Source: Acidobacteriota bacterium (GTDB lineage Bacteria > Acidobacteriota > UBA6911 > RPQK01 > JAJDTT01). Taken from it: DNA of 64,000 bases. The stretch spans positions 4,832,001-4,896,000 of the forward strand of contig OZ253580.1 in assembly GCA_965263035.1 (NCBI GenBank), in the 5' to 3' direction. A program made the translations under genes and the position numbers. Shown here piece after piece: positions 1 through 64,000 of the stretch (the stretch's first letter is position 1; the number at the start of each line of letters is the position of its first letter). A model generated the notes under the pieces. That model was not told where the DNA came from and made no database searches. It worked only from the letters and a program-made list of their open reading frames with translations.

Positions 1-165
1 CCACCCTCACCCATCCTCCAAAAGCCGACATCAACTCATCTCCGAAGGCGGCAGTCGATGGTGGTCTTTGGCCGGGCCGGATAATACTGTGGCCGATGGC
101 GATCTCAGACCTTGTGCCGAGTAGGCGACCGGACCCCAAACCTCAAGGAATGGAAAGGAGAGAAA

Positions 166-1239
166 ATGCGACAGGAGAAGTGTTCGGCCTCCCAGCGAGT
201 GTGTATGGTTCCCATTTTGGCCATTGTTCTCTGCCAATTGGGAGTCGGCGCCCCAGCTGGGAAGAGTGTCTACGATGACCTCAGGCGTGGCCGCAGTCTC
301 ACATCCGAAGAGGCCGTCGCGCTTGAAGAGAAACTGGAAAAGGATTTGCATGACGTGACTTCACGGACCCAGCTCCTCGGTTATTACGGCGGGAGTCGGT
401 CTTTCCGCGATGAGTCGGCCAAGGCCGCAAAACGCAAGCATGTGCTGTGGTTCATCCGAAACGCACCGGGATCCGAGGTTTTGGGTAAGCCCGAGGCACG
501 GATCGACCACGTTCTGGACTCCGAGGGCTATGCAGAGGCCAAGAAAGCCTGGATGAGTCAGATCGACCGTGAACCTGAAAACGCGGCTTTGTTGGGAAAC
601 GCGTCAGGTTTCTTCATGTTCGGCGACCGAAGAACCGCGATCAAATTGCTCCAAAGGGCCCAAACCATCGATCCGTCCAACCCGCAATGGCCCGAGAATC
701 TGGGGCGCATATTCAGCATGGGAGCCCGGGGACCGGGTGAGGACGATATGGGGCTCTCTGAGAAGGCGCTCGAGCAGCTTGAAAAGGCGTATGAGCTTGG
801 GGATGAAACTCGTAAGGACGCACTCCTGGAGAGCTTGGCGAAGGCTGCATTTTCGGCGGATCGGCTTGACAAGGCCAGGCAGTATGCGGACCTCATGCTG
901 CAAAATACCGAAGCGGGGTGGAACTATGGGAACCGTGTCCACCACGGCAACCTCGTTCTGGGTCGAATCGCCTTGCGCGAAGGCAACGTCGAGGAGGCCA
1001 AATCTCGCCTGATTACGGCCGGCAACACACCAGGATCCCCCCAGCTCAATTCATTCGGACCGAATATGGCGCTCGCGAAAGCACTCCTTGAGATCGGTGA
1101 ACGGGAAGTCGTTCTGGAGTATTTTGAGCTTTGTTCAAAGTTCTGGAACACGGACCGAGCGAGGGACAAATTGGACAAATGGGGCGTTCTCGCGGCAGCA
1201 GGGAGGATACCCGATTTTCGCGCGAATCTTGTTTACTGA
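166..1239 (+). CDS. Exported TPR-like helical repeat protein
   Basis: ORF 112..1239. AAGGAG RBS precedes ATG at 166. Hydrophobic N-terminus and TPR-like helices (LLQRAQTIDPSNPQWPENLG, LGRIALREGNVEEAK). Confidence 0.75.
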   Translation: MRQEKCSASQRVCMVPILAIVLCQLGVGAPAGKSVYDDLRRGRSLTSEEAVALEEKLEKDLHDVTSRTQLLGYYGGSRSFRDESAKAAKRKHVLWFIRNAPGSEVLGKPEARIDHVLDSEGYAEAKKAWMSQIDREPENAALLGNASGFFMFGDRRTAIKLLQRAQTIDPSNPQWPENLGRIFSMGARGPGEDDMGLSEKALEQLEKAYELGDETRKDALLESLAKAAFSADRLDKARQYADLMLQNTEAGWNYGNRVHHGNLVLGRIALREGNVEEAKSRLITAGNTPGSPQLNSFGPNMALAKALLEIGEREVVLEYFELCSKFWNTDRARDKLDKWGVLAAAGRIPDFRANLVY

Positions 1240-1419
1240 TTTCGGGATTGCGGCGGTCAGCCGCCGGCCGGATTGATGGCTGCTGTGTTCTCCGCACTGC
1301 CTGCCTTATCATCTCATCGAAGACCACTTCCCCTGGTCCTCTGGGGGTGAGACCGTGACCGGAGCGCCGTCCACGGCCGGATGCCCCGACGAATTCGCGA
1401 CGGTCCTCATTTCGATGCC

Positions 1420-2569
1420 ATGGCGAAGCCGCTTCTCTGGTTCTGGACTTTTCTATCGATGGCCGTGACCGGACCGGCCGCGGGACAGGAGAGCTTGGTT
1501 GAGAGGCAGTTGCAGAACGCCTCGGAGGCGGAGGCCAGGGGCGATTGGCCAGCCGCCGAGAAAGCCTACAGCAGCGTCTTGGAACTGCAGCCGGAACGGA
1601 CCGACATCATGGTCCGGTTGGGGCTGGTCTACCAATACCAGGGCAGGTTGGACCCGGCCGTCGACGCGGTCCGAAGTGCCCTGACCCTAAACTCCGATCT
1701 CCCCGACGCCCACTTCTATCTGGGGCTCGCCTACTTCGGCCTCCACCGGTACCCGGAGGCCGCAGGTGCCCTTCAGGAGGCGATTTCCCGGGACCCGGAA
1801 AACGTCAAGGCTCAGGTCTATCTGGGGGTCTGCTTCCTGGCGCTGGGACGGCTGGATGAGAGCATCGGACATCTGGAGGCGTTGACCCGCAGCCATCCTC
1901 GGGAGTTGGAAGCCTTGCAGACGCTGGGCCAGGCTTATCTGACGAAAGGCAGCGATGACGGCTTCAACCGGACCATCGCCCGGATCGACGAGGTCGAACC
2001 CAATTCCTTCCGGTCCCATCAGCTCCAGGCCGAGTTTTTCGCCGCCCGGGGACACCTGAACGAGGCTGCGCAGGCGTACGAGCAAGCGGTCGCCCGGAAC
2101 CCGGACGCGCCCGGAGTCAACTTCGCCCTGGGGGACATCTACTTCGGTCTGGGGCAATACGACAAGGCAGAGTCGGCGCTGCGGAAGGAACTGGAAATCG
2201 ACCCGCATCACCCCATCGTCAACCTGGAGTTGGGCATCATCAAGAACTCCCGGCAGCAGTTCGACCAGGCCATTCGGCACCTGGAAAGGGCGTTACGGGT
2301 GGATGGCGGGCTCCCGGACGCCCACATGGCTCTGGCCTCGGCTTACGTGGCCAAGGGCCGACTGCCGGCCGCCGAAGGTGCCCTCCGGCGGGCCATCGCG
2401 CTGGCTCCCGGAGATCCGCAACCCCTACTACCAGTTGGCCCAGGTCTACCGGAAGCTGGGCAGGATGGACGAAGCACGCGCGTCGCTGGAACGGTTTCAG
2501 AAGTTGGAAGCAGGGAGCCGCCAAGAGCGGCAGCGCGCCGCGGAAGGTCTCCTGCAGAAAAAACCGTGA
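1420..2569 (+). CDS. TPR protein with a single-base frameshift near the 3' end
   Basis: About 9 TPRs up to ALAPGDPQP. The TPR pattern continues in another frame (PYYQLAQVYRKLGRMDEARASLERF, stop 2569). There is one extra C in CAACCCCTACTAC at ~2422-2425. Confidence 0.8.
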
Positions 2570-2845
2570 GGCCCGGCCTGATTGACATTCGTCGAAATGG
2601 GATCGGCGGCGGATGATCTCCCTGAAGAATTATACCTTTTAACTCGATCTTGCCCTCCCACGGCACGGACTCGTCGGGACGCCAGGGTACTCCTTTCGGC
2701 CTCGATCCGTTCCGCCGCTTCTGGTACAGTTTGCGAACAAACGTTCACGTTCCTTATGCTCCGTTCGTTTTGTTTCCAATAACATTTCTGGTGAGAATTC
2801 CGGGCTGAAGGTTGGAGCGAATCTTTACTTCAAAGGAGGTATCCG

Positions 2846-3718
2846 ATGCGAAGAAAGCAAGTCGTGTGTGGCTTAGTCGTTGTTGTCCTGATGGGCGGTG
2901 CCAGCCCTCAGGTGATGGCCCAGATTTTCCCCTGGTGGTCTTTTGACAACAGCGTTTTTGAGGAGATCCAGGACCGTGGGACGATCAGAGTCGGTCTGGG
3001 CCTGTTCGAGCCTTGGTCGCTCTGCAATGCCGACGGCGAGCTGATCGGCTTTGAGATCGATGTCGCGAACAAATTGGCCGAGGATATGAGGGTAGAGGTT
3101 AAATTTGAGCGGGCGAACTGGAAATACATCATCACATCCCTGCTCGAGGAGGATTTTGACGCCATCATCAGTGGTATGACGATACTTCCAAGCCGTAATC
3201 TCAGGGTCAATTTCACGTCACCGTACAACTTGACTGGCGTCTATCTGGTGGCGAATACGGCGGAAACCACCGACTTGGAGACGCTGGAAGATTTCAACAG
3301 CTCCGATGTCACGATTGGGACCCGGAGCGGAGCTTCGTCCATCCCCGCGATCGAGAATGTTTTTCCTAGTGCCATGATCGAGCTCTTTGATACCGACAAC
3401 GACGTCCTCGAGGCCGTGGTTGCCGGTGATGTCGATGCTGCGGCAGCGTTCGCGTCGACGGGGGCCACATGGGTTGAAGCCAACCCGGACACCCTGCACC
3501 AGCCCTCCGAGGAGCCGTTTGCCTTGGAACCGCTGGCGATGGCCGTGCGGAAAGGCGATCTCGACATCTTAAATTTCCTCAATGGCTGGATTACGGTCAA
3601 CGAGTCGAATGGCTGGCTCGAACAGCGCCGCCAATATTGGTTCGAGGGTAGCGAGTGGGAGGATCAGAGGGCTACCGATCCGGACACCATCGCCGCGTGC
3701 GATCAATCCTTTCTGTAG
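2846..3718 (+). CDS. Amino-acid ABC transporter substrate-binding protein (family 3)
   Basis: AAAGGAGG RBS, signal peptide, motifs GFEIDVA, FDAIISGMTI, FTSPY, AVRKGD. Confidence 0.9.
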   Translation: MRRKQVVCGLVVVVLMGGASPQVMAQIFPWWSFDNSVFEEIQDRGTIRVGLGLFEPWSLCNADGELIGFEIDVANKLAEDMRVEVKFERANWKYIITSLLEEDFDAIISGMTILPSRNLRVNFTSPYNLTGVYLVANTAETTDLETLEDFNSSDVTIGTRSGASSIPAIENVFPSAMIELFDTDNDVLEAVVAGDVDAAAAFASTGATWVEANPDTLHQPSEEPFALEPLAMAVRKGDLDILNFLNGWITVNESNGWLEQRRQYWFEGSEWEDQRATDPDTIAACDQSFL

Positions 3719-3799
3719 CCGGCTTGGGGTGGAAAGTATGGGCGGCCTAATGGGTGAATGCGGGAATCGACGGTGTCGATGGCTCGACAATGAGTGCAT

Positions 3800-3966
3800 C
3801 TAGGAGTCTGCGCGGTAGAAATGATCGTAGCGAGAAAGTGGGGAATCGAGGCCAGATTTTCTCGATTTGGAGGTGCATAGTTGTTCTATTCGCCGAGAAA
3901 TCGAGGAAATATGGACCGATTCTACCGCTTTCGCAGTAGATCAATTTCTGCGGCGCAGGCTCCTAG
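3800..3966. mobile_element. MITE family A, copy 1 (167 bp including both CTAG)
   Basis: Ends CTAGGAGTCTGCGC ... GCGCAGGCTCCTAG form an imperfect inverted repeat. A near-identical copy is at 27694-27860. No credible ORF. Confidence 0.85.
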
Positions 3967-4092
3967 GGCAAGCCTGTAGTTCAGTCCGCCACCCGGTTGA
4001 GACCTTTCAGGTTGTTCATGTTTCGGGCGAGCGGCGGCTTTCCGGCCGCCGCTCCCTACGAATGTCGGGGACAAGAATGTCCCCGCTCCTGC

Positions 4093-4611
4093 TCATTTGG
4101 ATTCTTCGTATCTTCGTAGAACAGCCAGAGCACGAAGCCGGCTCGGGCGACGTGGGTTCGGGTCGCGGGAACATGGAATCGCACGTAACCATGCGATGTA
4201 ATCCTTTGGCAGACCGTGTTGTTCGGCTCCGTATAGAACCAGTTTGTGATACCAGCAATAGGGTACGAGAGAGTCGTCGATCCAGCCTTCCTCCGCCACA
4301 TATAAAAAAATCTTCGTCTCAACACCATCCACCGGGACAGTCATCTCGCACTTCTGGTACCCGTAGCCGACTCCTTCATGGCGGTCGAGTTGGCGAATCT
4401 GGCCATCGTTGATATCAAAAAGGACTCCGTGGACCACTTCCTGGTCGGATTCGGTCTTGACGACGTTGCATTTGCCGGAGCCGTCGCCACTGCCCTTGTG
4501 GAAACGTAGCCGATACTTGCGCAAGGAAAGGCGCGTAGGGTTTCTCGCGGAGGACACACGATCCGTGAGCCGTTCCGTAAGCATGTTGGATCCGTATGCG
4601 AAATACTTCAT
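4093..4611 (-). CDS. Gamma-glutamylcyclotransferase family protein
   Basis: MKYFAYGSNM start motif, V.GVL, LDRHEG. GGAGGA RBS before ATG at 4611. Confidence 0.88.
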   Translation of the reverse strand: MKYFAYGSNMLTERLTDRVSSARNPTRLSLRKYRLRFHKGSGDGSGKCNVVKTESDQEVVHGVLFDINDGQIRQLDRHEGVGYGYQKCEMTVPVDGVETKIFLYVAEEGWIDDSLVPYCWYHKLVLYGAEQHGLPKDYIAWLRAIPCSRDPNPRRPSRLRALAVLRRYEESK

Positions 4612-4646
4612 CGCCTGTATTCCTCCATAACAGACAGAAACCGAAG

Positions 4647-4668
4647 GGGCACCCCTTGTGGGTGCCCT
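4647..4668. repeat. REP-like palindrome GGGCACCC-CTTGT-GGGTGCCC
   Basis: Perfect 8-bp stem between divergent genes. Resembles GTAG-family REP hairpins. Single copy in this window. Confidence 0.45.
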
Positions 4669-4751
4669 CCTTGACAATACACCGACCCACCCGGCCATCG
4701 CCGCGCCCGCGTTGAACCCGGACCCGGTGCCCCGTAGAATAATCGGCAACG

Positions 4752-6395
4752 ATGCATATTCACCAATCCCGATTCCTGCCGTCCCTCGCCGCATTTGCCC
4801 TGCTCTCCCTGCTGCCTCTCGCTGCGGCGGCCAAGGAGAAGAACGACCGGAAGGATGACGGGCAGGTGCAGGCCGAGGAGTCCCAGGACTACTTCCGAAA
4901 ATGGCTCAACGAGGACGTGATCTACATCATCACCGAAGACGAGAAGGCCGTCTTCGACGGACTCACCAACGAGGCCGAAAAGGAGCAGTTCATCGAGCAG
5001 TTCTGGTATCGGCGGGACCTGGACCTCAGGACCCCCATCAACGAGTTCAAGGAAGAGCACTACCGCCGCATCGCGTATGCCAACGAGCGGTTCCACAGCG
5101 GCAAATCGGGTTGGAGATCGGACCGCGGCCGAATCTACATCATCCACGGGCCGCCTGACGAGATCGAGGACTTCGGCGGGGGTGGCCAATATGTCCGCGA
5201 GTCCTACGAAGGCGGGGGAACCACCACCGTCCACCCCTTCGAACGGTGGCGTTATCGAAAGATCGACGGGCTCGGGAGCGACATCACCCTGGAATTCGTG
5301 GACGAATCCCGCACCGGAGAGTACCGTCTTGCTCTCCATCCCGACGAAAAGGACGCCCTGATCGGCCTGCCCGGGTTGGGGCTGACCGACAGCGAAAGGT
5401 TGGGCCTGACCCAGAAGGGGCGGCGCTTGCATCCCGACGAGATGCACAACCCCTACCTCCGGGCGAACATGCGGCGCCAGGACCATCCCTTCACCCGTTT
5501 CGAGATCTTCGCCAAGACTCAGGCCGCCCGGCCCATCAAGTACAACGACCTCCGGGATCTGGTCAAAGTCACGGTGAACTACACCAATCTCCCGTTCCAG
5601 GTTCGGAGCGACTACTTCAGGTTGAACCAGGACAAGGTACTGATTCCCGTCACCGTGGAGTTGCAGAACCGGGACATGACCTTCAAGCAGAAAGGCGCCT
5701 CCCACTACGCCCAGATCGGCCTCTACGGCGCCGTCACCAGCATGGGAAAGAAGTTCATCCAGGAATTCGATCAGGACATGACCGTGGCCTACCCGGACAG
5801 ATGGATCGAGTTGGGGCGGCAGAGCCGGTCCCTCTACCAGAAGGTGCTGCTGTTGGACAACAACACGCGCTACAAGCTGGACTTGATCGTCAAGGACCTC
5901 AACAGCGACAACGTGGGCGCCGTCAGGCACGCTCTGATACCACCCCCTTCCGTGAAAGAGTCCCAGAAACTGAGCGCCAGCTCCCTGGTTCTTTCCGACC
6001 ACATGCGGGAACTGGAGGAGCTGCCGGAAGGCGACGAGATGTTCGTCTTCGGAGACGTCAAGCTCCGGCCCAGCATCACCCGGAAGTTCACCCGGAAAGT
6101 CCCCCTGGGAATCTACCTGCACCTGTACAACTTCAAGGTGGATCAGACCTCCAACGCTCCCTTGCTGGAGGTCTCCTACCGGATCCGAAACGGGACCGGC
6201 CAACTGGTCAAGGATGTCACCGACAGCGCCGGTGAATCGATCCGGTTCCTTTCCAAAGAAAGAGTCGTCCTGACCAAGAAACTGGACTTGAGCGATCTGG
6301 AACCCGGAACCTATCTGGCCCAGGTCGAGGCCCGGGATTCCTCCAGCGACGAGCGGGTGCAACTGGAGGACCGGTTTCGAGTCGTGGGGAACTGA
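4752..6395 (+). CDS. GWxTD domain-containing protein
   Basis: KWLNEDVIYII, FIEQFW.RRD, EEHYRRIAYANERF, GWRSDRGRIYI..GPPD. Signal peptide. Confidence 0.92.
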   Translation: MHIHQSRFLPSLAAFALLSLLPLAAAAKEKNDRKDDGQVQAEESQDYFRKWLNEDVIYIITEDEKAVFDGLTNEAEKEQFIEQFWYRRDLDLRTPINEFKEEHYRRIAYANERFHSGKSGWRSDRGRIYIIHGPPDEIEDFGGGGQYVRESYEGGGTTTVHPFERWRYRKIDGLGSDITLEFVDESRTGEYRLALHPDEKDALIGLPGLGLTDSERLGLTQKGRRLHPDEMHNPYLRANMRRQDHPFTRFEIFAKTQAARPIKYNDLRDLVKVTVNYTNLPFQVRSDYFRLNQDKVLIPVTVELQNRDMTFKQKGASHYAQIGLYGAVTSMGKKFIQEFDQDMTVAYPDRWIELGRQSRSLYQKVLLLDNNTRYKLDLIVKDLNSDNVGAVRHALIPPPSVKESQKLSASSLVLSDHMRELEELPEGDEMFVFGDVKLRPSITRKFTRKVPLGIYLHLYNFKVDQTSNAPLLEVSYRIRNGTGQLVKDVTDSAGESIRFLSKERVVLTKKLDLSDLEPGTYLAQVEARDSSSDERVQLEDRFRVVGN

Positions 6396-6454
6396 CCCGC
6401 CGATCTCCGATGGTCAAATGGGAGTCCGGCGGGTGAAGACTGTCGCTCCCAATC

Positions 6455-6472
6455 GGCGACAAGAAAGTCGCC
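6455..6472 (+). repeat. REP-like palindrome GGCGRC-AAGAAA-GYCGCC
   Basis: One of 9 copies in the window. Lies 4 nt upstream of the intron 5' end. Confidence 0.85.
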
Positions 6473-6476
6473 GCTC

Positions 6477-7106
6477 GTGCGCCCGACATGGGCTGTATCT
6501 AAGGGATGAAAGATCCCAAGGGAGGTGATGGGACCAACCCTAGCCGAACCGCAAGGCGTAGCCGCGAGGTGAAGCTGAAGGAAGCGGAAGGCAAACCCAC
6601 GACCGCAGGAACACGAACCGGCAGCGAGGCCGGGTGCGGGCGGTGAGCTGGCGAGCAACAGCGAAACCCGAACCCCATCCAGACGTACCAGGTAGAGCCG
6701 GGCGGCCCGGGGGGAAAGATGCAGCACCTTACTCGGGGAGATCTCAAGGGTGAGAGCCTTTGAGAAGTCAGCAGAGGTCATAGTAGCGAAGAAGCCGGAT
6801 AATGCCGGTGGAGCGAAGGACCGAAGGAGTCGGACTGGCCCTATGGTGGACTCGTCAGCGGGATCGCAACTACCTCCGAAAACGGGCCGTGGGGAGGCCC
6901 CTCGGACCCGGCACGGAAGGCCCAAGGGTGGAACCCGTCAAGCCGGAAGGGCGGAGATCAAGTCCCAGCGGCGGCGAAAACCGGAAAGAAAGGCCCTGTA
7001 CGAGGCTCGAAAGAGCCTCGGGTGACTCCAACCGCCGGATACTGAAAACGGTACGTCCGGTGGTGTGGGAGGGTGCGGGGGCGCAATCCCCTGCACTCGA
7101 CCCGAT
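6477..7106 (+). ncRNA. Group II intron, class IIC-like, lacking the reverse transcriptase ORF
   Basis: 5' end GTGCGCCCGACATGGG. D2/D3 motif GAGAAGTCAGCAGAGGTCATAGTAG...GAAGGACCGAA. Domain V ACCGCCGGATAC..GTACGTCCGGTGGT (7031-7064, CGC triad). Domain VI stem with bulged A, ending CCCGAT. Only ~200 nt in domain IV. Confidence 0.9.
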
Positions 7107-7111
7107 CATAG

Positions 7112-8797
7112 TCATTGCAGAGTGAGGAGAGAGAAGGGGAGGGGCGTCGGCTGAAACACGGGATCGTTGTCCCGCCACGGTTGCCGGCAGGCTTCTCTGC
7201 GCTGGTACCGGGTGAGGTTTTCCTGTAGCAGCGTGGCCAGCATGGAGCGTTGGGCCCGGGACACTTCGGTGATCATCATCCTCTGCACCTGGACGGCCCG
7301 ATCGAACAGGCCCAGCTCGGCGTAGACCATGGCCAGCGTCTCCACCTGCTCGAAATCGGGGGTCTTCACTCGTTCGAACACCTTCTGCAGGAGCCGCAGG
7401 GCCTGCTGCCCGTTGCGGATGGCGGCGTCGGGACAGGCCGCCAGCAGGCGAGCCATAGCGTGGGCCAGATCGGTGTCGTCGGGCAGAGCCGTCAGGCCCG
7501 CTTCCAACCGCGACCGGGCCTCCTTCCATCTCTGGGTCCTCACCAGGGCCATGGCGCCCATGAAGTGGGCGAAGGCATTGCCGGGGTCCAGCTCGATGAC
7601 CCTGCCGTAGTGCGGGATCGCCTCGTCGACGAGTTCCCGGCGCATCAGCAGGTTGGCCAACTGGAAATGGGCTTCGGTGAAGTTGGGATCCGTTTCGATC
7701 GCTTGGCGGCAGTGCTCCAGGGCCTGTTCCTCACGACCTATCTGGATCAGTCCCATGGACAGGTTCAGATGGATCCGGGACTTGGAGGCGGTATGAGGCA
7801 GGGCGGCCTCGAATTGCTGGACGGCCTCCTCCACGCGGCCCATCTGCGCCAGGGCCGTGCCCAGGTCCACGAGGGCGAGGGCGTCGTTGGGATCCTGGGA
7901 AACCATCTCGCGAAAGATCCGCACGGCCTCCTCGTGTTGTCCGGAGTCCAGTAGACGGTTGGCCTGCTCGCGCTGCCGCCAGCGTCCCGTCTTCACTCTC
8001 AGCAGTTCTTTCAGCAGAGGATCGGGATAGTTCACGGCGCCGTCCCCCTGCTTGCCCAGATGCAGCCGTGCCTTGTCCACCTGTCTCAACTGGCGGTAGG
8101 CCATGGCCAGCCGGTAGTGGAGGCTGCTGGCCTGAGGCTGGCGCCGAAGAGCCTCCTCGTAGTGTTCAACGGCCTTCGCGTAGTCGCGTCCGGCGGCCGC
8201 GATTTCGCCGAGACCCGCCATCGCGGCCGCGGATTCAGGGTCAAGCTTCAGCGCCTGCTGGAAATGTTCCGCTGCCTCCTCCGTCCGGCCCTGCTCCAAC
8301 TCGATCCGGGCCAGGCCCAGCACCGCCGCCAGGTCGTTGGGGCGCAGGGTCAGGACGTGCGCGTACTGGGCGCCGGCCCGTTCCAGGTCTCCTCTTGCCC
8401 GATAGCCGAGAGCCAGGTAGTAGGACCAGCGGTAATCTCGGGGCGCCAGCCGCAGGGCGTTCCGATAACAGGACTCGGACGCATCCAGGAGGTCGTAGGT
8501 CTGAAGCATCTGGCCCATTTGGCCGTAAGCCCGGGCCCGCTGCTCCGGGTCGGCCCCGGGGCGCCGGATCATTTGCTCCAGGTCGACCCGGGCGCGCTCC
8601 AGTTGCTCCCGCACGTTCGCGTCCATGGCGCTCAGGTTGGGGAAGGGAATCGGCTCCAGTTCGGAACCTGTGGCCTGGGCTGGCGGTGGTTCTGCCGGGG
8701 GCGCTTCCGGGGCAGCGGTCAGACGACCTTGGAAAAGGACGGACAGCGCCACCATGGTGATCAAAACCAGCCGCCGTGCCGCCGACCTTCGTTCCAT
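7112..8797 (-). CDS. Exported TPR protein
   Basis: Signal peptide and many TPRs. C-terminal LARLLAACPD..IRNG..AL motif. Confidence 0.88.
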   Translation of the reverse strand: MERRSAARRLVLITMVALSVLFQGRLTAAPEAPPAEPPPAQATGSELEPIPFPNLSAMDANVREQLERARVDLEQMIRRPGADPEQRARAYGQMGQMLQTYDLLDASESCYRNALRLAPRDYRWSYYLALGYRARGDLERAGAQYAHVLTLRPNDLAAVLGLARIELEQGRTEEAAEHFQQALKLDPESAAAMAGLGEIAAAGRDYAKAVEHYEEALRRQPQASSLHYRLAMAYRQLRQVDKARLHLGKQGDGAVNYPDPLLKELLRVKTGRWRQREQANRLLDSGQHEEAVRIFREMVSQDPNDALALVDLGTALAQMGRVEEAVQQFEAALPHTASKSRIHLNLSMGLIQIGREEQALEHCRQAIETDPNFTEAHFQLANLLMRRELVDEAIPHYGRVIELDPGNAFAHFMGAMALVRTQRWKEARSRLEAGLTALPDDTDLAHAMARLLAACPDAAIRNGQQALRLLQKVFERVKTPDFEQVETLAMVYAELGLFDRAVQVQRMMITEVSRAQRSMLATLLQENLTRYQRREACRQPWRDNDPVFQPTPLPFSLLTLQ

Positions 8798-8842
8798 GGA
8801 GTTATCGACCGTTCTACTTGTGGCCGGAGAGTCGCCTACCCG

Positions 8843-10813
8843 TCAATAGGGCCAGTTCAAAGCAGGTGACGTAGCCACGAATTGCCGGCGCTTCACCCAT
8901 CGGACCCGGTCCTGTCGGTAATGGTCTCTCTGGTAGAAGGGGTAGTATCTTCCAGGAGGGTCGATGAAGACGACGCTGTTCCCCTTCATGACCAGGTTGA
9001 AATCGACTCCCCACATCTTTTCCTTGACCGTGCGCTCCTGGATGGGAAAGGAGAGTTCCACCACGTCCCCCGGTTTCACGCTCCCCACTTGGGCGTAGCG
9101 CCCCTCCCACCCCAGCTCTCGGGTCCGCTGATTCACCTTGCAAACCGTCTTCTCCGGTTCGGTCCAATCGGGAATCCGAACCTGGAGCCGGATCGGCTGT
9201 TTGACCTTCACGTCGACCTGTCCTTCGTAGGGGATATAGCTCTGGACGTCCGCCCATGGAGAAACCCGGTTGAGAAGCAGATTGACCTTCAGGTCCCCGT
9301 CCCGGTAGTGGAGCAGGTGCCTCCAGGCATACCAGATGGCCCGCGCGTGGTTGCCCGTGCAGCAATGCATGAGGAACAGGTGGTCGGAATCGGGCCGGTC
9401 CGACCAGGTCAGCGGATGCCCCACGAAGTCGTTGGGGGACGCCAGACTCATGGCGGAGCCGATGTTCCGTTCCACGGTCCGGTCGGAGGACTCGAACTCG
9501 GGGCGGTTCCAGGTCTCGTAGCGATCCTCGGGCAGGAGCCGGCCGACGAAGTCTTCCTTCAACAACTGCATCTCGGCGAACTGGTTCCTCAGATAGCGGT
9601 CGGCGTCGTCCCAGTAGTCCCCGGCCCCGGCGAGGCTCAGTTTGATGGCCAGCGCGGCCATATCGGCTACGGTGCAGCCCTCCACGCCGTATCTGGCCAC
9701 TTGCTGGACCGTCTTGGCCGAGTAGTGCTGCCCGGCTCCCGGAGTGGAGGGAAAGAATCCCACGGTGGCGCTGCCGCTGGAATCCCGGGCGTATTCGTAG
9801 GAGTTCTTCGAGTACTCGATGAAATCCTGGTCCTGGCTGGCCATGGCGAATTCCAGCAGGCCGGAGATGGGGCGGGTGTGCAGGTGGGTGTGGGGGACGC
9901 CCCGGAAACGTCCTTCCGAGTCGTAGCAGCCGGAATGCCGGGTCATGTAGATGGCCAGCTTGCGGGCCAGGTCCAGAGCCGGCTGGTATCCGGTGGCCAG
10001 GTAGGCTTGGCTGAGGCCCTGGATGATCCAACCCGCGGCGGCCCCGCTGGCCTCCCGGGTGCAGTCCGGGTCGACGATGTCCCGATCACGGGGAATCTCG
10101 GTTTCCGGGTTGACTGCCATCAGGGGGAAGTAGCAGTAGTCGTCCTTGTAGACCATCAGGCGGGCCACGCCGTCGACCAGTTTCTGCAGCCGTTCCTTCC
10201 AGAACTCGTCGCCGCTCAGCAGGTAGTAGAGGGCGAAGTTGCCCAGCCAACCCCCCTGCGCGACGGTGCTGGCGAGCTGGGTCTCCTTGAGTCCCTTCTG
10301 CTCCAGCCAGTCGGCGTGGAACCCGGCCCAGGGGCGGCCCTCGAACGGCATGTAGATCAGGCCGTCCTCCCCCTGCATGCGAAGCAGGTTCTCCGGCCAG
10401 GCCTGATCCACCTCCAGGTTCTGGTCGCTGCCGCTGACGTATCGGAGCAGGGGGAGCGCCTCCTGGAACTTGTACTGGACGTTCAGGTCATGGAAGTCGT
10501 GCACCAGAACGGGCGGTTTCCGGTTCAGGAGCACGTGCCACCAGATTTCGTAGCCCGCCTCCGGGTCCGCCGACTCGGTCAGCGCGTTGATGGACAGCCG
10601 GGCCCGCTCGGCCAGGTCCAGGGTGTCCGGGACCAGCCCTTCCTGCCATTCACCCTTCAGCGCCGGGAAGCCCACCTTGGGAATCTCCGGAGAGATGTAG
10701 CCGATCTTCTTCGGCTTGGCCTCTTCCGGGGGGCCGGCCGCCAGGGTCACGGCCGTGGCCAGAACCGCCGCGCCCATCCAACGAACTCCGAATCGACTCG
10801 TCTTCGTTTGCAT
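8843..10813 (-). CDS. Exported GH127/GH146-like (alpha/alpha barrel) protein
   Basis: Signal peptide. VEGC and HCCTGN motifs. C-terminal beta domain (PYEGQV, VRIPDW, GDVVELSFP). Confidence 0.6.
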   Translation of the reverse strand: MQTKTSRFGVRWMGAAVLATAVTLAAGPPEEAKPKKIGYISPEIPKVGFPALKGEWQEGLVPDTLDLAERARLSINALTESADPEAGYEIWWHVLLNRKPPVLVHDFHDLNVQYKFQEALPLLRYVSGSDQNLEVDQAWPENLLRMQGEDGLIYMPFEGRPWAGFHADWLEQKGLKETQLASTVAQGGWLGNFALYYLLSGDEFWKERLQKLVDGVARLMVYKDDYCYFPLMAVNPETEIPRDRDIVDPDCTREASGAAAGWIIQGLSQAYLATGYQPALDLARKLAIYMTRHSGCYDSEGRFRGVPHTHLHTRPISGLLEFAMASQDQDFIEYSKNSYEYARDSSGSATVGFFPSTPGAGQHYSAKTVQQVARYGVEGCTVADMAALAIKLSLAGAGDYWDDADRYLRNQFAEMQLLKEDFVGRLLPEDRYETWNRPEFESSDRTVERNIGSAMSLASPNDFVGHPLTWSDRPDSDHLFLMHCCTGNHARAIWYAWRHLLHYRDGDLKVNLLLNRVSPWADVQSYIPYEGQVDVKVKQPIRLQVRIPDWTEPEKTVCKVNQRTRELGWEGRYAQVGSVKPGDVVELSFPIQERTVKEKMWGVDFNLVMKGNSVVFIDPPGRYYPFYQRDHYRQDRVRWVKRRQFVATSPALNWPY

Positions 10814-10958
10814 TGCCGTTTATCATCCGTGTAGGAGTGAGTCATGATGTATGGACCGACTGCGGTCAGGCCCAATGGGGGTTATTCTAGATGATGACGT
10901 TGTGTTTCGGTACCGACCGATTTCCGGGAGGGCCGCCTTTCCCGACAGAGGTGTCACG

Positions 10959-11462
10959 ATGGCTGGGATGAAGAAGATCAGGAAGCTGGACCATGTTGCC
11001 TTGATGGTGAGCGATCTGGACCGGTCGTTTCATTTCTACCACCACCTGCTGGGCCTGGAGGTGGAGGAGTACGTCGAGCACCCCATGCCGGGGTCCAAGA
11101 ACATCCAGGGCGTCGCCAAGATGACCCGGTTCCCCGACGTGAGGGTGCGGGAATATCGCATGAAGATGCCCGAGAACCCGGGCATGACCCTTGATCTGAT
11201 CGAGTGGATCACCCCCAAGAGTCCCGTGGGCCGGTACCCTTTGCACCACGTCCCGTCCTCGCATCTCTGCTTCGACGTGGAAGACATGGAGGCCACTTAC
11301 GAGTTCCTGAAGGGAGAAGGCGTCGAGTTCGTCTCTCCGCCCGTCTACTGGGAGCCGGAGGAAGGGGGATGGGTGGTCCTGTTCTTCTACGATCCGGACG
11401 GGAATCTGCTGGAGTTGAACCAGCCGCAACCGCACCATCAGAAGCCCGAACCCGGTGCCTGA
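10959..11462 (+). CDS. VOC/glyoxalase family protein
   Basis: LDHVAL.VSDLDRS..FY...LG, HLCFDVEDM, FFYDPDGNLLEL. Confidence 0.9.
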   Translation: MAGMKKIRKLDHVALMVSDLDRSFHFYHHLLGLEVEEYVEHPMPGSKNIQGVAKMTRFPDVRVREYRMKMPENPGMTLDLIEWITPKSPVGRYPLHHVPSSHLCFDVEDMEATYEFLKGEGVEFVSPPVYWEPEEGGWVVLFFYDPDGNLLELNQPQPHHQKPEPGA

Positions 11463-11538
11463 CCCCGCTGGGAGGGGGGACATCCCTGTCCCCCATTCTT
11501 CCTGGTCCTCTGGTCCCACCGAAGTTCTGCGGATCGGC

Positions 11539-12351
11539 TTATTGATTTGCAGACCGGGCCAGAAACCTGGCTTGGCCCACTTCCATTTGCCGCCCGGAGG
11601 GTTGGATCGCCGTGATCCCGCCGTCCACCATCAGCACGGCTCCGGTGATGTAGGAGGCCTCGTCGCTGGCGAGGAACAGGATGGCGTTGGCCACCTCGCT
11701 GGGCTCGGCGAAGCGGGACATGAGCGTCATGCCCGCATAGGGCGCCACGTTCTCGGCCGGCGTGTTGGCCATCATGGGCGTGTTCATGCCGGTGGGGCAG
11801 ACCGCGTTCGCCCGGATGCCGTCGAGTCCGCAGTCCTGGGCGATACAGCGGGTCAGGCCGATGAGGCCGTGCTTGGAGGTGTTGTAGTCGGCTTGGTTCT
11901 CGTTGCCCTGCACGCCCGACACCGACGAGACGCAGACGATGCTTCCCGCCCCCTGGCGTTTCATCTGGGGGATCACCGCCTTGGAGCAGAGGAACGGACC
12001 ACGCAGGTTGACCCGCATGATCCGGTCCCAGACTACTGCATCGATTTCGTACACAGGCGCCACTTCACCGAATATGGCGGCGTTGTTCACGAGGATGTCG
12101 ATCCTGCCGAATTGCTCCACGGTGGTCGCCGCCATGCGCTCCGTGTCCTGCTCGTCACTGCAGTCGGCCACGATTGCAATCGCTTCGCCGCCGGCCTCCC
12201 GGATTTTCCCTACCGTCTCCGCGGCCGTTTGCGGATTCACGTCTACGACCGCCACCCGGGCGCCCTCCGCCGCGAACCGCACGGCCACAGACTCGCCCAA
12301 GCCCTGACCGGCCCCCGTTACGATCGCCACCTTGTCTCCCAAACGCCCCAT
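11539..12351 (-). CDS. SDR family oxidoreductase
   Basis: TGAGQGLG, NNAA, YNTSK, DGG. Confidence 0.95.
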   Translation of the reverse strand: MGRLGDKVAIVTGAGQGLGESVAVRFAAEGARVAVVDVNPQTAAETVGKIREAGGEAIAIVADCSDEQDTERMAATTVEQFGRIDILVNNAAIFGEVAPVYEIDAVVWDRIMRVNLRGPFLCSKAVIPQMKRQGAGSIVCVSSVSGVQGNENQADYNTSKHGLIGLTRCIAQDCGLDGIRANAVCPTGMNTPMMANTPAENVAPYAGMTLMSRFAEPSEVANAILFLASDEASYITGAVLMVDGGITAIQPSGRQMEVGQARFLARSANQ

Positions 12352-12354
12352 CCT

Positions 12355-14031
12355 TCACCTCCCGGCTTCTTCGGCCAGACGCCGTCTCGCCAGCGTACCG
12401 ACGTAGCTGGCTGTGGCCCTTGCCTGGTTCGCCAGCCAATACTGAAGTGCCAGTGGCCTGAGCGGCTGTTCGCTTAGATACACCTCGTACCAGCCCTTGC
12501 CCAGCCGCGCCAGCCGCAAGCCCAGGACCGAAAAGCCGATCACCATCAATGGGACCAGCAGGAACGACATCACCGGGACCGTTGCCGGAAACGCCATCGC
12601 CAACGCCGCCAAAAGTCCCGAAACGGCCGCGCCGCTGATTCCAGCGGCCATGATGGACTTGCCGATCGCCCGGTATAGTTCGCCTTCCGTGATCTCTCTT
12701 CTCTGGTACTGGAGACCGTACTCCAACACGGCCATCACCGCTGCTATCGCCGCGGCGGTCAAGACTCCTTCCAAGGCGCATTTTGCCGTCTCCAGGAGCG
12801 TCGCGTGAAAGGCGTCGCTCTGCAGGACCCGTTGCGCCGCTTCCAGCTCCCTCGGCGTCATTAGATCGCTGCCCCGTGCGCGATTCACGGAGGAGTTTTC
12901 GAACAAGCCATTGGACGCCGAGTGACTGCCGCCCTCGCTGTATGCACGGATGTGGCTCCAGTCCTTGCCCTCCAGATACTTCGCCGTGGCCTCAGGTCCC
13001 GCTGCCCGGATCTGTTCGGGGATCGTCTCCCAGACCCTCTGTGCTTCAACCTGACCCCGCGAGGTACCCCGTGTCCCGGCGTACAAATACTTCGTCGGGT
13101 CCAAGTTCGCCCAGTCGAGATTGAGTGAAAAGCGCGAAAGGTGACCGTAAGCGTCCCAGAACGGAGTCGGGTCGCGCATAACCGCCAACATCTGCTGGAA
13201 GGAATCTGTCACCCTTACCTTCTCGGAGACGGCCAAGACGCCGGCCGTCACACCGGTGATGACCGGCGCACCATAAGAGCGAGTAACGGACAGCCCCGCC
13301 GTAGCCCCTTGACGAGCCTTCTCCGCGGACCGGACGGCCGCGTCCTTGACTCCCTCTACAACCTGTTCCGCTCCGTCGCGAGCCCTCTCGGCGGACCAAC
13401 CGGCTGCATCCCTAGTACCCTGGGCGATGTGGGTTGCCCCAACCTGTGCCTTCTCGGTGGACCAGGCGGCCACGTCCTTGACTCCGTCCGCGACCTGTGC
13501 CGCGCCCTCGCGGGCCTTTTCGGCGGACCGAGTGGCTGCATCCTTCGCTCCCTCGGTGATGTGGGTTGTCCCAACCCGTGCCTTTTCGGCAGACCAGCCG
13601 GCCACGTCCTTGACTCCGTCCGCAACCTGTGCCGCCCCCTGGCGGACCTTTTCGGCGGACCGAGCGGCTGCATCCTTCGATCCCTCTGCGATGTGCGTTG
13701 CCCTAACCCGAGCCTTTTTGGTGGACCGATTGGCTGCGTACATGGCTCCCTCCATCACCCGTGCCGTGCCGCCGCGAGCCTTTTCGGCGGACCAGGCGGC
13801 GGCGTCCTTGGCCTCGTCCGCAACTCGCGCCGCCCCGTCACGAGTCTTTTCTGCGGAATGAGCTGCAGCATTCTTGGCTCCCGCCGCTACCCGAGCCGCC
13901 CGATCACAAGCTTGTTCTGCGGTCCGAGTGGCCGCATCCTTCGCTCGCTTCGTCACCCGAAAAAACCTGGCGCGGGCTTTCCCTGTCTCCGACGCGGCGT
14001 CACGAGACTCATTTGCTGAGGTGTCTACCAC
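12355..14031 (-). CDS. Protein with ten 22-aa amphipathic repeats, an HNH-like motif and a hydrophobic C-terminus
   Basis: Repeats KDAAxxSAEKARxGAxxVxxG[AV]. Motif KDWSHI...GG...NGLFE...NRARG. About 3 hydrophobic helices at the C-terminus. Confidence 0.75.
   Translation of the reverse strand: MVDTSANESRDAASETGKARARFFRVTKRAKDAATRTAEQACDRAARVAAGAKNAAAHSAEKTRDGAARVADEAKDAAAWSAEKARGGTARVMEGAMYAANRSTKKARVRATHIAEGSKDAAARSAEKVRQGAAQVADGVKDVAGWSAEKARVGTTHITEGAKDAATRSAEKAREGAAQVADGVKDVAAWSTEKAQVGATHIAQGTRDAAGWSAERARDGAEQVVEGVKDAAVRSAEKARQGATAGLSVTRSYGAPVITGVTAGVLAVSEKVRVTDSFQQMLAVMRDPTPFWDAYGHLSRFSLNLDWANLDPTKYLYAGTRGTSRGQVEAQRVWETIPEQIRAAGPEATAKYLEGKDWSHIRAYSEGGSHSASNGLFENSSVNRARGSDLMTPRELEAAQRVLQSDAFHATLLETAKCALEGVLTAAAIAAVMAVLEYGLQYQRREITEGELYRAIGKSIMAAGISGAAVSGLLAALAMAFPATVPVMSFLLVPLMVIGFSVLGLRLARLGKGWYEVYLSEQPLRPLALQYWLANQARATASYVGTLARRRLAEEAGR
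13282..13941 (-). repeat. Intragenic 66-bp tandem repeat, ~10 copies
   Basis: Recurring CCTTTTCGGCGGACC and TCCTTGACTCCGTC blocks with a 66-bp period on the + strand. Confidence 0.85.
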
Positions 14032-14067
14032 TTTGAGAATTTCCTTCTCGGGCTCGGCAACAGCCTC

Positions 14068-14325
14068 TTACGCCCCGACAATGCCCAAAGTGTCGTAACC
14101 GATGATCTTATTGGCACTTCGTTGGTCGCGCCTCGGCAGCTTCGCGCAGTCCAGCGCGATGCGATCCAATTCTTCGACGCGCCGGGATATGCCACGCGAT
14201 TCCTCAACCTGTTCCAAGCGCGCCTGGAGGGCATGTTTGACCGCCTCGGTCAACGATTTTCCGGTCAACGTGGCGAGCCTCTTCGCGAGGCCATGGGTTT
14301 CTGCATCATCTATTTTTAGCGCCAT
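14068..14325 (-). CDS. vapB: VapB antitoxin (Rv0623/PSK-type)
   Basis: MALKIDDAETHGLAKRLATLTGKSLTEAV..AL..RL and C-terminal IIGYD..G. GGAG RBS. Confidence 0.82.
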   Translation of the reverse strand: MALKIDDAETHGLAKRLATLTGKSLTEAVKHALQARLEQVEESRGISRRVEELDRIALDCAKLPRRDQRSANKIIGYDTLGIVGA

Positions 14326-14617
14326 ACCAATATTCTCCACATCCGGATTCTTGAAAGTAGTAGGAAAAATCAACCTGAAGGAGCAATCGTAACACCTGAA
14401 TGTCGCGGCAGGTGCTCGGTTCGGCCGTGTCTCTATTGCCTTCGGGACAGTCCGTTGTCTTGGTCGCTGTTCAGACCCTATAATCCCGATCAACGCGAAC
14501 GCCAGGGGTTTATTGTCGGCGTCCCGTGCCGTCTCGACTGTGCCACGTTATTTCGGAACCCGAAAGGTCGGCGCCGAGGACACTGACTTCAACGAATGCA
14601 TCCGGAGGTTCTGACCC

Positions 14618-15448
14618 ATGCAGATTGATCGCCGCCGATTTATCGAAACCGTATCTCGCAGCGCAGCGGGCGCAGGCTTCGTTCCCGCACTCTCGGCGCT
14701 GGGTTGCGCCCCGTCCACCGAATCCGAGTGGAAACCTCTTTTCGACGGGGTTTCACTGAACGGCTGGCACACCAATCCGGAGAAGACCGGTCACGGTACG
14801 GGTGGGCAGTGGGCCGTCGAGGATGGAACCATCACGGGTCAGCAGGACCCCCCCGGCTCGGGCAACGGCGGCATCCTGCTCACCGACGAGAAGTTCATGG
14901 ACTTCGAACTCTCCATCGACATCAAACCGGACTGGGGGGTCTGCTCGGGACTCTTTCTGCGCAGCAACGACAAGGGCCAGTGTGTGCAGATGATGGTCGA
15001 CTATCACGACAACGGCAAAATGGGGTTTCTCTACGGCGAAGGGACCTTCGGCTTCAACTGTGCGACCTTCGAGATCAACGGGGTCCTGGACCAGGACCAA
15101 CGGTTGGTCCGTCTCACGCCCATCGGCGGCCGCTCCTTGGAGGAGGCCGGGTTGATCTCGTCCTGCAAGCCGGAGGAGTTCATCGAGGCCTACAAGATCG
15201 ACGATTGGAATACGGCCCGGGTCCTCGTCACCGGAACCGAACCGCACCTCACCACGTGGATCAACGGCCTGAAGATCTGCGAGTTCGACGGGCCGACCAC
15301 CACCAATCAGAAGTACGTCGACAATCGCCAGGAGATCGTGAACCGGGTCGGCCAACCCGGCAGCATCGCGGTCCAGGTCCACGGCGGCAAGAGTTGGCCG
15401 ACCGGCGCCAAGTGCCGCTGGAAGAACATCCGGATCCGCCCGGTGTAG
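14618..15448 (+). CDS. DUF1080 (3-keto-disaccharide hydrolase-like) protein with Tat signal
   Basis: DRRRFI, WKPLFDG.SL.GW, SGLFLR, WN, G.IAVQVHGG, WKNIRIR. Confidence 0.9.
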   Translation: MQIDRRRFIETVSRSAAGAGFVPALSALGCAPSTESEWKPLFDGVSLNGWHTNPEKTGHGTGGQWAVEDGTITGQQDPPGSGNGGILLTDEKFMDFELSIDIKPDWGVCSGLFLRSNDKGQCVQMMVDYHDNGKMGFLYGEGTFGFNCATFEINGVLDQDQRLVRLTPIGGRSLEEAGLISSCKPEEFIEAYKIDDWNTARVLVTGTEPHLTTWINGLKICEFDGPTTTNQKYVDNRQEIVNRVGQPGSIAVQVHGGKSWPTGAKCRWKNIRIRPV

Positions 15449-15480
15449 AGCAAAGGCCGGTCGAGGAGGAGTGGCCGGAG

Positions 15481-15500
15481 GGGCGACTTTCTTGTCGCCC
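15481..15500 (-). repeat. REP-like palindrome flanking IS110
   Basis: GGGCGACTTTCTTGTCGCCC. Confidence 0.85.
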
Positions 15501-15746
15501 ATTGGGAGGGGACTTCCCACCCTTCTTCAAGCGAGATTTGACCCCCAGGGGGAGGCCCGGCGAAGGGAGCGTAGCGACCGCAGCCGGGCCTCCCCCTGGG
15601 GGTCCTCTCTGGTACGGTGGTTCCCATTGACCTGGTGAAGCGATCCCCGGGTCCAGTCCATGGTCGCCCGGATGGACATCGCTCTTGAGCTTCTGGAGCG
15701 ACCGCACCAGGGTGGAGCCTACAACGTCCCTCGGTCCAGATCCGGA

Positions 15747-16994
15747 TCAAGCAGCCCGGCGCTGTCTCGCATGATTCGCATCGTATTCCGTCTGGTCTCG
15801 CAACATGGCGCAGGCCACCGCCAGCAGGCGATCGGCAACGGACCGCAGGGCCCGGGCATGGCCGTGGCCGCGCTCCCGCAGGGCAGCGTACTTGGCCTTG
15901 CTGGTGGGGTCGTGTTGCGTGGCCACGCGCGACCAATGATAGGCCGCTTCCCGCAGACGAGGATGAACGGCTTGGCGGCGCACGACCCGGGTGTATTTGC
16001 CGGAACTCCGGGTCACGGGGGCCACCCCGCACAGACATCGCAAAGCGGCGTAATCTCGGCGCCGGATCGCATCGAAGGCTTCCGAGAGCAGGGTGGCCAG
16101 GACGATTCGGCCGATGCCGGGCAGGGAGGCGAGGATCGCCACGTCCCGGCACGGTCCTTGGGGCCCCGGCGTCGACTCGCACCGCTTCTCCCAAGCCCGG
16201 ATCAAACGGTCGAGCTCACGAGAGATGTCCCGGAGTTGGTTCCGCACCACGGCCAGGCGCTCACCGAGACTTTCGATGTGGACCCTCATCGCCTGGGTGG
16301 TGCCCGGGGCGACCGGGATGGAGCGTACCCGCAAGCGACGCAGGACCTCTGGGGCGTCGATGCGCCGGATCCGATGTTGTTTCAACACCTTGGCGACCCG
16401 GCTCGGACGCAGCTTCCGGGCCGCATCCGGTGTCGGGGCCAGCTTCCACACTTCCATCACCCACGGCTCGGCGAGATCCTTGCTCAGGTGTAGGAACTGC
16501 GGATAGTAGCGCCAGAGTTGTTGGCGCAGGCGGTTGAGAAGCCGGGTCCGATCACGGGTCAACTGTGCACCCAGTCTGGACACCTCGCGCAGTTGGATCA
16601 TTTCAGAATCGACCGGTTCGAGCTGTTGCCAGCGATCCCCGTCGGTTCGGATCGCGTCGGCCAGCACCCGGGCATCGCGGCGGTCATCCTTGGCGCCCGC
16701 CGGCGAGAAGCGGTCGCGGAATCGATCCACCTGCCTTGGATTGATGGCATACACGACAAAGCATCGCCCCATCAAAAACTCCACCACCGGACCGTGCGGC
16801 ACTTCAATCGCCACCGAGACGGCCTCCGCTCTCGTCCCCGTCTGCTGCAGGATCCAGTCGGCCATCTGGGCCAGGCCCGAACCGCTGTGCGGGAAGCTGC
16901 GCTGTCCCTGACAGGTGCCTCGCTCATCCACGACGCAGACTTGGTGCGCCTGGGACGCCCAATCGACCCCCACAAACCATTGACTTGGTTTCAT
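15747..16994 (-). CDS. IS110 transposase (DEDD RuvC-like plus Tnp domain)
   Basis: FVGVDWAS, IE, KDDRRDA, SLPGIG, G.APVTRSSG. AGGAGG RBS before ATG at 16994. Confidence 0.95.
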   Translation of the reverse strand: MKPSQWFVGVDWASQAHQVCVVDERGTCQGQRSFPHSGSGLAQMADWILQQTGTRAEAVSVAIEVPHGPVVEFLMGRCFVVYAINPRQVDRFRDRFSPAGAKDDRRDARVLADAIRTDGDRWQQLEPVDSEMIQLREVSRLGAQLTRDRTRLLNRLRQQLWRYYPQFLHLSKDLAEPWVMEVWKLAPTPDAARKLRPSRVAKVLKQHRIRRIDAPEVLRRLRVRSIPVAPGTTQAMRVHIESLGERLAVVRNQLRDISRELDRLIRAWEKRCESTPGPQGPCRDVAILASLPGIGRIVLATLLSEAFDAIRRRDYAALRCLCGVAPVTRSSGKYTRVVRRQAVHPRLREAAYHWSRVATQHDPTSKAKYAALRERGHGHARALRSVADRLLAVACAMLRDQTEYDANHARQRRAA

Positions 16995-17009
16995 CCCGAA
17001 CCTCCTAGT

Positions 17010-17215
17010 GATTAAATGGATGTCGGGCCGCCGCGATCCGGGCCAATTCCTGTACTGGCATTCGTGGATCCAAACTTCCCACGGGGCCTCCATCGCGGCA
17101 ACCGGCCGGGGCACGAGTCCCCTCCAGGTGCTCTGAGGGCGCTGCGGCTTTATGGTAGCTCCCGGCCGGTTGGCCCTCTTCACCCACCGTGGGTGAAGTC
17201 CCCTAAAGAGCACTC
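17010..17215 (-). ncRNA. Putative IS110 bridge RNA
   Basis: A 5' hairpin plus two stem-loops whose internal loops match the target and donor halves (see findings). Transcript ends are approximate. Confidence 0.75.
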
Positions 17216-17227
17216 GAGAAGGGTACA

Positions 17228-17364
17228 GGCGGCTTTCTTGCCGCCCACTGGGACAGGCGGTTTTCTTGCCGCCTGCTCTCCGGTGTTGCTTCGGTAGGCG
17301 GGAAGTGTAGAGGGGGGACTGCCGTCCCCCCTACCCCCCCCGGAACGGCGGCAAGAAAGCCGCC
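17228..17364. repeat. REP-like cluster (3 palindromes plus AGTGTAGAGGGGGGACT..GTCCCCC motif)
   Basis: Palindromes at 17228-45, 17256-73 and 17347-64. Same architecture as 42310-42560. Confidence 0.8.
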
Positions 17365-18149
17365 GCTCCCGCCCCGCCGCGACCCGGCAGCGAGTCCAGC
17401 AGGACCCGAGTGTAGGCATGCCGCGGCTTCCGCAAGACCGTCTCCGTCGGTCCCGCCTCAACAATGCGTCCCCGGCGCATTACGTGCACCCGGGAGGTCA
17501 TGTAGCGCACCAGCGCCAAATCATGGGAGATGAAGAGGATGGCCAGGTTCCGTTCGGACCGCAGCCGCCGAAGAAGGTTGGCGAGGCGGGCCTGGGCCGA
17601 CTGGTCGATTGCGGACGTGGGCTCGTCCGCGATCAGGACCCTCGGTTCGGGTGCCAGGGCCCGGGCGATGCTGACCCGCTGACGCTGGCCGCCCGAAAGT
17701 GCCTTGGGAAACCTTCGGGCCTGGGATTCGTCGATGCCGATGGATTGAAGCAGGGAAAAGGACTCTGCCTGGGCCTGTTTGCGCGTCAGTCCGCGCCATA
17801 CCTGGAGGGCTTCCGCCACCGCCGACCACGCCCGCATCCGGGGGTTGAGGGACGAATACGGGTCCTGGAAGACCATCTGGACCTTCCAGCGCTCGTTCTT
17901 GGGGACGCGCTCTCGCGAGTCGGGCTCCGCGACCTGCTTGCCTTCCCACAACACCGTTCCAAAGGCCGCCGGCTGGAGGCCCACGAGCACCCGCGCCAGC
18001 GTGGTCTTGCCGCTGCCGCTCTCGCCGACCACGCCCACGATCTCGCCTGGATGGAGCGTCAGGCTGGCATCGCGAACGGCCTCGAACGCGTCCGCACCCC
18101 GTCCGAACCGGACCGTGATGTTCCGGCCCTCCAGCAGCGGTCCGCTCAT
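17331..18149 (-). CDS. Peptide/nickel ABC transporter ATP-binding protein
   Basis: GESGSGKT, VFQDPYSSLNP, LSGGQRQR, ADEPTSA. Confidence 0.93.
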   Translation of the reverse strand: MSGPLLEGRNITVRFGRGADAFEAVRDASLTLHPGEIVGVVGESGSGKTTLARVLVGLQPAAFGTVLWEGKQVAEPDSRERVPKNERWKVQMVFQDPYSSLNPRMRAWSAVAEALQVWRGLTRKQAQAESFSLLQSIGIDESQARRFPKALSGGQRQRVSIARALAPEPRVLIADEPTSAIDQSAQARLANLLRRLRSERNLAILFISHDLALVRYMTSRVHVMRRGRIVEAGPTETVLRKPRHAYTRVLLDSLPGRGGAGAAAFLPPFRGG

Positions 18150-19141
18150 GGATCGCACCCCATCCGGTCGTGGTGAAGACACGCCGTCCGTTGGCGTCCG
18201 GCAGGCGCCAAAGGCGGTTGGGCGCCTTCGCGGCAGTCGTCGTCCGCCAGCGAACAGCGGGGCCGGAAGCGGCATCCTGAGGGCCAGGCACCGACCGATG
18301 CCGGATCCCCCGGAATGGTCTCCAGATCTTCTCCCGGCACCGCCAGGTCCACTCGCGAGGCCAGCAAGGCTCGGGTGTATGGATGGCGCGGGTTACGGAC
18401 CAACGCCTCCAGGGGTCCGTTCTCGACCGACGCGCCGGCGTACATGACCATCACGCTGTCACAGACTTCCTCGATCACGGCCAGATCGTGGGAGACGAAG
18501 ATCAGGGCCATCTTCAGACGTGCTCGCAGGCGGTTGATCAAGTTCAGGATCTCGCGTTGGATCGTCACGTCCAGCGCCGTCGTCGGCTCGTCGGCGATCA
18601 GGATCTCGGGCTGCTGAGCGAGGGCCGCCGCGATCATGACGCGCTGACGCATTCCGCCGGAGAGCTCATGGGAACGCATCTCCAGGACCTGGTCGGGACG
18701 GAGAATCCGCACCAGTTCTAGAAGCTGGAGCGCCTGGTCGTCCGCTTCCCCGGCGGCAACCTCACGGGCCGCATGGATCGCCTCGGTCAACTGAGTGCGG
18801 ACCTTGAGCACCGGATTCAGTCCGGCCAGGGAGCTCTGAGGGACGTATCCGATGCGCCGGCCGCGGATCCGGCGCCAGACCTTCTCGTCGGCCCCGGCCA
18901 GGTCCCGATCCCGATAGAGAATTCTGCCGGACGCCACCATGGCTCCGTGGCGCCGGAGCGTCCCCATCAAGGCGCGGCAGAGCATGGTCTTGCCGGAGCC
19001 CGATTCCCCCACGATTCCCAGGGCCTGACGGCGGAGCAACTGGAAATCGGCCGTGTCCACGATGGACAACAAATCTCCCTGTCGCCGCGGCACACCGATT
19101 CGCAGGCCCTCCACTCGCAGTATGGGGGAATCTACGTCCAT
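18146..19141 (-). CDS. Peptide/nickel ABC transporter ATP-binding protein
   Basis: GESGSGKT, LSGGMRQR, ADEPTTALD, HPYT, GCRFRPRC. Confidence 0.94.
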   Translation of the reverse strand: MDVDSPILRVEGLRIGVPRRQGDLLSIVDTADFQLLRRQALGIVGESGSGKTMLCRALMGTLRRHGAMVASGRILYRDRDLAGADEKVWRRIRGRRIGYVPQSSLAGLNPVLKVRTQLTEAIHAAREVAAGEADDQALQLLELVRILRPDQVLEMRSHELSGGMRQRVMIAAALAQQPEILIADEPTTALDVTIQREILNLINRLRARLKMALIFVSHDLAVIEEVCDSVMVMYAGASVENGPLEALVRNPRHPYTRALLASRVDLAVPGEDLETIPGDPASVGAWPSGCRFRPRCSLADDDCREGAQPPLAPAGRQRTACLHHDRMGCDP

Positions 19142-19225
19142 TGCTCTCCGCCTCAGTTGACATCCCCGCGGCCGATTCGGGGTGGCCAACGGCTTACCCG
19201 TTCCGTGTTTACTTAGTGATATCAA

Positions 19226-20056
19226 CTAATTCTCCCCCGCGTACCGGCCGGACAATCCGTGCGCCAGCAGCGCGACTCCGATGGCGGTCAGGGAGAGCGC
19301 CAAGCCGGGAAAGACGGTGATCCACCACTGTGCCTGCAGGTAGAGGCGTCCGTCGGCGATCATGGCGCCCCACTCGGGTCTGGGCGGGTTGACTCCCGCT
19401 CCCAGAAACGAGAGCGACGACACGGTCAGCACCACGATGACGAAGTCGCTCAGTCCATACGCGACCGTCTCGCTGTAGACGTTGGGAAGGATGTGCCGGG
19501 TCAGGACTCGCAGCCGGGAGTACCCGAGGACGCGGGTCGCCTCCACGAACTCGGCGTTCCTCAGGATCAAGGCGCGGGAACGGGCGATTCGGGCGTAGCG
19601 GGCCCAGTTCACCGCCGCGAGTCCGATCAGGAGACCGGTCACTCCGGGACCCACCACCGCCACGATGGCGATGACCAGCACCACGAAGGGGAAGGCGTTG
19701 ATGGCATCGATCAGCATCAGCCACAACCAGGCCACCAGACGGTTTCTGGTCGTCCCCAGAACGGCGCCCAGGAAGGTCCCGATGAGAAGCGGCGCCGAGA
19801 CCCCAATGAGCGCCAGGATCAGGTCCAGACGGCCCGCCGCGAAGGTCCTGGTGAAGACGTCCCGTCCCAGTTGGTCGGTCCCAAAGAGGTGCTCGACGCC
19901 GGGTGGCGACAACGGAGACCCGCTGGCGGCAATGGGATTGTGAGGGCTGAGCAGCGGAACCAGAACACTCAGGATGATCACGAGCAGGAGGATGGCGATC
20001 CCGACCAGGGCGGAACGGTTGAGATCCATGGTTAGAAGCCGCCGTAGTCGCTTCAT
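19226..20056 (-). CDS. Peptide ABC transporter permease (DppC-like)
   Basis: HLFGTDQLGRD, HILPN, LSFLG.G..PP.PEWG.MI. Confidence 0.94.
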   Translation of the reverse strand: MKRLRRLLTMDLNRSALVGIAILLLVIILSVLVPLLSPHNPIAASGSPLSPPGVEHLFGTDQLGRDVFTRTFAAGRLDLILALIGVSAPLLIGTFLGAVLGTTRNRLVAWLWLMLIDAINAFPFVVLVIAIVAVVGPGVTGLLIGLAAVNWARYARIARSRALILRNAEFVEATRVLGYSRLRVLTRHILPNVYSETVAYGLSDFVIVVLTVSSLSFLGAGVNPPRPEWGAMIADGRLYLQAQWWITVFPGLALSLTAIGVALLAHGLSGRYAGEN

Positions 20057-21054
20057 GAAACTCGGGTCCGCGGGTCGATCCAGCCGCTGACCGTATCGGA
20101 CAGGAAGCTGACGGCGACCACGATGAGCGCGAAGATCAGGATGATGCCCTGGACCACGGGATAGTCCCGCAGCAGGACCCCCTCCACCACCAGCGCCGTC
20201 CCCATGCCCGGAATATTGAACACGATCTCCACCACCACGGTGGCGCTCAGGAGCTGTCCCAGGATGTAGCCCAGCAGGCTGATGGTGGGGGCCAGCGAGG
20301 GCCGCAGCAGGTAGCGCCAGACCAGGACCGGGGCCGGCAGTCCCCGAACGATGGCCGTCTCCACGAACTCCTGCTCCATGGTCTCGGCGATGGAGCTCTG
20401 GAGGACCCGGGCCAGGATCGGAACCAGAGCCCCGCTCATGGTCAGGGCGGGGAGCCAGAGATATTGGAGGTTGCCCGGGAACCCGGGCTGGTAGCCGGCC
20501 ACCGGTGCCCAGCCCAGGCGCACCGCGAAGAGGAGGATCAGAAGCAGCCCGAAGTAGAAGGAAGGAGTGGCCAGGGAGACGGAGGTGGAGACGCGGAAGG
20601 CATGGTCGAACCAGGTGCCGCGAAGCAGGGCGGCGGCAACCCCCAGCGGAATCGCCATCAGGAGGGCCATCAACACCGTCACGCCGATCAGCCAGGCGGT
20701 CAGGGGCAGCGTCCGGGCGACCACCGAGTTGACGCTCTGTCCGGTCTGAATCGACGTGCCCAGGTCGCCCTGCGCCACCGATCCCAGGTATCTGGCGAAC
20801 TGTTGGGGAAGACTGCCCTCCAGTCCCAGGATCTGCCTGTATTTGGCGACCAGTTCCGCGGTGGCGGTGTCCCCCAACAGCATCTCCACCGGATCGCCGG
20901 GGATGAGGTGGATCAGAGTGAAGCTGACCAGCAGCACGCCCAACGCGGCCAACGCGGCCCGGGCAAGATGGCGGAGGGTCCTGGTGAGAAGGTGTGAGAC
21001 ACTGGCGGAAGAGAGTGTGGTCCGGGCGGTTTCGGGAGGCGCTCCGTTACTCAC
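20053..21054 (-). CDS. Peptide ABC transporter permease (DppB-like)
   Basis: IPGDP, GDLGTS, VEIVFNIPGMG, RDYPVVQG, IDPR. Confidence 0.94.
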   Translation of the reverse strand: MSNGAPPETARTTLSSASVSHLLTRTLRHLARAALAALGVLLVSFTLIHLIPGDPVEMLLGDTATAELVAKYRQILGLEGSLPQQFARYLGSVAQGDLGTSIQTGQSVNSVVARTLPLTAWLIGVTVLMALLMAIPLGVAAALLRGTWFDHAFRVSTSVSLATPSFYFGLLLILLFAVRLGWAPVAGYQPGFPGNLQYLWLPALTMSGALVPILARVLQSSIAETMEQEFVETAIVRGLPAPVLVWRYLLRPSLAPTISLLGYILGQLLSATVVVEIVFNIPGMGTALVVEGVLLRDYPVVQGIILIFALIVVAVSFLSDTVSGWIDPRTRVS

Positions 21055-22638
21055 CTACTCACCGGTGGAAGCTGGTTCAGAGTCTCGTTGCAACTCGGCC
21101 AGGGTCGCCACCATGGGATTGGTGCCGGGCGGGAGGTTGGCTTCGAACAGGATCTTCCGGTCGATCCGGCTCCCGACCAGAACGACCCGCTCCGAGATCG
21201 GGACGAGCGGCATGTCTTGAAGCGCCAGTTCCTGGGCGCGATGAATGAGCTCGATTCTCCGGTCGAAATCAATGGCGACGGAGGCGGAGTTCACCAGACG
21301 GATCACCTCCGGGTTGTGGTAGCGGAGCGATTCGGTCCAGGTTGCCCCCGGAATCCATTGACTCCTGAAGAAATTCATGGGACCCGCGGCCAGGCCTGAA
21401 AACTGCATCTCGTAACCGCCGGAGCGAAGATTGGAGCTGGCCACGGCATCTTCCAGGGGTTCCACCTGAACCTGGATTCCAAGTTCTTCCAGGTTGGCGG
21501 CAATGACCAGAGCGGCATCGGTCCAACCGCTACGCTGGCCCCACGCCTGCAACTTCACGCTGAAGCCGTCCCTGAAGGGAGTTTCCGCCAGCAGTTCCCG
21601 CGCCGCCGCCAGATTCCGCTTTCCTCCGTAGGGAAGGTTGAACAGGCTCTCCGGCGGTCCCGCATACTGGAATCCCCGGGCCGGAGCCGAAATTCCGCCG
21701 AAGGCCTTCTGATTGACCTCATCCCGGTCGATGGCCAGCGAGATCGCCTGCCGGACCTGAGCGTTCCGCAACGGGTGACCGTCCGGCAATCCACCGTTGA
21801 AGGCAACGTGGTACTGGCCGTTGTGAGGGGCCGGGTAGGTCTCGACCTCGGCCGGCAACGAAGTCCTCGCCGTCACCGGCAGGTCGTACACGTAGTCGAT
21901 GGTCCCGGCGGTCAGTTGCAAAACTCGGGAGGTGGGATCGGGCACGGCCACGAGCTCGATCCGTTCGATGGCCATGCGACCTCGGACATAGTTGGGATTG
22001 GCCTCGATCGTCCACTTCGAAGCCCCCGGGATCCATTCCTTCAACACGTAGGGACCGGAGCTGACGGGATGATGGAAGTATTCGGGGTCCTCTTCGATCC
22101 GGGACCGCGGATGGATGCCCATGGCCATGTGGGCCAGAGCCAGCGGAAGATCCAGGTAGGGTTCCTTCAGGTGGAAAACGACCGTTTTGGAGTCCGGCGC
22201 CTCGACCTGCCGTACGGGCGCCAGCAGCATCGGGAAGAACGGCCCCGGATGATCGCGGTTCCGCGTGTAGGCGAAGACGACGTCCCGGCTTGTGACCGGG
22301 GTGCCGTCCGAATAGACCAGTCCCTCCTTCAGGGTCACGGTGACCGTCAGGCCGTCGCCGGAGACCTCCATCGATTCGGCCAGCTCCGGCTCCACCGACC
22401 AGTCGTGATTCAGCCGGAAGAGCCGTCCGGCGATCAGATACAGAGTGACGATGCTCGGCTGGTGGGTGGAGCCCACAATGTCCAGATTGGTGAGCTTCGA
22501 GCTCAGGCTGAGGGTGACTGACGGGATGGGCAGTTCAGTCTGCCTCTCCGTTGGGCTGGGGCTGCCGTCGTCTGCCGGCCCGCACCCGAGCAGGATCGCA
22601 AGACAGAGCAGGCATGCCGGGACCAGGAGTCTTCGCAT
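21055..22638 (-). CDS. Peptide ABC transporter substrate-binding lipoprotein (family 5)
   Basis: Lipobox LLGC, PELAES, SDGTPVT..DV, SGPY.L, VRQAISLAIDR. Confidence 0.93.
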   Translation of the reverse strand: MRRLLVPACLLCLAILLGCGPADDGSPSPTERQTELPIPSVTLSLSSKLTNLDIVGSTHQPSIVTLYLIAGRLFRLNHDWSVEPELAESMEVSGDGLTVTVTLKEGLVYSDGTPVTSRDVVFAYTRNRDHPGPFFPMLLAPVRQVEAPDSKTVVFHLKEPYLDLPLALAHMAMGIHPRSRIEEDPEYFHHPVSSGPYVLKEWIPGASKWTIEANPNYVRGRMAIERIELVAVPDPTSRVLQLTAGTIDYVYDLPVTARTSLPAEVETYPAPHNGQYHVAFNGGLPDGHPLRNAQVRQAISLAIDRDEVNQKAFGGISAPARGFQYAGPPESLFNLPYGGKRNLAAARELLAETPFRDGFSVKLQAWGQRSGWTDAALVIAANLEELGIQVQVEPLEDAVASSNLRSGGYEMQFSGLAAGPMNFFRSQWIPGATWTESLRYHNPEVIRLVNSASVAIDFDRRIELIHRAQELALQDMPLVPISERVVLVGSRIDRKILFEANLPPGTNPMVATLAELQRDSEPASTGE

Positions 22639-22872
22639 GAGGCGGATTCTATCCGAGAGAACGGCAGGCGGCTAGCCGTCTACCGGATTCCCTCAGACTA
22701 ACTCCAGCCAGAATCAAGGACTCGCGCGACGTCGACCAATACAATCTGATACCAGGGGAGCTGTCCCGTCGGGATCTGCCATATGAAGCGGGGAGTACTG
22801 AGGGACGTTGATTCGCCGTGATCGGAGCTTGGCCTCCCGGTTCGCTCCGGCCGCGGAAGGAAGTCATCCGGT

Positions 22873-24612
22873 GTGTCATTGAGGAAACTGACCATGCACT
22901 CAGATAGTCGTTTGATTGCCTCGGAAAAATGTATCGGTGGACGGGGACGAACGCGACGAATTCGCCTCATGGTGACAGGTTTCTTGCTGACTTGGGTTTC
23001 AACCGGATCCGGTTTGGCTACAGGGGACGATGACTGGCGTACCCTGCTGCTGCGGGAACTCTCGAGTGCCTACCTGGAGGAAGAAGTCACCCCCGACCCC
23101 ACCGCCGAGGAACGCCAACTGCGGCTGGATCGCCTCTTTCGAGAGCTGGGTCGTCGCTTGGCGCGATCGGGTGTCAGCGCGGTACCGGTCCGTCACATAG
23201 CGAGCCTCGCGCTTCTCGGGGCCGAGTTGCCGGGTCCCGAGGGTCAACAGCCCGTGGCAAAAGTCGTCACGGCATTCGACCGTCCCTGCATCCCGGCGGA
23301 CTGCGTTGCTATCGGCTCACATACTCCCGGTATGCTCCCTCATCGCGCCTTGTCCGGCGGGCGCAGGAACGGTCTCGGTGCTCGCGAGACTTTCACCACG
23401 GGCTGTCAACCGTCCACGACTTCCGCTGTCGACAAGGCGGCCCCCCGGAAACCTGATCCGGAGCCCTCCCCGGAAGATTCTCTCCAGGCCAGGAGCTTGA
23501 CCAAGGGTCAGGAAGGCTTTCGCCAGGCGATCGAGCAATTCCAGGAGTTGCCCATGTCGGAGCGGATGGTCATGACCGGCGACGTGACCTCCGGGGTTCA
23601 GATGGCCACGGTACCTGGAGATTCGCCACATCTGACGTCGGTTTTTGGAAGGACACGTGTGAACTTTACCTTGAGAGCACTGCCGGCTCGAAGCCAGGTC
23701 TGGGACGAGGGATACTTCTTTCTCCAGATCGGTGCTGCGGGGGGACCCTTCGACAGCTCGGTGGTGGGCGGTCCCGAGTCGTTCAGCAGCTTCAACGACG
23801 TCGCCAGCGACCGCAGCCGATTCAACGAGCCGATCGCCCGAGGCAATCTCTATCTCGGCAAGGCCTTCTATGAGCAGGGAATCCGGTGGGGCAGCAGCCG
23901 CCTGAGCGCGAGAGCTGGAGTGTTCGACGTCTCCGACTACTTCGATACCAACCAATTCGCCAACAACGAGGTGCGGCAGTTCGTCAACAGTGCCTTCGTA
24001 AACGGGGCCGCCTACAAGACTGGAGTCGTCGCTCCGGGACTGGTCGGAGAATATGAGCGGCCACTGAGTTACGACCGGCTCCGCGGGGTCGCGTTTCGAG
24101 TCGGTTACGCTGTTTCCAGGACCGAACGAGCCTTCACCTCTCCCCTTTGGACGACCGAGGCGGAACTGAGGACGGTCCTCAAGAACTACCCGGGTCACTG
24201 GCGTTTGGGCATGACGCTTGGCAACGTGGCTGGTGAAGGGGGGGTGCGCGGAATCTACGTGAGTGCGGACCAGTGGGTCAGTCCGAGGGTCGGGGTATTC
24301 GGACGCTACGGCGTTGGGAATTCGGGTCCGGGGGCGCTCGTCTTCGGGCCGGTACGGACATCGTATTCGGGAGGGATTCAGTGGCGGTTTGCTGCTGAAG
24401 GCGTCCAAGACTCGGCCCTGGGTCTCGCCTTCTCCCAAGCGTTCGGGATCAGTGACGCGGCCTCCGAGAAAGTGATGGAGGCCTACTACCGGTGGCAGGT
24501 CACACGAAATTTTGCCTTCACTCCTGATTTTCATCCGGTCTTCGGTTCAGGTGGAAGATCGGCCAAGGAAACTCAGGGGGTCCTCGGAGCTCGGGTCCAT
24601 GTGAGCTTCTGA
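22873..24612 (+). CDS. OprB-like (carbohydrate-selective) porin with long N-terminal extension
   Basis: FDTNQFANNE..QF.N, EAYYRWQV, TPD, C-terminal Phe. The true start may be ATG 22969. Confidence 0.75.
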   Translation: MSLRKLTMHSDSRLIASEKCIGGRGRTRRIRLMVTGFLLTWVSTGSGLATGDDDWRTLLLRELSSAYLEEEVTPDPTAEERQLRLDRLFRELGRRLARSGVSAVPVRHIASLALLGAELPGPEGQQPVAKVVTAFDRPCIPADCVAIGSHTPGMLPHRALSGGRRNGLGARETFTTGCQPSTTSAVDKAAPRKPDPEPSPEDSLQARSLTKGQEGFRQAIEQFQELPMSERMVMTGDVTSGVQMATVPGDSPHLTSVFGRTRVNFTLRALPARSQVWDEGYFFLQIGAAGGPFDSSVVGGPESFSSFNDVASDRSRFNEPIARGNLYLGKAFYEQGIRWGSSRLSARAGVFDVSDYFDTNQFANNEVRQFVNSAFVNGAAYKTGVVAPGLVGEYERPLSYDRLRGVAFRVGYAVSRTERAFTSPLWTTEAELRTVLKNYPGHWRLGMTLGNVAGEGGVRGIYVSADQWVSPRVGVFGRYGVGNSGPGALVFGPVRTSYSGGIQWRFAAEGVQDSALGLAFSQAFGISDAASEKVMEAYYRWQVTRNFAFTPDFHPVFGSGGRSAKETQGVLGARVHVSF

Positions 24613-24636
24613 ATTCAATCCAGGCGTATCAACTGC

Positions 24637-26901
24637 TCACTCGATCACTATGGATTCGGAGGCGTGGACGAACAGCACGTCGTTCGCTCTGCCGAAGACA
24701 CGGAGCGATTGCTCCGCCTCTTCCGACTGGAGGGCGTCGGCGTTCAGCCCCGCGATGACGAGATCGGCCTTGGACGACCGGTCCGACACCTCTTGCTCCA
24801 GGGCTTCCTGCGTCGCGCAGCGGACTGATGTGACATTCTGCCTGGAGATCGGAAGCCGGCCCACGGTCACCATGTTGGAAAGATTATGTGTCTCCCGTTC
24901 GGCGTGTTCAGAGTCGAGGCAGGCGAAGAATCGGATCTGGGCCCGCCTCCATTCCGGGTGCCCCACGATGATGTAGGCCAGCAGCAACATCAGCGGAGCG
25001 TTCGACAGGTTGTCCTCGGTCACCCAGATGTGGATCGAAGACCGGTAACCGAAACGGTACTTGGCGGAACGCAATACGAGGACATTGAACTGCGACTCGG
25101 CAGCGAGACGCGCACCCCGCAAGGTTTCTTCGATCTCTTCCGGATGCTCTTTGTCGAATTCCAGCAGGACACAATTGTTGGGTAGTCCCGAGATACCCGG
25201 CATCTGAAGCGTTTGGGCCAGCGCCATTTCGAAGGAAGGACAGATGAGGGAGTCCACGAAAATACCGGCACCGCTGATCTCGCTCCGCTCAATGAGCTTG
25301 TCCACGTGGACCCGGGCCCGGGTCTCCCCGGCGTACGTATAGTCCCCCTGAAAGAACTGGATGAAATGCCCGAATCCGTGGCGGTGGCTGATCCAGCGCA
25401 TCAGGTCGAAGTGGCCGAGTCTACGTTCCCCGAAACGGGTCACCGCGACGATCGACGGACGCCAGCCTCCTTCTGACTTCTCCACGTGGTTCTTCTGCAG
25501 AGTGATCTGGAGGCGCCGGGTCAGTTGGAACATGGTGCCTTGGAAAATCGCCGTCAGGTCGCGCTCCCCCTTGCGCGTTCGACTCAATCCGTAGTAGGCC
25601 GCCACCATCAGAGAAATCGCCACGAACGCGTAGAGCACGTTCATCTGGATCATCATCAGCCCGCACATCACGGCGCCCAGAAGCGACAGGTACCAGCGGG
25701 AATGGAAGGTGGGACGGTAGGAGGGATTGCCTGCGAAGTATTCCAGGAATGAGACCGTGCAGAGGGCGCCGTAGGTCACCATGAAGAACATGCTGAGGAT
25801 CTGTGCGATGAAATCCACGCCTCCGCCGAGCACGAACAAGATCGCAATAACTCCCGTAACGCAGGTCGCGGCCACCGGTTCGTGCGCTCTGCCACGGACC
25901 CGCTTGAGTACGCGATTCAGTTTTGGAACGGGGAGCACGTTGTCCCGGGCCAGCGCCTGAAGCGTTCGGGGAGCCACCAGGATCGCACCCAGGGCAGAGG
26001 AGAAGGCGGCAGCACCCAACCCCACGTAGATCGCCGGGCCCCAGAGGGCGATCTTTGCCATGATGAACTGATCGGCAGCGAGTGCTTCCGGGGTGGCGCT
26101 CTGGGCGAGCTTGATGGCGACCAGGGCGTAGACGACCATGCCGGCCAGCGTCGCACCGATGGTGCCCAGCGGAATACTCTTCTGGGGATTCTTCAGGTCA
26201 CCGGAGAGTCCAAGGCCGGCGATCATACCCGTGAAGGCGGGGAAACAGGTCGCAAAGACAATGCCGAAAGAGTTACCGCCTTCGATTCGAGTGGTGAGAT
26301 TCAGCCCGTCGGGCTGGATCGATTCGGGCCCTTGTCCCAGGAGGAACGTCGAGATCGCCACCCCCAGAATCGCGCTGACGACCCAGAGTACTCCGACGCC
26401 CAGCTTGGCCCCAACGGTAAGCATCATCACCACGAGCAGGAGTGCGCAGGGAAGGCTGATCCAGCGGGGGTCGGGATTCACTTCGTACTGTGCGGCGGCC
26501 CATTCGTAGACGGGGTCGAACGCTTCCGCGAATGCGACGAGATAGAAAGCGACCGAGATCGCCTGCGACAAATAGAGTGCGATTCCAATTGCGCCTCCGA
26601 TGTTGGTGCCAAAGGAACGGCTGATGATGTAGTAGGCGCCGCCGCCGGCCACGCGGCGGTTGGTGGCGATCTCGGACACGGCGAGGACGGTGGGGATGGT
26701 TACGAGATGTCCGATCAGGATGATCATGAGGCTGCCCCAGAGGCCCACATGGCCGACGGCGTAGCCGAAGCGCAGGAAGAGGATCGCTCCCAGGATCGTG
26801 CTGATCGAGGCCAGGAAAACCGGAGCCGTGCCGAAACCGTGTCCTGCAACGGAGGGTGTGGCGGCGCTCGCAGCGGCCTGTCGCGGGTGTTGAGCCATCA
26901 C
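24637..26901 (-). CDS. SLC12-like cation-chloride cotransporter / amino acid permease
   Basis: TILGAILFLR, GGGAYYIISRSFG, FPAFTG..AG..SGDLKNP.KSIP.GT, PSYRPTF, WRPSI. Large cytoplasmic C-terminal domain. Confidence 0.88.
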   Translation of the reverse strand: MMAQHPRQAAASAATPSVAGHGFGTAPVFLASISTILGAILFLRFGYAVGHVGLWGSLMIILIGHLVTIPTVLAVSEIATNRRVAGGGAYYIISRSFGTNIGGAIGIALYLSQAISVAFYLVAFAEAFDPVYEWAAAQYEVNPDPRWISLPCALLLVVMMLTVGAKLGVGVLWVVSAILGVAISTFLLGQGPESIQPDGLNLTTRIEGGNSFGIVFATCFPAFTGMIAGLGLSGDLKNPQKSIPLGTIGATLAGMVVYALVAIKLAQSATPEALAADQFIMAKIALWGPAIYVGLGAAAFSSALGAILVAPRTLQALARDNVLPVPKLNRVLKRVRGRAHEPVAATCVTGVIAILFVLGGGVDFIAQILSMFFMVTYGALCTVSFLEYFAGNPSYRPTFHSRWYLSLLGAVMCGLMMIQMNVLYAFVAISLMVAAYYGLSRTRKGERDLTAIFQGTMFQLTRRLQITLQKNHVEKSEGGWRPSIVAVTRFGERRLGHFDLMRWISHRHGFGHFIQFFQGDYTYAGETRARVHVDKLIERSEISGAGIFVDSLICPSFEMALAQTLQMPGISGLPNNCVLLEFDKEHPEEIEETLRGARLAAESQFNVLVLRSAKYRFGYRSSIHIWVTEDNLSNAPLMLLLAYIIVGHPEWRRAQIRFFACLDSEHAERETHNLSNMVTVGRLPISRQNVTSVRCATQEALEQEVSDRSSKADLVIAGLNADALQSEEAEQSLRVFGRANDVLFVHASESIVIE

Positions 26902-26911
26902 AGTAACTCCT

Positions 26912-27148
26912 TCAGGGAGTCGTCACTTGCCTTTGGGTCCGGACTCTCAACTCGAAATCGAGGGAACTGTCACCGAAACCATTAAAGATGACATCCGGCG
27001 CCGGATCGGCGAGGACATTCGGATGTTCTCCACCGACGCGAAGCAGCACCGATCGCACTTTCTCCGGATCGCTCCCGTAGGATACTCCCAACGGAACGTT
27101 GATGCGGGCGTCCCGCAGTTTGAGGAAGAGGTGCGGGATCAAACCCAT
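26912..27148 (-). pseudogene. MscS mechanosensitive channel C-terminal fragment
   Basis: GVSYGSDPEKV..VLL, P.P.V.F.GFGDSSLDFELRV. No transmembrane domain, and it stops early. Confidence 0.8.
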
Positions 27149-27153
27149 TCAAG

Positions 27154-27367
27154 TCACCCGCGTCCGCTCAAGACGGACCACAAGTAGAGGACCATGCCCG
27201 TACCAACGAGCAGATTTCCCAGGCACGGGAATTAGGAACCAAGACAACGGATGATTCCAGAACAGCGTGGCCACATTGATCCCGAGCCCGATGGAGATCA
27301 GCAATCCCGACAATTGGAGTCGACCAGAAAATCCCGATCGTCCCCACGGTGATCGAATTCCACTCAT
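27154..27367 (-). pseudogene. Small two-helix membrane protein, frameshifted
   Basis: LQLSGLLISIGLGINVATLFWNHPLSWF continues in another frame as LGNLLVGTGMVLYLWSVLSGRG*. Confidence 0.55.
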
Positions 27368-27369
27368 CG

Positions 27370-27693
27370 TCAATCCTCCGGACGCCACCGCCCAAACCGG
27401 TCCGGTTTCAAGATTTCGTGAATCAGGTTGTGGCAGGTCAGACAAGATACCGAACCGTCGAGCAGTTGGGCCCGAAACGGGGTGTGAGCCTCCTGCTCCT
27501 CGTATGACTGCGCCCCGCCGTGGCATTCCAGACAGGCCCGATTCCGGTATGGCTCGTACAGCTCAACCGGCTCGGATGAGGTGCCCCAGACCTGGTGCCA
27601 GGCGTGTCTCACTCCGCGGATCTTGTCGTCGAGATCGCCGAATATCGTGTAGTCCGTGTGGCACGTGTAACCGGCGCGGCCGGCTGGAACTCG
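27370..27693 (-). pseudogene. NapC/NirT-like multiheme cytochrome c, 5'-truncated
   Basis: CLECH and CLTCH heme motifs plus a degenerate GYTCH. The frame is open up to the MITE's CTAG, and there is no N-terminus. Confidence 0.8.
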
Positions 27694-27860
27694 CTAGGAG
27701 TCTGCGCGGTAGGAATGATCGTAGCGAGAAAGCGGGGAATCGAGGCCAGATTTTCTCGATTTGGAGGTGCATAGTCGTTCTATTCGCCGAGAAATCGAGG
27801 AAATATGGACCGATTCTACCGCTTTCGTAGTAGATCAATTTCTGCGGCACAGGCTCCTAG
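27694..27860. mobile_element. MITE family A, copy 2
   Basis: Same length as 3800-3966 and near-identical. CTAG at both ends. Confidence 0.85.
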
Positions 27861-27973
27861 GAGGCTGTCCGAGAACTCGAAAAATCATAGTTTTTGAAAA
27901 CTTAACCCTTTATAAATCAATAGTTTACAAACAAGACTTTTTTAAAATAGTCTATTCTCGGACAGCCTCCTAG
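27857..27973. mobile_element. MITE family B (AT-rich, 117 bp)
   Basis: Perfect 19-bp inverted repeat CTAGGAGGCTGTCCGAGAA / TTCTCGGACAGCCTCCTAG. Confidence 0.85.
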
Positions 27974-29289
27974 CGTCGCATTCTGGAACGGAGCGCCCTG
28001 TAGATCCTGAGCAGCAACTCTCCCGACGTGACCCGGCGCCGCCGCTCTCTGAGTGCGGTGATGAAATGGCCGACAACCAGGTAGGCCAGAGCACAGTAGC
28101 TGAAATAAATGACGAAGTGGGCGTCTCCCCGGTCGGGTCGAATCTGATCCGCCAGCCAATCGAGCAGAAAACCGCCCACAAGGGAGCCGACGAACATCCC
28201 TGTGCCGTTTACGAACGAGGTCGTGGCCACGTAGACGTTGACTTTCTGCTCGTCGCTCAGGGACAAGCCCAAGTATTGTTGGGCCGTGATGGCTCCGGCT
28301 CCGAACAGCCCTTCGTTCGTATTCCAGGCCAGAACGGCGAAGATCAGAACCGGGATCAGACCCTGACCGCTCAGACAGAACAGGGCCGCGGCAACTCCCA
28401 CCACTGAAATCCGCAGGGCGTTCCTGCCCCCGTATTGATCGCAAAAGTTGCCCCACAGACGCCGTAATCCCACGCCCAGACCGGCGATCACCATTGTGAT
28501 CAGACTGATCTGAAACATGCTCAATCCCCGGGGTCCCAGCAGGTAGGGATTAATGAAGGAGACGATCATGCTGCCCACGAGGCTGAGCATGAAGGAGGCG
28601 TGCAGATACACGCGAAAGGGACGATTACGGAAGGGAGTGACGATTTCCCCGAGACCGGGTCGGTCCGGTCTCGGGACCGATGGCCTTCTGCGGCTCAGGC
28701 GCAGCAGGAATATGACAGCCGGCAGGATGAAGGCGGTGGTCAGCAGGAAAACATGGAGATATGCGCCATAGAACCGCTCGTCGCCGGCGGAGGAGTTGAG
28801 ATCGATATACCAAGTGGCCGGGATGGCCAGAGCGATGCTGGGGACCGTCGTCAGCGACAGGATATTGCTCATGTGGCGCCCCAACTTCTCTCGCGGGATA
28901 TGGTATCGGCACAGCGCCGAGAGGCTGGTGTAGGCGATGAAGGTACAAATCATCGTGGTTACGAAGATCGCAGAGCAGACCAGAGTCAGGTATGGCTTCG
29001 AAAGAGCAAACCAGGGCACAAGCAGGAAGAGATAGGGGAGCAGGATCCGGATCAGATAACTGACGGATGCGATTTCTCGATCCCGTGCCAAGCGGGCCAA
29101 ATAGGGCGACAGGCCCAGATTCACGGTAACTGGAATCAGGTAGGACATTCCCTTGATCAGTCCGAACTGGGACAGGCTCAGGTCCATGCGAAGGAAGAGC
29201 CGGTCGATGAAAAGGAACGAGCCGGCCGCCGTCAGCGTAACGGACAGAAAGAAGTGAAAAAGATAGAGCCTTCGGATGTCGGAGTTCAT
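27970..29289 (-). CDS. MFS transporter
   Basis: About 12 hydrophobic segments, PFRNRPFRVYL, WG.FCD.YGGR. Confidence 0.82.
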   Translation of the reverse strand: MNSDIRRLYLFHFFLSVTLTAAGSFLFIDRLFLRMDLSLSQFGLIKGMSYLIPVTVNLGLSPYLARLARDREIASVSYLIRILLPYLFLLVPWFALSKPYLTLVCSAIFVTTMICTFIAYTSLSALCRYHIPREKLGRHMSNILSLTTVPSIALAIPATWYIDLNSSAGDERFYGAYLHVFLLTTAFILPAVIFLLRLSRRRPSVPRPDRPGLGEIVTPFRNRPFRVYLHASFMLSLVGSMIVSFINPYLLGPRGLSMFQISLITMVIAGLGVGLRRLWGNFCDQYGGRNALRISVVGVAAALFCLSGQGLIPVLIFAVLAWNTNEGLFGAGAITAQQYLGLSLSDEQKVNVYVATTSFVNGTGMFVGSLVGGFLLDWLADQIRPDRGDAHFVIYFSYCALAYLVVGHFITALRERRRRVTSGELLLRIYRALRSRMRR

Positions 29290-29845
29290 TCGGAAAGTCT
29301 CGGAGGAGTTTGCGCCGTGGAACGACCCTGGGTGACTGGCGGCATCCCGACCTGCACTCGATCCCCGGCTTTGACCAGAAAAGCTGATCCCGGCCCCAAC
29401 TCACGAAGGCTCCGGTGGCATTCGTTCCAAAAATCCAGGTCGCTCTGGTTCAATTCGGGGAAAGCCGTTTCGACCCAGGTTGTGATCAACCACCAAGGCC
29501 CGAAGATCGACCCAACGCCCGCAGACATCGCAACTCACCTTATAACCGTCGACAAGCGTTTCGTCATCGTATCCGCGATCAGGATGGGCTGAACTGATTT
29601 GAGAGGCGGGCAGGCGCCGATTCTCGACCTCCCGCCTCGAACAGCGGGGCGCCGCCGGAAGGCTGGTAGGTCGCGTTGCCCACGGGGCGGCAGTCGATTC
29701 TGCGCCCTCCCAGGATCAGGCATGTGGTGAATCGACGGATTTTCCGGTTTTCCGTTCGGTTTGAACGAATCCGATCTCGTTCTGAGTTGTTCAGGATTGG
29801 ATTCTTAGCGAGACGAGCCAGTGCTCCGGCCGAATCTGAAATCGT

Positions 29846-30274
29846 CTATTCGGCAGAAGCCTTCGTATTTTCGCCCATGTCGACGGTGCCCTTGAAGCTG
29901 CTGCCCTCCTCCAAGACCACTCGGGGGGCGACTATCTTGCCTTTGACCCGCCCGGTCTTGCTCAAGAGGATCGTACCTTCCCCGTGGAGGGTTCCTTCCA
30001 CAACGCCATCGATCCGAATCACAGCGGCGGACATGTCGGCCATGACCCGACCTTCCTTCCCCACAGTGACGCTGCACCCGGTGAGCGACAATCGCCCTTC
30101 GAGACGCCCCTCAATGAGCATATCCTGCCCTCCGGTCACCTCCCCCTTGATCCTGATGTCGGCCCCGATGACCGATCTAGTCTGGTGTTGTCCCGAAGGA
30201 TTGCGCGGCGTAGAACCTGGAGTCATGGGTTTGGGGCGCGTGATCAGTGGTTCCGGTGAATCGCCTTTCAACAC
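29846..30274 (-). CDS. Bactofilin (polymer-forming cytoskeletal protein)
   Basis: SVIG.DIRIKGEV.G..D..IEG...G, V.G.I.APRV.LEEG..FKG.VDM. Confidence 0.9.
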   Translation of the reverse strand: MLKGDSPEPLITRPKPMTPGSTPRNPSGQHQTRSVIGADIRIKGEVTGGQDMLIEGRLEGRLSLTGCSVTVGKEGRVMADMSAAVIRIDGVVEGTLHGEGTILLSKTGRVKGKIVAPRVVLEEGSSFKGTVDMGENTKASAE

Positions 30275-30423
30275 GCTGTGCTCCGTGCGCGAAACGTCCG
30301 GCTATTTTAGACGGCGCCCATGACATGGAAGAGAATTGCCCGAGGAGCCGTGCAAGTTCTATTGTCAATCTCTCTCGCCACCCACGTTTGACGCTCCCTC
30401 CAACAATTCTCGATACTTTCCAA

Positions 30424-30779
30424 ATGCAGAGACTCTCCGGCACCTGCCTCTTGATTGCGGTGTTCTCCGTAACCGTGCCGGGGAACGATTTGCAACCGAC
30501 CTCCTTTTCGATTGCAGAGGACGCGGTTCGAATTGGAGAGTGCTACACCTTCCAAGTGGAAGACGGCGCTCATGTGACCCTGGACCTGCGCTACACCCAC
30601 ATGGATCCAGCTTCTCTTCTCTGGACCCCACCGAATGGGTCCCGCAGACGTGGACAGTGCTACTGCCGGTGGGGTCGGCGCCCGGAACCTGGGGGGGCGC
30701 GGAAATAACCCTGCGGGATCGAGCGAATAACGCCAAGTATTACGGTTTCACCGAAAGCATCCGTTTCGATGTGGAATAG
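30424..30779 (+). pseudogene. Remnant of an exported beta-rich protein (internal deletion or frameshift)
   Basis: A signal-peptide N-terminus (MQRLSGTCLLIAVF) joins out of frame at ~30605 to a protein-like C-terminus (PGTWGGAEITLRDRANN...FDVE). Confidence 0.4.
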
Positions 30780-30854
30780 CGGGACTCGCCGGCGAGTGTT
30801 CCGGACTTGCCCTGGTGTAGTTCCCCCTGGTCAGGTCCCCGTTTACTATTCAAG

Positions 30855-32552
30855 CTAATAGACCGCAATCGCCCGGCCGGATCCACCGTGGGCTCCCTCC
30901 AGCCTGGGAGCGGCGAAGATGAAGTACGCCTTGGGCGGCATGGACCCCACACGGGTCAAGAACTCGACGCCGACCATCCCGCCACTGCCCAGCGCCCAGT
31001 AGGTCATGACGGCACGTTTGGGATCGACGCCTCCCAGCGTCGGTCCATCCGTCGCGACGCAGCGGATTCCCCGGTCCGCCAAGTACCGGATGGCGTCCGC
31101 TCCCGGCGCCGGCCAGCCTTCCCGTTTCCCGTTGAGCGGATCCGCCATGCAGGCCATGTCCTCCGGAAACGGCTTCAGATAGCGGTCGCTGTAGCCGCTG
31201 TGGAAGATGACCACGTCCCCCGGTTGCAGCTCGCCGGACCGCTTCTCGTACTCCCGGATGTCATCGGGCCGGATGACCGGGGAGGCCGGCCAGTCGGACT
31301 CGCGGGTGGAGCCGATCAGGTGCTTCACGTCGATGACCCGGGCCCAGCCGGCGGTCTGGGAAAGAGGCACCTTTTCGGTAGTGACGTCGCTGTGCCCGCG
31401 CGGTCCGTAGCGTTTTTCGTATTCGGCCAGCCACTCCCTCACCTGCGTAGAGTAGTCTCCAGGGTCGAATCCGGCCCGGGGCAGGGCATAGGCGGGGGGC
31501 ACCAGGTGGGTGCCGGTGTGGCTGTCGTAGGCGCGCTGGTGTTGCGCCGGGACATAGGGAAGCGGAAGCACATGCTGGTAGTAGGGATAACGGGAATTGC
31601 CGGCTCCGGGACCGGGCCACCAGACCGGCAGGTCCTCGGAGAGCTGGACGGAAAGATCGATGACCCTCTGTTTGCGCGCAGCTTTGATCAACCATGGCGC
31701 GAGTGGGTCCCCGACGATGCCGAAGGCCCGGACCTCGGCGCCGATGCCCCCTCCGTGTTTCGGCGGCAGTTGGACGTAGACGGCTCCCGTAGCCGGGAGG
31801 TCGCCCAGATTTCGGGCCCCTTCCGTCCAGATCATTCCGTATTTCAGGCCCGCGCCGTGGGTTTCCATTCCCCCCGGGGGCGGAAGCGGTCCCATGCTGG
31901 GACTGTCGATCCCGGCAGTCAGAACGCCCCGGCTTCCCACGTAGTCCATGGTCTCGGCCTCGGGCGCGGGCCAAGCCGTTTTCTCACCTGCAGCGACCTC
32001 GGCCACGAAGCCCCGTCCCTCCGGCAGCGGCTTGAAGTACTTGTCGTTGTAACCGCTCCGGAAGAGGACCACGTCGCCGGGGCCCAGGGGCCGATGCTGT
32101 TGTTCCCAGTCCAGCACGTGCTGCTTGCGGATCAGGGGACTGTGGCCGATTGGAGCATCGTCCAGCAGGGGGCGCACGTCGATGACGCAGGCCTCCCCCA
32201 GGAATTGCCAGACCGGCACCCGTTCGGGCGTGATCTTGGCCGTCTCCCGGGGAACCGGACCGTGAGCGGGCGAATCGAACTGGGTGCCGGTGTTCTCGTC
32301 GATGGTGATGATGTCGCTGTTGTAAGGGCCGCGCGGACCGATCCGGAGATAGTGGTTGATTTGAACGTAGGGAAAGATGTCCGGCCAGTTGACCGGATAG
32401 TCGGGAGAGACCAGCAGGGTGAGGTCCAGGAACCGGGCGCTCTCTCCGGCTCCGGAAGCTTCTCCGGCCGGGGTCATGGAAGACAACGCCAGAGACAAAC
32501 AAAGAAGAACCAGGGCGCTCCATCCAACTCGACTGGGAGATAGTGCTTTCAT
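30855..32552 (-). CDS. Exported tandem cyclase/kynurenine-formamidase-family protein
   Basis: Two domains: NTGTQFDSPAH and HTGTHLVPP, each with GDVV.F.SGY and a GID/ATD motif. Confidence 0.88.
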   Translation of the reverse strand: MKALSPSRVGWSALVLLCLSLALSSMTPAGEASGAGESARFLDLTLLVSPDYPVNWPDIFPYVQINHYLRIGPRGPYNSDIITIDENTGTQFDSPAHGPVPRETAKITPERVPVWQFLGEACVIDVRPLLDDAPIGHSPLIRKQHVLDWEQQHRPLGPGDVVLFRSGYNDKYFKPLPEGRGFVAEVAAGEKTAWPAPEAETMDYVGSRGVLTAGIDSPSMGPLPPPGGMETHGAGLKYGMIWTEGARNLGDLPATGAVYVQLPPKHGGGIGAEVRAFGIVGDPLAPWLIKAARKQRVIDLSVQLSEDLPVWWPGPGAGNSRYPYYQHVLPLPYVPAQHQRAYDSHTGTHLVPPAYALPRAGFDPGDYSTQVREWLAEYEKRYGPRGHSDVTTEKVPLSQTAGWARVIDVKHLIGSTRESDWPASPVIRPDDIREYEKRSGELQPGDVVIFHSGYSDRYLKPFPEDMACMADPLNGKREGWPAPGADAIRYLADRGIRCVATDGPTLGGVDPKRAVMTYWALGSGGMVGVEFLTRVGSMPPKAYFIFAAPRLEGAHGGSGRAIAVY

Positions 32553-34312
32553 TCGGCCTCCTCGATGCGGACGATCTGGTTTGCTTGAACGTTCATCAGA
32601 ACCTGGCTCCCTCCACCGGGCCAGCGGATCTCGACCCGTTCGGCGGCGGCCGCCTCACCCAGGCCGAAATGCAGACGAAGGTCGTTCTGGGAGAGGAACC
32701 CTCCGCCGCTCCGTACGCGGCCGGTCCGGGTCTTGGAGCCGGTCACGACCTTGATCCGCGTGCCGATGGCGGACCGGTTGCCGCGTCGGCCCGCGAGCCG
32801 GAACTGGAGCCAGTTCCGCCGGTTTCCTCCGTCGTTGCGCAGGAGCGTGGGGGAGTCGTCGATGGCCAGCACCAGCAGATCCAGGTCCCCGTCGTTGTCG
32901 TAGTCGCAGAAGGCGCCTCCCCGGCTGGACCGGACCGGCGCCTGGTCCAGTCCCACCTCATCGGTGACATCCTGAAATCCGAACTCGCCGTTCCCCCGAA
33001 ACAGAAGATCGGGTTGCCGGTAGGTTTCCAACGAAGGCTCCACCTGCGGGAAAATATGCCCATTGGCGACAAACAAGTCCAGGTTTCCGTCGTTGTCGAA
33101 GTCGAGGAAAAAGGTCGCCCATCCCAGGTAGGGCAGGGTGCGGGTGGCCAGTCCCACCGGCTGTGAGACCTCCTCGAACCCGCCTGCTCCCAGGTTTCGG
33201 AAGAAGGGGTAGTACTCTTCGGAGAAGGTCGTGGTGAACAGGTCGATCCGGCCGTCGCCGCCCACGTCCCCCGCGGCCACGCCCATGTCCGCCTGGGCCG
33301 TTCCCTGGGCGTTGTAGCCCACCCCCGCAAGCAGCGCCGTCTCCCGGAAGGTCCCGTCCCGCCGGTTCCGGTACAGGTAATTGGGGCCCGCGTCGTTGGT
33401 GACGAAGAGATCGGGGTAGCCATCGTTGTCGAAGTCCTCGAAGACCGGGGTGAATCCGTACAGGAGCTTCTCATCCTGCACCCCGGTCGCCCGAGTCACA
33501 TCGATGAAGGTGCCGTCGCCGTTGTTGCGGTAGAGGATGTCGGGCGCTCCCGTCAGCCCTTTGGGACCGCACATGACCGGGATACCCCGGTATCCGCAGA
33601 ACTCTCCTCCCAGTGGAGGGTCGTCGACGTCGAATTCCAGGTAGCGCGCCACGTACAGGTCCAGCCATCCGTCGCCGTCGTAGTCTCCGAACGCGGCTCC
33701 CGTGCTCCATTCCCATTTTCCGGCGACTCCCGCGGAGGCTCCCACTTCGGTAAAGGTTCCGTTGCCGTTGTTCCGGTACAGAAGATCGCGGCCGTAGTTG
33801 GTGACGAACAGGTCGATCCACCCGTCGTTGTCGTAGTCGGCCGCTGCCACGCCGTTGCCCAAGCCGGTCCCGGCGACTCCGGCATTGACGGTCACCTGGG
33901 AGAAGGTGCCGTCCCCACGGTTGCGGAACAGGAAATTGGGGGCGGAGGCGGCGTCCTCCCGGCCCGCCATGAGCGCGGCGCTGGAGATGCCGTTGACGAT
34001 GTAGAGATCGGTCCATCCGTCGTTGTCGTAGTCGATCCAGGCGCAACCGCTACCGTTCCCTTCGATGATGAATTTCTTCTGCGGCGTTCCGCAGGTGGTG
34101 ACCAGGTTCAAACCGGCCTCTCGGGTGACGTCTCTCAGGATTGGCAGGGGCTGGGCCAACAAAAGGAGGGATGGAGCCAGGGTGGTCATCAGGCCCAGGA
34201 GCGTTGCCTGGAGAGCCGGAGCGAGGGCCTGTCGAATCCACATCCCGGGACCTAACCTAGCACATGCGCGAAGCAGGAAAAGGTCACCAGGCGACACGGC
34301 GAGGAAGTCCAA
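32549..34312 (-). CDS. CRTAC1-family FG-GAP/ASPIC-UnbV protein
   Basis: Repeated DYDNDG..DL motifs. C-terminal NRSAIG, GGGFLSQ, LHFGLG, IRWP.G. The start is probably further downstream. Confidence 0.92.
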   Translation of the reverse strand: MDFLAVSPGDLFLLRACARLGPGMWIRQALAPALQATLLGLMTTLAPSLLLLAQPLPILRDVTREAGLNLVTTCGTPQKKFIIEGNGSGCAWIDYDNDGWTDLYIVNGISSAALMAGREDAASAPNFLFRNRGDGTFSQVTVNAGVAGTGLGNGVAAADYDNDGWIDLFVTNYGRDLLYRNNGNGTFTEVGASAGVAGKWEWSTGAAFGDYDGDGWLDLYVARYLEFDVDDPPLGGEFCGYRGIPVMCGPKGLTGAPDILYRNNGDGTFIDVTRATGVQDEKLLYGFTPVFEDFDNDGYPDLFVTNDAGPNYLYRNRRDGTFRETALLAGVGYNAQGTAQADMGVAAGDVGGDGRIDLFTTTFSEEYYPFFRNLGAGGFEEVSQPVGLATRTLPYLGWATFFLDFDNDGNLDLFVANGHIFPQVEPSLETYRQPDLLFRGNGEFGFQDVTDEVGLDQAPVRSSRGGAFCDYDNDGDLDLLVLAIDDSPTLLRNDGGNRRNWLQFRLAGRRGNRSAIGTRIKVVTGSKTRTGRVRSGGGFLSQNDLRLHFGLGEAAAAERVEIRWPGGGSQVLMNVQANQIVRIEEAE

Positions 34313-34487
34313 TTTTTACCGAACGAACAGATCACGTGTCAAAAAAAACCGAATGATCTATCGCAATAAAGACACCAAGTCCAGGCAATCTTTTGACTTT
34401 TTCTGACAACCTCGTCTATATTCCAGTGCAGTAGGTGGAAGTCGACTTCCACGCTCGCCAGGGCCGTTCGCCAAGAAGGAGACGACG

Positions 34488-37400
34488 ATGCACACTTCCC
34501 TCTTTTCCATCAAGAGTGCCCTTCCATTGTTTGTTTTGATGGTTTCCCTCCCGGTATTGGCCCAGGAGCATGTGGGAACCGTTACCGGGACCGTGCGAGA
34601 CGAAGGCGGAGGCGTTCTCCCCGGCGTGGAAGTGACCCTCACCAACCTGGGCACGGGCGCGCAACGGGACGTCGTGACGAACGACGTGGGGCTTTACGGG
34701 TTCAACTCCGTGCCCATCGGCGAATATGCGCTGCAGGCCTCCTTGACCGGCTTCCGGACGCTTGAACAGACCGGGATCCGCGTCGTTTCGGGTGAGATTG
34801 TCACTCTCGACGTTGGGTTGACAGTGGGCCAAGTGACGGAAACCGTGGAGGTGGCGGCTACACTCCCCACCATTGAGAAGCAAAGCAATAAGGCAGGCTA
34901 TGCCAGGGTGAACGAGGAAATTGCCCGTCTGCCTCTGGTCGTCTCGTTCAACAACCGCCAGGCCCTGTCCTTCCTGCGGACCATGCCCGGTGTGTCTTAC
35001 GACCCCTTTAGGTATTTCGACAACGAGAACGTTGCCATGTCCAGGTCCTTCGTCCAGGGAACTCCAACTGCTTCTCCCAGCTACAACATTGACGGGGTGA
35101 GGGCGAGCGGTTCGACTCACGAGAACGCACGCGATGACACGGCGCCGATTCCAGAGATGGTTCAGGAATTCCGACTCGACACCAACACCCAGGCCGAGCA
35201 TGGCTGGGACAGCGGTGTGGCCATCAACCTGGTCTTCAAATCAGGCACCAACGACTTTCACGGCACTGGCTTCTGGTACAACCGAAACGACGTGTTCGAC
35301 GCTCGACCCTGGTTTGCGGCGAGGAGAGCCGTCACCCGGCAGAATGACTTCGGCTTCGTGCTGGGCGGTCCCATCTGGAAAAACCGCACGTTTTTCTTTG
35401 GGGGGATCGATATCTACAAATTGCGGACAGCCCCCTCCGGGACGACTGTCACCGTCCCCACCACTGCCATGCGCAGTGGCGACTTCAGTGAGATATTGGG
35501 CGATCAAATCGGGACCGATGCCCTGGGTCGGCCGGTTTTTCAGGGCCAGATTTTCGATCCGGCCAGCACTCGACCGGATGGACAAGGCGGGTTCATCCGC
35601 AATCCCTTTCCGGGAAACGTCATTCCTTCCGACCGCTCAAGCTCGATCACACAGGCCCTGCTTTCGCACATTGGTGCGCCCAACCGCCCGGGCGTCAGCA
35701 ATAACTGGGTCGGAACCCAGACTCTACGCCCGGACGACAAAGAGTCCTATTACCTCAAGATCGATCATCAGATCGATGAAGCGGGATCCCACAAGTTTAC
35801 GTTTGGCACGGAGCAGAATGTCAGGCTGAACAGGTCCACTTATCCGCAGGTCTTTGACGAGGCGGTCTCCAGCCTTCACATAAACGAGTCGGCTCAATAC
35901 CGCTATCGCTTCAATTATTACTGGACCATCCGGCCCAACGTGATCTTGAACCTTCGCACCGGTGTGACCCGGACGCCGCGAATTATCGGTACTCAGGGTC
36001 TGGACAACGACCGTTTTGGTGAAGAGATCGGAATTACCGGAGTCAGCAACCCCAATGCACCAAGAGTGAACATCGAGGGAATGACCGGGTATGGCCCGAT
36101 TTTCCGGAAGCTCAATGACCCCAGCCAGACCGTGCCCGCCCACTTCGACATGACCTGGGTCAGAGGCTCGCACAATTTCAAATTTGGCGGCTCCTATTTA
36201 CTGTCGGTCTCCAAAGGGGATTCGTCGATTTATGGTCAGGGAAATTTCAGCTTTCAGGATCGCACGACCGGTCTGCCCGGCTTCCCTGCAACCGGATGGG
36301 GCTTTGCCAGCCAGTTCCTGGGCGAGGTGGACGGTGGCACCGTCAATAGCCCAACAGCCTTCAAACGCGATGGCGGAGCCTGGGGTTTCTACTTTCAGGA
36401 CTCTTGGCGCGCCAGCCCCAAGTTGACGGTGAATTACGGCATCCGCAACGACATCTTCATAACCGCGGGAGAGAGCTACGACCGCATCGGGGCCTTCAAC
36501 CCGACCGTCCCCAACTCCGGTGCCGGTGGTCTTCCGGGGGCCCTGTGGTTCTGGGGTGAGGGCCCAGGCCGGAACGGGTTCAAACGAGTGGCCCCGACCC
36601 TCTGGAGCAACTGGGGGCCTCGTCTGGGGCTGGCTTACTCGCCTGACGAAAAGACCGTCTTGAAGGCCAGTGCCGCCTACATGTACTTTCCACACTTCGG
36701 CGCCATGACCAGCGGATTCAATACGCCCGCTATCGGCTGGATTCTCAATGTGACCGCTGCGAGTCTGGACGCCGGTGTGACCCCCGCCTTCAACTGGGAT
36801 GACGGATTTCCGGACATCCTTCCCAACCTGCCCGACCTCGACCCTTCCTTTGCCAACGGCCAGTCGGTAGTGGCCCTGAACCGGGACACCATGAAGGCGG
36901 GCAGGACGCTGACCGTCAACTTTGGTGTGGAAAGAGACCTGGGCTGGGGTACTGCTTTTCGAGCCAACTACCACGGCAAGTTCAGCCACAGTCTCCCCAG
37001 TAACGATGCCGTTCGATTGAACCAGCTTGACCCCAGGCATCTGGCGTTGGGCACCCTGCTCTTTGCCGACATCAATTCCCCGGCAGCCGCGGCGGCAGGG
37101 ATCACTGCTCCCTATGAGGGATTTACAGGACCTGTGAATCAGGCGCTCAGACCGTTTCCTCACATGCTGAACATCAACGAACGCGCCGCCCCCGTTACCG
37201 ACCTGACCTACCATGGTGTGGTGTTGTCCATGCAGAAGCGCTACGGGCACGGGTTGAGCTTCATGCTCAACTACACCATCTCCAAAGCGCTGGGCAACGC
37301 CAGGTGGGCCAACCAGGGGCATTCGCTCGCCAGCCACATCCAGCATACTTCGCAACGGCACCTTCGGTATTTGTACGACCAGGATCGGCCCCAGAATGTT

Positions 37401-37958
37401 GCCTTGAGCTGGATGTGGGAATTGCCTTTTGGACCGGGAAAGCGCTGGGGCGCAGACACGAGTTCGGTAGTGAAGAAGCTGATCGGTGGCTGGAACATTG
37501 GGATGCAGCAGGCCTATTTCTCCGCACAGCCCCTCCATATGAGCAGCCGCGTCCGCTACCCGGGCGGCTTTAACGCCATCTGGCCGGACCGGGTCGAGGG
37601 GGTATCGGTTCGGACCGGTGTTGACTGTGGAGATTACGACCCCAACGACCCATCCCGGAACCGATACATCAACATCAACGCCTTTGCCAATCCTGCGCCC
37701 TTTACCTTGGGGAATACCAGGACGTTGCCTACGACACGAGCCTGCGGCTATTTCAACGAGAACGCCACCATCCAGAAAGATACTTATGTCAACGAGGACA
37801 TCTACGTTCGCTTAGGGGCCGATTTCTTCAATCTGTTCAACCGTCATATCTGGGGCAACCCGAATACCGACATCGGCAACAAGGCGGCCTTTGGCACCAT
37901 CCGTTCTGTCTCCTTTCCTCCCAGGATCATCCAACTGAGTCTCTCGATTCACTTCTGA
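34488..37958 (+). CDS. Oar-like TonB-dependent receptor (carboxypeptidase-regulatory N-domain), copy 1
   Basis: AAGGAG RBS, GTV.D..G...PG, KSGTN.FHG, GGPIWKNRTFFF, QDSWR, WGPRLG.AY, FNLFN, C-terminal Phe. Confidence 0.93.
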   Translation: MHTSLFSIKSALPLFVLMVSLPVLAQEHVGTVTGTVRDEGGGVLPGVEVTLTNLGTGAQRDVVTNDVGLYGFNSVPIGEYALQASLTGFRTLEQTGIRVVSGEIVTLDVGLTVGQVTETVEVAATLPTIEKQSNKAGYARVNEEIARLPLVVSFNNRQALSFLRTMPGVSYDPFRYFDNENVAMSRSFVQGTPTASPSYNIDGVRASGSTHENARDDTAPIPEMVQEFRLDTNTQAEHGWDSGVAINLVFKSGTNDFHGTGFWYNRNDVFDARPWFAARRAVTRQNDFGFVLGGPIWKNRTFFFGGIDIYKLRTAPSGTTVTVPTTAMRSGDFSEILGDQIGTDALGRPVFQGQIFDPASTRPDGQGGFIRNPFPGNVIPSDRSSSITQALLSHIGAPNRPGVSNNWVGTQTLRPDDKESYYLKIDHQIDEAGSHKFTFGTEQNVRLNRSTYPQVFDEAVSSLHINESAQYRYRFNYYWTIRPNVILNLRTGVTRTPRIIGTQGLDNDRFGEEIGITGVSNPNAPRVNIEGMTGYGPIFRKLNDPSQTVPAHFDMTWVRGSHNFKFGGSYLLSVSKGDSSIYGQGNFSFQDRTTGLPGFPATGWGFASQFLGEVDGGTVNSPTAFKRDGGAWGFYFQDSWRASPKLTVNYGIRNDIFITAGESYDRIGAFNPTVPNSGAGGLPGALWFWGEGPGRNGFKRVAPTLWSNWGPRLGLAYSPDEKTVLKASAAYMYFPHFGAMTSGFNTPAIGWILNVTAASLDAGVTPAFNWDDGFPDILPNLPDLDPSFANGQSVVALNRDTMKAGRTLTVNFGVERDLGWGTAFRANYHGKFSHSLPSNDAVRLNQLDPRHLALGTLLFADINSPAAAAAGITAPYEGFTGPVNQALRPFPHMLNINERAAPVTDLTYHGVVLSMQKRYGHGLSFMLNYTISKALGNARWANQGHSLASHIQHTSQRHLRYLYDQDRPQNVALSWMWELPFGPGKRWGADTSSVVKKLIGGWNIGMQQAYFSAQPLHMSSRVRYPGGFNAIWPDRVEGVSVRTGVDCGDYDPNDPSRNRYININAFANPAPFTLGNTRTLPTTRACGYFNENATIQKDTYVNEDIYVRLGADFFNLFNRHIWGNPNTDIGNKAAFGTIRSVSFPPRIIQLSLSIHF

Positions 37959-37990
37959 TTGGCGGAAATAGTAGAGGCGATTAGATCCCG

Positions 37991-38027
37991 GAGGGGGCCG
38001 GCAAATGCCGGTCCCCTCGTTTTTTTT
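37991..38027 (+). terminator. Rho-independent terminator
   Basis: GAGGGGGCCGGC-AAAT-GCCGGTCCCCTC followed by a T-tract. Confidence 0.85.
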
Positions 38028-38198
38028 GCGCCAGTAAGAACTTGACCGTCAGCAGGACTACAATCCCTGGAGCAAAGTCCGGCCAGAATCGAGCAGAGGA
38101 TGAAGTTCGTCAACTTGACCCTGGCGACGGGAACACCCATGGCCGGTCCCACTTTCCCTCCCCGGTGACCGGCTGCACGTTTACTGGGGACAACAGAT

Positions 38199-38623
38199 GG
38201 TGACCAAGTTCAAACCGGCCTGCCGGGTGACGTCTCGCAGGATGGGCAGGGGCCGGGCCAGCAAAAAGAAGGATGGCGCCATGGTGGCAATCAGGCCCGG
38301 GAGCGTCGCCTGGAGAGCCGTAGCGAGGCTCTTTCGTAGTCCGCATCCCGCGACCTAACCCGCAAATCTCATCAGGCCGCTATGCTTATGCTGAAAAAGA
38401 ATTTGTTTTTCAGCATTTACTCGGATATTGGCAAGGTCTCTCGGGAACAGACTGCGCTGGGCGCGCCCTCGCTGGTCTTTTCGCCCTCAGCGCGCACATG
38501 CTCCCTCAAACGTAGTCACCACTACGCTCTCGGTCGCGAGCACGCGCTGAGGGCGAAAATCCTGCGCGATCATCGCGCCCCCTGATGAGAATTGCGGGCT
38601 GACCTAGCACCTGCGCGAAGCAG
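38199..38623 (-). pseudogene. Duplicated 5' remnant of the CRTAC1 gene, interrupted by a MITE
   Basis: Aligns by eye with 34097-34277 (GGTGACCAxGTTCAAACCGGCCT ... CCTAGCACxTGCGCGAAGCAGG). Confidence 0.8.
38357..38600. mobile_element. MITE family C (~245 bp)
   Basis: Inverted repeat AACCCGCAAATCTCATCAGG / CCTGATGAGAATTGCGGGCT (18/20). Absent from the paralogous site near 34255. Confidence 0.75.
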
Positions 38624-38875
38624 GTAACGTCGTCGGGGTTTACGGCTGGTGGGGTTGACCCGACCCGCACCAGGATCTCTCGGAGTTGTCATCTTCTTCG
38701 GTTAAGATTTCTTCCGAAGCAATCTTGTAATCGGAAGGGCAGATGGGTTATAACCTGCGGCTATTCTGGCTACGCGGCGAGTTTTAGAGGGGCGAGTTTT
38801 AGAGGTTTGCAGTGTCTTTGCGCATCCACCGTGTCATCCCATCAGTCAGTTCAATTCAACATCCGAGGAGCAGCA

Positions 38876-41800
38876 ATGAGTAGAGTACTTAGTTTGAGCC
38901 TTGTTCTGGCACTCTCCTGTCTTCCCCTGCTGGCACAGGAGAATGTAGGAACCGTGACCGGTGCGGTCCGGGACGAGAGCGGCGGCGTGGTTCCGGGAGC
39001 GGAAATCTCCATCACCAACGTCGGCACCGGCATCGTGACCGACACCATCACCAGCGACGCCGGGATTTACGCCTTCAATTCGGTCGCCATCGGAGAATAC
39101 CGGCTCACGGCCACCATGCCCGGCTTCAGAACCCTGGAGCAGAGCGGGCTCCGCGTGGTGTCCGGCGAGGTCCTGACCATCGACGTCACGTTGTCGGTCG
39201 GCGACGTGGCCGAGACCGTGGAGGTGATGGCGACGCTTCCCACCATCGAGAAGCAGTCGAACAAGGCCGGATACGCCCGGGTCAACGAGGAGATCGCCCG
39301 TCTGCCCATTGCGGTCTCCAACAACAACCGCCAGGCGCTTTCGTTCCTGCGCACCATGCCGGGGGTGAACTACAATCCCAATGACAGCAACGAAAACAAC
39401 GCCATGAGCACCGCCTTCATTCATGGCACGCCCAATGCTTCTCCCAGCTACACCATCGACGGCGTGCGGGCGGGCAGCTCCACCCACCAGAATTCCCGGG
39501 ACGACACGGCGCCGATTCCCGAGATGGTGCAGGAGTTCCGGCTCGACACCAACACGAATGCGGAGCATGGCTGGGACAGCGGCGTGGCGATCACCCTGAT
39601 CTTCAAGTCGGGCACCAACGAATTTCACGGCGACGCCTTCTGGTACTTCCGAAACAACATTCTCGACGCCCGGCCCTGGCTGGCCCCGAGCAAGAGCGTC
39701 AACCGGCAGAACGACTACGGGTTCGTCCTGGGAGGTCCCATCTGGAAGAACCGCACGTTCTTCTTCGGCGGGTTTGACGGCTACAAGTTGCGGACTGCTC
39801 CGGGAGACTCGGTGCAGACCGTTCCCACCGCAGCCATGCGCAACGGTGACTTCAGCGAGATTCTGGGTGCCGAGATCGGGACCGACGCTCTGGGCCGGCC
39901 GATCCACCAGGGCGCCATCTATGACCCCATGAGCACTCGTTCGGACGGTCAGGGCGGGTTCATTCGAGACCCGTTCCCCAACAACATGATTCCTGCGGAT
40001 CGTTTCAGCACCGTCACCAAGAACCTGATTTCGCGGTTCGGGCTGCCCAATCGGCCGGGTGTGACCAACAACTGGATCGGCGGCCTGACCTCCACCCCGG
40101 TCGACAAGACCTCCTACTACCTGAAGGTCGATCATCAGCTTGACGAGGCGGGCGACCACCGGCTCACGGTCGGATGGGAACAGTCGTGGAAGGCATCCCG
40201 GTCCAACTACCCCTCGGTCCAGGACGAGTCGATCTCCAGTCTTCACAGGAACGACGAGGTCCAGTACCGCTACCGTTTCAACTACCACTACACGATCCGG
40301 CCCAACGTCCTCTTCAACCTCCGGACCGGCGTCACCCGGACGCCTCGGGTCATCGGCACCCAGGGTCTCGCCAACGACAATACCGGTGCGGAAGTCGGCA
40401 TCAAGGGAGTGCCGGGGCCCATCGCCCCCCAGGTCGGCGTTCAGGGCCAGAGTGCCTACGGACCCATCTTCCAGAAACTCATCGACCCCAGCCAGACCAT
40501 TCCGGCCAACATGGACGTGACCTGGGTCAAGGGGTCCCACAACTTCAAAGTGGGCGCTGCCTATCTACTTTCCGTCTCCAAGCAGAACCTGGCCCTCTTC
40601 GATCAGGGATCGTTCAGTTTCTCGGCCCTGGAGACCGGATTGCCAGGCAACGCGAACACCGGGTTCGGTTTCGCCAGCCAGTTGTTGGGCGAAGTGGACT
40701 CGGCGTTTGTCTGGAGCCAACGTGACTTCCGTCACAACGGCGGGGCTTGGGGCATTTATTTCCAAGACTCGTGGCGCGCCACCAGCAAGTTGACCATCAA
40801 CTACGGTCTCCGGAACGACGTTTTCGTTCCTTTGGGCGAGACCTATGACCGGATCGGAGCCTTCAATCCCACCATTCCCAACCCGGGAGCGGGGGGACTT
40901 CCCGGATCCCTCTGGTTCTGGGGCGACGGCCCGGGACGCAACGGGTTCAAGCGGGTGGCGGACACGCTCTGGAGCCAATGGGGACCCCGTTTGGGATTCG
41001 CCTATTCTCCGGATGACAACACCGTCATCCGGGCCAGCGGCGCCTACATGTACTTTCCGCTCTTCGGCGCCATGACCAGCGGGTTCAATACCCCCTTCCT
41101 GGGTTGGACTCTGGACCCGTCCGTCAGGAGCCTGGACGGCGGTCTGACCCCGGCTTTCAACTGGGACAACGGTTACCCGGACCCCATCCCGGATCTACCC
41201 GTCCTGGAACCGGACTTTGCCAACGACCAGGCGGTGCAGTATCTCAACCGGGACGACTTCAAGGCGGGCCGCACCTTGACGCTCAACTTCGGGCTGGAGC
41301 GGGATCTGGGTTGGGGGCTGGCCATGCGGGCCAACTACCACGGCAAGTTCTCGCACAATCTGCCCAGCCACGAGGCGGTACGGATGAACCAGCTCAGTGT
41401 CGCCAACTTGAGCTTGGGAAACACTCTGTTGGCGCCGGTCGGTTCAGACCAGGCCATGGCCGCCGGGATTGCCGCTCCGTATCCGGGATTCGGGGGACCT
41501 GTCGCCCAGGCGCTCCGACCGTTCCCGCACTTTTTGGACATCCAGCAACGGGCCGCCCCCGTGAGCGATCTGAACTACCACGCCCTGGTCCTGTCGTTGC
41601 AAAAGCGGTATGGACACGGTTTGAGCTTCATGCTCAACCACACGATCTCCAAGGCCCTCGGCAACGTCGGTTTCTCCCAGCAGGGGCATGGCTTCGCACC
41701 GATCCAGCATACCTCGCAGCGGCATCTCCGATATCACTACCAGCACGATCGGCCCCAGAACCTCTCTCTGAGTTGGCTGTATGAACTGCCGTTCGGTCCG

Positions 41801-42307
41801 GGAAAGCGCCTTTTCAACGGTGGAAATCTATTCTCCAAATATGTGCTCAGCGGTTGGACCCTCGGCGTACAGCACAACTACTTCTCCGGGCAGCCGATCA
41901 GCGTGAGCAGCCGGGTCAGATATCCGGGAGGTTTCGGACCCATCTGGCCGGTCTTGCGTCTGAACTCGCAGATCAAGACCAACACCATTTGCGGGGAGTA
42001 CAGTCCCGGTGGCCGATTCCTGAACGTCAACGCGTTCATGAATGCAGCTCCTTGGACTTTGGGGAACACCAGAACCTTGCCCAAGGAACGGGGCTGCAGC
42101 TATTTCAACGAGAACGCGACGCTCCAGAAGGACACTCAGGTCAACGAGGACGTGAATGTTCGCCTGGGAGTCGATTTCTTCAACATGTTCAACCGCCACA
42201 TTTGGGGCGGTCTGAACACCGACACCGGAAACGCGGCGGGATTCGGCCTGTTCGGCTCCACGTCCCGTCCCAGGTTCATCCAGTTGCACCTCTCGATCCA
42301 CTTCTGA
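38876..42307 (+). CDS. Oar-like TonB-dependent receptor, copy 2
   Basis: GAGGAG RBS before ATG 38876. Colinear paralogue of 34488-37958. Confidence 0.93.
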   Translation: MSRVLSLSLVLALSCLPLLAQENVGTVTGAVRDESGGVVPGAEISITNVGTGIVTDTITSDAGIYAFNSVAIGEYRLTATMPGFRTLEQSGLRVVSGEVLTIDVTLSVGDVAETVEVMATLPTIEKQSNKAGYARVNEEIARLPIAVSNNNRQALSFLRTMPGVNYNPNDSNENNAMSTAFIHGTPNASPSYTIDGVRAGSSTHQNSRDDTAPIPEMVQEFRLDTNTNAEHGWDSGVAITLIFKSGTNEFHGDAFWYFRNNILDARPWLAPSKSVNRQNDYGFVLGGPIWKNRTFFFGGFDGYKLRTAPGDSVQTVPTAAMRNGDFSEILGAEIGTDALGRPIHQGAIYDPMSTRSDGQGGFIRDPFPNNMIPADRFSTVTKNLISRFGLPNRPGVTNNWIGGLTSTPVDKTSYYLKVDHQLDEAGDHRLTVGWEQSWKASRSNYPSVQDESISSLHRNDEVQYRYRFNYHYTIRPNVLFNLRTGVTRTPRVIGTQGLANDNTGAEVGIKGVPGPIAPQVGVQGQSAYGPIFQKLIDPSQTIPANMDVTWVKGSHNFKVGAAYLLSVSKQNLALFDQGSFSFSALETGLPGNANTGFGFASQLLGEVDSAFVWSQRDFRHNGGAWGIYFQDSWRATSKLTINYGLRNDVFVPLGETYDRIGAFNPTIPNPGAGGLPGSLWFWGDGPGRNGFKRVADTLWSQWGPRLGFAYSPDDNTVIRASGAYMYFPLFGAMTSGFNTPFLGWTLDPSVRSLDGGLTPAFNWDNGYPDPIPDLPVLEPDFANDQAVQYLNRDDFKAGRTLTLNFGLERDLGWGLAMRANYHGKFSHNLPSHEAVRMNQLSVANLSLGNTLLAPVGSDQAMAAGIAAPYPGFGGPVAQALRPFPHFLDIQQRAAPVSDLNYHALVLSLQKRYGHGLSFMLNHTISKALGNVGFSQQGHGFAPIQHTSQRHLRYHYQHDRPQNLSLSWLYELPFGPGKRLFNGGNLFSKYVLSGWTLGVQHNYFSGQPISVSSRVRYPGGFGPIWPVLRLNSQIKTNTICGEYSPGGRFLNVNAFMNAAPWTLGNTRTLPKERGCSYFNENATLQKDTQVNEDVNVRLGVDFFNMFNRHIWGGLNTDTGNAAGFGLFGSTSRPRFIQLHLSIHF

Positions 42308-42309
42308 TT

Positions 42310-42560
42310 GGAGGGGGGACGTTCCTGTCCCCCTCTTCACTGGAGGGGCGACTTTCTTGTCGCCCACTGGGACAGGCGGCTTTCTTGCCGCCTGCTCTTC
42401 TGTCGTTGCTATGCGATTCGGTGGCCGGCAAGTGTAGAGGCCGGCAAGTGTAGAGGGGGGCAAGTGTAGAGGGGGGCAAGTGTAGAGGGGGGACTACCGT
42501 CCCCCCTAACCCCCCCTGGTCGGCGGCCGCTCCCATTCGGCGACAAGAAAGTCGCCGCTC
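42310..42560. repeat. REP-like cluster with 4 x 16-bp tandem repeat
   Basis: Palindromes at 42347-64, 42375-92 and 42539-56. GGCAAGTGTAGAGG at 42427, 42443, 42459 and 42475. Confidence 0.85.
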
Positions 42561-42567
42561 CTGGTCC

Positions 42568-44034
42568 CTACTTCGCCGTGTCGGCAACGGCGAACAAGGC
42601 ATTTCGGTTGGTGATGTAGAGCACTCCGTTGGTCGCCACGGCCGTCGTGTAGACGGAATCTCCCATCTCGTTGACGGCCAGCTCCTTCATCGTCGTGCCG
42701 TGCTCCAGCACCGCCACGTCGCCGTCCTCGTCTCCCAGATAGACCTTGCCGTCCACCAGATAGGGAGACCCCCAGACCGCGGCCAGCATGTCGTATCTCC
42801 AGTGCCTCTTTCCGGTGGCGAGATCCAGGCAGTAGAGAAACCCGGTCAGATCGGCCGCATAGAGCAAGCCGTCCCGAATCGCCACGGTGGACATGCTGCG
42901 GCGGAAGTCCTCGCCACCCACGTGCCAGATCCGTCCCTTCTCGGTAATCTCTCCGGTCTGGGTCGCGTCGATGGAATAGAGGTGACCGGGACCCTCGCCA
43001 TGTTCCGGGTCCTGCCCCACGCTGAGCAGCACCTTGTCCTGGTATAGGACCGGCGTGGAGATGATGTTGTTCCGGGTGCCGCGCCCGCCGAGCTTCCACT
43101 CGGAGACCTTGGGATTGAGGTCGAACTTCCAGATCAACTCTCCACCCTGGGGCTCGTAGGCGTAAGCCCAACCGTCACCCCCGGCAAAAATGACCTGGGG
43201 CCGGCCCTTGACCAGCCCGTATGTGGGTGAGGACCATTGCCCGTGCAGGGTGTTCTCGCCCGGATCGCTCCGCTCCCAGACCAGTTCGCCGGTCTTCTTA
43301 TGCACGGCGATGAACGCGGGCGCGTCCGGCATGGGGAGATCCAGGTGCCCCTCGTCCACGCCGTTGGAGGTGAGCAGGAAGATCAAATCGCCGGCTCCCA
43401 CCGGGGAGGAGGTGGCCAGATTGTGAGGGAAGACCCCCAGCTCCTCGATCATGTCGTACACCCAGACGATGTCCGCGTCCTCGTTCTCCCGGTATTTTTC
43501 GTCCTGAAACGGGCCGTCGTTCTCCCCGTCCAGAAACCCCTCCACGTCGGCGCAGACCAGCTCGGCCCGGTTGCTGACGTAGTAGATCCGGTCCCCGTCC
43601 ACGAAGGGAGAGGAACAGATTCCCTGTTCCGGCCAGTCGTTGACCCGTCCCGTGGGGAGCTTGTCGTGGGTGGCCTGCCACAGCATCTTTCCGGAGGCCT
43701 CGTCCAGACAGACGATCACCCCCTTGTCACCCGTGATTCCGGGCCGGTGATGGGCGTTGTTGTTGGTGCCGATGAAGATCCTTCCATCGGAGATCACGGG
43801 GTTGCCATAGGTCTGGGACCCCAGCGGCATCTTCCAACGGATGTTCTCGCCGCTGGAGACGTTCCATCGGTGGGGCATTCCCTTCTCCTCCGAGACCATG
43901 TTCCGGTCCGGAGTCCCGCCCCACATCTTCCAGTCCCCCGCGTGGACCTGAGGCTGACCCGGCGCGGCAAGAATTGCCGCGGCCAGCAGGATGCACGGAA
44001 CGCGGACGATCCTGGCTCGACTGCTAGTCATCAT
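42568..44034 (-). CDS. PQQ-like beta-propeller protein
   Basis: DW.MWGG..DRN, WK..LG, SSP repeats, GKVYLGDEDG. Confidence 0.9.
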   Translation of the reverse strand: MMTSSRARIVRVPCILLAAAILAAPGQPQVHAGDWKMWGGTPDRNMVSEEKGMPHRWNVSSGENIRWKMPLGSQTYGNPVISDGRIFIGTNNNAHHRPGITGDKGVIVCLDEASGKMLWQATHDKLPTGRVNDWPEQGICSSPFVDGDRIYYVSNRAELVCADVEGFLDGENDGPFQDEKYRENEDADIVWVYDMIEELGVFPHNLATSSPVGAGDLIFLLTSNGVDEGHLDLPMPDAPAFIAVHKKTGELVWERSDPGENTLHGQWSSPTYGLVKGRPQVIFAGGDGWAYAYEPQGGELIWKFDLNPKVSEWKLGGRGTRNNIISTPVLYQDKVLLSVGQDPEHGEGPGHLYSIDATQTGEITEKGRIWHVGGEDFRRSMSTVAIRDGLLYAADLTGFLYCLDLATGKRHWRYDMLAAVWGSPYLVDGKVYLGDEDGDVAVLEHGTTMKELAVNEMGDSVYTTAVATNGVLYITNRNALFAVADTAK

Positions 44035-46252
44035 TCTTCACCACCTTGAAGTTGTCGAAGAGAATCTCGGGACCGTCGCTCTTGGATGTGGTTCCGACGG
44101 AGTAGCCGTAAATGCCGGCGCTGCCTTCCCGGTTCGGATGCGGGTCCAGCACCTCAATGTTCCAAGCCTCGGGCTCCGGTTCCTCCCTGGGCCAGACCTT
44201 CGCTCGGACCCGTGCCTGTCCATCCTCCAGCGACACCGAGAACTTGGCTCGATACCAGACCTCCGGTTCCCAGGGAAATGCAACGTCGTGCCTCAGGCGC
44301 GGCAGCGGGGACCAGGTCTCGATCCGCAGCCGCTTTCTCATGCCCATCATGACGAATCGGTAGCGGCTGTTGATCAGCCCCATGTCCGGCTTGAAGCGTT
44401 TGCGTGCCAGCTTTCCCAGCAGGTCCGCTTCGACCGTATACCCTCCCGGGACGGGGGGAGTGGCATAGGCTCGAAGCCTCATGAAGGGCGGGGAAGGCCG
44501 CGTCTTGGAGGCCAGCTTCTTGAGCACCTTGCCTCCCGCCTCGATGACTTGCGTCTTGGACGCCACGCCTATCCAGCCGGGAGGCACCGAGCCGACCGCC
44601 AGCGACTCGAAGTCCTCGTGGATCGGCAGATTCGGAGCGATCCGAATCCGAGCAGCGGCGCTCAGACCACTGGGGCTCTTGGCGGTCACGAGACCCGCCG
44701 AGAATGCCTGCTCCTTGCCGGCGTTGAAATTGCCGTCCGCGCCGACTGTTCCCGAGACGCCGCTTGCCGACCACTCGACGCTGGCCGGGGAGGGAGTCGA
44801 TCCCACTGAGTCGAATCGAAGCGCCTTCAGCTGGATCTGCTCTCCGGGTCTCAGCGTCGCTTCCGCCGGCACGACCCGAAGGCTGCCCTTGGACCCCGCT
44901 GCCGGGCGCGCCGTCTCTACTGGAGTCGAGGCTAGCTCTTGCGCCTGTACCTGTTGCCCCGCTTTTCCTAGGCAGTAGATGCCGTAGCGGCTCATGAAAT
45001 AGACGCGTCCGCTGACCACGGCGGGAGAGCCGAAGATCTCGTCCACGGTGCCGTCGGGACGCTCGAACACCTCCTTGTCCAGGGACACGCAACGATCGCC
45101 CTCGTCGCGGAGAATGTGGAAGATGCCGTTCTGTTCTCCCACGTAGATCACGCCGTCGCTGGTCACCACGGGCGACCCCTTGCCCACCCGGCCCAGGTTG
45201 TATTCCCAGTGGATGTCACCGCTGGCGGCGTCCATGCAGTAGAGATTGGCGCTGTTGTCCACGGCATAGAGCCGGCCGTTGGCGATGGCGGGCGAGGCAT
45301 ACCCGAAGGTGTAGCCGTCATGGCGCCAGACCACTCCGCTCTCCGTGATGTCCCCCGTCCGGGTTCCGTCGACGCAGACGATGCCTCCCATCCTGGAGGT
45401 GTGCAGGTTCTCTTCGCTGTGAGAGAGGTACGCTCGGTCTCCGTCCACCACCACGGAAGCGTTGAGACCGCGCTTGCTGAGCCGGAGAGTCCAGGCCTTC
45501 TCACCGTTTCGGGCCCGCATTCCATACGCGTTTCCGTCAGCCGTCGCGGCCACCAACATCCGTTGACCGCCCATGACGGCTGTCGCCGGAACGGCGTAGG
45601 TGGTGTCCAGGGGCGTGCCTCCCGGTGCCGACCACCACTGGATGGCGCCGCTCCCTTTGTGGAATGCCACATATCGATGGAGAGGCCGAGCCTGATTCCC
45701 CCAACTGGAATTGAGAAAGCTCACCACGACCCGGTCCTCGTCCAGGATCGGCGTGTGCAGCCGCCCCCCGTAACCGCTGATGCGGCCCAACTCCTCCGTC
45801 ATGGAGACCTTCCAGACCTCGTCGCCGTCACGGCTGAGACAGAAGAACTCTCCCCCGGTGGCGTGAGCGTAGATCCGGCCCGAATCCGGGTCCCCGACCA
45901 GGGCCGTCCATCCCACCCGGTTCTCCACGATGTCGGTATGGAAGACGTTGAATCGCTTCTCCCACAGCTTGCGGCCGGTCCGGGCGTCGAGCGCCACGAT
46001 CCGTTCCCCCCGCGTCGCCCCTTTCCCCACCGGCAGGATGGCGAAGAGCCGGTCGTCCAGGATGATGGGCGTGGTCCTCCCACCCTCGTCGAACTTCCAG
46101 AGAAGCCCATCCCCACCCTGATCCCAGGAGGTGACGGCGGCTGCTTCCGGGGCGGCGCCGTTCTGGTTCGGGCCGCGCCAGTACGGCCAGTCCGCGCCCA
46201 GGGCCGGTTGGATGGTGATCCAAACCAGGGAAAAGACTCCAAGTATTCTCAA
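44024..46252 (-). CDS. PQQ-like beta-propeller protein with Ig-like and lectin-like C-terminal domains
   Basis: ADWPYWRGP, propeller repeats. TTG start with AGGAGG RBS. Confidence 0.88.
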   Translation of the reverse strand: MRILGVFSLVWITIQPALGADWPYWRGPNQNGAAPEAAAVTSWDQGGDGLLWKFDEGGRTTPIILDDRLFAILPVGKGATRGERIVALDARTGRKLWEKRFNVFHTDIVENRVGWTALVGDPDSGRIYAHATGGEFFCLSRDGDEVWKVSMTEELGRISGYGGRLHTPILDEDRVVVSFLNSSWGNQARPLHRYVAFHKGSGAIQWWSAPGGTPLDTTYAVPATAVMGGQRMLVAATADGNAYGMRARNGEKAWTLRLSKRGLNASVVVDGDRAYLSHSEENLHTSRMGGIVCVDGTRTGDITESGVVWRHDGYTFGYASPAIANGRLYAVDNSANLYCMDAASGDIHWEYNLGRVGKGSPVVTSDGVIYVGEQNGIFHILRDEGDRCVSLDKEVFERPDGTVDEIFGSPAVVSGRVYFMSRYGIYCLGKAGQQVQAQELASTPVETARPAAGSKGSLRVVPAEATLRPGEQIQLKALRFDSVGSTPSPASVEWSASGVSGTVGADGNFNAGKEQAFSAGLVTAKSPSGLSAAARIRIAPNLPIHEDFESLAVGSVPPGWIGVASKTQVIEAGGKVLKKLASKTRPSPPFMRLRAYATPPVPGGYTVEADLLGKLARKRFKPDMGLINSRYRFVMMGMRKRLRIETWSPLPRLRHDVAFPWEPEVWYRAKFSVSLEDGQARVRAKVWPREEPEPEAWNIEVLDPHPNREGSAGIYGYSVGTTSKSDGPEILFDNFKVVKNDD

Positions 46253-46809
46253 ACCCGACCTCCTGCGATGAAAAGGTTCACGTGACGCTCATTATCAACG
46301 CAATGCCCACGACGTTTCACATTCTCCCCCTCCCCTGTATGGGTAGCAAGAGAAGAGGGAGCAGAGGGATAAGAGGGATAAGACCCTCTCCTAAGAGAAG
46401 ATTGGCATTTTCCCTCTCCCGCGAAAGCCCGAATATCGTCTTGGGACTGAATCTGCCGCCGAATCTGTCCGCACCGCTGGCGAGTCAGTTTGAAGCGACT
46501 CCCGATCACTGACAGTCTGACACCCTGAGAAGCGAGGCGCCAGATCTTCCTGTCTCGCGGTCTCAGGTCGATGAGCCCGTTCTTGATGCCCGTCTTTTCT
46601 AGTGTCCACCGGCAGTTAGCCCGCATCCGCTGAGTCTCCGGAGTTCGGTCGGTGGGATCCTCATTCCCCACAACATGACGCCGGCAGCCGGCCCGGATGT
46701 TGGTCCACTCAAGGCACGGCTTGCGGTGAACCTTCCACGCCTCCGTGGGTGAAGGTTCAGGCTTCCGGTGGAGTCGGATCTCAAGCAATTCCAACAGCCG
46801 GAAATTCAT
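46249..46809 (-). CDS. Putative DNA-binding protein with sigma-70 region-4-like HTH
   Basis: LRPRDRKIWRLASQGVRLSVIGSRFKLTRQRCGQI matches the sigma4/'.SRQRV.QI' HTH pattern. ATGA overlap with the upstream ORF. True start uncertain. Confidence 0.5.
   Translation of the reverse strand: MNFRLLELLEIRLHRKPEPSPTEAWKVHRKPCLEWTNIRAGCRRHVVGNEDPTDRTPETQRMRANCRWTLEKTGIKNGLIDLRPRDRKIWRLASQGVRLSVIGSRFKLTRQRCGQIRRQIQSQDDIRAFAGEGKCQSSLRRGSYPSYPSAPSSLATHTGEGENVKRRGHCVDNERHVNLFIAGGRV
46291..46305. other. Candidate att site (left)
   Basis: ATTATCAACGCAATG, 13/15 identical to 55605-55619. CATT/AATG inverted arms around an 8-bp spacer. Confidence 0.5.
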
Positions 46810-47171
46810 GCGGCCGCCTCAGAGCTTCGGGAGAGACCCGCCGCCTTAGCCGATGTTTTGACTTCTCGCAACCACCACGGCGACGCACGGAAACGGATCG
46901 CGCAGGATCTCCCGTCCGTAGGATCGTTCAGAGCCTCCACATCCACCAGATCCGGGGTGATCCTGGGCTTTTCGTTATCGTCGAAGGGCAAAGGCTCATT
47001 TTGATCCTTTGCCTCGTAAACCCTACCGGATGCTGGATTCTGATCTCGTCGGTCGCTGCCGGGAGTCTCCCAGTCGGTCGCGGGAGCATTCGACCGAGCC
47101 AGTGTGACCAGCTCGGATTTCAGCTCCGCTTTCTGTGCGGCGGTTCGTCGTGTTCTCTTGTGCTTGCCCAT
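46806..47171 (-). CDS. Hypothetical protein (element-borne)
   Basis: ATG start, co-oriented with and coupled to the next ORF. No motif recognised. Confidence 0.35.
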   Translation of the reverse strand: MGKHKRTRRTAAQKAELKSELVTLARSNAPATDWETPGSDRRDQNPASGRVYEAKDQNEPLPFDDNEKPRITPDLVDVEALNDPTDGRSCAIRFRASPWWLREVKTSAKAAGLSRSSEAAA

Positions 47172-47663
47172 TGTCCCGAATCTAGCCGGGACAAGGATAA
47201 ACTACGCGACTGACGTTCGAGAGAAGGGAAAGGCGCGGGGATCAGGAGGGTTGGCTAGATCCGGTTCCGATGGTCCCGCGCCCGTTGTACGAATCAGGAG
47301 AGATCATTCTCCAGAGTGACAGTGCGTCACCCCGAGAGAGTAGCAGAATCGGCTGACCATAAAAAGCCTAAAAGTGTTCTAAAGTCTCCCCGGTGGAAGC
47401 GCCATGGAGGACCGCTCGGAAGCGGAGGAACGCTTAACGGACTCCTCATGACTAGACCATCCGACAGCACCAAACGTCGGTGAGGAAGGGGACGCGAGAG
47501 TTAGGTTTAAGGTGTCCAAGCCGGATCCAACGGGCGCGCCCCCATAGAGCGTCTATTGTATCAGTAAAAACTGTTGCGATCCCATAGCTGAGAAGCGGAT
47601 GGCGTCTAACTCCCTGTACTGCGTTGGAAGGATTGAACGGACGGGAGCATGGCCCGTTTGGGG

Positions 47664-48767
47664 CTAGTCCCGCTCGGCCTCGACAGAGCCCAACAAGCCG
47701 GTGAGGTTTGCTGCCTCTTCCAAGGATTTGCCCGACTGGACAAGTTTCGAAAACGCTGAAGCTCTTCCGATCAAATCCCCAGCCCATTGGTCGAAGTCGA
47801 GGCGGATCTCCGCTTCCAGCTTCACGCTCAGTTCAAGCTGCACCAGCCGAGCAATGGGTTGGATCAGGTTCAAAAATGTACGCCGGAGCCCTTCTCTTTG
47901 GGCAGTACCCGTCGCGGACGGGTCAAAAATGGATGGACTCACCCCGCAAGCGGCCAAGATCGCGGCCTGGGCATCCCGTCTCAATTCCACGAGCGCCGCC
48001 CCTGGGGAAGGGCCAAGCCGAGAAGGTACGAAATCTTTTCGAGGAGCTGCGCTGCGGCCCTCGCCCCAGCCGCCCGACGTCGTTTCAACCAATATCGATC
48101 TGCCGCGCGCGTTTCGGATATCACCGCTCAAGGCAGCCAACGGATCGGCCGCCGGGTCACCATCCGCATTTTCCCCCGAAGCCGAGTCAGGAACCGCGAG
48201 GAGATTCGCAATCGGCCCGGATACTTCGTCGGCGAGACTTCGTTCAACCTCAGAGTTTAGCTTCGAGGATATGGCGGAGAATTTCAGAGGAGAAACACCC
48301 GCATGAGGGCTGCCTGGGTTGGTGCCCCAGGTGACGTGGACCACTCCCTCGTAACCGACCCGCCGGGTTGTCGTCATCGAGGGACCGGCCAGGTCTACGT
48401 CTACGACCCAACTTTTCTGGTCGTAGCTGCCAGTGAACATCCAGGAAGCAACGGGAAACAACCTCACGATGCCCGCCTCCGAAACGTCGATCATGTGCAT
48501 GGATTCGCCCCGGAGAATGAGGGCCCGCCCGATCTGCGCCAGGACTCCCGGAGTCACGGCCGCACGAATGTAGCCTGGACCGCTCACCTTTGCCCCGGCC
48601 AAACTTCGAGCCAACAGGCCCGCCGCCATCTCCGTCGCCGCGGTCGCAGATGATCCCCCGGTCGAGGCTTGGCTCTGGAGCGCCTGGAGCGCGAGCGCCG
48701 TCACGTCGGCCTGTCGCCGCTCCGCCCGCCGCCATGGGATACCAACTTCCCTCCCCTGGAACTTCAC
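47664..48767 (-). CDS. Phage portal protein (HK97-like)
   Basis: LILRGES, G.SPL, ILAACGVSPSIF, L..IQPIARL.Q.EL..KL. GTGA overlap with the connector gene. Confidence 0.8.
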   Translation of the reverse strand: MKFQGREVGIPWRRAERRQADVTALALQALQSQASTGGSSATAATEMAAGLLARSLAGAKVSGPGYIRAAVTPGVLAQIGRALILRGESMHMIDVSEAGIVRLFPVASWMFTGSYDQKSWVVDVDLAGPSMTTTRRVGYEGVVHVTWGTNPGSPHAGVSPLKFSAISSKLNSEVERSLADEVSGPIANLLAVPDSASGENADGDPAADPLAALSGDIRNARGRSILVETTSGGWGEGRSAAPRKDFVPSRLGPSPGAALVELRRDAQAAILAACGVSPSIFDPSATGTAQREGLRRTFLNLIQPIARLVQLELSVKLEAEIRLDFDQWAGDLIGRASAFSKLVQSGKSLEEAANLTGLLGSVEAERD

Positions 48768-49075
48768 GCTAGAGACCCCCGACGAACTCGCCAGGAAGAG
48801 AGCAACCCTGCTGCTCCAGAATGCGCTAGGGCGCTGGATTCGCCTTTGAAGCGCGTCTTGCGGATCGTGATGCTGCCGGTTTTGATGTTCAGGTTCGGCG
48901 TCATGTCGGCCAGCCAGCCCGCCGCCCTGATTGCGGCTTCGTTCTGGATGGAGTCCGGAGCGTCCGGCGCATATCGCTCTACCAACTCAGTGACCACCGG
49001 CAACAGGCGAGAAGCGACGGCGGGTTTCCCGTTGATTGCGGCCGCTAATTCGGCTTCATTGAGTGTGACTGCCAT
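48764..49075 (-). CDS. Head-tail connector (gp6-like)
   Basis: LL....ELVERY...AP..I..A.IR.AGWL..., SGA..LL..WRV. Size and position fit. Confidence 0.65.
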   Translation of the reverse strand: MAVTLNEAELAAAINGKPAVASRLLPVVTELVERYAPDAPDSIQNEAAIRAAGWLADMTPNLNIKTGSITIRKTRFKGESSALAHSGAAGLLSSWRVRRGSLA

Positions 49076-49115
49076 TCGTTCCCCGCGCTGACTACGGATA
49101 AATTTTCGAAGTGGT

Positions 49116-49598
49116 CTACCAGTAAGGCTTCCATCGAAGTCCCGCCCGTCGCCCCTTCTCCCGGACACTGACGCCGGACCCCGAGTAACTGGGATCGTCT
49201 ACCAAGCCAGCACCGGCCAAAATTGCCTTTTCGATCATTCTCACGTTGCCCTCATAACGCTCACTCTGCGCCCGAAACTCGACACTCAAGCCGGTGTAGA
49301 CGCCAGCCCTGACCATTTCTGCCGCATCGCGGCCGCTGGCAGTATTCAAGAATGGCGCTTCAACGCGGACCTCTTTCCCTTCCACCTTCGGGACGAAGCG
49401 CAAAAGCGCCTGTTTCCGATCGTGCTGAACGTTGAGGATCACCCCGGACTCTGGCCACGACAGCGAATTCTCCAGGAAGATTTCCGCCCGATCGCTCGCC
49501 CGCTCGCCGTACGTCAACAAAACGCCCGCCAGCAAGCCGGGAGATTGCCTTGAGTCGTCTTCCCGAAACTCAACCGCGCAACACCTAATTTCTAGCAT
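49116..49598 (-). CDS. HK97-type prohead protease
   Basis: LNVQHD (His), GLSVEF (Ser), GLVDDPSY.GS.V. Confidence 0.88.
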   Translation of the reverse strand: MLEIRCCAVEFREDDSRQSPGLLAGVLLTYGERASDRAEIFLENSLSWPESGVILNVQHDRKQALLRFVPKVEGKEVRVEAPFLNTASGRDAAEMVRAGVYTGLSVEFRAQSERYEGNVRMIEKAILAGAGLVDDPSYSGSGVSVREKGRRAGLRWKPYW

Positions 49599-49608
49599 TT
49601 CCTACCTA

Positions 49609-49899
49609 CTACGACGGCGTTAGAATTAAGGTGGCCGCGCCCGAATCGACCCGGATCCAAACCGTCTCATTTCCAACTTCAAGAATTCGAGTCGGGACCG
49701 CAGTTCCGCGAGCCGTCGGCCTCCAGGGGTGCCCGGTGACCGTCGGTTCTACCAGGTCGTCGGTTCGTGCCGTGAATACGGTAGCCAGCGGCGATAGGCC
49801 ACGAATGTCCATGGTCCACACGTCGCCCGCTTCAAATCCCGCCGCCAGGGTCAGGTTCAGCCAGCTTGTCGTCAGGTCGATTTGTTGCGTCCAGGCCAT
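49609..49899 (-). CDS. Small beta-rich protein, possible capsid decoration protein
   Basis: TAATG coupling to the upstream gene. Alternating beta-strand pattern ending VWIRVDSGAATLILT. Confidence 0.55.
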   Translation of the reverse strand: MAWTQQIDLTTSWLNLTLAAGFEAGDVWTMDIRGLSPLATVFTARTDDLVEPTVTGHPWRPTARGTAVPTRILEVGNETVWIRVDSGAATLILTPS

Positions 49900-50357
49900 T
49901 ACCTATTCCTGTTGATGCGTTCGTACCATCTACCGATCGCCCGCCCGCATTCTGGATCAAGGATGCCCGAGCTCGCCGACTTCAGCCGCTCGACAACCGT
50001 TGCCTCGCCGGGATCGAGGACGATCTCCTTCGCACCCGGCCCGAGCATTTCCAACAGCCGCCGCCGTCTCGCCGGTGATCCGTCTGAGTTGGTGGCCACG
50101 ATATCGAAACCCATTTCCCGGCCTCGCCGGATTACGTCCTGCCTCAAACGCTCAGTTATCGGCAACAGGGAGAGATCCGCACCGCGCCGGATCGGGAATC
50201 GGCCTGTAGTCGGGTCGCGCCTGGTCCCGGTGATCGAATTAAAGACAGAAGTGAAATCCGCGAGGATCGCGTTCCGACCAGTCGTTCCGAGAGTCGCCAA
50301 GGCAAGTTTGCTCTTCCCGGTCCCGGCTGGCCCTGAGATCAATACGCTACCAGGCAT
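49899..50357 (-). CDS. P-loop NTPase (AAA_33/kinase-like)
   Basis: LISGPAGTGKS Walker A at the N-terminus. GGAGG RBS. Confidence 0.8.
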   Translation of the reverse strand: MPGSVLISGPAGTGKSKLALATLGTTGRNAILADFTSVFNSITGTRRDPTTGRFPIRRGADLSLLPITERLRQDVIRRGREMGFDIVATNSDGSPARRRRLLEMLGPGAKEIVLDPGEATVVERLKSASSGILDPECGRAIGRWYERINRNR

Positions 50358-50383
50358 TTTACGCCAGTGCCTCCGCTCACCCG

Positions 50384-51580
50384 CTAAGAGTGCTGAACCT
50401 GGACGCGCTTCCAGCCGTCAGTCTCGATGACTTTGAACGCGACCAGCAAAATCGCAGTCAAGGAGATGATTCCTGTGGCCTTGCCCGAAATTTCGTCTAC
50501 CAAAAGCTGTATACCCTGCCACACGGGAGCAACCGCGTCCTGCCTGCCGCTGCCGAGACGGACGATGCAATCCTGCTTAGGATTGCTCCCGGTTGTCGCT
50601 GCCGGGACATGCGCCGAGATCCTGACGCCCGCCGTGATGTCCCGGAGACGTTCGATCGCGTTTCTCTCGCCGCTACTCGTGTTTCGATACAAGCTGGCCA
50701 TGCTGACCAAAGTCTCGTTCCCGATCAGAACCCGGAGTTCCGATTCGGAGGAAACCCGCCTGCCCGTAACCAGCCCGTAAGCAAGTCGAGAGAGATACGT
50801 GGTGTGAGTTGCGACCGCTGACGACGATGTGCGGGAAACGTCCGAGACGATCTGAGCAACCATCCGAGAATCGAGCCGTTCCGACAATCCACTCGAAAGC
50901 GCGAGCCTCAAGGCTTGATCCATGTTTGGGAATTTCGCCAAATCTGTCCTGCGGAATGAGAACGCGGCAGAAATTCGACCAGGTTCCAAAAGTTCCGCGC
51001 TGAACGCGCCGTCGGTCTCGGCATGACTTGTCGACGTGGTACTCGGCCCGTGGACCGTCGGCCTTGTCGTCAACACCGGAAAAGACGCCGCCCCCGCCTC
51101 GACCCTGGGAGAAAAAATTCCCATCCAAGCGGAATCTCCGAGAGCGAAAGCCGGTTGCAAGATCGGTGCCTGAGAAGCCGCCGCCGGAGTGTGAGATGTG
51201 GACGCCGGGACAGTCGCCACGGCCCGCTGTTCCAGCATCTCCAGCGGGATCATGTCAGCCGGGAGCTTGAAGTGATCCTGGATCTCCTTCTCCGCTCCGG
51301 AGCTGCTTGAACGCCGCTCGATTACCGCCTGGAAGATGTTTCCGACGTTCGCCCGATCCGACAGCCGCGCCAAAGCGGAATTCTCTCCGCCGTCACTCGG
51401 CTGGATGTCGCCCTCGGCCTTGATCGCGGCCCGGAGCTGGATCTCAGTATTGCCGAGATCCGTTTCGGCCTTCGTGATCGTTTCCTTGTCTTCCGCAGTG
51501 ATCGTTTCCTTGCGAGAAAGATCGAGCAACTTCGAGCGAATTTCCGACGCCCGAATGGTGAGCTTCTGTGCTTGAGTCAA
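50384..51580 (-). CDS. Phage major capsid protein (HK97 fold)
   Basis: GGAGGA plus TTG at 51580. N-terminal coiled-coil delta-like domain, AE...F....L.P.RI.A...F, L...L...L...LD. Located in the head module. Confidence 0.78.
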   Translation of the reverse strand: MTQAQKLTIRASEIRSKLLDLSRKETITAEDKETITKAETDLGNTEIQLRAAIKAEGDIQPSDGGENSALARLSDRANVGNIFQAVIERRSSSSGAEKEIQDHFKLPADMIPLEMLEQRAVATVPASTSHTPAAASQAPILQPAFALGDSAWMGIFSPRVEAGAASFPVLTTRPTVHGPSTTSTSHAETDGAFSAELLEPGRISAAFSFRRTDLAKFPNMDQALRLALSSGLSERLDSRMVAQIVSDVSRTSSSAVATHTTYLSRLAYGLVTGRRVSSESELRVLIGNETLVSMASLYRNTSSGERNAIERLRDITAGVRISAHVPAATTGSNPKQDCIVRLGSGRQDAVAPVWQGIQLLVDEISGKATGIISLTAILLVAFKVIETDGWKRVQVQHS

Positions 51581-51671
51581 CGTGCTGTCCTCCGGTTGAT
51601 TGATCGGTTCCAGGTCGATTTTAGCACAGTTGGCACGGGAATTGCTCATAGAGCAATCATAGTGCCAAATC

Positions 51672-52046
51672 TCAGTCCACCTTCCTCAAATATCGGTTGG
51701 AGGCTGTTTCAGTCTCGACCAGGTGATCGACCAGCCGGCTCCACCGCTTCTCAGCAGCCGTCAACGGCCTGGAATTCTCACGTGCCGTCTTGCGGATGTG
51801 GCAATCCCGGCAGAGCGTTTGCAGGTTGTCCGTATGCTCCCGCCCGCCCTGAGAAAGCGGGATTATGTGATCCACTTCCAGGCGGCCCGCCTTGCCGCAG
51901 TCGATGTTCTGGCAACGGAAGTTGTCTCGATGTAGCACCCGCATCCGAAGCACCCGCCACGCCCGTTGAGAGATCGTGTGCCGCTTCGCCCGCTTCGCCC
52001 GCTTCGCCAGTGGAGAGCCCGGCGTACCGCCCCAATTCGCCATCAT
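51672..52046 (-). CDS. Phage HNH endonuclease (packaging-associated, gp74-like)
   Basis: W..LR..VL.RD..RCQ..C, EVDHIIPL..GG....NLQTLC..CH..KT. Confidence 0.93.
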   Translation of the reverse strand: MMANWGGTPGSPLAKRAKRAKRHTISQRAWRVLRMRVLHRDNFRCQNIDCGKAGRLEVDHIIPLSQGGREHTDNLQTLCRDCHIRKTARENSRPLTAAEKRWSRLVDHLVETETASNRYLRKVD

Positions 52047-53497
52047 GCCAATGCCGTCCTCAATCGGCGGGGCGCCGCGTTCTTCTCGGACCTATGGAAC
52101 ACCCCCGCCACAAGCACCAGGGAAGCCGCCACGTCGTCTCTTCCTCGGTTGGAGCTATCCTTCTTCACCAACCGGACGGACCCTTGGTCGTCCGACTTGA
52201 CCCGAGCCGCGGCGAGCGAAGCCTCGAACAGGGAGTGAGAGCTTTTAGGGCATGACAATGGGCCATCCCTCACAATGCGCCGTAGAGAGTCAATGTCCTC
52301 CGTGGCCTCCGACCACCTGGCAACCCGTGGGACAATCGGAATCCCAGGACCGATAGCATCCTTCAGTGCCTTCAACCGGAACCTGTCACAGACGACAGAC
52401 GCCGGACGCCCCCAGCGCCTCATGACAGCTTGATGTAGATGATGCGGTTCGGGGTCACGCTTTCCAGGTACGGTGACAAGCTGGCCGCCATCCTCGAGGA
52501 GCTGGTAAAGGCCCGCAGGGACATTATCCCGCTGTTCCTGCTTGCGGAGGCTGGGGATACCCGGTGCCACCGCTATGCACTCTGTACGCCCATTCCTCCA
52601 CATCCCGCAGGCCGCGTCCCATGCTCTTCCCCCTCCGATATCAATCGAAACGATCGGGCGACCTACTCGGGGAGGGACCGGTCGGGCCTTCACCATCTCC
52701 CACTCCTCGACCGTGATTAAAGTGACCTCCTCGTCCATGGTCGGGAGGTTCATGCGGTAGCTGAGGAACCGCGACTTCAAGCGGGAGTCCCGCAAAGCCG
52801 CGTCCCTTTCCTCGATCAACTTCGCCAGGAACCGACCCGATATCCGAGTCAGGGGATTGACCCGCTTGATCTCCTCTATGTCGTCCCACAGCTTGCGCTT
52901 CCCCTGGAGCGTCATGACGTAGGTGCTCCCGTGGGAGCCACCGGCCACCATGTCCGGCCACCAGCCTGTCGTAGTGGGAGCCAGAGTTCCGATCAAGATC
53001 AATCGAAGTGGTGAGCCCGGCTTCCCCATTGCCGTCGAAAGGGAGTCGTATAACAACTGACCATTATTCACCTGCCAAGCTCCAGGTTCGTCCCCTACCA
53101 CCAGCGGCACATTGACCAGTCCAAACGACCCCTTCGCGTTGGAGCTCAACACCCGCACCCGCGTGTTCGATTCCACGTGGCGGATGCCGATCCTGTTGAA
53201 GGAATCCAGGAACCTGTAACCGCCCAGCGGTTCCAGATCGGCCCGGACGAAGTTGTAGACGATCCTCGCCTGTTCGAGGCTTGCCGCCGTCAGAACAACC
53301 TCTTTCCCGGGATGGAAAAGGGAGTCGCCCGGAATCATCGCCCGCTTCACCAGGTGAGCCCCGAGGAAAGATTTCCCATTGCCACGAGGGGCACTGAGAC
53401 AGGCCAGGTCAATCCCGTCGGCCGTCGCCCGCTCGATGAACTTCCGCTGAAACGGTTCAAGCCTCATTTTGACCCCCGGAGGCCCTTTTCCATGCAC
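52043..53497 (-). CDS. Terminase large subunit
   Basis: LEPFQ, PRGNGKS (Walker A), AASLEQARIVY, VVGDE (Walker B), NP, SIDIG and DDVAAS nuclease acids. Confidence 0.92.
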   Translation of the reverse strand: MHGKGPPGVKMRLEPFQRKFIERATADGIDLACLSAPRGNGKSFLGAHLVKRAMIPGDSLFHPGKEVVLTAASLEQARIVYNFVRADLEPLGGYRFLDSFNRIGIRHVESNTRVRVLSSNAKGSFGLVNVPLVVGDEPGAWQVNNGQLLYDSLSTAMGKPGSPLRLILIGTLAPTTTGWWPDMVAGGSHGSTYVMTLQGKRKLWDDIEEIKRVNPLTRISGRFLAKLIEERDAALRDSRLKSRFLSYRMNLPTMDEEVTLITVEEWEMVKARPVPPRVGRPIVSIDIGGGRAWDAACGMWRNGRTECIAVAPGIPSLRKQEQRDNVPAGLYQLLEDGGQLVTVPGKRDPEPHHLHQAVMRRWGRPASVVCDRFRLKALKDAIGPGIPIVPRVARWSEATEDIDSLRRIVRDGPLSCPKSSHSLFEASLAAARVKSDDQGSVRLVKKDSSNRGRDDVAASLVLVAGVFHRSEKNAAPRRLRTALA

Positions 53498-53567
53498 GCT
53501 CTAGCCCACCCCACGGATCTGGGCCCCTCCCCCCGGATCGGCGGTGCCATATGCCCGCGCCCCGGCC

Positions 53568-53825
53568 CTACTCAGCAACACGCCAGCGGGCCTGCGCCCG
53601 CTGCTCGGTTCGAACGTCCTCAGCAATCATGGCGTCAGCAATCTCAAAGCAAACCGCCGCAAGCGCAGGGATTCGCGCTTGGAGATCCGCTTCCGGTTGT
53701 TCATGCCCAGTAGTCCAATTCGAGGACGCCAATGCCTGCCCCGCGTACCACTGCCGCAGGTTCATGTTCTTCATGGGCATTCTCGCCCGGTACAACATTT
53801 TTTCATTCAGTTCCTTGTCAGTCAT
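53568..53825 (-). CDS. Small phage protein of the 'M.LRD.FA..A ... A..IADAM' type
   Basis: MNLRQWYAGQAL ... CFEIADAMIAE. GGAGG RBS. Confidence 0.7.
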   Translation of the reverse strand: MTDKELNEKMLYRARMPMKNMNLRQWYAGQALASSNWTTGHEQPEADLQARIPALAAVCFEIADAMIAEDVRTEQRAQARWRVAE

Positions 53826-54019
53826 GATTCCCTCCATTCGTTCCCACTCTGCCAAGTGCACACATAAACACAGTGCACAGAGGATCCCCTATGACTACTG
53901 CAATCCGTTACACTTCTCCGTCCATATATAGAGCGCTCTGAGCACTCCCAGCAGAGCGGCTCGTCAGTGGCACCATGTCTCCGCCTTTCCATGTGATATC
54001 GTTTCTCACTCATCATCAT
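53822..54019 (-). CDS. Small Cys/His-rich hypothetical protein
   Basis: AAGGAGG RBS, CWEC plus further Cys/His. ATGA coupling to the next gene. Confidence 0.5.
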   Translation of the reverse strand: MMMSEKRYHMERRRHGATDEPLCWECSERSIYGRRSVTDCSSHRGSSVHCVYVCTWQSGNEWRES

Positions 54020-54038
54020 TCCTCCTTGTAAGTTCAAC

Positions 54039-54347
54039 TTAGATTGCTCGTTCCTTCCACAGGATCTGCACAGGGACTCGACCCCGACCGATGACGCTCC
54101 GGTAGTCTCCGGCCAGCACGTCGGCGGCTGGCTTAAGGCACCATTTATGAGCTGCCCCAATATGCCCCCACCCCTCCGCGATGAACCTCGTTCCCCGATG
54201 CGGAAGGCGAAGCACCCGCACACAGTCGAAGTCCGGAGCCGAGAGCCCCGACAGAGTGAACAGCTCGAAGTCGAATACGACTCGGTGCGGTTCGCTCCGC
54301 TGTCGATAGATGGCGAATACCATGCTCTGTTCCTCCAAGTGATTCAC
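54039..54347 (-). CDS. Hypothetical protein
   Basis: GTGA overlap with the recombinase stop codon. Protein-like composition. Confidence 0.5.
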   Translation of the reverse strand: MNHLEEQSMVFAIYRQRSEPHRVVFDFELFTLSGLSAPDFDCVRVLRLPHRGTRFIAEGWGHIGAAHKWCLKPAADVLAGDYRSVIGRGRVPVQILWKERAI

Positions 54348-55558
54348 CCTTGCCCATTCTGAGATTCGTGTAGCCGAGAGACAGCCCCGCGTCGAGCATC
54401 AGTTGTCTCTGTGTACCGCAGCACGGTCGCAGTACTCTTCCACCGGCCAGCCCGCGCGACTTCCTGGATTGGCTCGCGGTTTTCGGTGAGGGTCTGCGCC
54501 ATGCCACGCCGGAAAGAGTGACCGCCATACCGTCCCTTGAGCCCGCATTGCTCACACCTGTTCTTGGTGATGTCCCGGATCGTGCGAGGATGCATCCCTG
54601 TATCGGATGGTCGCCCCGAGTGAAACACCTTACGGAACAGCGGTCCCGGACCGATCCGGGAGCTCTCAGTCCAGACCCGCACCTTCATCATGGCTGGCGG
54701 GCTGATAAACAGGGTAGCTCCCTCGCCGTTCTGGTCTGTCTTGGAGCGTCGAATAGTGAGCAGCCCGGACCCGTCGTCTTGGTCTTCCAGGTCCGACACT
54801 TCAAGCGCGGCCAACTCGCCGACCCGCAACAATCCGTCGAATAGCAAGCTGAAGATCGCCGCATCCCGGATGCCCCGGAGCCCGTACTCCCCTTCACAGT
54901 GAGCCACCAGTTTCGCCACGTCCGCCGCCCTCAGTTCCTTCACAGACCCCTTCGCCCGGGACGCTCCTTCCCGTCTGATGCGCTTCATGACCGCCCTACT
55001 CAGCACCCCGTAGGGATCAGGGTCGCCCATGGCCTTGGCCCGGAACACCAAGACCCGAACATCAAGACCGATCGTTCCCGGCGACACGGGAGGATCGGTT
55101 TGCTCGAAGCGATCTTCCAGGTATCGGGAAAGGATGGCGTCCGTGATCTCGGAAGAGCCGGAGCAGTTCACCAAGTGCTTGTCGATGCGGTTGATGATGC
55201 CCAGGTATTGGGTCCGCGTAGACAGCGCCAGACTCGCCAGCGCGACGTCCAGCTTGTCACCAGCGGTCAGCTCGGCCGCCGGCGTGGTCCACCGCTCCGA
55301 AGTCTCCGTGCTGGGCAGACCAGCTTCCGCCCGGTACTCCTCGTAATCGTTCAGAGCTTGCTGCTTCATGCAGAGCAGGGAGTGCATCCTGTAGTCGATC
55401 AGAGCCTGAAACTCCTCGATGGCTTGATCGATTTTCTCGATGTGAGTTTCCATCCGTGCTACTTCGTCGTGCGGGAGAATCTGGATATTGAATTTCACCG
55501 GCTCCCGCTTCTTCTCTGCCATTTCGTTCTCCTGGTTGGGTTGGTGATGATCGGTCAC
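54344..55558 (-). CDS. Cre-like tyrosine recombinase/integrase
   Basis: RDAAI....F...LR..E, SKTDQ.GEG, GHSFRRG.AQ, GRWKS...VLRY. The start may be at MAEKK (~55522). Confidence 0.93.
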   Translation of the reverse strand: MTDHHQPNQENEMAEKKREPVKFNIQILPHDEVARMETHIEKIDQAIEEFQALIDYRMHSLLCMKQQALNDYEEYRAEAGLPSTETSERWTTPAAELTAGDKLDVALASLALSTRTQYLGIINRIDKHLVNCSGSSEITDAILSRYLEDRFEQTDPPVSPGTIGLDVRVLVFRAKAMGDPDPYGVLSRAVMKRIRREGASRAKGSVKELRAADVAKLVAHCEGEYGLRGIRDAAIFSLLFDGLLRVGELAALEVSDLEDQDDGSGLLTIRRSKTDQNGEGATLFISPPAMMKVRVWTESSRIGPGPLFRKVFHSGRPSDTGMHPRTIRDITKNRCEQCGLKGRYGGHSFRRGMAQTLTENREPIQEVARAGRWKSTATVLRYTETTDARRGAVSRLHESQNGQG

Positions 55559-55598
55559 CAGGAGAGCTTACCAGAGTTGGGGGATAATGGGTAGTGTC

Positions 55599-55624
55599 CC
55601 GTCTATTGTCAACGGAATGGACGG
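55599..55624. other. Candidate att site (right), lox-like palindrome
   Basis: CCGTCTATT-GTCAACGG-AATGGACGG: 8/9 inverted arms around an 8-bp spacer, just upstream of the recombinase. Confidence 0.55.
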
Positions 55625-55663
55625 TGTCTTCAAAACTCATATAGGCCGGTAGACGGTAAGCCG

Positions 55664-57517
55664 TCACCGGGCGACCAGGGGCAGGGTGACATGTGACGGC
55701 CGGCTCCGGTCATGGAACACGGTGTTGCGGGCGATGGTCCAACTCCGTTCCCGGCCCAGCGGCTCCCCGGTGTTGGGATTGACGTCGAACCGCGGGAAGT
55801 TGCTGGAGGAGACGTCCAGGCGAATCCGGTGTCCCTTTTGGAAGCGGTTGGCCGTGGGGTAGAGGACGATGGTGATGGACGCCACCTCTCCCGGCTCCAA
55901 GAGCCGTGCCGTGCCGCCGCTCTCGCGGTAGCGGACCCTGAGAATGCTGTCGCTCAGGTTCAGCGCGTAGCCTAGGGGATAGTCCGGGCCGGGGGGATAG
56001 ACGTCGATGAGCTTGGCGGTGAAGTCGGTGTCCCGTGCGGAGGAGGCGACCCAGAGCTTGACCTCCATGGGCCCTGCGATTTCCAGATCCTGTTCCAGCG
56101 GCGGCGTCTCGAACACCAGGACGTCGGGACGGGAGCCCAGGGGCAGATAGGGCGGCGTGCATCCGAAGAAGTCCGGACCCTCGGTCTGGTCAAACCCCCC
56201 GGACGGAGTCACGGCCTCGATCATGGTCGGTGTGGGGACCGATTCCGGCCGAACTCCCTGGGGCCAGGGCCGAACGTAGCTCAGGGAGGAGAAGTTCCCT
56301 CCGATGGTGGGGACCGGACGCCGCGGATCGTAGCGATAGCTGGTGGAGGATTCCTTCCGGTCGGAGGGGCGGGGCGACAGGGTCCGGTCCGGATGCAGGT
56401 AATAGGGCGTGGGCGCCGCCTGCGACAGCGGCCAGCCGTCTCCCTCGCGCCAATGCCCGCCGTGGTCCAGATTCCCCAAGCGGGTCCTGCGCCCGCTGCC
56501 GCCGCCCATGAGGAACCATCGGATGGCCGGCATGCGGGCCGCGTCCGTCTCCCGGCCCTTGAGCCACTGGTCGAACCAGTCCAGATGGAGGCGGTCCAGA
56601 CTCGCCAGTGGCGCTTCCGGTCCCAGGTCCGCGTCTCCGGACAGTTGTTCCTCGGTCGTGTAGGTGCCGTGCACCCAGGGACCCATGACGACCTTCACCG
56701 GCCCCGTCTTGGCACTCCTCAGAGCCTGGAAAGCCTCCAGCGTGGCGCGGGTGTAGGAGTCGTACCAGCCTCCGATCAGGAGAATGGGGACATCCGAGTG
56801 CTGCTCCAGGAACTCCTCGATGGCGAATCCGGGTTGTTTCCAGTACTCGTCGTAATCCCCGTGCCGGACCAGCTCCAGGGCCCAGCGCTCGTAACCGGGA
56901 AGTAACGAGAGCTGGCTCTGTCCCCTTCGCAGCGGCAGCCGCCGGAGCCAATGCCGAAAATCGGGACCCGACGACAGCCCCTCCTGCAACCAGGGGAGAG
57001 CGTTGGTTTCGGCGTTCCCGTGATTGACGGAGTGCCAGAAGGCCCAAGCCAGAAAACGGAGCTCGTAGGCCCCACCCTGGCGGACCGAGCTGGTATAGGC
57101 GTTCCAGCCGCCCATGACGGGGATCATGCAGGCGAGATGAGGAGGGTTCTGCGTGGCCAGGGTGCTCTGGGTCCAGGCCACGTAGGAGGTGCCGTAGGTC
57201 CCCACCTTCCCGTCGCACCACTCCTGCCGGGCCGTCCACTCCACGGCGTCGTAACCGTCGAAGGGTTCGTTGACCAGAAAGACCAGATCTCCCTCGGAGG
57301 AATGGCAGCCCCGGCAGTCCTGGACAACCACCGCATAGCCATGCTCGGCGTAGCGCTCGGCCCGCCGCATCCGCTCCAGTTCCTGCTTGCCGTAGGGAGT
57401 CCGTTCCAGGAGGGCAGGGAAGGGCCCCGAGGCGTCGGCGGGCCGGTAGACGTCGGTTCCCAGGCGGACTCCGTCCCGCATCGTGACCATGACGTTTCGA
57501 TCGATCCTCAGGGCCAT
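55664..57517 (-). CDS. CocE/NonD family hydrolase
   Basis: MRDGVRL.TDVYRP, RTPYGK, GTSY, GGWYD, GPWVH, SSSNFPRFD.NPNTG. Confidence 0.95.
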   Translation of the reverse strand: MALRIDRNVMVTMRDGVRLGTDVYRPADASGPFPALLERTPYGKQELERMRRAERYAEHGYAVVVQDCRGCHSSEGDLVFLVNEPFDGYDAVEWTARQEWCDGKVGTYGTSYVAWTQSTLATQNPPHLACMIPVMGGWNAYTSSVRQGGAYELRFLAWAFWHSVNHGNAETNALPWLQEGLSSGPDFRHWLRRLPLRRGQSQLSLLPGYERWALELVRHGDYDEYWKQPGFAIEEFLEQHSDVPILLIGGWYDSYTRATLEAFQALRSAKTGPVKVVMGPWVHGTYTTEEQLSGDADLGPEAPLASLDRLHLDWFDQWLKGRETDAARMPAIRWFLMGGGSGRRTRLGNLDHGGHWREGDGWPLSQAAPTPYYLHPDRTLSPRPSDRKESSTSYRYDPRRPVPTIGGNFSSLSYVRPWPQGVRPESVPTPTMIEAVTPSGGFDQTEGPDFFGCTPPYLPLGSRPDVLVFETPPLEQDLEIAGPMEVKLWVASSARDTDFTAKLIDVYPPGPDYPLGYALNLSDSILRVRYRESGGTARLLEPGEVASITIVLYPTANRFQKGHRIRLDVSSSNFPRFDVNPNTGEPLGRERSWTIARNTVFHDRSRPSHVTLPLVAR

Positions 57518-57525
57518 GGGCGACC

Positions 57526-58563
57526 TCAATCCAGCAGTCTGTCCGGCTCCACCATGGGAATGGACCGGGAGCGGACGGCCCGCTCCACCGATTCCAGGTC
57601 CTTGAAACCGTGGCCCGTGACGATGCAGACGGCTCGGCCGGAAGGGGGCGCCGACCCCGCCGATCGGGCCTTCAGGTAGCCGGCGTAGGCGGTGGCCCCG
57701 GCGGGCTCGCAGTAGACGCCCCGGCTGAACAGCGCCTCCTGAGCCGAGAAGACTTCCTGGTCGCTCACCGGCTGTCCGCTACCGCCCGTCTCCAGGACCG
57801 CGTCCAGGGCCAGTTGGGCGTCGATGACGTTGGGGACCTGAAGACCCGAGATGGCCGAGGTGCACTCCACCTCCACCGCTAGGAATTCCCCCCGGTCCAA
57901 GGGGCCGGTGACGGTAGCGCAGCCTCGGGGCTGCACGGCGTGGATCCGGGGCACCCGGGAGATCCTGCCCTCGCGGAAATAGTCGGTGAACCCCCGGGCG
58001 ATAGCCGTCAGCAAACCTCCTCCGCCGATGGGAACGAAGACGTCGTCGACCTCGCCCAACTCGTCTGCGATCTCGTAGGCGATGCTCTTGACCCCGTCCA
58101 TCCCCTCGGGGCTGTAGGTGAAGGCGGAGATCTGGAGCGCGGCGCCTCTCGCCGGCGCCTCCCGCTGCAGGCGTACCATCACGTCGCGGCTGGCCGCCGG
58201 GTCCAGCCCGAATCCCCGGACCCGTTTCAAGACCGCCCCGTACGCGAGCATCTGAAGCGCCTTCCCTGCCGGTGTGGTCTCCACCAGAAAGATGTGGCAG
58301 GGGATCCCGGCTCGGGCGCAGTAGGCGGCCAGGGCCGAGCCGGTATTGCCCGAGGAAGTGGCCAGACAGGAGCGAAGACCCTCTTCCCGCATCCAGGAGA
58401 CGGCGCAACTGGCGAATCGATCCTTGTAGGAACCGGAGGGGTTGAGCTGCTCCATCTTCAGGAACGGTCCGTCATCCAATTGGACCAGGGGTGTTGCCCC
58501 CTCGCCCAGGGTGAGGACATGCCGGGTATCGCGAACCGGAAGGTATCGATGGTAATTCCACAT
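57526..58563 (-). CDS. Threonine synthase-like PLP-dependent enzyme
   Basis: LGEGATPL, NPSGSYKDR, SSGNTG, PIGGGGL, EPA, TGHGFKD. The real gene is only the C-terminal part of the 834-aa ORF. Confidence 0.9.
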   Translation of the reverse strand: MWNYHRYLPVRDTRHVLTLGEGATPLVQLDDGPFLKMEQLNPSGSYKDRFASCAVSWMREEGLRSCLATSSGNTGSALAAYCARAGIPCHIFLVETTPAGKALQMLAYGAVLKRVRGFGLDPAASRDVMVRLQREAPARGAALQISAFTYSPEGMDGVKSIAYEIADELGEVDDVFVPIGGGGLLTAIARGFTDYFREGRISRVPRIHAVQPRGCATVTGPLDRGEFLAVEVECTSAISGLQVPNVIDAQLALDAVLETGGSGQPVSDQEVFSAQEALFSRGVYCEPAGATAYAGYLKARSAGSAPPSGRAVCIVTGHGFKDLESVERAVRSRSIPMVEPDRLLD

Positions 58564-58610
58564 GAACGTGATGGCGCCGGGCGGCGAACCGAGTCGGTTC
58601 GGGACGGCTG

Positions 58611-60554
58611 TCAACTTTCCGGCTGTTGCTTGAAAAAGTACCTCCGGACCAGATGGCGGGGCGGCGGTGGCGTCGCTTTGCTGACGGCGATGACCAGAAA
58701 GAAGGAGGCCACCAAGCCCCAGATGATCGGATCGAGTCCCAGGAGCCGGTAGGACGAGAATCGGCCGTAGGCGAGATAGCCGGCCCCGTAGAGCGAGAGG
58801 TGGATCAGGAATCCTCCCAACATGCCTGCCATGGCTCCCCAGGTGTTGACTCGCGGCCAGTAGAGCCCCAGGACGACGGGAGCCAGGAAGCAGGAGGCGA
58901 GTCCGCTTCCCGTGTAGACGATGATGTCCTGCAGGAACAGGGGCGGGCTCACCGCTCCCAGTACCGCGGCGAAACCGACCACGCAGGTGAAGACGTAGCT
59001 CATCCTCTTGATGGTGCGCTCCGGCGCCTGCGGATTGATATTGCGCTGGTAGACGTCCCGAACCAGGGCGGAGGAGATGACCAGCAGGAAGCTGTCCACC
59101 GTGGACATGACGGCGGCGAACGGGGCCGCCACCAGGATTCCGGCCATCCAGGGCGCGCCGGCGAAGCCACTGAGAAAGACGGCGGTGGCCGGCATGATCC
59201 GGTCCGACTCCAGCTCCATCCCGGGCAGGAAGATGCGGGCGCAACAGAAGATGATCACCAGCGGGAAGTAGATCAGGGAGTAGTAGATGGCGACGGCGAA
59301 GATGGAGCGCTTCAGCGTGCCGGAGCCCTTGAAGGCCATCAGGCGGACCATGGTGCCGGGCTGACCGGTGCCGGAGATGGCCCACATGAAGAAGAAGGAG
59401 AAGGCCAGGCTGAGAGGGAGAAAACCCAAGTCGCTGTAGCGGTCCGGACCGGGTCCGCTCACGTACACTCCGGGACGATCCGCGCCGTAGCGGTAGGGAT
59501 CGGTCGCGATCCGCTTGGCGCTGACGGACGGCGGGGCGGCCGGAAGCGTTCCTGCCGCGAGTCGTTCCCGGATACTTGCCGCCTCTTCCTCCGAAACGAT
59601 CTCCACCACCTGAATCTCCGGGGCCCGGATCGAGCCTCGGGGGATCACCGCTTCCTGGCTGGTTCGCAGGAGGCGCGGCGCTCCTCCATCGCCGGACGCG
59701 CTTAACCAGACTCCGGAACGGATGATGGTGTCCTGGGAGGCGGGTGTGGCCAATTCCAGATCGACGACGCCCAGCCGGGGCGGGACCATGCGGCCCATCC
59801 GTTGGGTGGCCGAATCCAGTCCGCCGACGGCCACCAGCGCCAGTGGCAGCATGATGACCACGCCGGCCACCATGACCACGCCCTGCATCACGTCGGTCCA
59901 GACCACGGCATGGAATCCGCCGTAGGTGGTGTAGAGAATCACGGCCACGGCGAAAGTCAAAAGGCAGAGCAGATAGCCTGGATCGACGCCCTGGGTGAAG
60001 CTCAGATCCTGGGTCACGTCCGCGACCCACAGGACCGACCTGCGGAAGAAGGGGACGTCCAGCAGCAGGGTCTTGAGGATCAGGCTGCCCGACTTGAACT
60101 GGGCCACCAGGTTCACCGACATGAAGAAGATGATCATGCCGGTACAGAGGAGACCGAATCCGGCGCTTTCAAACCGGTCACGCAGGATGTCGGGGATGGT
60201 GATGGCTCCCGTCCGGCGGGCCAGCTGATTGATCCGCTTTCCCAGGAGGCCCATCCCGCAGATGGGCACCACTATGTAGCTGCCGATCCAGAACCCCAGG
60301 ATCCAACCGTGGGTGTAGATCTTGGAAGGGAAGCCGGTGAAGCTCCCTCCCGATGCACTGGTGGCGGCGAAGGTGAGGGCGAAAGCCCAAACGCCCAGAC
60401 TCCGGCTCCCCAGGAAGTACTCGGAGAGGAAGCTCTTGGTCTTGCGCAGACGGTTGGACATCCAGGCCAGGAACAGGACGCCCAGGGTGTAGATGAGGAA
60501 GGTGAACAGGGCCGCGTTCGATCCGTAGGAGGGGGAAGGCGCCAAGTCGGTCAA
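58611..60554 (-). CDS. Sodium:solute symporter (PanF-like)
   Basis: EYFLGSR, AT..SGGSF.G.P, GGF.AVVWTDVMQG, AAVMSTVDS. Confidence 0.92.
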   Translation of the reverse strand: MTDLAPSPSYGSNAALFTFLIYTLGVLFLAWMSNRLRKTKSFLSEYFLGSRSLGVWAFALTFAATSASGGSFTGFPSKIYTHGWILGFWIGSYIVVPICGMGLLGKRINQLARRTGAITIPDILRDRFESAGFGLLCTGMIIFFMSVNLVAQFKSGSLILKTLLLDVPFFRRSVLWVADVTQDLSFTQGVDPGYLLCLLTFAVAVILYTTYGGFHAVVWTDVMQGVVMVAGVVIMLPLALVAVGGLDSATQRMGRMVPPRLGVVDLELATPASQDTIIRSGVWLSASGDGGAPRLLRTSQEAVIPRGSIRAPEIQVVEIVSEEEAASIRERLAAGTLPAAPPSVSAKRIATDPYRYGADRPGVYVSGPGPDRYSDLGFLPLSLAFSFFFMWAISGTGQPGTMVRLMAFKGSGTLKRSIFAVAIYYSLIYFPLVIIFCCARIFLPGMELESDRIMPATAVFLSGFAGAPWMAGILVAAPFAAVMSTVDSFLLVISSALVRDVYQRNINPQAPERTIKRMSYVFTCVVGFAAVLGAVSPPLFLQDIIVYTGSGLASCFLAPVVLGLYWPRVNTWGAMAGMLGGFLIHLSLYGAGYLAYGRFSSYRLLGLDPIIWGLVASFFLVIAVSKATPPPPRHLVRRYFFKQQPES

Positions 60555-60892
60555 GACGTGGCCTCGGCCCGATTTCGCGTGGTTGCGGTGTCAGACTCAG
60601 TCCGGTCCTCGCCCAGGTCGTCTTCGACAAAGTAAAAGAAGCAGAACCAGGCCGTGAACAGATCAGCGGCGATCCAGGGGACCAGGATGCCCCAGAAGAG
60701 CCAGGTGGGAACGCCGAGCGTGGTTCCGACCTCCCCCGGAGGCAGACCGTAACCGTTCAGATAACAGTAGGGGACGGCCCACACCAGCCCCAGCGCCCAC
60801 CCACTGGCGATGAGGATGGCCTCCCGCCGGGAGTGGAGAAATACCGGGTCGTAGTGGTCTTCGGGCGTGGGTCGAGTGTCCGCCGTGTCCAT
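60551..60892 (-). CDS. DUF997/YhdT-like small membrane protein
   Basis: SRREA, G.PTWLFWG, position directly upstream of the symporter. Confidence 0.8.
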   Translation of the reverse strand: MDTADTRPTPEDHYDPVFLHSRREAILIASGWALGLVWAVPYCYLNGYGLPPGEVGTTLGVPTWLFWGILVPWIAADLFTAWFCFFYFVEDDLGEDRTESDTATTRNRAEATS

Positions 60893-60942
60893 ATGAGGAG
60901 TGAAGCCTACTAATCCGTGGGAGCAAGGGCAAGACGGGGAGC

Positions 60943-60960
60943 GGCGACTTTCTTGTCGCC
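60943..60960 (-). repeat. REP-like palindrome
   Basis: GGCGACTTTCTTGTCGCC preceded by GAGC, as in other copies. Confidence 0.85.
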
Positions 60961-61090
60961 GATCCCCAGTGCGGCAATGCAGCGACGAGCGACCGGACTA
61001 GTCGGAATGTGGGCGAGTAAGACGTCGCCTCTCCAGCCGCCGAACCCCGGAAGGCGTGCAGGTGAAAATGTTTGTTAAACTGAAACCCCC

Positions 61091-61954
61091 ATGGCTCGAC
61101 GAAAACCGAACTTCGAGGTTTCCACCGGCAGGACAAACGGCGGAGCCTCGCCTGCGCAGATGGTGATCGGAGCCGTCCTCATACTGGCTCTGATGGCCGG
61201 GCTCTTCATCTACCGGGGATGCGGTCGGTTGAACGCCCTGGAATGGCAGACTGCCGAGGTGAACGAGTCCTTGAAGTCGGTGCTCCAGCGCTTGGAGCAG
61301 GTGGAGAAGAGGACTGGCCAAGCCCTCGACCGGGCCCAGGATGCCGAAATCAGTGCCCTGGAGGCGGCTCGGGGAAGGGATGCGGCGGACGTGGCCCGGC
61401 GCAAGGCGGAGCGGGACCGGTCTGAAGCCCGCCGGAAAGCGGAGGCTGCCCAGGAGGAGGCCCGAGCCGCCCGGGAAGAGTCGGATCGGATTCGCCGGGA
61501 ACGGGAACAGGAGCTGAATCGCCTGCATGAGGTCTTGAGCGGGATCGTCGAAACCCGCAGGACGGCGTTGGGCGTCGTGATGAACCTGGGCAGCGATGCC
61601 GTCGAGTTCGACTTCGACAAGGCGACGCTACGTCCCGAGAACCGGGAGCTGCTCAGCCGGATTGCCGGCGTTCTCCTCACCTCCAAGGGATTTCGGGTCC
61701 AGATCCACGGGCACACCGACGACATCGGCAGCAGCGAATACAACCAGAGGCTTTCTGTGCGGAGAGCCAAGGCGGTTCGTGACTATCTCGTGGACGCCGG
61801 CATCGATCCCGAGATCGTGAGCACCGAGGGCCACGGCAAGACCAACCCGCTGCTGCCGGGGACCAACCCCAAGGCCAGGGCCAAGAACCGGCGGGTCGAA
61901 ATCGGAATCATCGACACCACCATCAACTACGGACAGGTCGTCGCCGGTCCCTGA
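61091..61954 (+). CDS. OmpA/MotB-domain protein with coiled coil
   Basis: FDFDKATL, GHTD..G...YN..LS.RRA..V..YL, RAKNRRVEI. Confidence 0.93.
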   Translation: MARRKPNFEVSTGRTNGGASPAQMVIGAVLILALMAGLFIYRGCGRLNALEWQTAEVNESLKSVLQRLEQVEKRTGQALDRAQDAEISALEAARGRDAADVARRKAERDRSEARRKAEAAQEEARAAREESDRIRREREQELNRLHEVLSGIVETRRTALGVVMNLGSDAVEFDFDKATLRPENRELLSRIAGVLLTSKGFRVQIHGHTDDIGSSEYNQRLSVRRAKAVRDYLVDAGIDPEIVSTEGHGKTNPLLPGTNPKARAKNRRVEIGIIDTTINYGQVVAGP

Positions 61955-61972
61955 GACGGGCCCCGCCCCGGA

Positions 61973-62431
61973 TCATTCGACCTCGTAGATAGCCTCCACC
62001 TCGACCGGGATGTTGCCGGGCAGGGATCCCATTCCCACGGCGCTGCGAGCGCCTTTTCCGGGGTCGCCGAAGACCTCCATCATGAGCTCGCTGAACCCGT
62101 TGATGACCTGGGGCTGCTCCTCGAAATCGGGGGTCGCGTTGACCATTCCCAGAACCTTCACGACTCGGACCACGCGGTCCAGGGATCCCAGCGTGTTCCG
62201 GACGGTGCTGAGGATCGCCAGGCCGGTGACCCGCGCCGCCTCTTTGGCCTCCTCGGTGGTCAGTTCGACCCCTACCTTTCCGGTGATCTGGGTGCCGTCG
62301 ACCCGCGTCGGCCCGTGACCGGAAACGAACAAGAGATTGCCGACCTGGACCGCCGGGCGATAGATGGCCACCGGCTGGGGTGCGTCCGGAAGCTGGATAT
62401 TCAGTTCTTCAAGTCGTTGTTCAGCTGTCAT
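61973..62431 (-). CDS. RidA/YjgF family protein
   Basis: GNLLFVSGHGP, INGFSEL, ARSAVG..SLP..IPVEVE. AAGGAG RBS before ATG 62431. Confidence 0.92.
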   Translation of the reverse strand: MTAEQRLEELNIQLPDAPQPVAIYRPAVQVGNLLFVSGHGPTRVDGTQITGKVGVELTTEEAKEAARVTGLAILSTVRNTLGSLDRVVRVVKVLGMVNATPDFEEQPQVINGFSELMMEVFGDPGKGARSAVGMGSLPGNIPVEVEAIYEVE

Positions 62432-62796
62432 TGAATGCTCCTTGGAAGTCGTGCGCGGCCGGGCGACAGTCACCTTCTGCCCCGGCAGTTGGAATCTCCA
62501 CGCCGATGGGAACCCACCCGGAAAACCCGCAAAGGATAACCCGCGGCAGGAGGAGGTTTCAACTTTCGGAGATCGCTCATCTCCCGGCGACCCGACGCCT
62601 CCTCCCCTCTCTTTCCTTTTTCCTCTTTCCTCGCCCCCGGTCTTCCCTTGACTTGAACCGGGGCCTGGGTCAATCTTCCGCAGGAGGGACCGAATAACGA
62701 TTTCCGGCCGTGTGCGGTGCACCATGGACCGTGGTCGCCCGGCGTTGTCCGGAACGGCGCGCATGCCCTGAACTGGATGATCGACGCGGCCAGACC

Positions 62797-64000
62797 ATGA
62801 TCTCTTCCATCCGTTCCGGAACCGACCTGCCGCCGTTCCTCGCCGATCTCGAGTCGCGCGGTCTTGTCTCGCAGAAGACCGTCGAGCTGACCGATCCGCT
62901 GCTTGCCGACACGCTGCCACCCCTTTATGTCGGGTACGACCCGAGCGCCGGCAGCCTGCACGCAGGCAGCCTCATCCCGCTCCTGGGCATGGACCGCTAC
63001 AAGCGCCGGGGCGGGCAGATCATCGTGCTGCTGGGCGGGGCTACGGGCCTCATCGGCGACCCTTCGGGCAAGGATCGGGAGCGCACGCTGGAGACCGACC
63101 AGGTGATCGCCCGGCGCATCGGGCGGTTGAAGCGCCAGGTCTCGGAGTTTTTCGGGCGAACCGAAGGGCCGGAGCCCATCTTCGTCAACAACGCCGACTG
63201 GTACCGGGACATGCACGTCATCGCCTTCCTGCGTGACGTGGGCAAGAACTTCTCGGTCAATCAAATGCTGACCCGCGACTCGGTGCGCACGCGGATCGAG
63301 AACCGGGAGCAGGGAATTTCCTTTACCGAGTTCTCCTACCAGCTCCTGCAGTCCTACGATTTCCTGCATCTGTTCCGGGAGCACGGCTGCAGGATCCAGA
63401 TGGGGGCTTCGGACCAGTGGGGCAATATCGTTTCCGGCGTGGACCTGGTGCGGCGGGCCGAAGGGGCCGCGGTCTACGGGCTCACCTTCCCGCTGTTGAC
63501 CAACTCGGAAGGGAAGAAATACGGCAAGTCGGAGCAGGGCGCGGTCTGGCTCGACCCGGAGTTGACCAGTCCCTACGAGTTCTACCAGTTCTGGCTGAAC
63601 TCCGCCGATGACGACGTGGGGCGTTTCCTGCGCTGGCTGACCGATCTGACTGGCGAAGAGATCGAGTCGCTGGCAGCAGCCCCGGCGCATGAACGTCGGC
63701 CTCAGAAAGCTCTGGCCGAGGCGCTGACCGTCCGGGTGCATGGGGCGCGGGACGCCGAGACCGCGCAGCGTGCCAGCCGGGTCATCTTCTCCGGGGGAGC
63801 GGCCGACATGGACGCCGCCGTCGTAGCCATGGTGGCTCGATCCGTGCCCACCCTGGAGGCGAACCCTGACCTCCCCTGTCCCATCGGCGATGCCATGGTC
63901 CGGGTCGGTGCGGCCCCGTCCAAGGGGGGCGCGAGACGCCTGGTGAAGCAGAACGCGGTCACCGTAAACGGAACCAGGATCACCGACGCCAACGAGGACC
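62797..64000 (+). CDS. tyrS: Tyrosine--tRNA ligase (3' end beyond the window)
   Basis: Manual translation: LYVGYDPSAGSLHAGSL, GGATGLIGDPSG, EFSYQLLQSYDF, QMGASDQWGNI, KYGKS. Confidence 0.95.
   Translation, partial: MISSIRSGTDLPPFLADLESRGLVSQKTVELTDPLLADTLPPLYVGYDPSAGSLHAGSLIPLLGMDRYKRRGGQIIVLLGGATGLIGDPSGKDRERTLETDQVIARRIGRLKRQVSEFFGRTEGPEPIFVNNADWYRDMHVIAFLRDVGKNFSVNQMLTRDSVRTRIENREQGISFTEFSYQLLQSYDFLHLFREHGCRIQMGASDQWGNIVSGVDLVRRAEGAAVYGLTFPLLTNSEGKKYGKSEQGAVWLDPELTSPYEFYQFWLNSADDDVGRFLRWLTDLTGEEIESLAAAPAHERRPQKALAEALTVRVHGARDAETAQRASRVIFSGGAADMDAAVVAMVARSVPTLEANPDLPCPIGDAMVRVGAAPSKGGARRLVKQNAVTVNGTRITDANED

Follow-up and report, generated by a model that had tools for sequence, protein, structure and literature searches.

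A probable capsid-forming, tail-less phage satellite of a compact lineage in an Acidobacteriota genome

We analysed a 64,000-nucleotide stretch of an Acidobacteriota genome (the window), in which a 9,314 bp island (attL to attR) lies on the minus strand at 46291-55617 and ends in 13 bp hybrid att sites. Its genes follow the order tyrosine integrase, three small ORFs, large terminase subunit (TerL), HNH endonuclease, HK97-fold capsid, AAA_33-like P-loop protein, 96 aa protein, S78 protease, gp6-like adaptor, portal and two further ORFs, listed here from the integrase end:

55605-55617, unstranded: attR, ATTGTCAACGGAA; left arm element-side, right arm host-side, by comparison with the empty sites of congeners
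54344-55558, minus: tyrosine integrase, 404 aa (PF00589, E 1.8e-15; phrog_1, E 1.6e-21)
54039-54347, minus: 102 aa ORF overlapping the integrase stop codon by 4 nt; coding-type GC pattern, no family match
53822-54019, minus: 65 aa Cys-rich ORF preceded by AAGGAGG, read from the sequence; no family match
53568-53825, minus: 85 aa ORF directly upstream of TerL; coding GC pattern, ATGA overlap with the upstream ORF
52043-53497, minus: TerL, 484 aa (phrog_9, E 1.2e-33)
51672-52046, minus: packaging-associated HNH endonuclease, 124 aa (PF01844, E 1.3e-13; phrog_589, E 1.9e-22)
50384-51649, minus: predicted major capsid protein, 421 aa, HK97 fold with a helical N-terminal delta-like domain (AlphaFold/Foldseek; PF05065 via homologues)
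49899-50357, minus: small P-loop protein of AAA_33 (kinase-like) type, 152 aa (Walker A GPAGTGKS; weak AAA_16/AAA_33)
49609-49899, minus: 96 aa protein; no family match
49116-49598, minus: prohead serine protease (S78), 160 aa (PF04586, E 6.4e-5, 23.6 bits against a cut-off of 21; phrog_80, E 8.6e-12)
48764-49075, minus: predicted gp6-like head-to-tail adaptor ('connector'), about 103 aa; conserved MAVT start in an ORF open to 49168
47664-48767, minus: portal (HK97/GTA-type), 367 aa (PF04860, E 6.2e-7, 29.3 bits, below the cut-off of 39.1)
47172-47663, unstranded: 492 bp non-coding gap after the portal gene; no credible ORF
46806-47171, minus: 121 aa ORF (ORF list, GC pattern)
46249-46809, minus: 186 aa ORF (ORF list, weak coding GC pattern), overlapping the upstream ORF by 4 nt
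46291-46303, unstranded: attL, ATTATCAACGCAA; left arm host-side, right arm element-side, from the same comparison

An earlier, sequence-only reading had described an intact, largely coupled run on a single strand, and this description holds: every ORF is on the minus strand, the gene order is the one it reported, none of the 15 frames is interrupted and six adjacent gene pairs overlap by 1-4 nt (counted from coordinates), including HNH and TerL, where a 4 nt overlap covers the TerL stop codon. The limits it drew coincide almost exactly with the two att sites.

The capsid, which itself has no Pfam match, was assigned from its AlphaFold model (pLDDT 83.7), for which Foldseek matched 8gta (E 5e-13), HK97 1ohg and RcGTA 6tb9, and from its homologues, 19 of 49 of which matched PF05065 when aligned; translation may in fact begin about 23 codons inside the ORF. 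For the portal, 14 of 16 family members matched PF04860, and the family profile reached the solved portals 9i8c and 6te8/6tba at E of about 1e-6. We set the adaptor start at MAVT by family alignment. Its model (pLDDT 79) had no Foldseek match, and the best structural match by VIA-align was HK97 gp6 3jvo (Z 7.3, rmsd 3.5, 82 residues), a middling score in the range that the tool flags as possibly common for helical proteins; the top 25 were mostly phage neck or adaptor chains. Judged from profile matches and structural models, the island encodes a complete head and packaging set, namely TerL, HNH, HK97-fold capsid with delta-like domain, S78 protease, portal and gp6-like adaptor.

A weak AAA_33 match recurred in 9 of 13 members of the P-loop family, whose Atlas clusters are AAA_33 and mostly viral; the gene is present in 4 of 7 copies in the same genome and in 12 of 38 outside loci. 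The 96 aa protein is element-specific, with no relative at other loci and no Pfam or PHROG match; its nearest Atlas clusters are unnamed and viral (0.93), which we treat as a lead. One homologue of the 85 aa ORF occurs elsewhere (73% identity), and this ORF, without a family match, corresponds to a small terminase only in its position. The 121 aa ORF had no Pfam or PHROG match and no relative in the fetched loci; the 186 aa ORF, which likewise had no Pfam or PHROG match, runs with its final codons across attL into host DNA. Within the gap, the 111 aa ORF at 47452-47787 has a non-coding GC pattern, an inverted repeat pairs 47270-47287 with 47528-47545, and Rfam gave no match; we regard the gap as a candidate site for cos, an origin or regulation.

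As the earlier reading had proposed, we detected no tail, lysis, primase/helicase, repressor or small terminase gene among the 15 island ORFs using Pfam and PHROGs, although this falls short of proof because six ORFs carry no annotation. The same searches found no recognisable AlpA or second neck protein. Lacking a recognisable AlpA, primase, small terminase and second neck protein, this copy may depend on others more than its relatives do, or may be defective.

We next consider insertion. The site is empty, with contiguous flanks, in seven of eight congeners (same genus), and in the eighth the flanks lie 178 bp apart. At the empty sites, attB is an intergenic 13 bp sequence, ATTATCAACGGAA, into which the tyrosine integrase inserted the element; the hybrid att sites are consistent with a crossover inside TCAACG. 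The GC content of the island is 0.59-0.61, compared with 0.64-0.68 in the flanks. The island is also polymorphic in nature. In runs of two other studies, flank contigs end at 46300 and resume at 55605 or 55614, and the depth of the island contigs ranged by bin over 0.6-32 beside a flank of 33 and over 0-27 beside a flank of 113, roughly twofold to several-hundred-fold below the flank. In runs with the complete island, island and flanks share one contig at equal depth, and no excision or circle-junction contig was found among the joints listed. Together, the unoccupied site in congeners and the hybrid att sequences support a discrete element that integrated recently, rather than a deletion remnant.

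The earlier reading called for a search for the same gene order and size elsewhere, and such an architecture recurs widely. Among 38 outside loci, drawn from other genomes and from metagenomes, 28 have TerL, capsid and portal colinear on one strand (span, 3.8-7.2 kb), and the compact modules end at integrases or host genes. Going by record titles, the hosts come from at least nine major lineages: Acidobacteriota, Chloroflexota, Alphaproteobacteria, Gemmatimonadota, Verrucomicrobiota, Binatia, Thermodesulfobacteriota, Syntrophobacterales and Acidimicrobiia. Of nine whole contigs tested, three (9091, 8353 and 9509 bp) begin and end with the same sequence, a pattern that can also arise from tandem copies, as known at locus L013. 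P4-type integrases, AlpA, D5/VapE/AAA_25 primases and HTH_36 initiators all occur in the relatives, so the lack of primase and AlpA belongs to this copy and not to the family. The neck parts of the relatives comprise head closure Hc1, head completion, Neck1 and adaptor proteins.

No credible tail match (tube, tape measure, sheath, baseplate or fibre) was found in 75 ORFs downstream of portals using PHROGs or in 88 ORFs upstream of TerL using Pfam, after a filter on GC pattern, length (at least 80-90 aa) and non-overlap that may have lost real genes. Two weak PHROG matches were set aside: a 213 aa ORF at L009 to a distal tail protein (E 3e-4) and a 109 aa ORF at L021 to phrog_1756 'tail' (E 1.8e-4), the latter lacking a passing stretch. 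Among 50,697 deposited phages, capsid, portal and adaptor had no tblastn match, and TerL matches reached a coverage of at most 38%. Overall, these tail-less head-building elements form a large, previously undescribed family in many uncultured bacterial groups, about 8-9.5 kb in size, with the same non-canonical order at different loci.

Within the host genome itself, six modules of this order are intact, a seventh copy is decayed and seven portal fragments stand alone. Five full-length TerL relatives occur elsewhere in this genome, three at 45-48% and two at 22-28% identity; across the copies, TerL, capsid and portal are only 23-46% identical and mosaic among relatives, which fits repeated invasion rather than vertical descent. 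Modules are present in four of eight congeners and in 3 of 301 genomes sampled from the phylum, confined there to one genus. Such multiplicity, the presence of head genes without tail genes, and the RcGTA chains found among the best solved relatives of the portal profile and among the structural matches of capsid and adaptor could all point to a domesticated, GTA-like particle system that the host keeps for packaging and releasing DNA. We consider this very improbable, given the integrase and hybrid att sites at a locus empty in most congeners, the patchy distribution, the GC content below that of the host, the divergence and mosaicism of the copies, and the self-closing 8.4-9.5 kb contigs, which point to a self-packaging unit. 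The sequence-only reading had left a choice between a distinct family of capsid-forming satellites and a GTA-like particle; the first gains support from a recurrent mobile family in whose scanned flanks no tails were found, while the second loses ground to a strain-specific, patchy, integrase-borne insertion of lower GC.

Purifying selection, which the earlier reading would count as support, is indicated by sequence comparison for the core genes of the family (dN/dS of 0.11-0.28 in seven unsaturated pairs). In the lineage of this element, a portal variant with 20 substitutions changes three residues and the capsid variants are all synonymous (3/3). These values bear on another reading, in which a full-length HK97-like prophage has shed its genes for tails, lysis and replication and the island is what is left, now decaying. 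Decay does occur, given the decayed copy and lone portal fragments in this genome, and this copy has no recognisable replication or regulatory genes. Nevertheless, we judge a remnant highly unlikely: every frame is intact in a lineage under purifying selection, the att sites are precise, the compact order recurs between integrases or host genes, no tail-bearing relative appeared in the scanned flanks, and the deposited phages gave no tblastn match to capsid, portal or adaptor and only low-coverage matches to TerL. A GTA or a deletion remnant is thus unlikely; the family recurs, is mobile and evolves under purifying selection.

How the particles would reach new cells is a separate matter. Searches of the host genome (97% complete, six intact modules) with four Pfam tail families (PF10145, PF04984, PF04865 and PF05709) gave no match, so any helper is external or too divergent to see. 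One reading is a self-sufficient, helper-independent minimal virus or tail-less transfer particle, whose DNA-filled heads spread to new cells though the cell that makes them contains no dedicated helper; outside it, heads might join free tails from unrelated phages, or extensions fused to the adaptor might stand in as a minimal tail. In line with this, the adaptor domain is fused to extensions of 326-766 aa and unknown fold at L053, L028, L020 and L043, the self-closing contig L041 carries a primase/helicase and no integrase, and the family crosses many phyla yet occupies one genus in the phylum sample. Tail-less cf-PICI capsids are also reported to take tails from other species (10.1101/2025.02.11.637232). 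Weighing against it, no lysis or receptor-binding gene was recognised, the adaptor of this copy is a bare domain of about 103 aa, and gp6-like adaptors, Hc1 and Neck1 are head-to-tail joining parts. At 9 kb the element is also smaller than any tailed phage genome known to us. We give helper independence a low probability.

We instead favour, as the probable though far from certain explanation, an integrative, capsid-forming, tail-less phage satellite of a compact, previously undescribed lineage. By analogy, it would live as a satellite borrowing helper tails, and its capsids are presumably small. Upon induction, the element would excise and be copied by host or helper functions, or by its own unannotated small ORFs. 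TerL and HNH would make their cuts at a cos-type site, yielding unit-length DNA, and drive this DNA through the portal into small proheads that the element itself supplies. These would be matured by the S78 protease, and the adaptor would close the portal and present a docking surface. An unrelated helper phage would provide tails and probably lysis, as in cf-PICIs.

Among known systems, the HK97-type head module (HK97 gp3-gp7, HNH gp74) shares with the island an HK97-fold capsid with a delta-like N-terminus, an S78 protease, an HK97-family portal, a gp6-like adaptor and an HNH partner of terminase. The island differs in its permuted gene order and in lacking tail, lysis and replication genes, and its capsid, portal and adaptor have no tblastn match in the deposited phages. 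RcGTA, the Rhodobacter capsulatus gene transfer agent, also builds a small HK97-type head, and solved structures of its portal, capsid and adaptor turn up among the relatives. It has tail genes, lacks an integrase and att sites and passes vertically between generations, whereas the island is a strain-specific insertion. VEIMEs, PICMIs and EPIPs are likewise described as small (5-10 kb), helper-dependent, integrative or virion-borne elements found mostly in metagenomes. VEIMEs are stated to have no gene for a major capsid protein (PMC9618062), PICMIs are minimalist islands said to be without capsid-remodelling genes, and EPIPs have both a tape-measure gene and a serine integrase (PMC12822802).

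Closest in kind are the cf-PICIs (prototype EcCIEDL933), described as integrative islands with their own head and packaging genes (10.1101/2022.09.08.507074; PMC10085698). Like the island, they have no tail genes but encode capsid, protease, portal, head-tail connector, HNH and TerL themselves, and at the family level the two share a left arm with integrase, AlpA and primase, the latter two missing from this copy; small heads that take helper tails are expected here as well. No small terminase was recognised. In the present family the order is TerL-HNH-capsid-(AAA_33)-protease-adaptor-(Hc1)-portal, and this portal-last arrangement differs from that of cf-PICIs. Its hosts are uncultured lineages outside Proteobacteria and Firmicutes, although Alphaproteobacteria appear among the record titles. 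At about 8-9.5 kb, its members are about two thirds the size of cf-PICIs, for which a median of 14 kb is given (PMC10085698).

The island, a tail-less integrated unit running from attL to attR (46291-55617, minus strand), measures 9,314 bp and holds 15 ORFs, 6 of them unannotated. In the ORF listing every gene between the two flanking host genes is on the minus strand, overlaps of 1-4 nt (counted from ORF coordinates) occur in 6 adjacent gene pairs, and GC content is 0.59-0.61 against 0.64-0.68 in the flanks. The single-strand, coupled run with intact frames and a final portal gene that had been described from the sequence alone is upheld by these observations.

Features of the island and its borders, in window coordinates, island genes in 5' to 3' order
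55664-57529, host flank gene, S15 X-Pro dipeptidyl peptidase
55605-55617, attR, ATTGTCAACGGAA
54344-55558, minus strand, tyrosine integrase, first gene (PF00589, E 1.8e-15)
54039-54347, minus strand, small ORF of 102 aa, no Pfam or PHROG family
53822-54019, minus strand, small Cys-rich ORF of 65 aa, behind AAGGAGG
53568-53825, minus strand, small ORF of 85 aa, directly upstream of TerL
52043-53497, minus strand, TerL (phrog_9, E 1.2e-33)
51672-52046, minus strand, HNH (PF01844, E 1.3e-13)
50384-51649, minus strand, capsid protein of 421 aa
49899-50357, minus strand, P-loop protein of 152 aa, putatively AAA_33-type
49609-49899, minus strand, protein of 96 aa, no family
49116-49598, minus strand, S78 prohead protease (PF04586, 23.6 bits against a cut-off of 21)
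48764-49075/49168, minus strand, putative adaptor of 103-134 aa, structural match to HK97 gp6
47664-48767, minus strand, portal (PF04860, E 6.2e-7, below cut-off)
Gap of 492 bp after the portal gene, before the two terminal ORFs
46806-47171 and 46249-46809, minus strand, two coupled ORFs
46291-46303, attL, ATTATCAACGCAA
44024-46252, host flank gene, PQQ/BamB-like beta-propeller protein

Searches of Pfam and PHROGs returned no tail, holin, lysis or replication module among the 15 ORFs (6 unannotated), in line with the earlier claim that tail genes are lacking. The same databases gave no primase or replicase (pri-rep) match and no recognisable second neck protein in the window copy, and none of the five small ORFs matched PF05930, HTH_17 or an excisionase PHROG, as an AlpA-type regulator might. 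No small terminase family was matched in the island; the 85 aa ORF 5' of TerL has one homologue, which is unnamed. Neither the five small ORFs nor the 96 aa protein had relatives in the loci fetched or a family in Pfam or PHROGs, and for the 96 aa protein the Atlas returned solely unnamed viral clusters. A 9 bp tandem repeat of TCGCCCGCT units at 51977-52008 encodes KRA repeats at the HNH N-terminus, and its copy number is different by one unit in contigs from two other studies. There was no tRNA in the window and no Rfam match across 45500-56500, and promoter and terminator scans of the region gave counts at the level of shuffled sequence. Homologues of the S15 peptidase in the flank, about 55-62% identical, bear a mixture of names (Binatia, Chloroflexota, SAR202) and are uninformative on the host phylum.

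The head proteins were assigned partly through their families and partly through predicted structures. The capsid protein had no Pfam match of its own, PF05065 being matched by 19 of 49 aligned homologues, and because its profile found nothing among PDB sequences we turned to a fold search. Its AlphaFold model (pLDDT 83.7) matches the HK97 fold in Foldseek, with 8gta at E 5e-13 together with HK97 1ohg and RcGTA (Rhodobacter capsulatus gene transfer agent) 6tb9, and the helical N-terminal third of the model resembles a delta or scaffold domain. For the portal, PF04860 was matched by 14 of 16 family members, and the family profile reaches solved portals, including that of RcGTA, at E ~1e-6. A conserved MAVT in the alignment places the adaptor start so that the protein is about 103 aa long. 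The adaptor model (AlphaFold pLDDT 79) had no Foldseek match; VIA-align, run against 48,161 chains, gave HK97 gp6 as its best match (Z 7.3, 82 aligned residues, rmsd 3.5), and most of the matches after it are phage neck and adaptor chains, including the RcGTA and SaPI1 necks. The Z score is middling and the match list consistent, which supports a gp6-like adaptor at the level of the model. Weak AAA_33 matches in 9 of 13 members, and Atlas clusters that are mostly viral, suggest that the P-loop protein is a small AAA_33-type protein.

Site-specific integration, with the integrase at one end, is shown by PF00589, by the hybrid make-up of both att sites and by congeners in which the site is empty. 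When a 17 kb query was compared with 30 relatives, the flanks abutted in seven of eight congeners, with an overlap of 9-17 bp between the two matches, and stood 178 bp apart in the eighth. Set against the empty attB site of these congeners (ATTATCAACGGAA), attL and attR are reciprocal hybrids, the outcome expected if crossover took place within TCAACG between attB and a predicted attP, ATTGTCAACGCAA. The att sites came to light only through the empty congener sites, being absent from the 20 repeat families listed by a repeat search alone. A promoter-like site upstream of the integrase gene (55584-55612, minus strand; TTGACA, 17 nt spacer, CATTAT), of a kind found at shuffle-level counts in the region, has its -35 hexamer within the attR core, and integration or excision would alter that context.

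Near-identical flank contigs from two other studies stop at 46300 and resume at 55605/55614. Island contigs in those studies had depths of 0.6-32 against a flank depth of 33 and of 0-27 against 113, a deficit, on contigs only, of roughly 2-fold to several-hundred-fold by bin, and the island is therefore carried by only part of those populations. Runs that hold the whole island have it on one contig with its flanks at one depth, with no sign of induction in these contig data, in which depth cannot show induction. Among the joints listed for four contig runs there was no attL-attR junction contig or circle closure. No RNA run appears among those listed as containing the island.

In the host genome, a single contig of 6.2 Mb, profile searches revealed six intact modules, one decayed copy and seven isolated portal fragments. 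The intact modules run TerL-(HNH)-capsid-(P-loop)-protease-(adaptor)-portal, with TerL inverted in one of the six. Compared with the window copy, TerL is 25-46%, capsid 23-32% and portal 24-41% identical. In the decayed copy (G000:C1:16989-22674) a capsid gene spread over three frames is accompanied by a portal in two pieces, a truncated protease and a short, inverted TerL. The isolated portal fragments, on the same contig at about 143.6k, 167.4k, 2070.6k, 2094.2k, 2899.3k, 5228.6k and 5648.4k, have no other module genes near them and are apparently scars of older copies. Of two transposase-like ORFs of 470 aa that share their first 60 residues, one (G000:C1:5145448-5146860) adjoins family copy E4 and the other (1791088-1792500) lies between the integrase and TerL of copy E7, which looks like IS insertion into the elements. 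Four Pfam tail families searched in the host genome had no match.

Elsewhere, we examined 38 loci, 31 of them in species-representative genomes, 4 on viral contigs and 3 on metagenome contigs, having left out a duplicate of the contig of locus L040 and a 1 kb fragment; the metagenome scan gave five loci only, one of them that duplicate. In 28 of the 38, the capsid gene has TerL on its upstream side and the portal on its downstream side, all on one strand and within 3.8-7.2 kb; the other 10 are mostly cut by contig ends, and in one (L036) TerL is inverted. Identical ends, which tandem copies could mimic, were found in three of nine whole contigs tested, at 9091, 8353 and 9509 bp, the size of the window element. 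The capsid family comprises 860 representative clusters (E up to 1e-30), and at least nine major lineages, mostly of uncultured bacteria, are named in the record titles. Closer to the host it is patchy, occurring in four of eight congeners, in none of 22 other relatives searched, and in 3 of 301 genomes of a phylum sample, all 3 in the host's genus. One genome flagged as unpublished (G016) is used in the tallies only.

Gene pairs covering TerL, capsid, P-loop protein, protease, adaptor and portal gave dN/dS of 0.11-0.28 in the 7 of 15 with unsaturated dS, the other 8 being left out for dS >1 or undefined. Within the window element's lineage, the 20 substitutions of a portal variant alter three residues, and the capsid variants are synonymous (3 of 3). 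A recurrent architecture of about 9 kb under purifying selection, named with the sequence-only reading as something that would back it, is supported. Within-pair identities are mosaic across genes: in one alphaproteobacterial MAG with tandem modules (L013:8184-13931 and 15530-20948), the pair shares 90% identity in TerL and 78% in the portal but only 37% in the capsid, whose gene was therefore exchanged between elements.

We found no tblastn match of capsid, portal or adaptor among 50,697 deposited phages, while TerL matches there reached at most 38% coverage at ~30% identity, mostly in HK97-like coliphages. These results speak against a deletion remnant of a tailed prophage, the alternative raised with the sequence-only reading. 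Both a prophage remnant and a GTA-like system are disfavoured by the att sites, the empty sites, the patchy distribution, the intact frames, the recurrence and the selection. Of the two possibilities first proposed, distinct capsid-forming satellites gain from the element's own head set, att sites and recurrence, and a GTA loses through the integrase, the empty sites and the patchiness.

Relatives are richer in content than the window copy. Their integrase-TerL interval holds P4-type integrases (Arm-DNA-bind_3 and Phage_int_M), AlpA/excisionase-type regulators (L010, L028 and L034 by Pfam; L013, L016 and L025 by PHROGs), D5, VapE or AAA_25 primase-helicases and HTH_36 initiators, with a primase or replicase in L011, L016, L017, L022, L027, L033, L041 and L042. 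The earlier statement that primase and AlpA are missing thus holds for the window copy and fails for the family. Between adaptor and portal, or 3' of the portal, relatives have proteins for head closure (Hc1) and head completion (PF05521), another adaptor and a Neck1-type protein. Tail families (tube, tape measure, sheath, baseplate, fibre) were matched neither by the 75 ORFs lying up to 4 kb downstream of portals, searched with PHROGs, nor by the 88 ORFs lying up to 4 kb upstream of TerL, searched with Pfam; these flank ORFs had been pre-filtered on GC pattern, length and overlap. Two matches to 'tail' PHROGs in relatives, both weak, were set aside as negligible.

Several loci have unusual forms. 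Fusions of the adaptor to a C-terminal extension, 326-766 aa in length and with no Pfam or PHROG family, occur at L043:3263-5563, L020:3470-5272, L028:12135-13589 and L053:2779-3759, and shorter extensions with repeated beta-rich motifs in L017, L027 and L026. One 8353 bp contig with identical ends (L041) has an AAA_25 primase/helicase, HNH before TerL, no integrase and no recognised adaptor, and could represent an episomal or lytic form.

From the adaptor and neck genes that these elements carry, and from the absence of tail genes, we infer that they would practise tail piracy. With four Pfam tail families unmatched in the host genome, a helper would therefore have to come from outside. An improbable further reading makes the family a fourth kind of tailed-phage relative, a 'head-only' mobile element of 8-9.5 kb that needs no helper and has no tail; its DNA-filled capsids, once released, would either acquire free tails from unrelated phages or find another way into cells. 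It would account for six intact copies in such a genome, and for a capsid family found across many phyla yet missing from most of the host's phylum sample. Tail piracy, if confirmed, would extend to large parts of the bacterial tree, ~8-9 kb would be the lower size limit for an element that builds and fills its own HK97 head, and a compact head and packaging module of six to eight genes would become available for structural and synthetic work. The supplier of tails would then be in question, given the six copies and the unmatched tail families.

Among known systems, the island most resembles the capsid-forming phage-inducible satellites (cf-PICIs), which also occur in a few actinobacterial isolates. 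It shares with them the integrase, TerL, HNH, own capsid, maturation protease and portal and the lack of tail and holin genes, and differs in hosts, in placing the portal last and, in the window copy only, in having no recognised AlpA, primase, small terminase or second neck protein. The definition of cf-PICIs is that of tail-less, integrase-bearing islands that encode a capsid, protease, portal, connector, HNH and TerL of their own (10.1101/2022.09.08.507074; PMC10085698), and 969 are described, mainly from Proteobacteria and Firmicutes, with a median of 14 kb (PMC10085698) against ~8-9.5 kb here. An RcGTA-type GTA occupies a conserved, vertically inherited chromosomal locus and has tail genes in its cluster and no integrase, whereas the island has none that we found, an integrase, an empty site in seven of eight congeners and a capsid family in four of eight; a complete HK97-like prophage would have the tail, lysis and replication modules lacking from the att-bounded 9,314 bp unit. 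VEIMEs are stated to be without capsid genes (PMC9618062), and EPIPs, unlike the island, have a tape-measure gene and a serine integrase (PMC12822802). The literature searched, supplements lying outside it, held no description of the island's architecture that we could find. We regard the island as working like a cf-PICI and do not file it as a member, because two defining features, AlpA and primase, were not recognised in it; it is set apart on grounds of content, order, size and hosts. The same capsid-forming strategy appears here in a separate, much smaller architecture.
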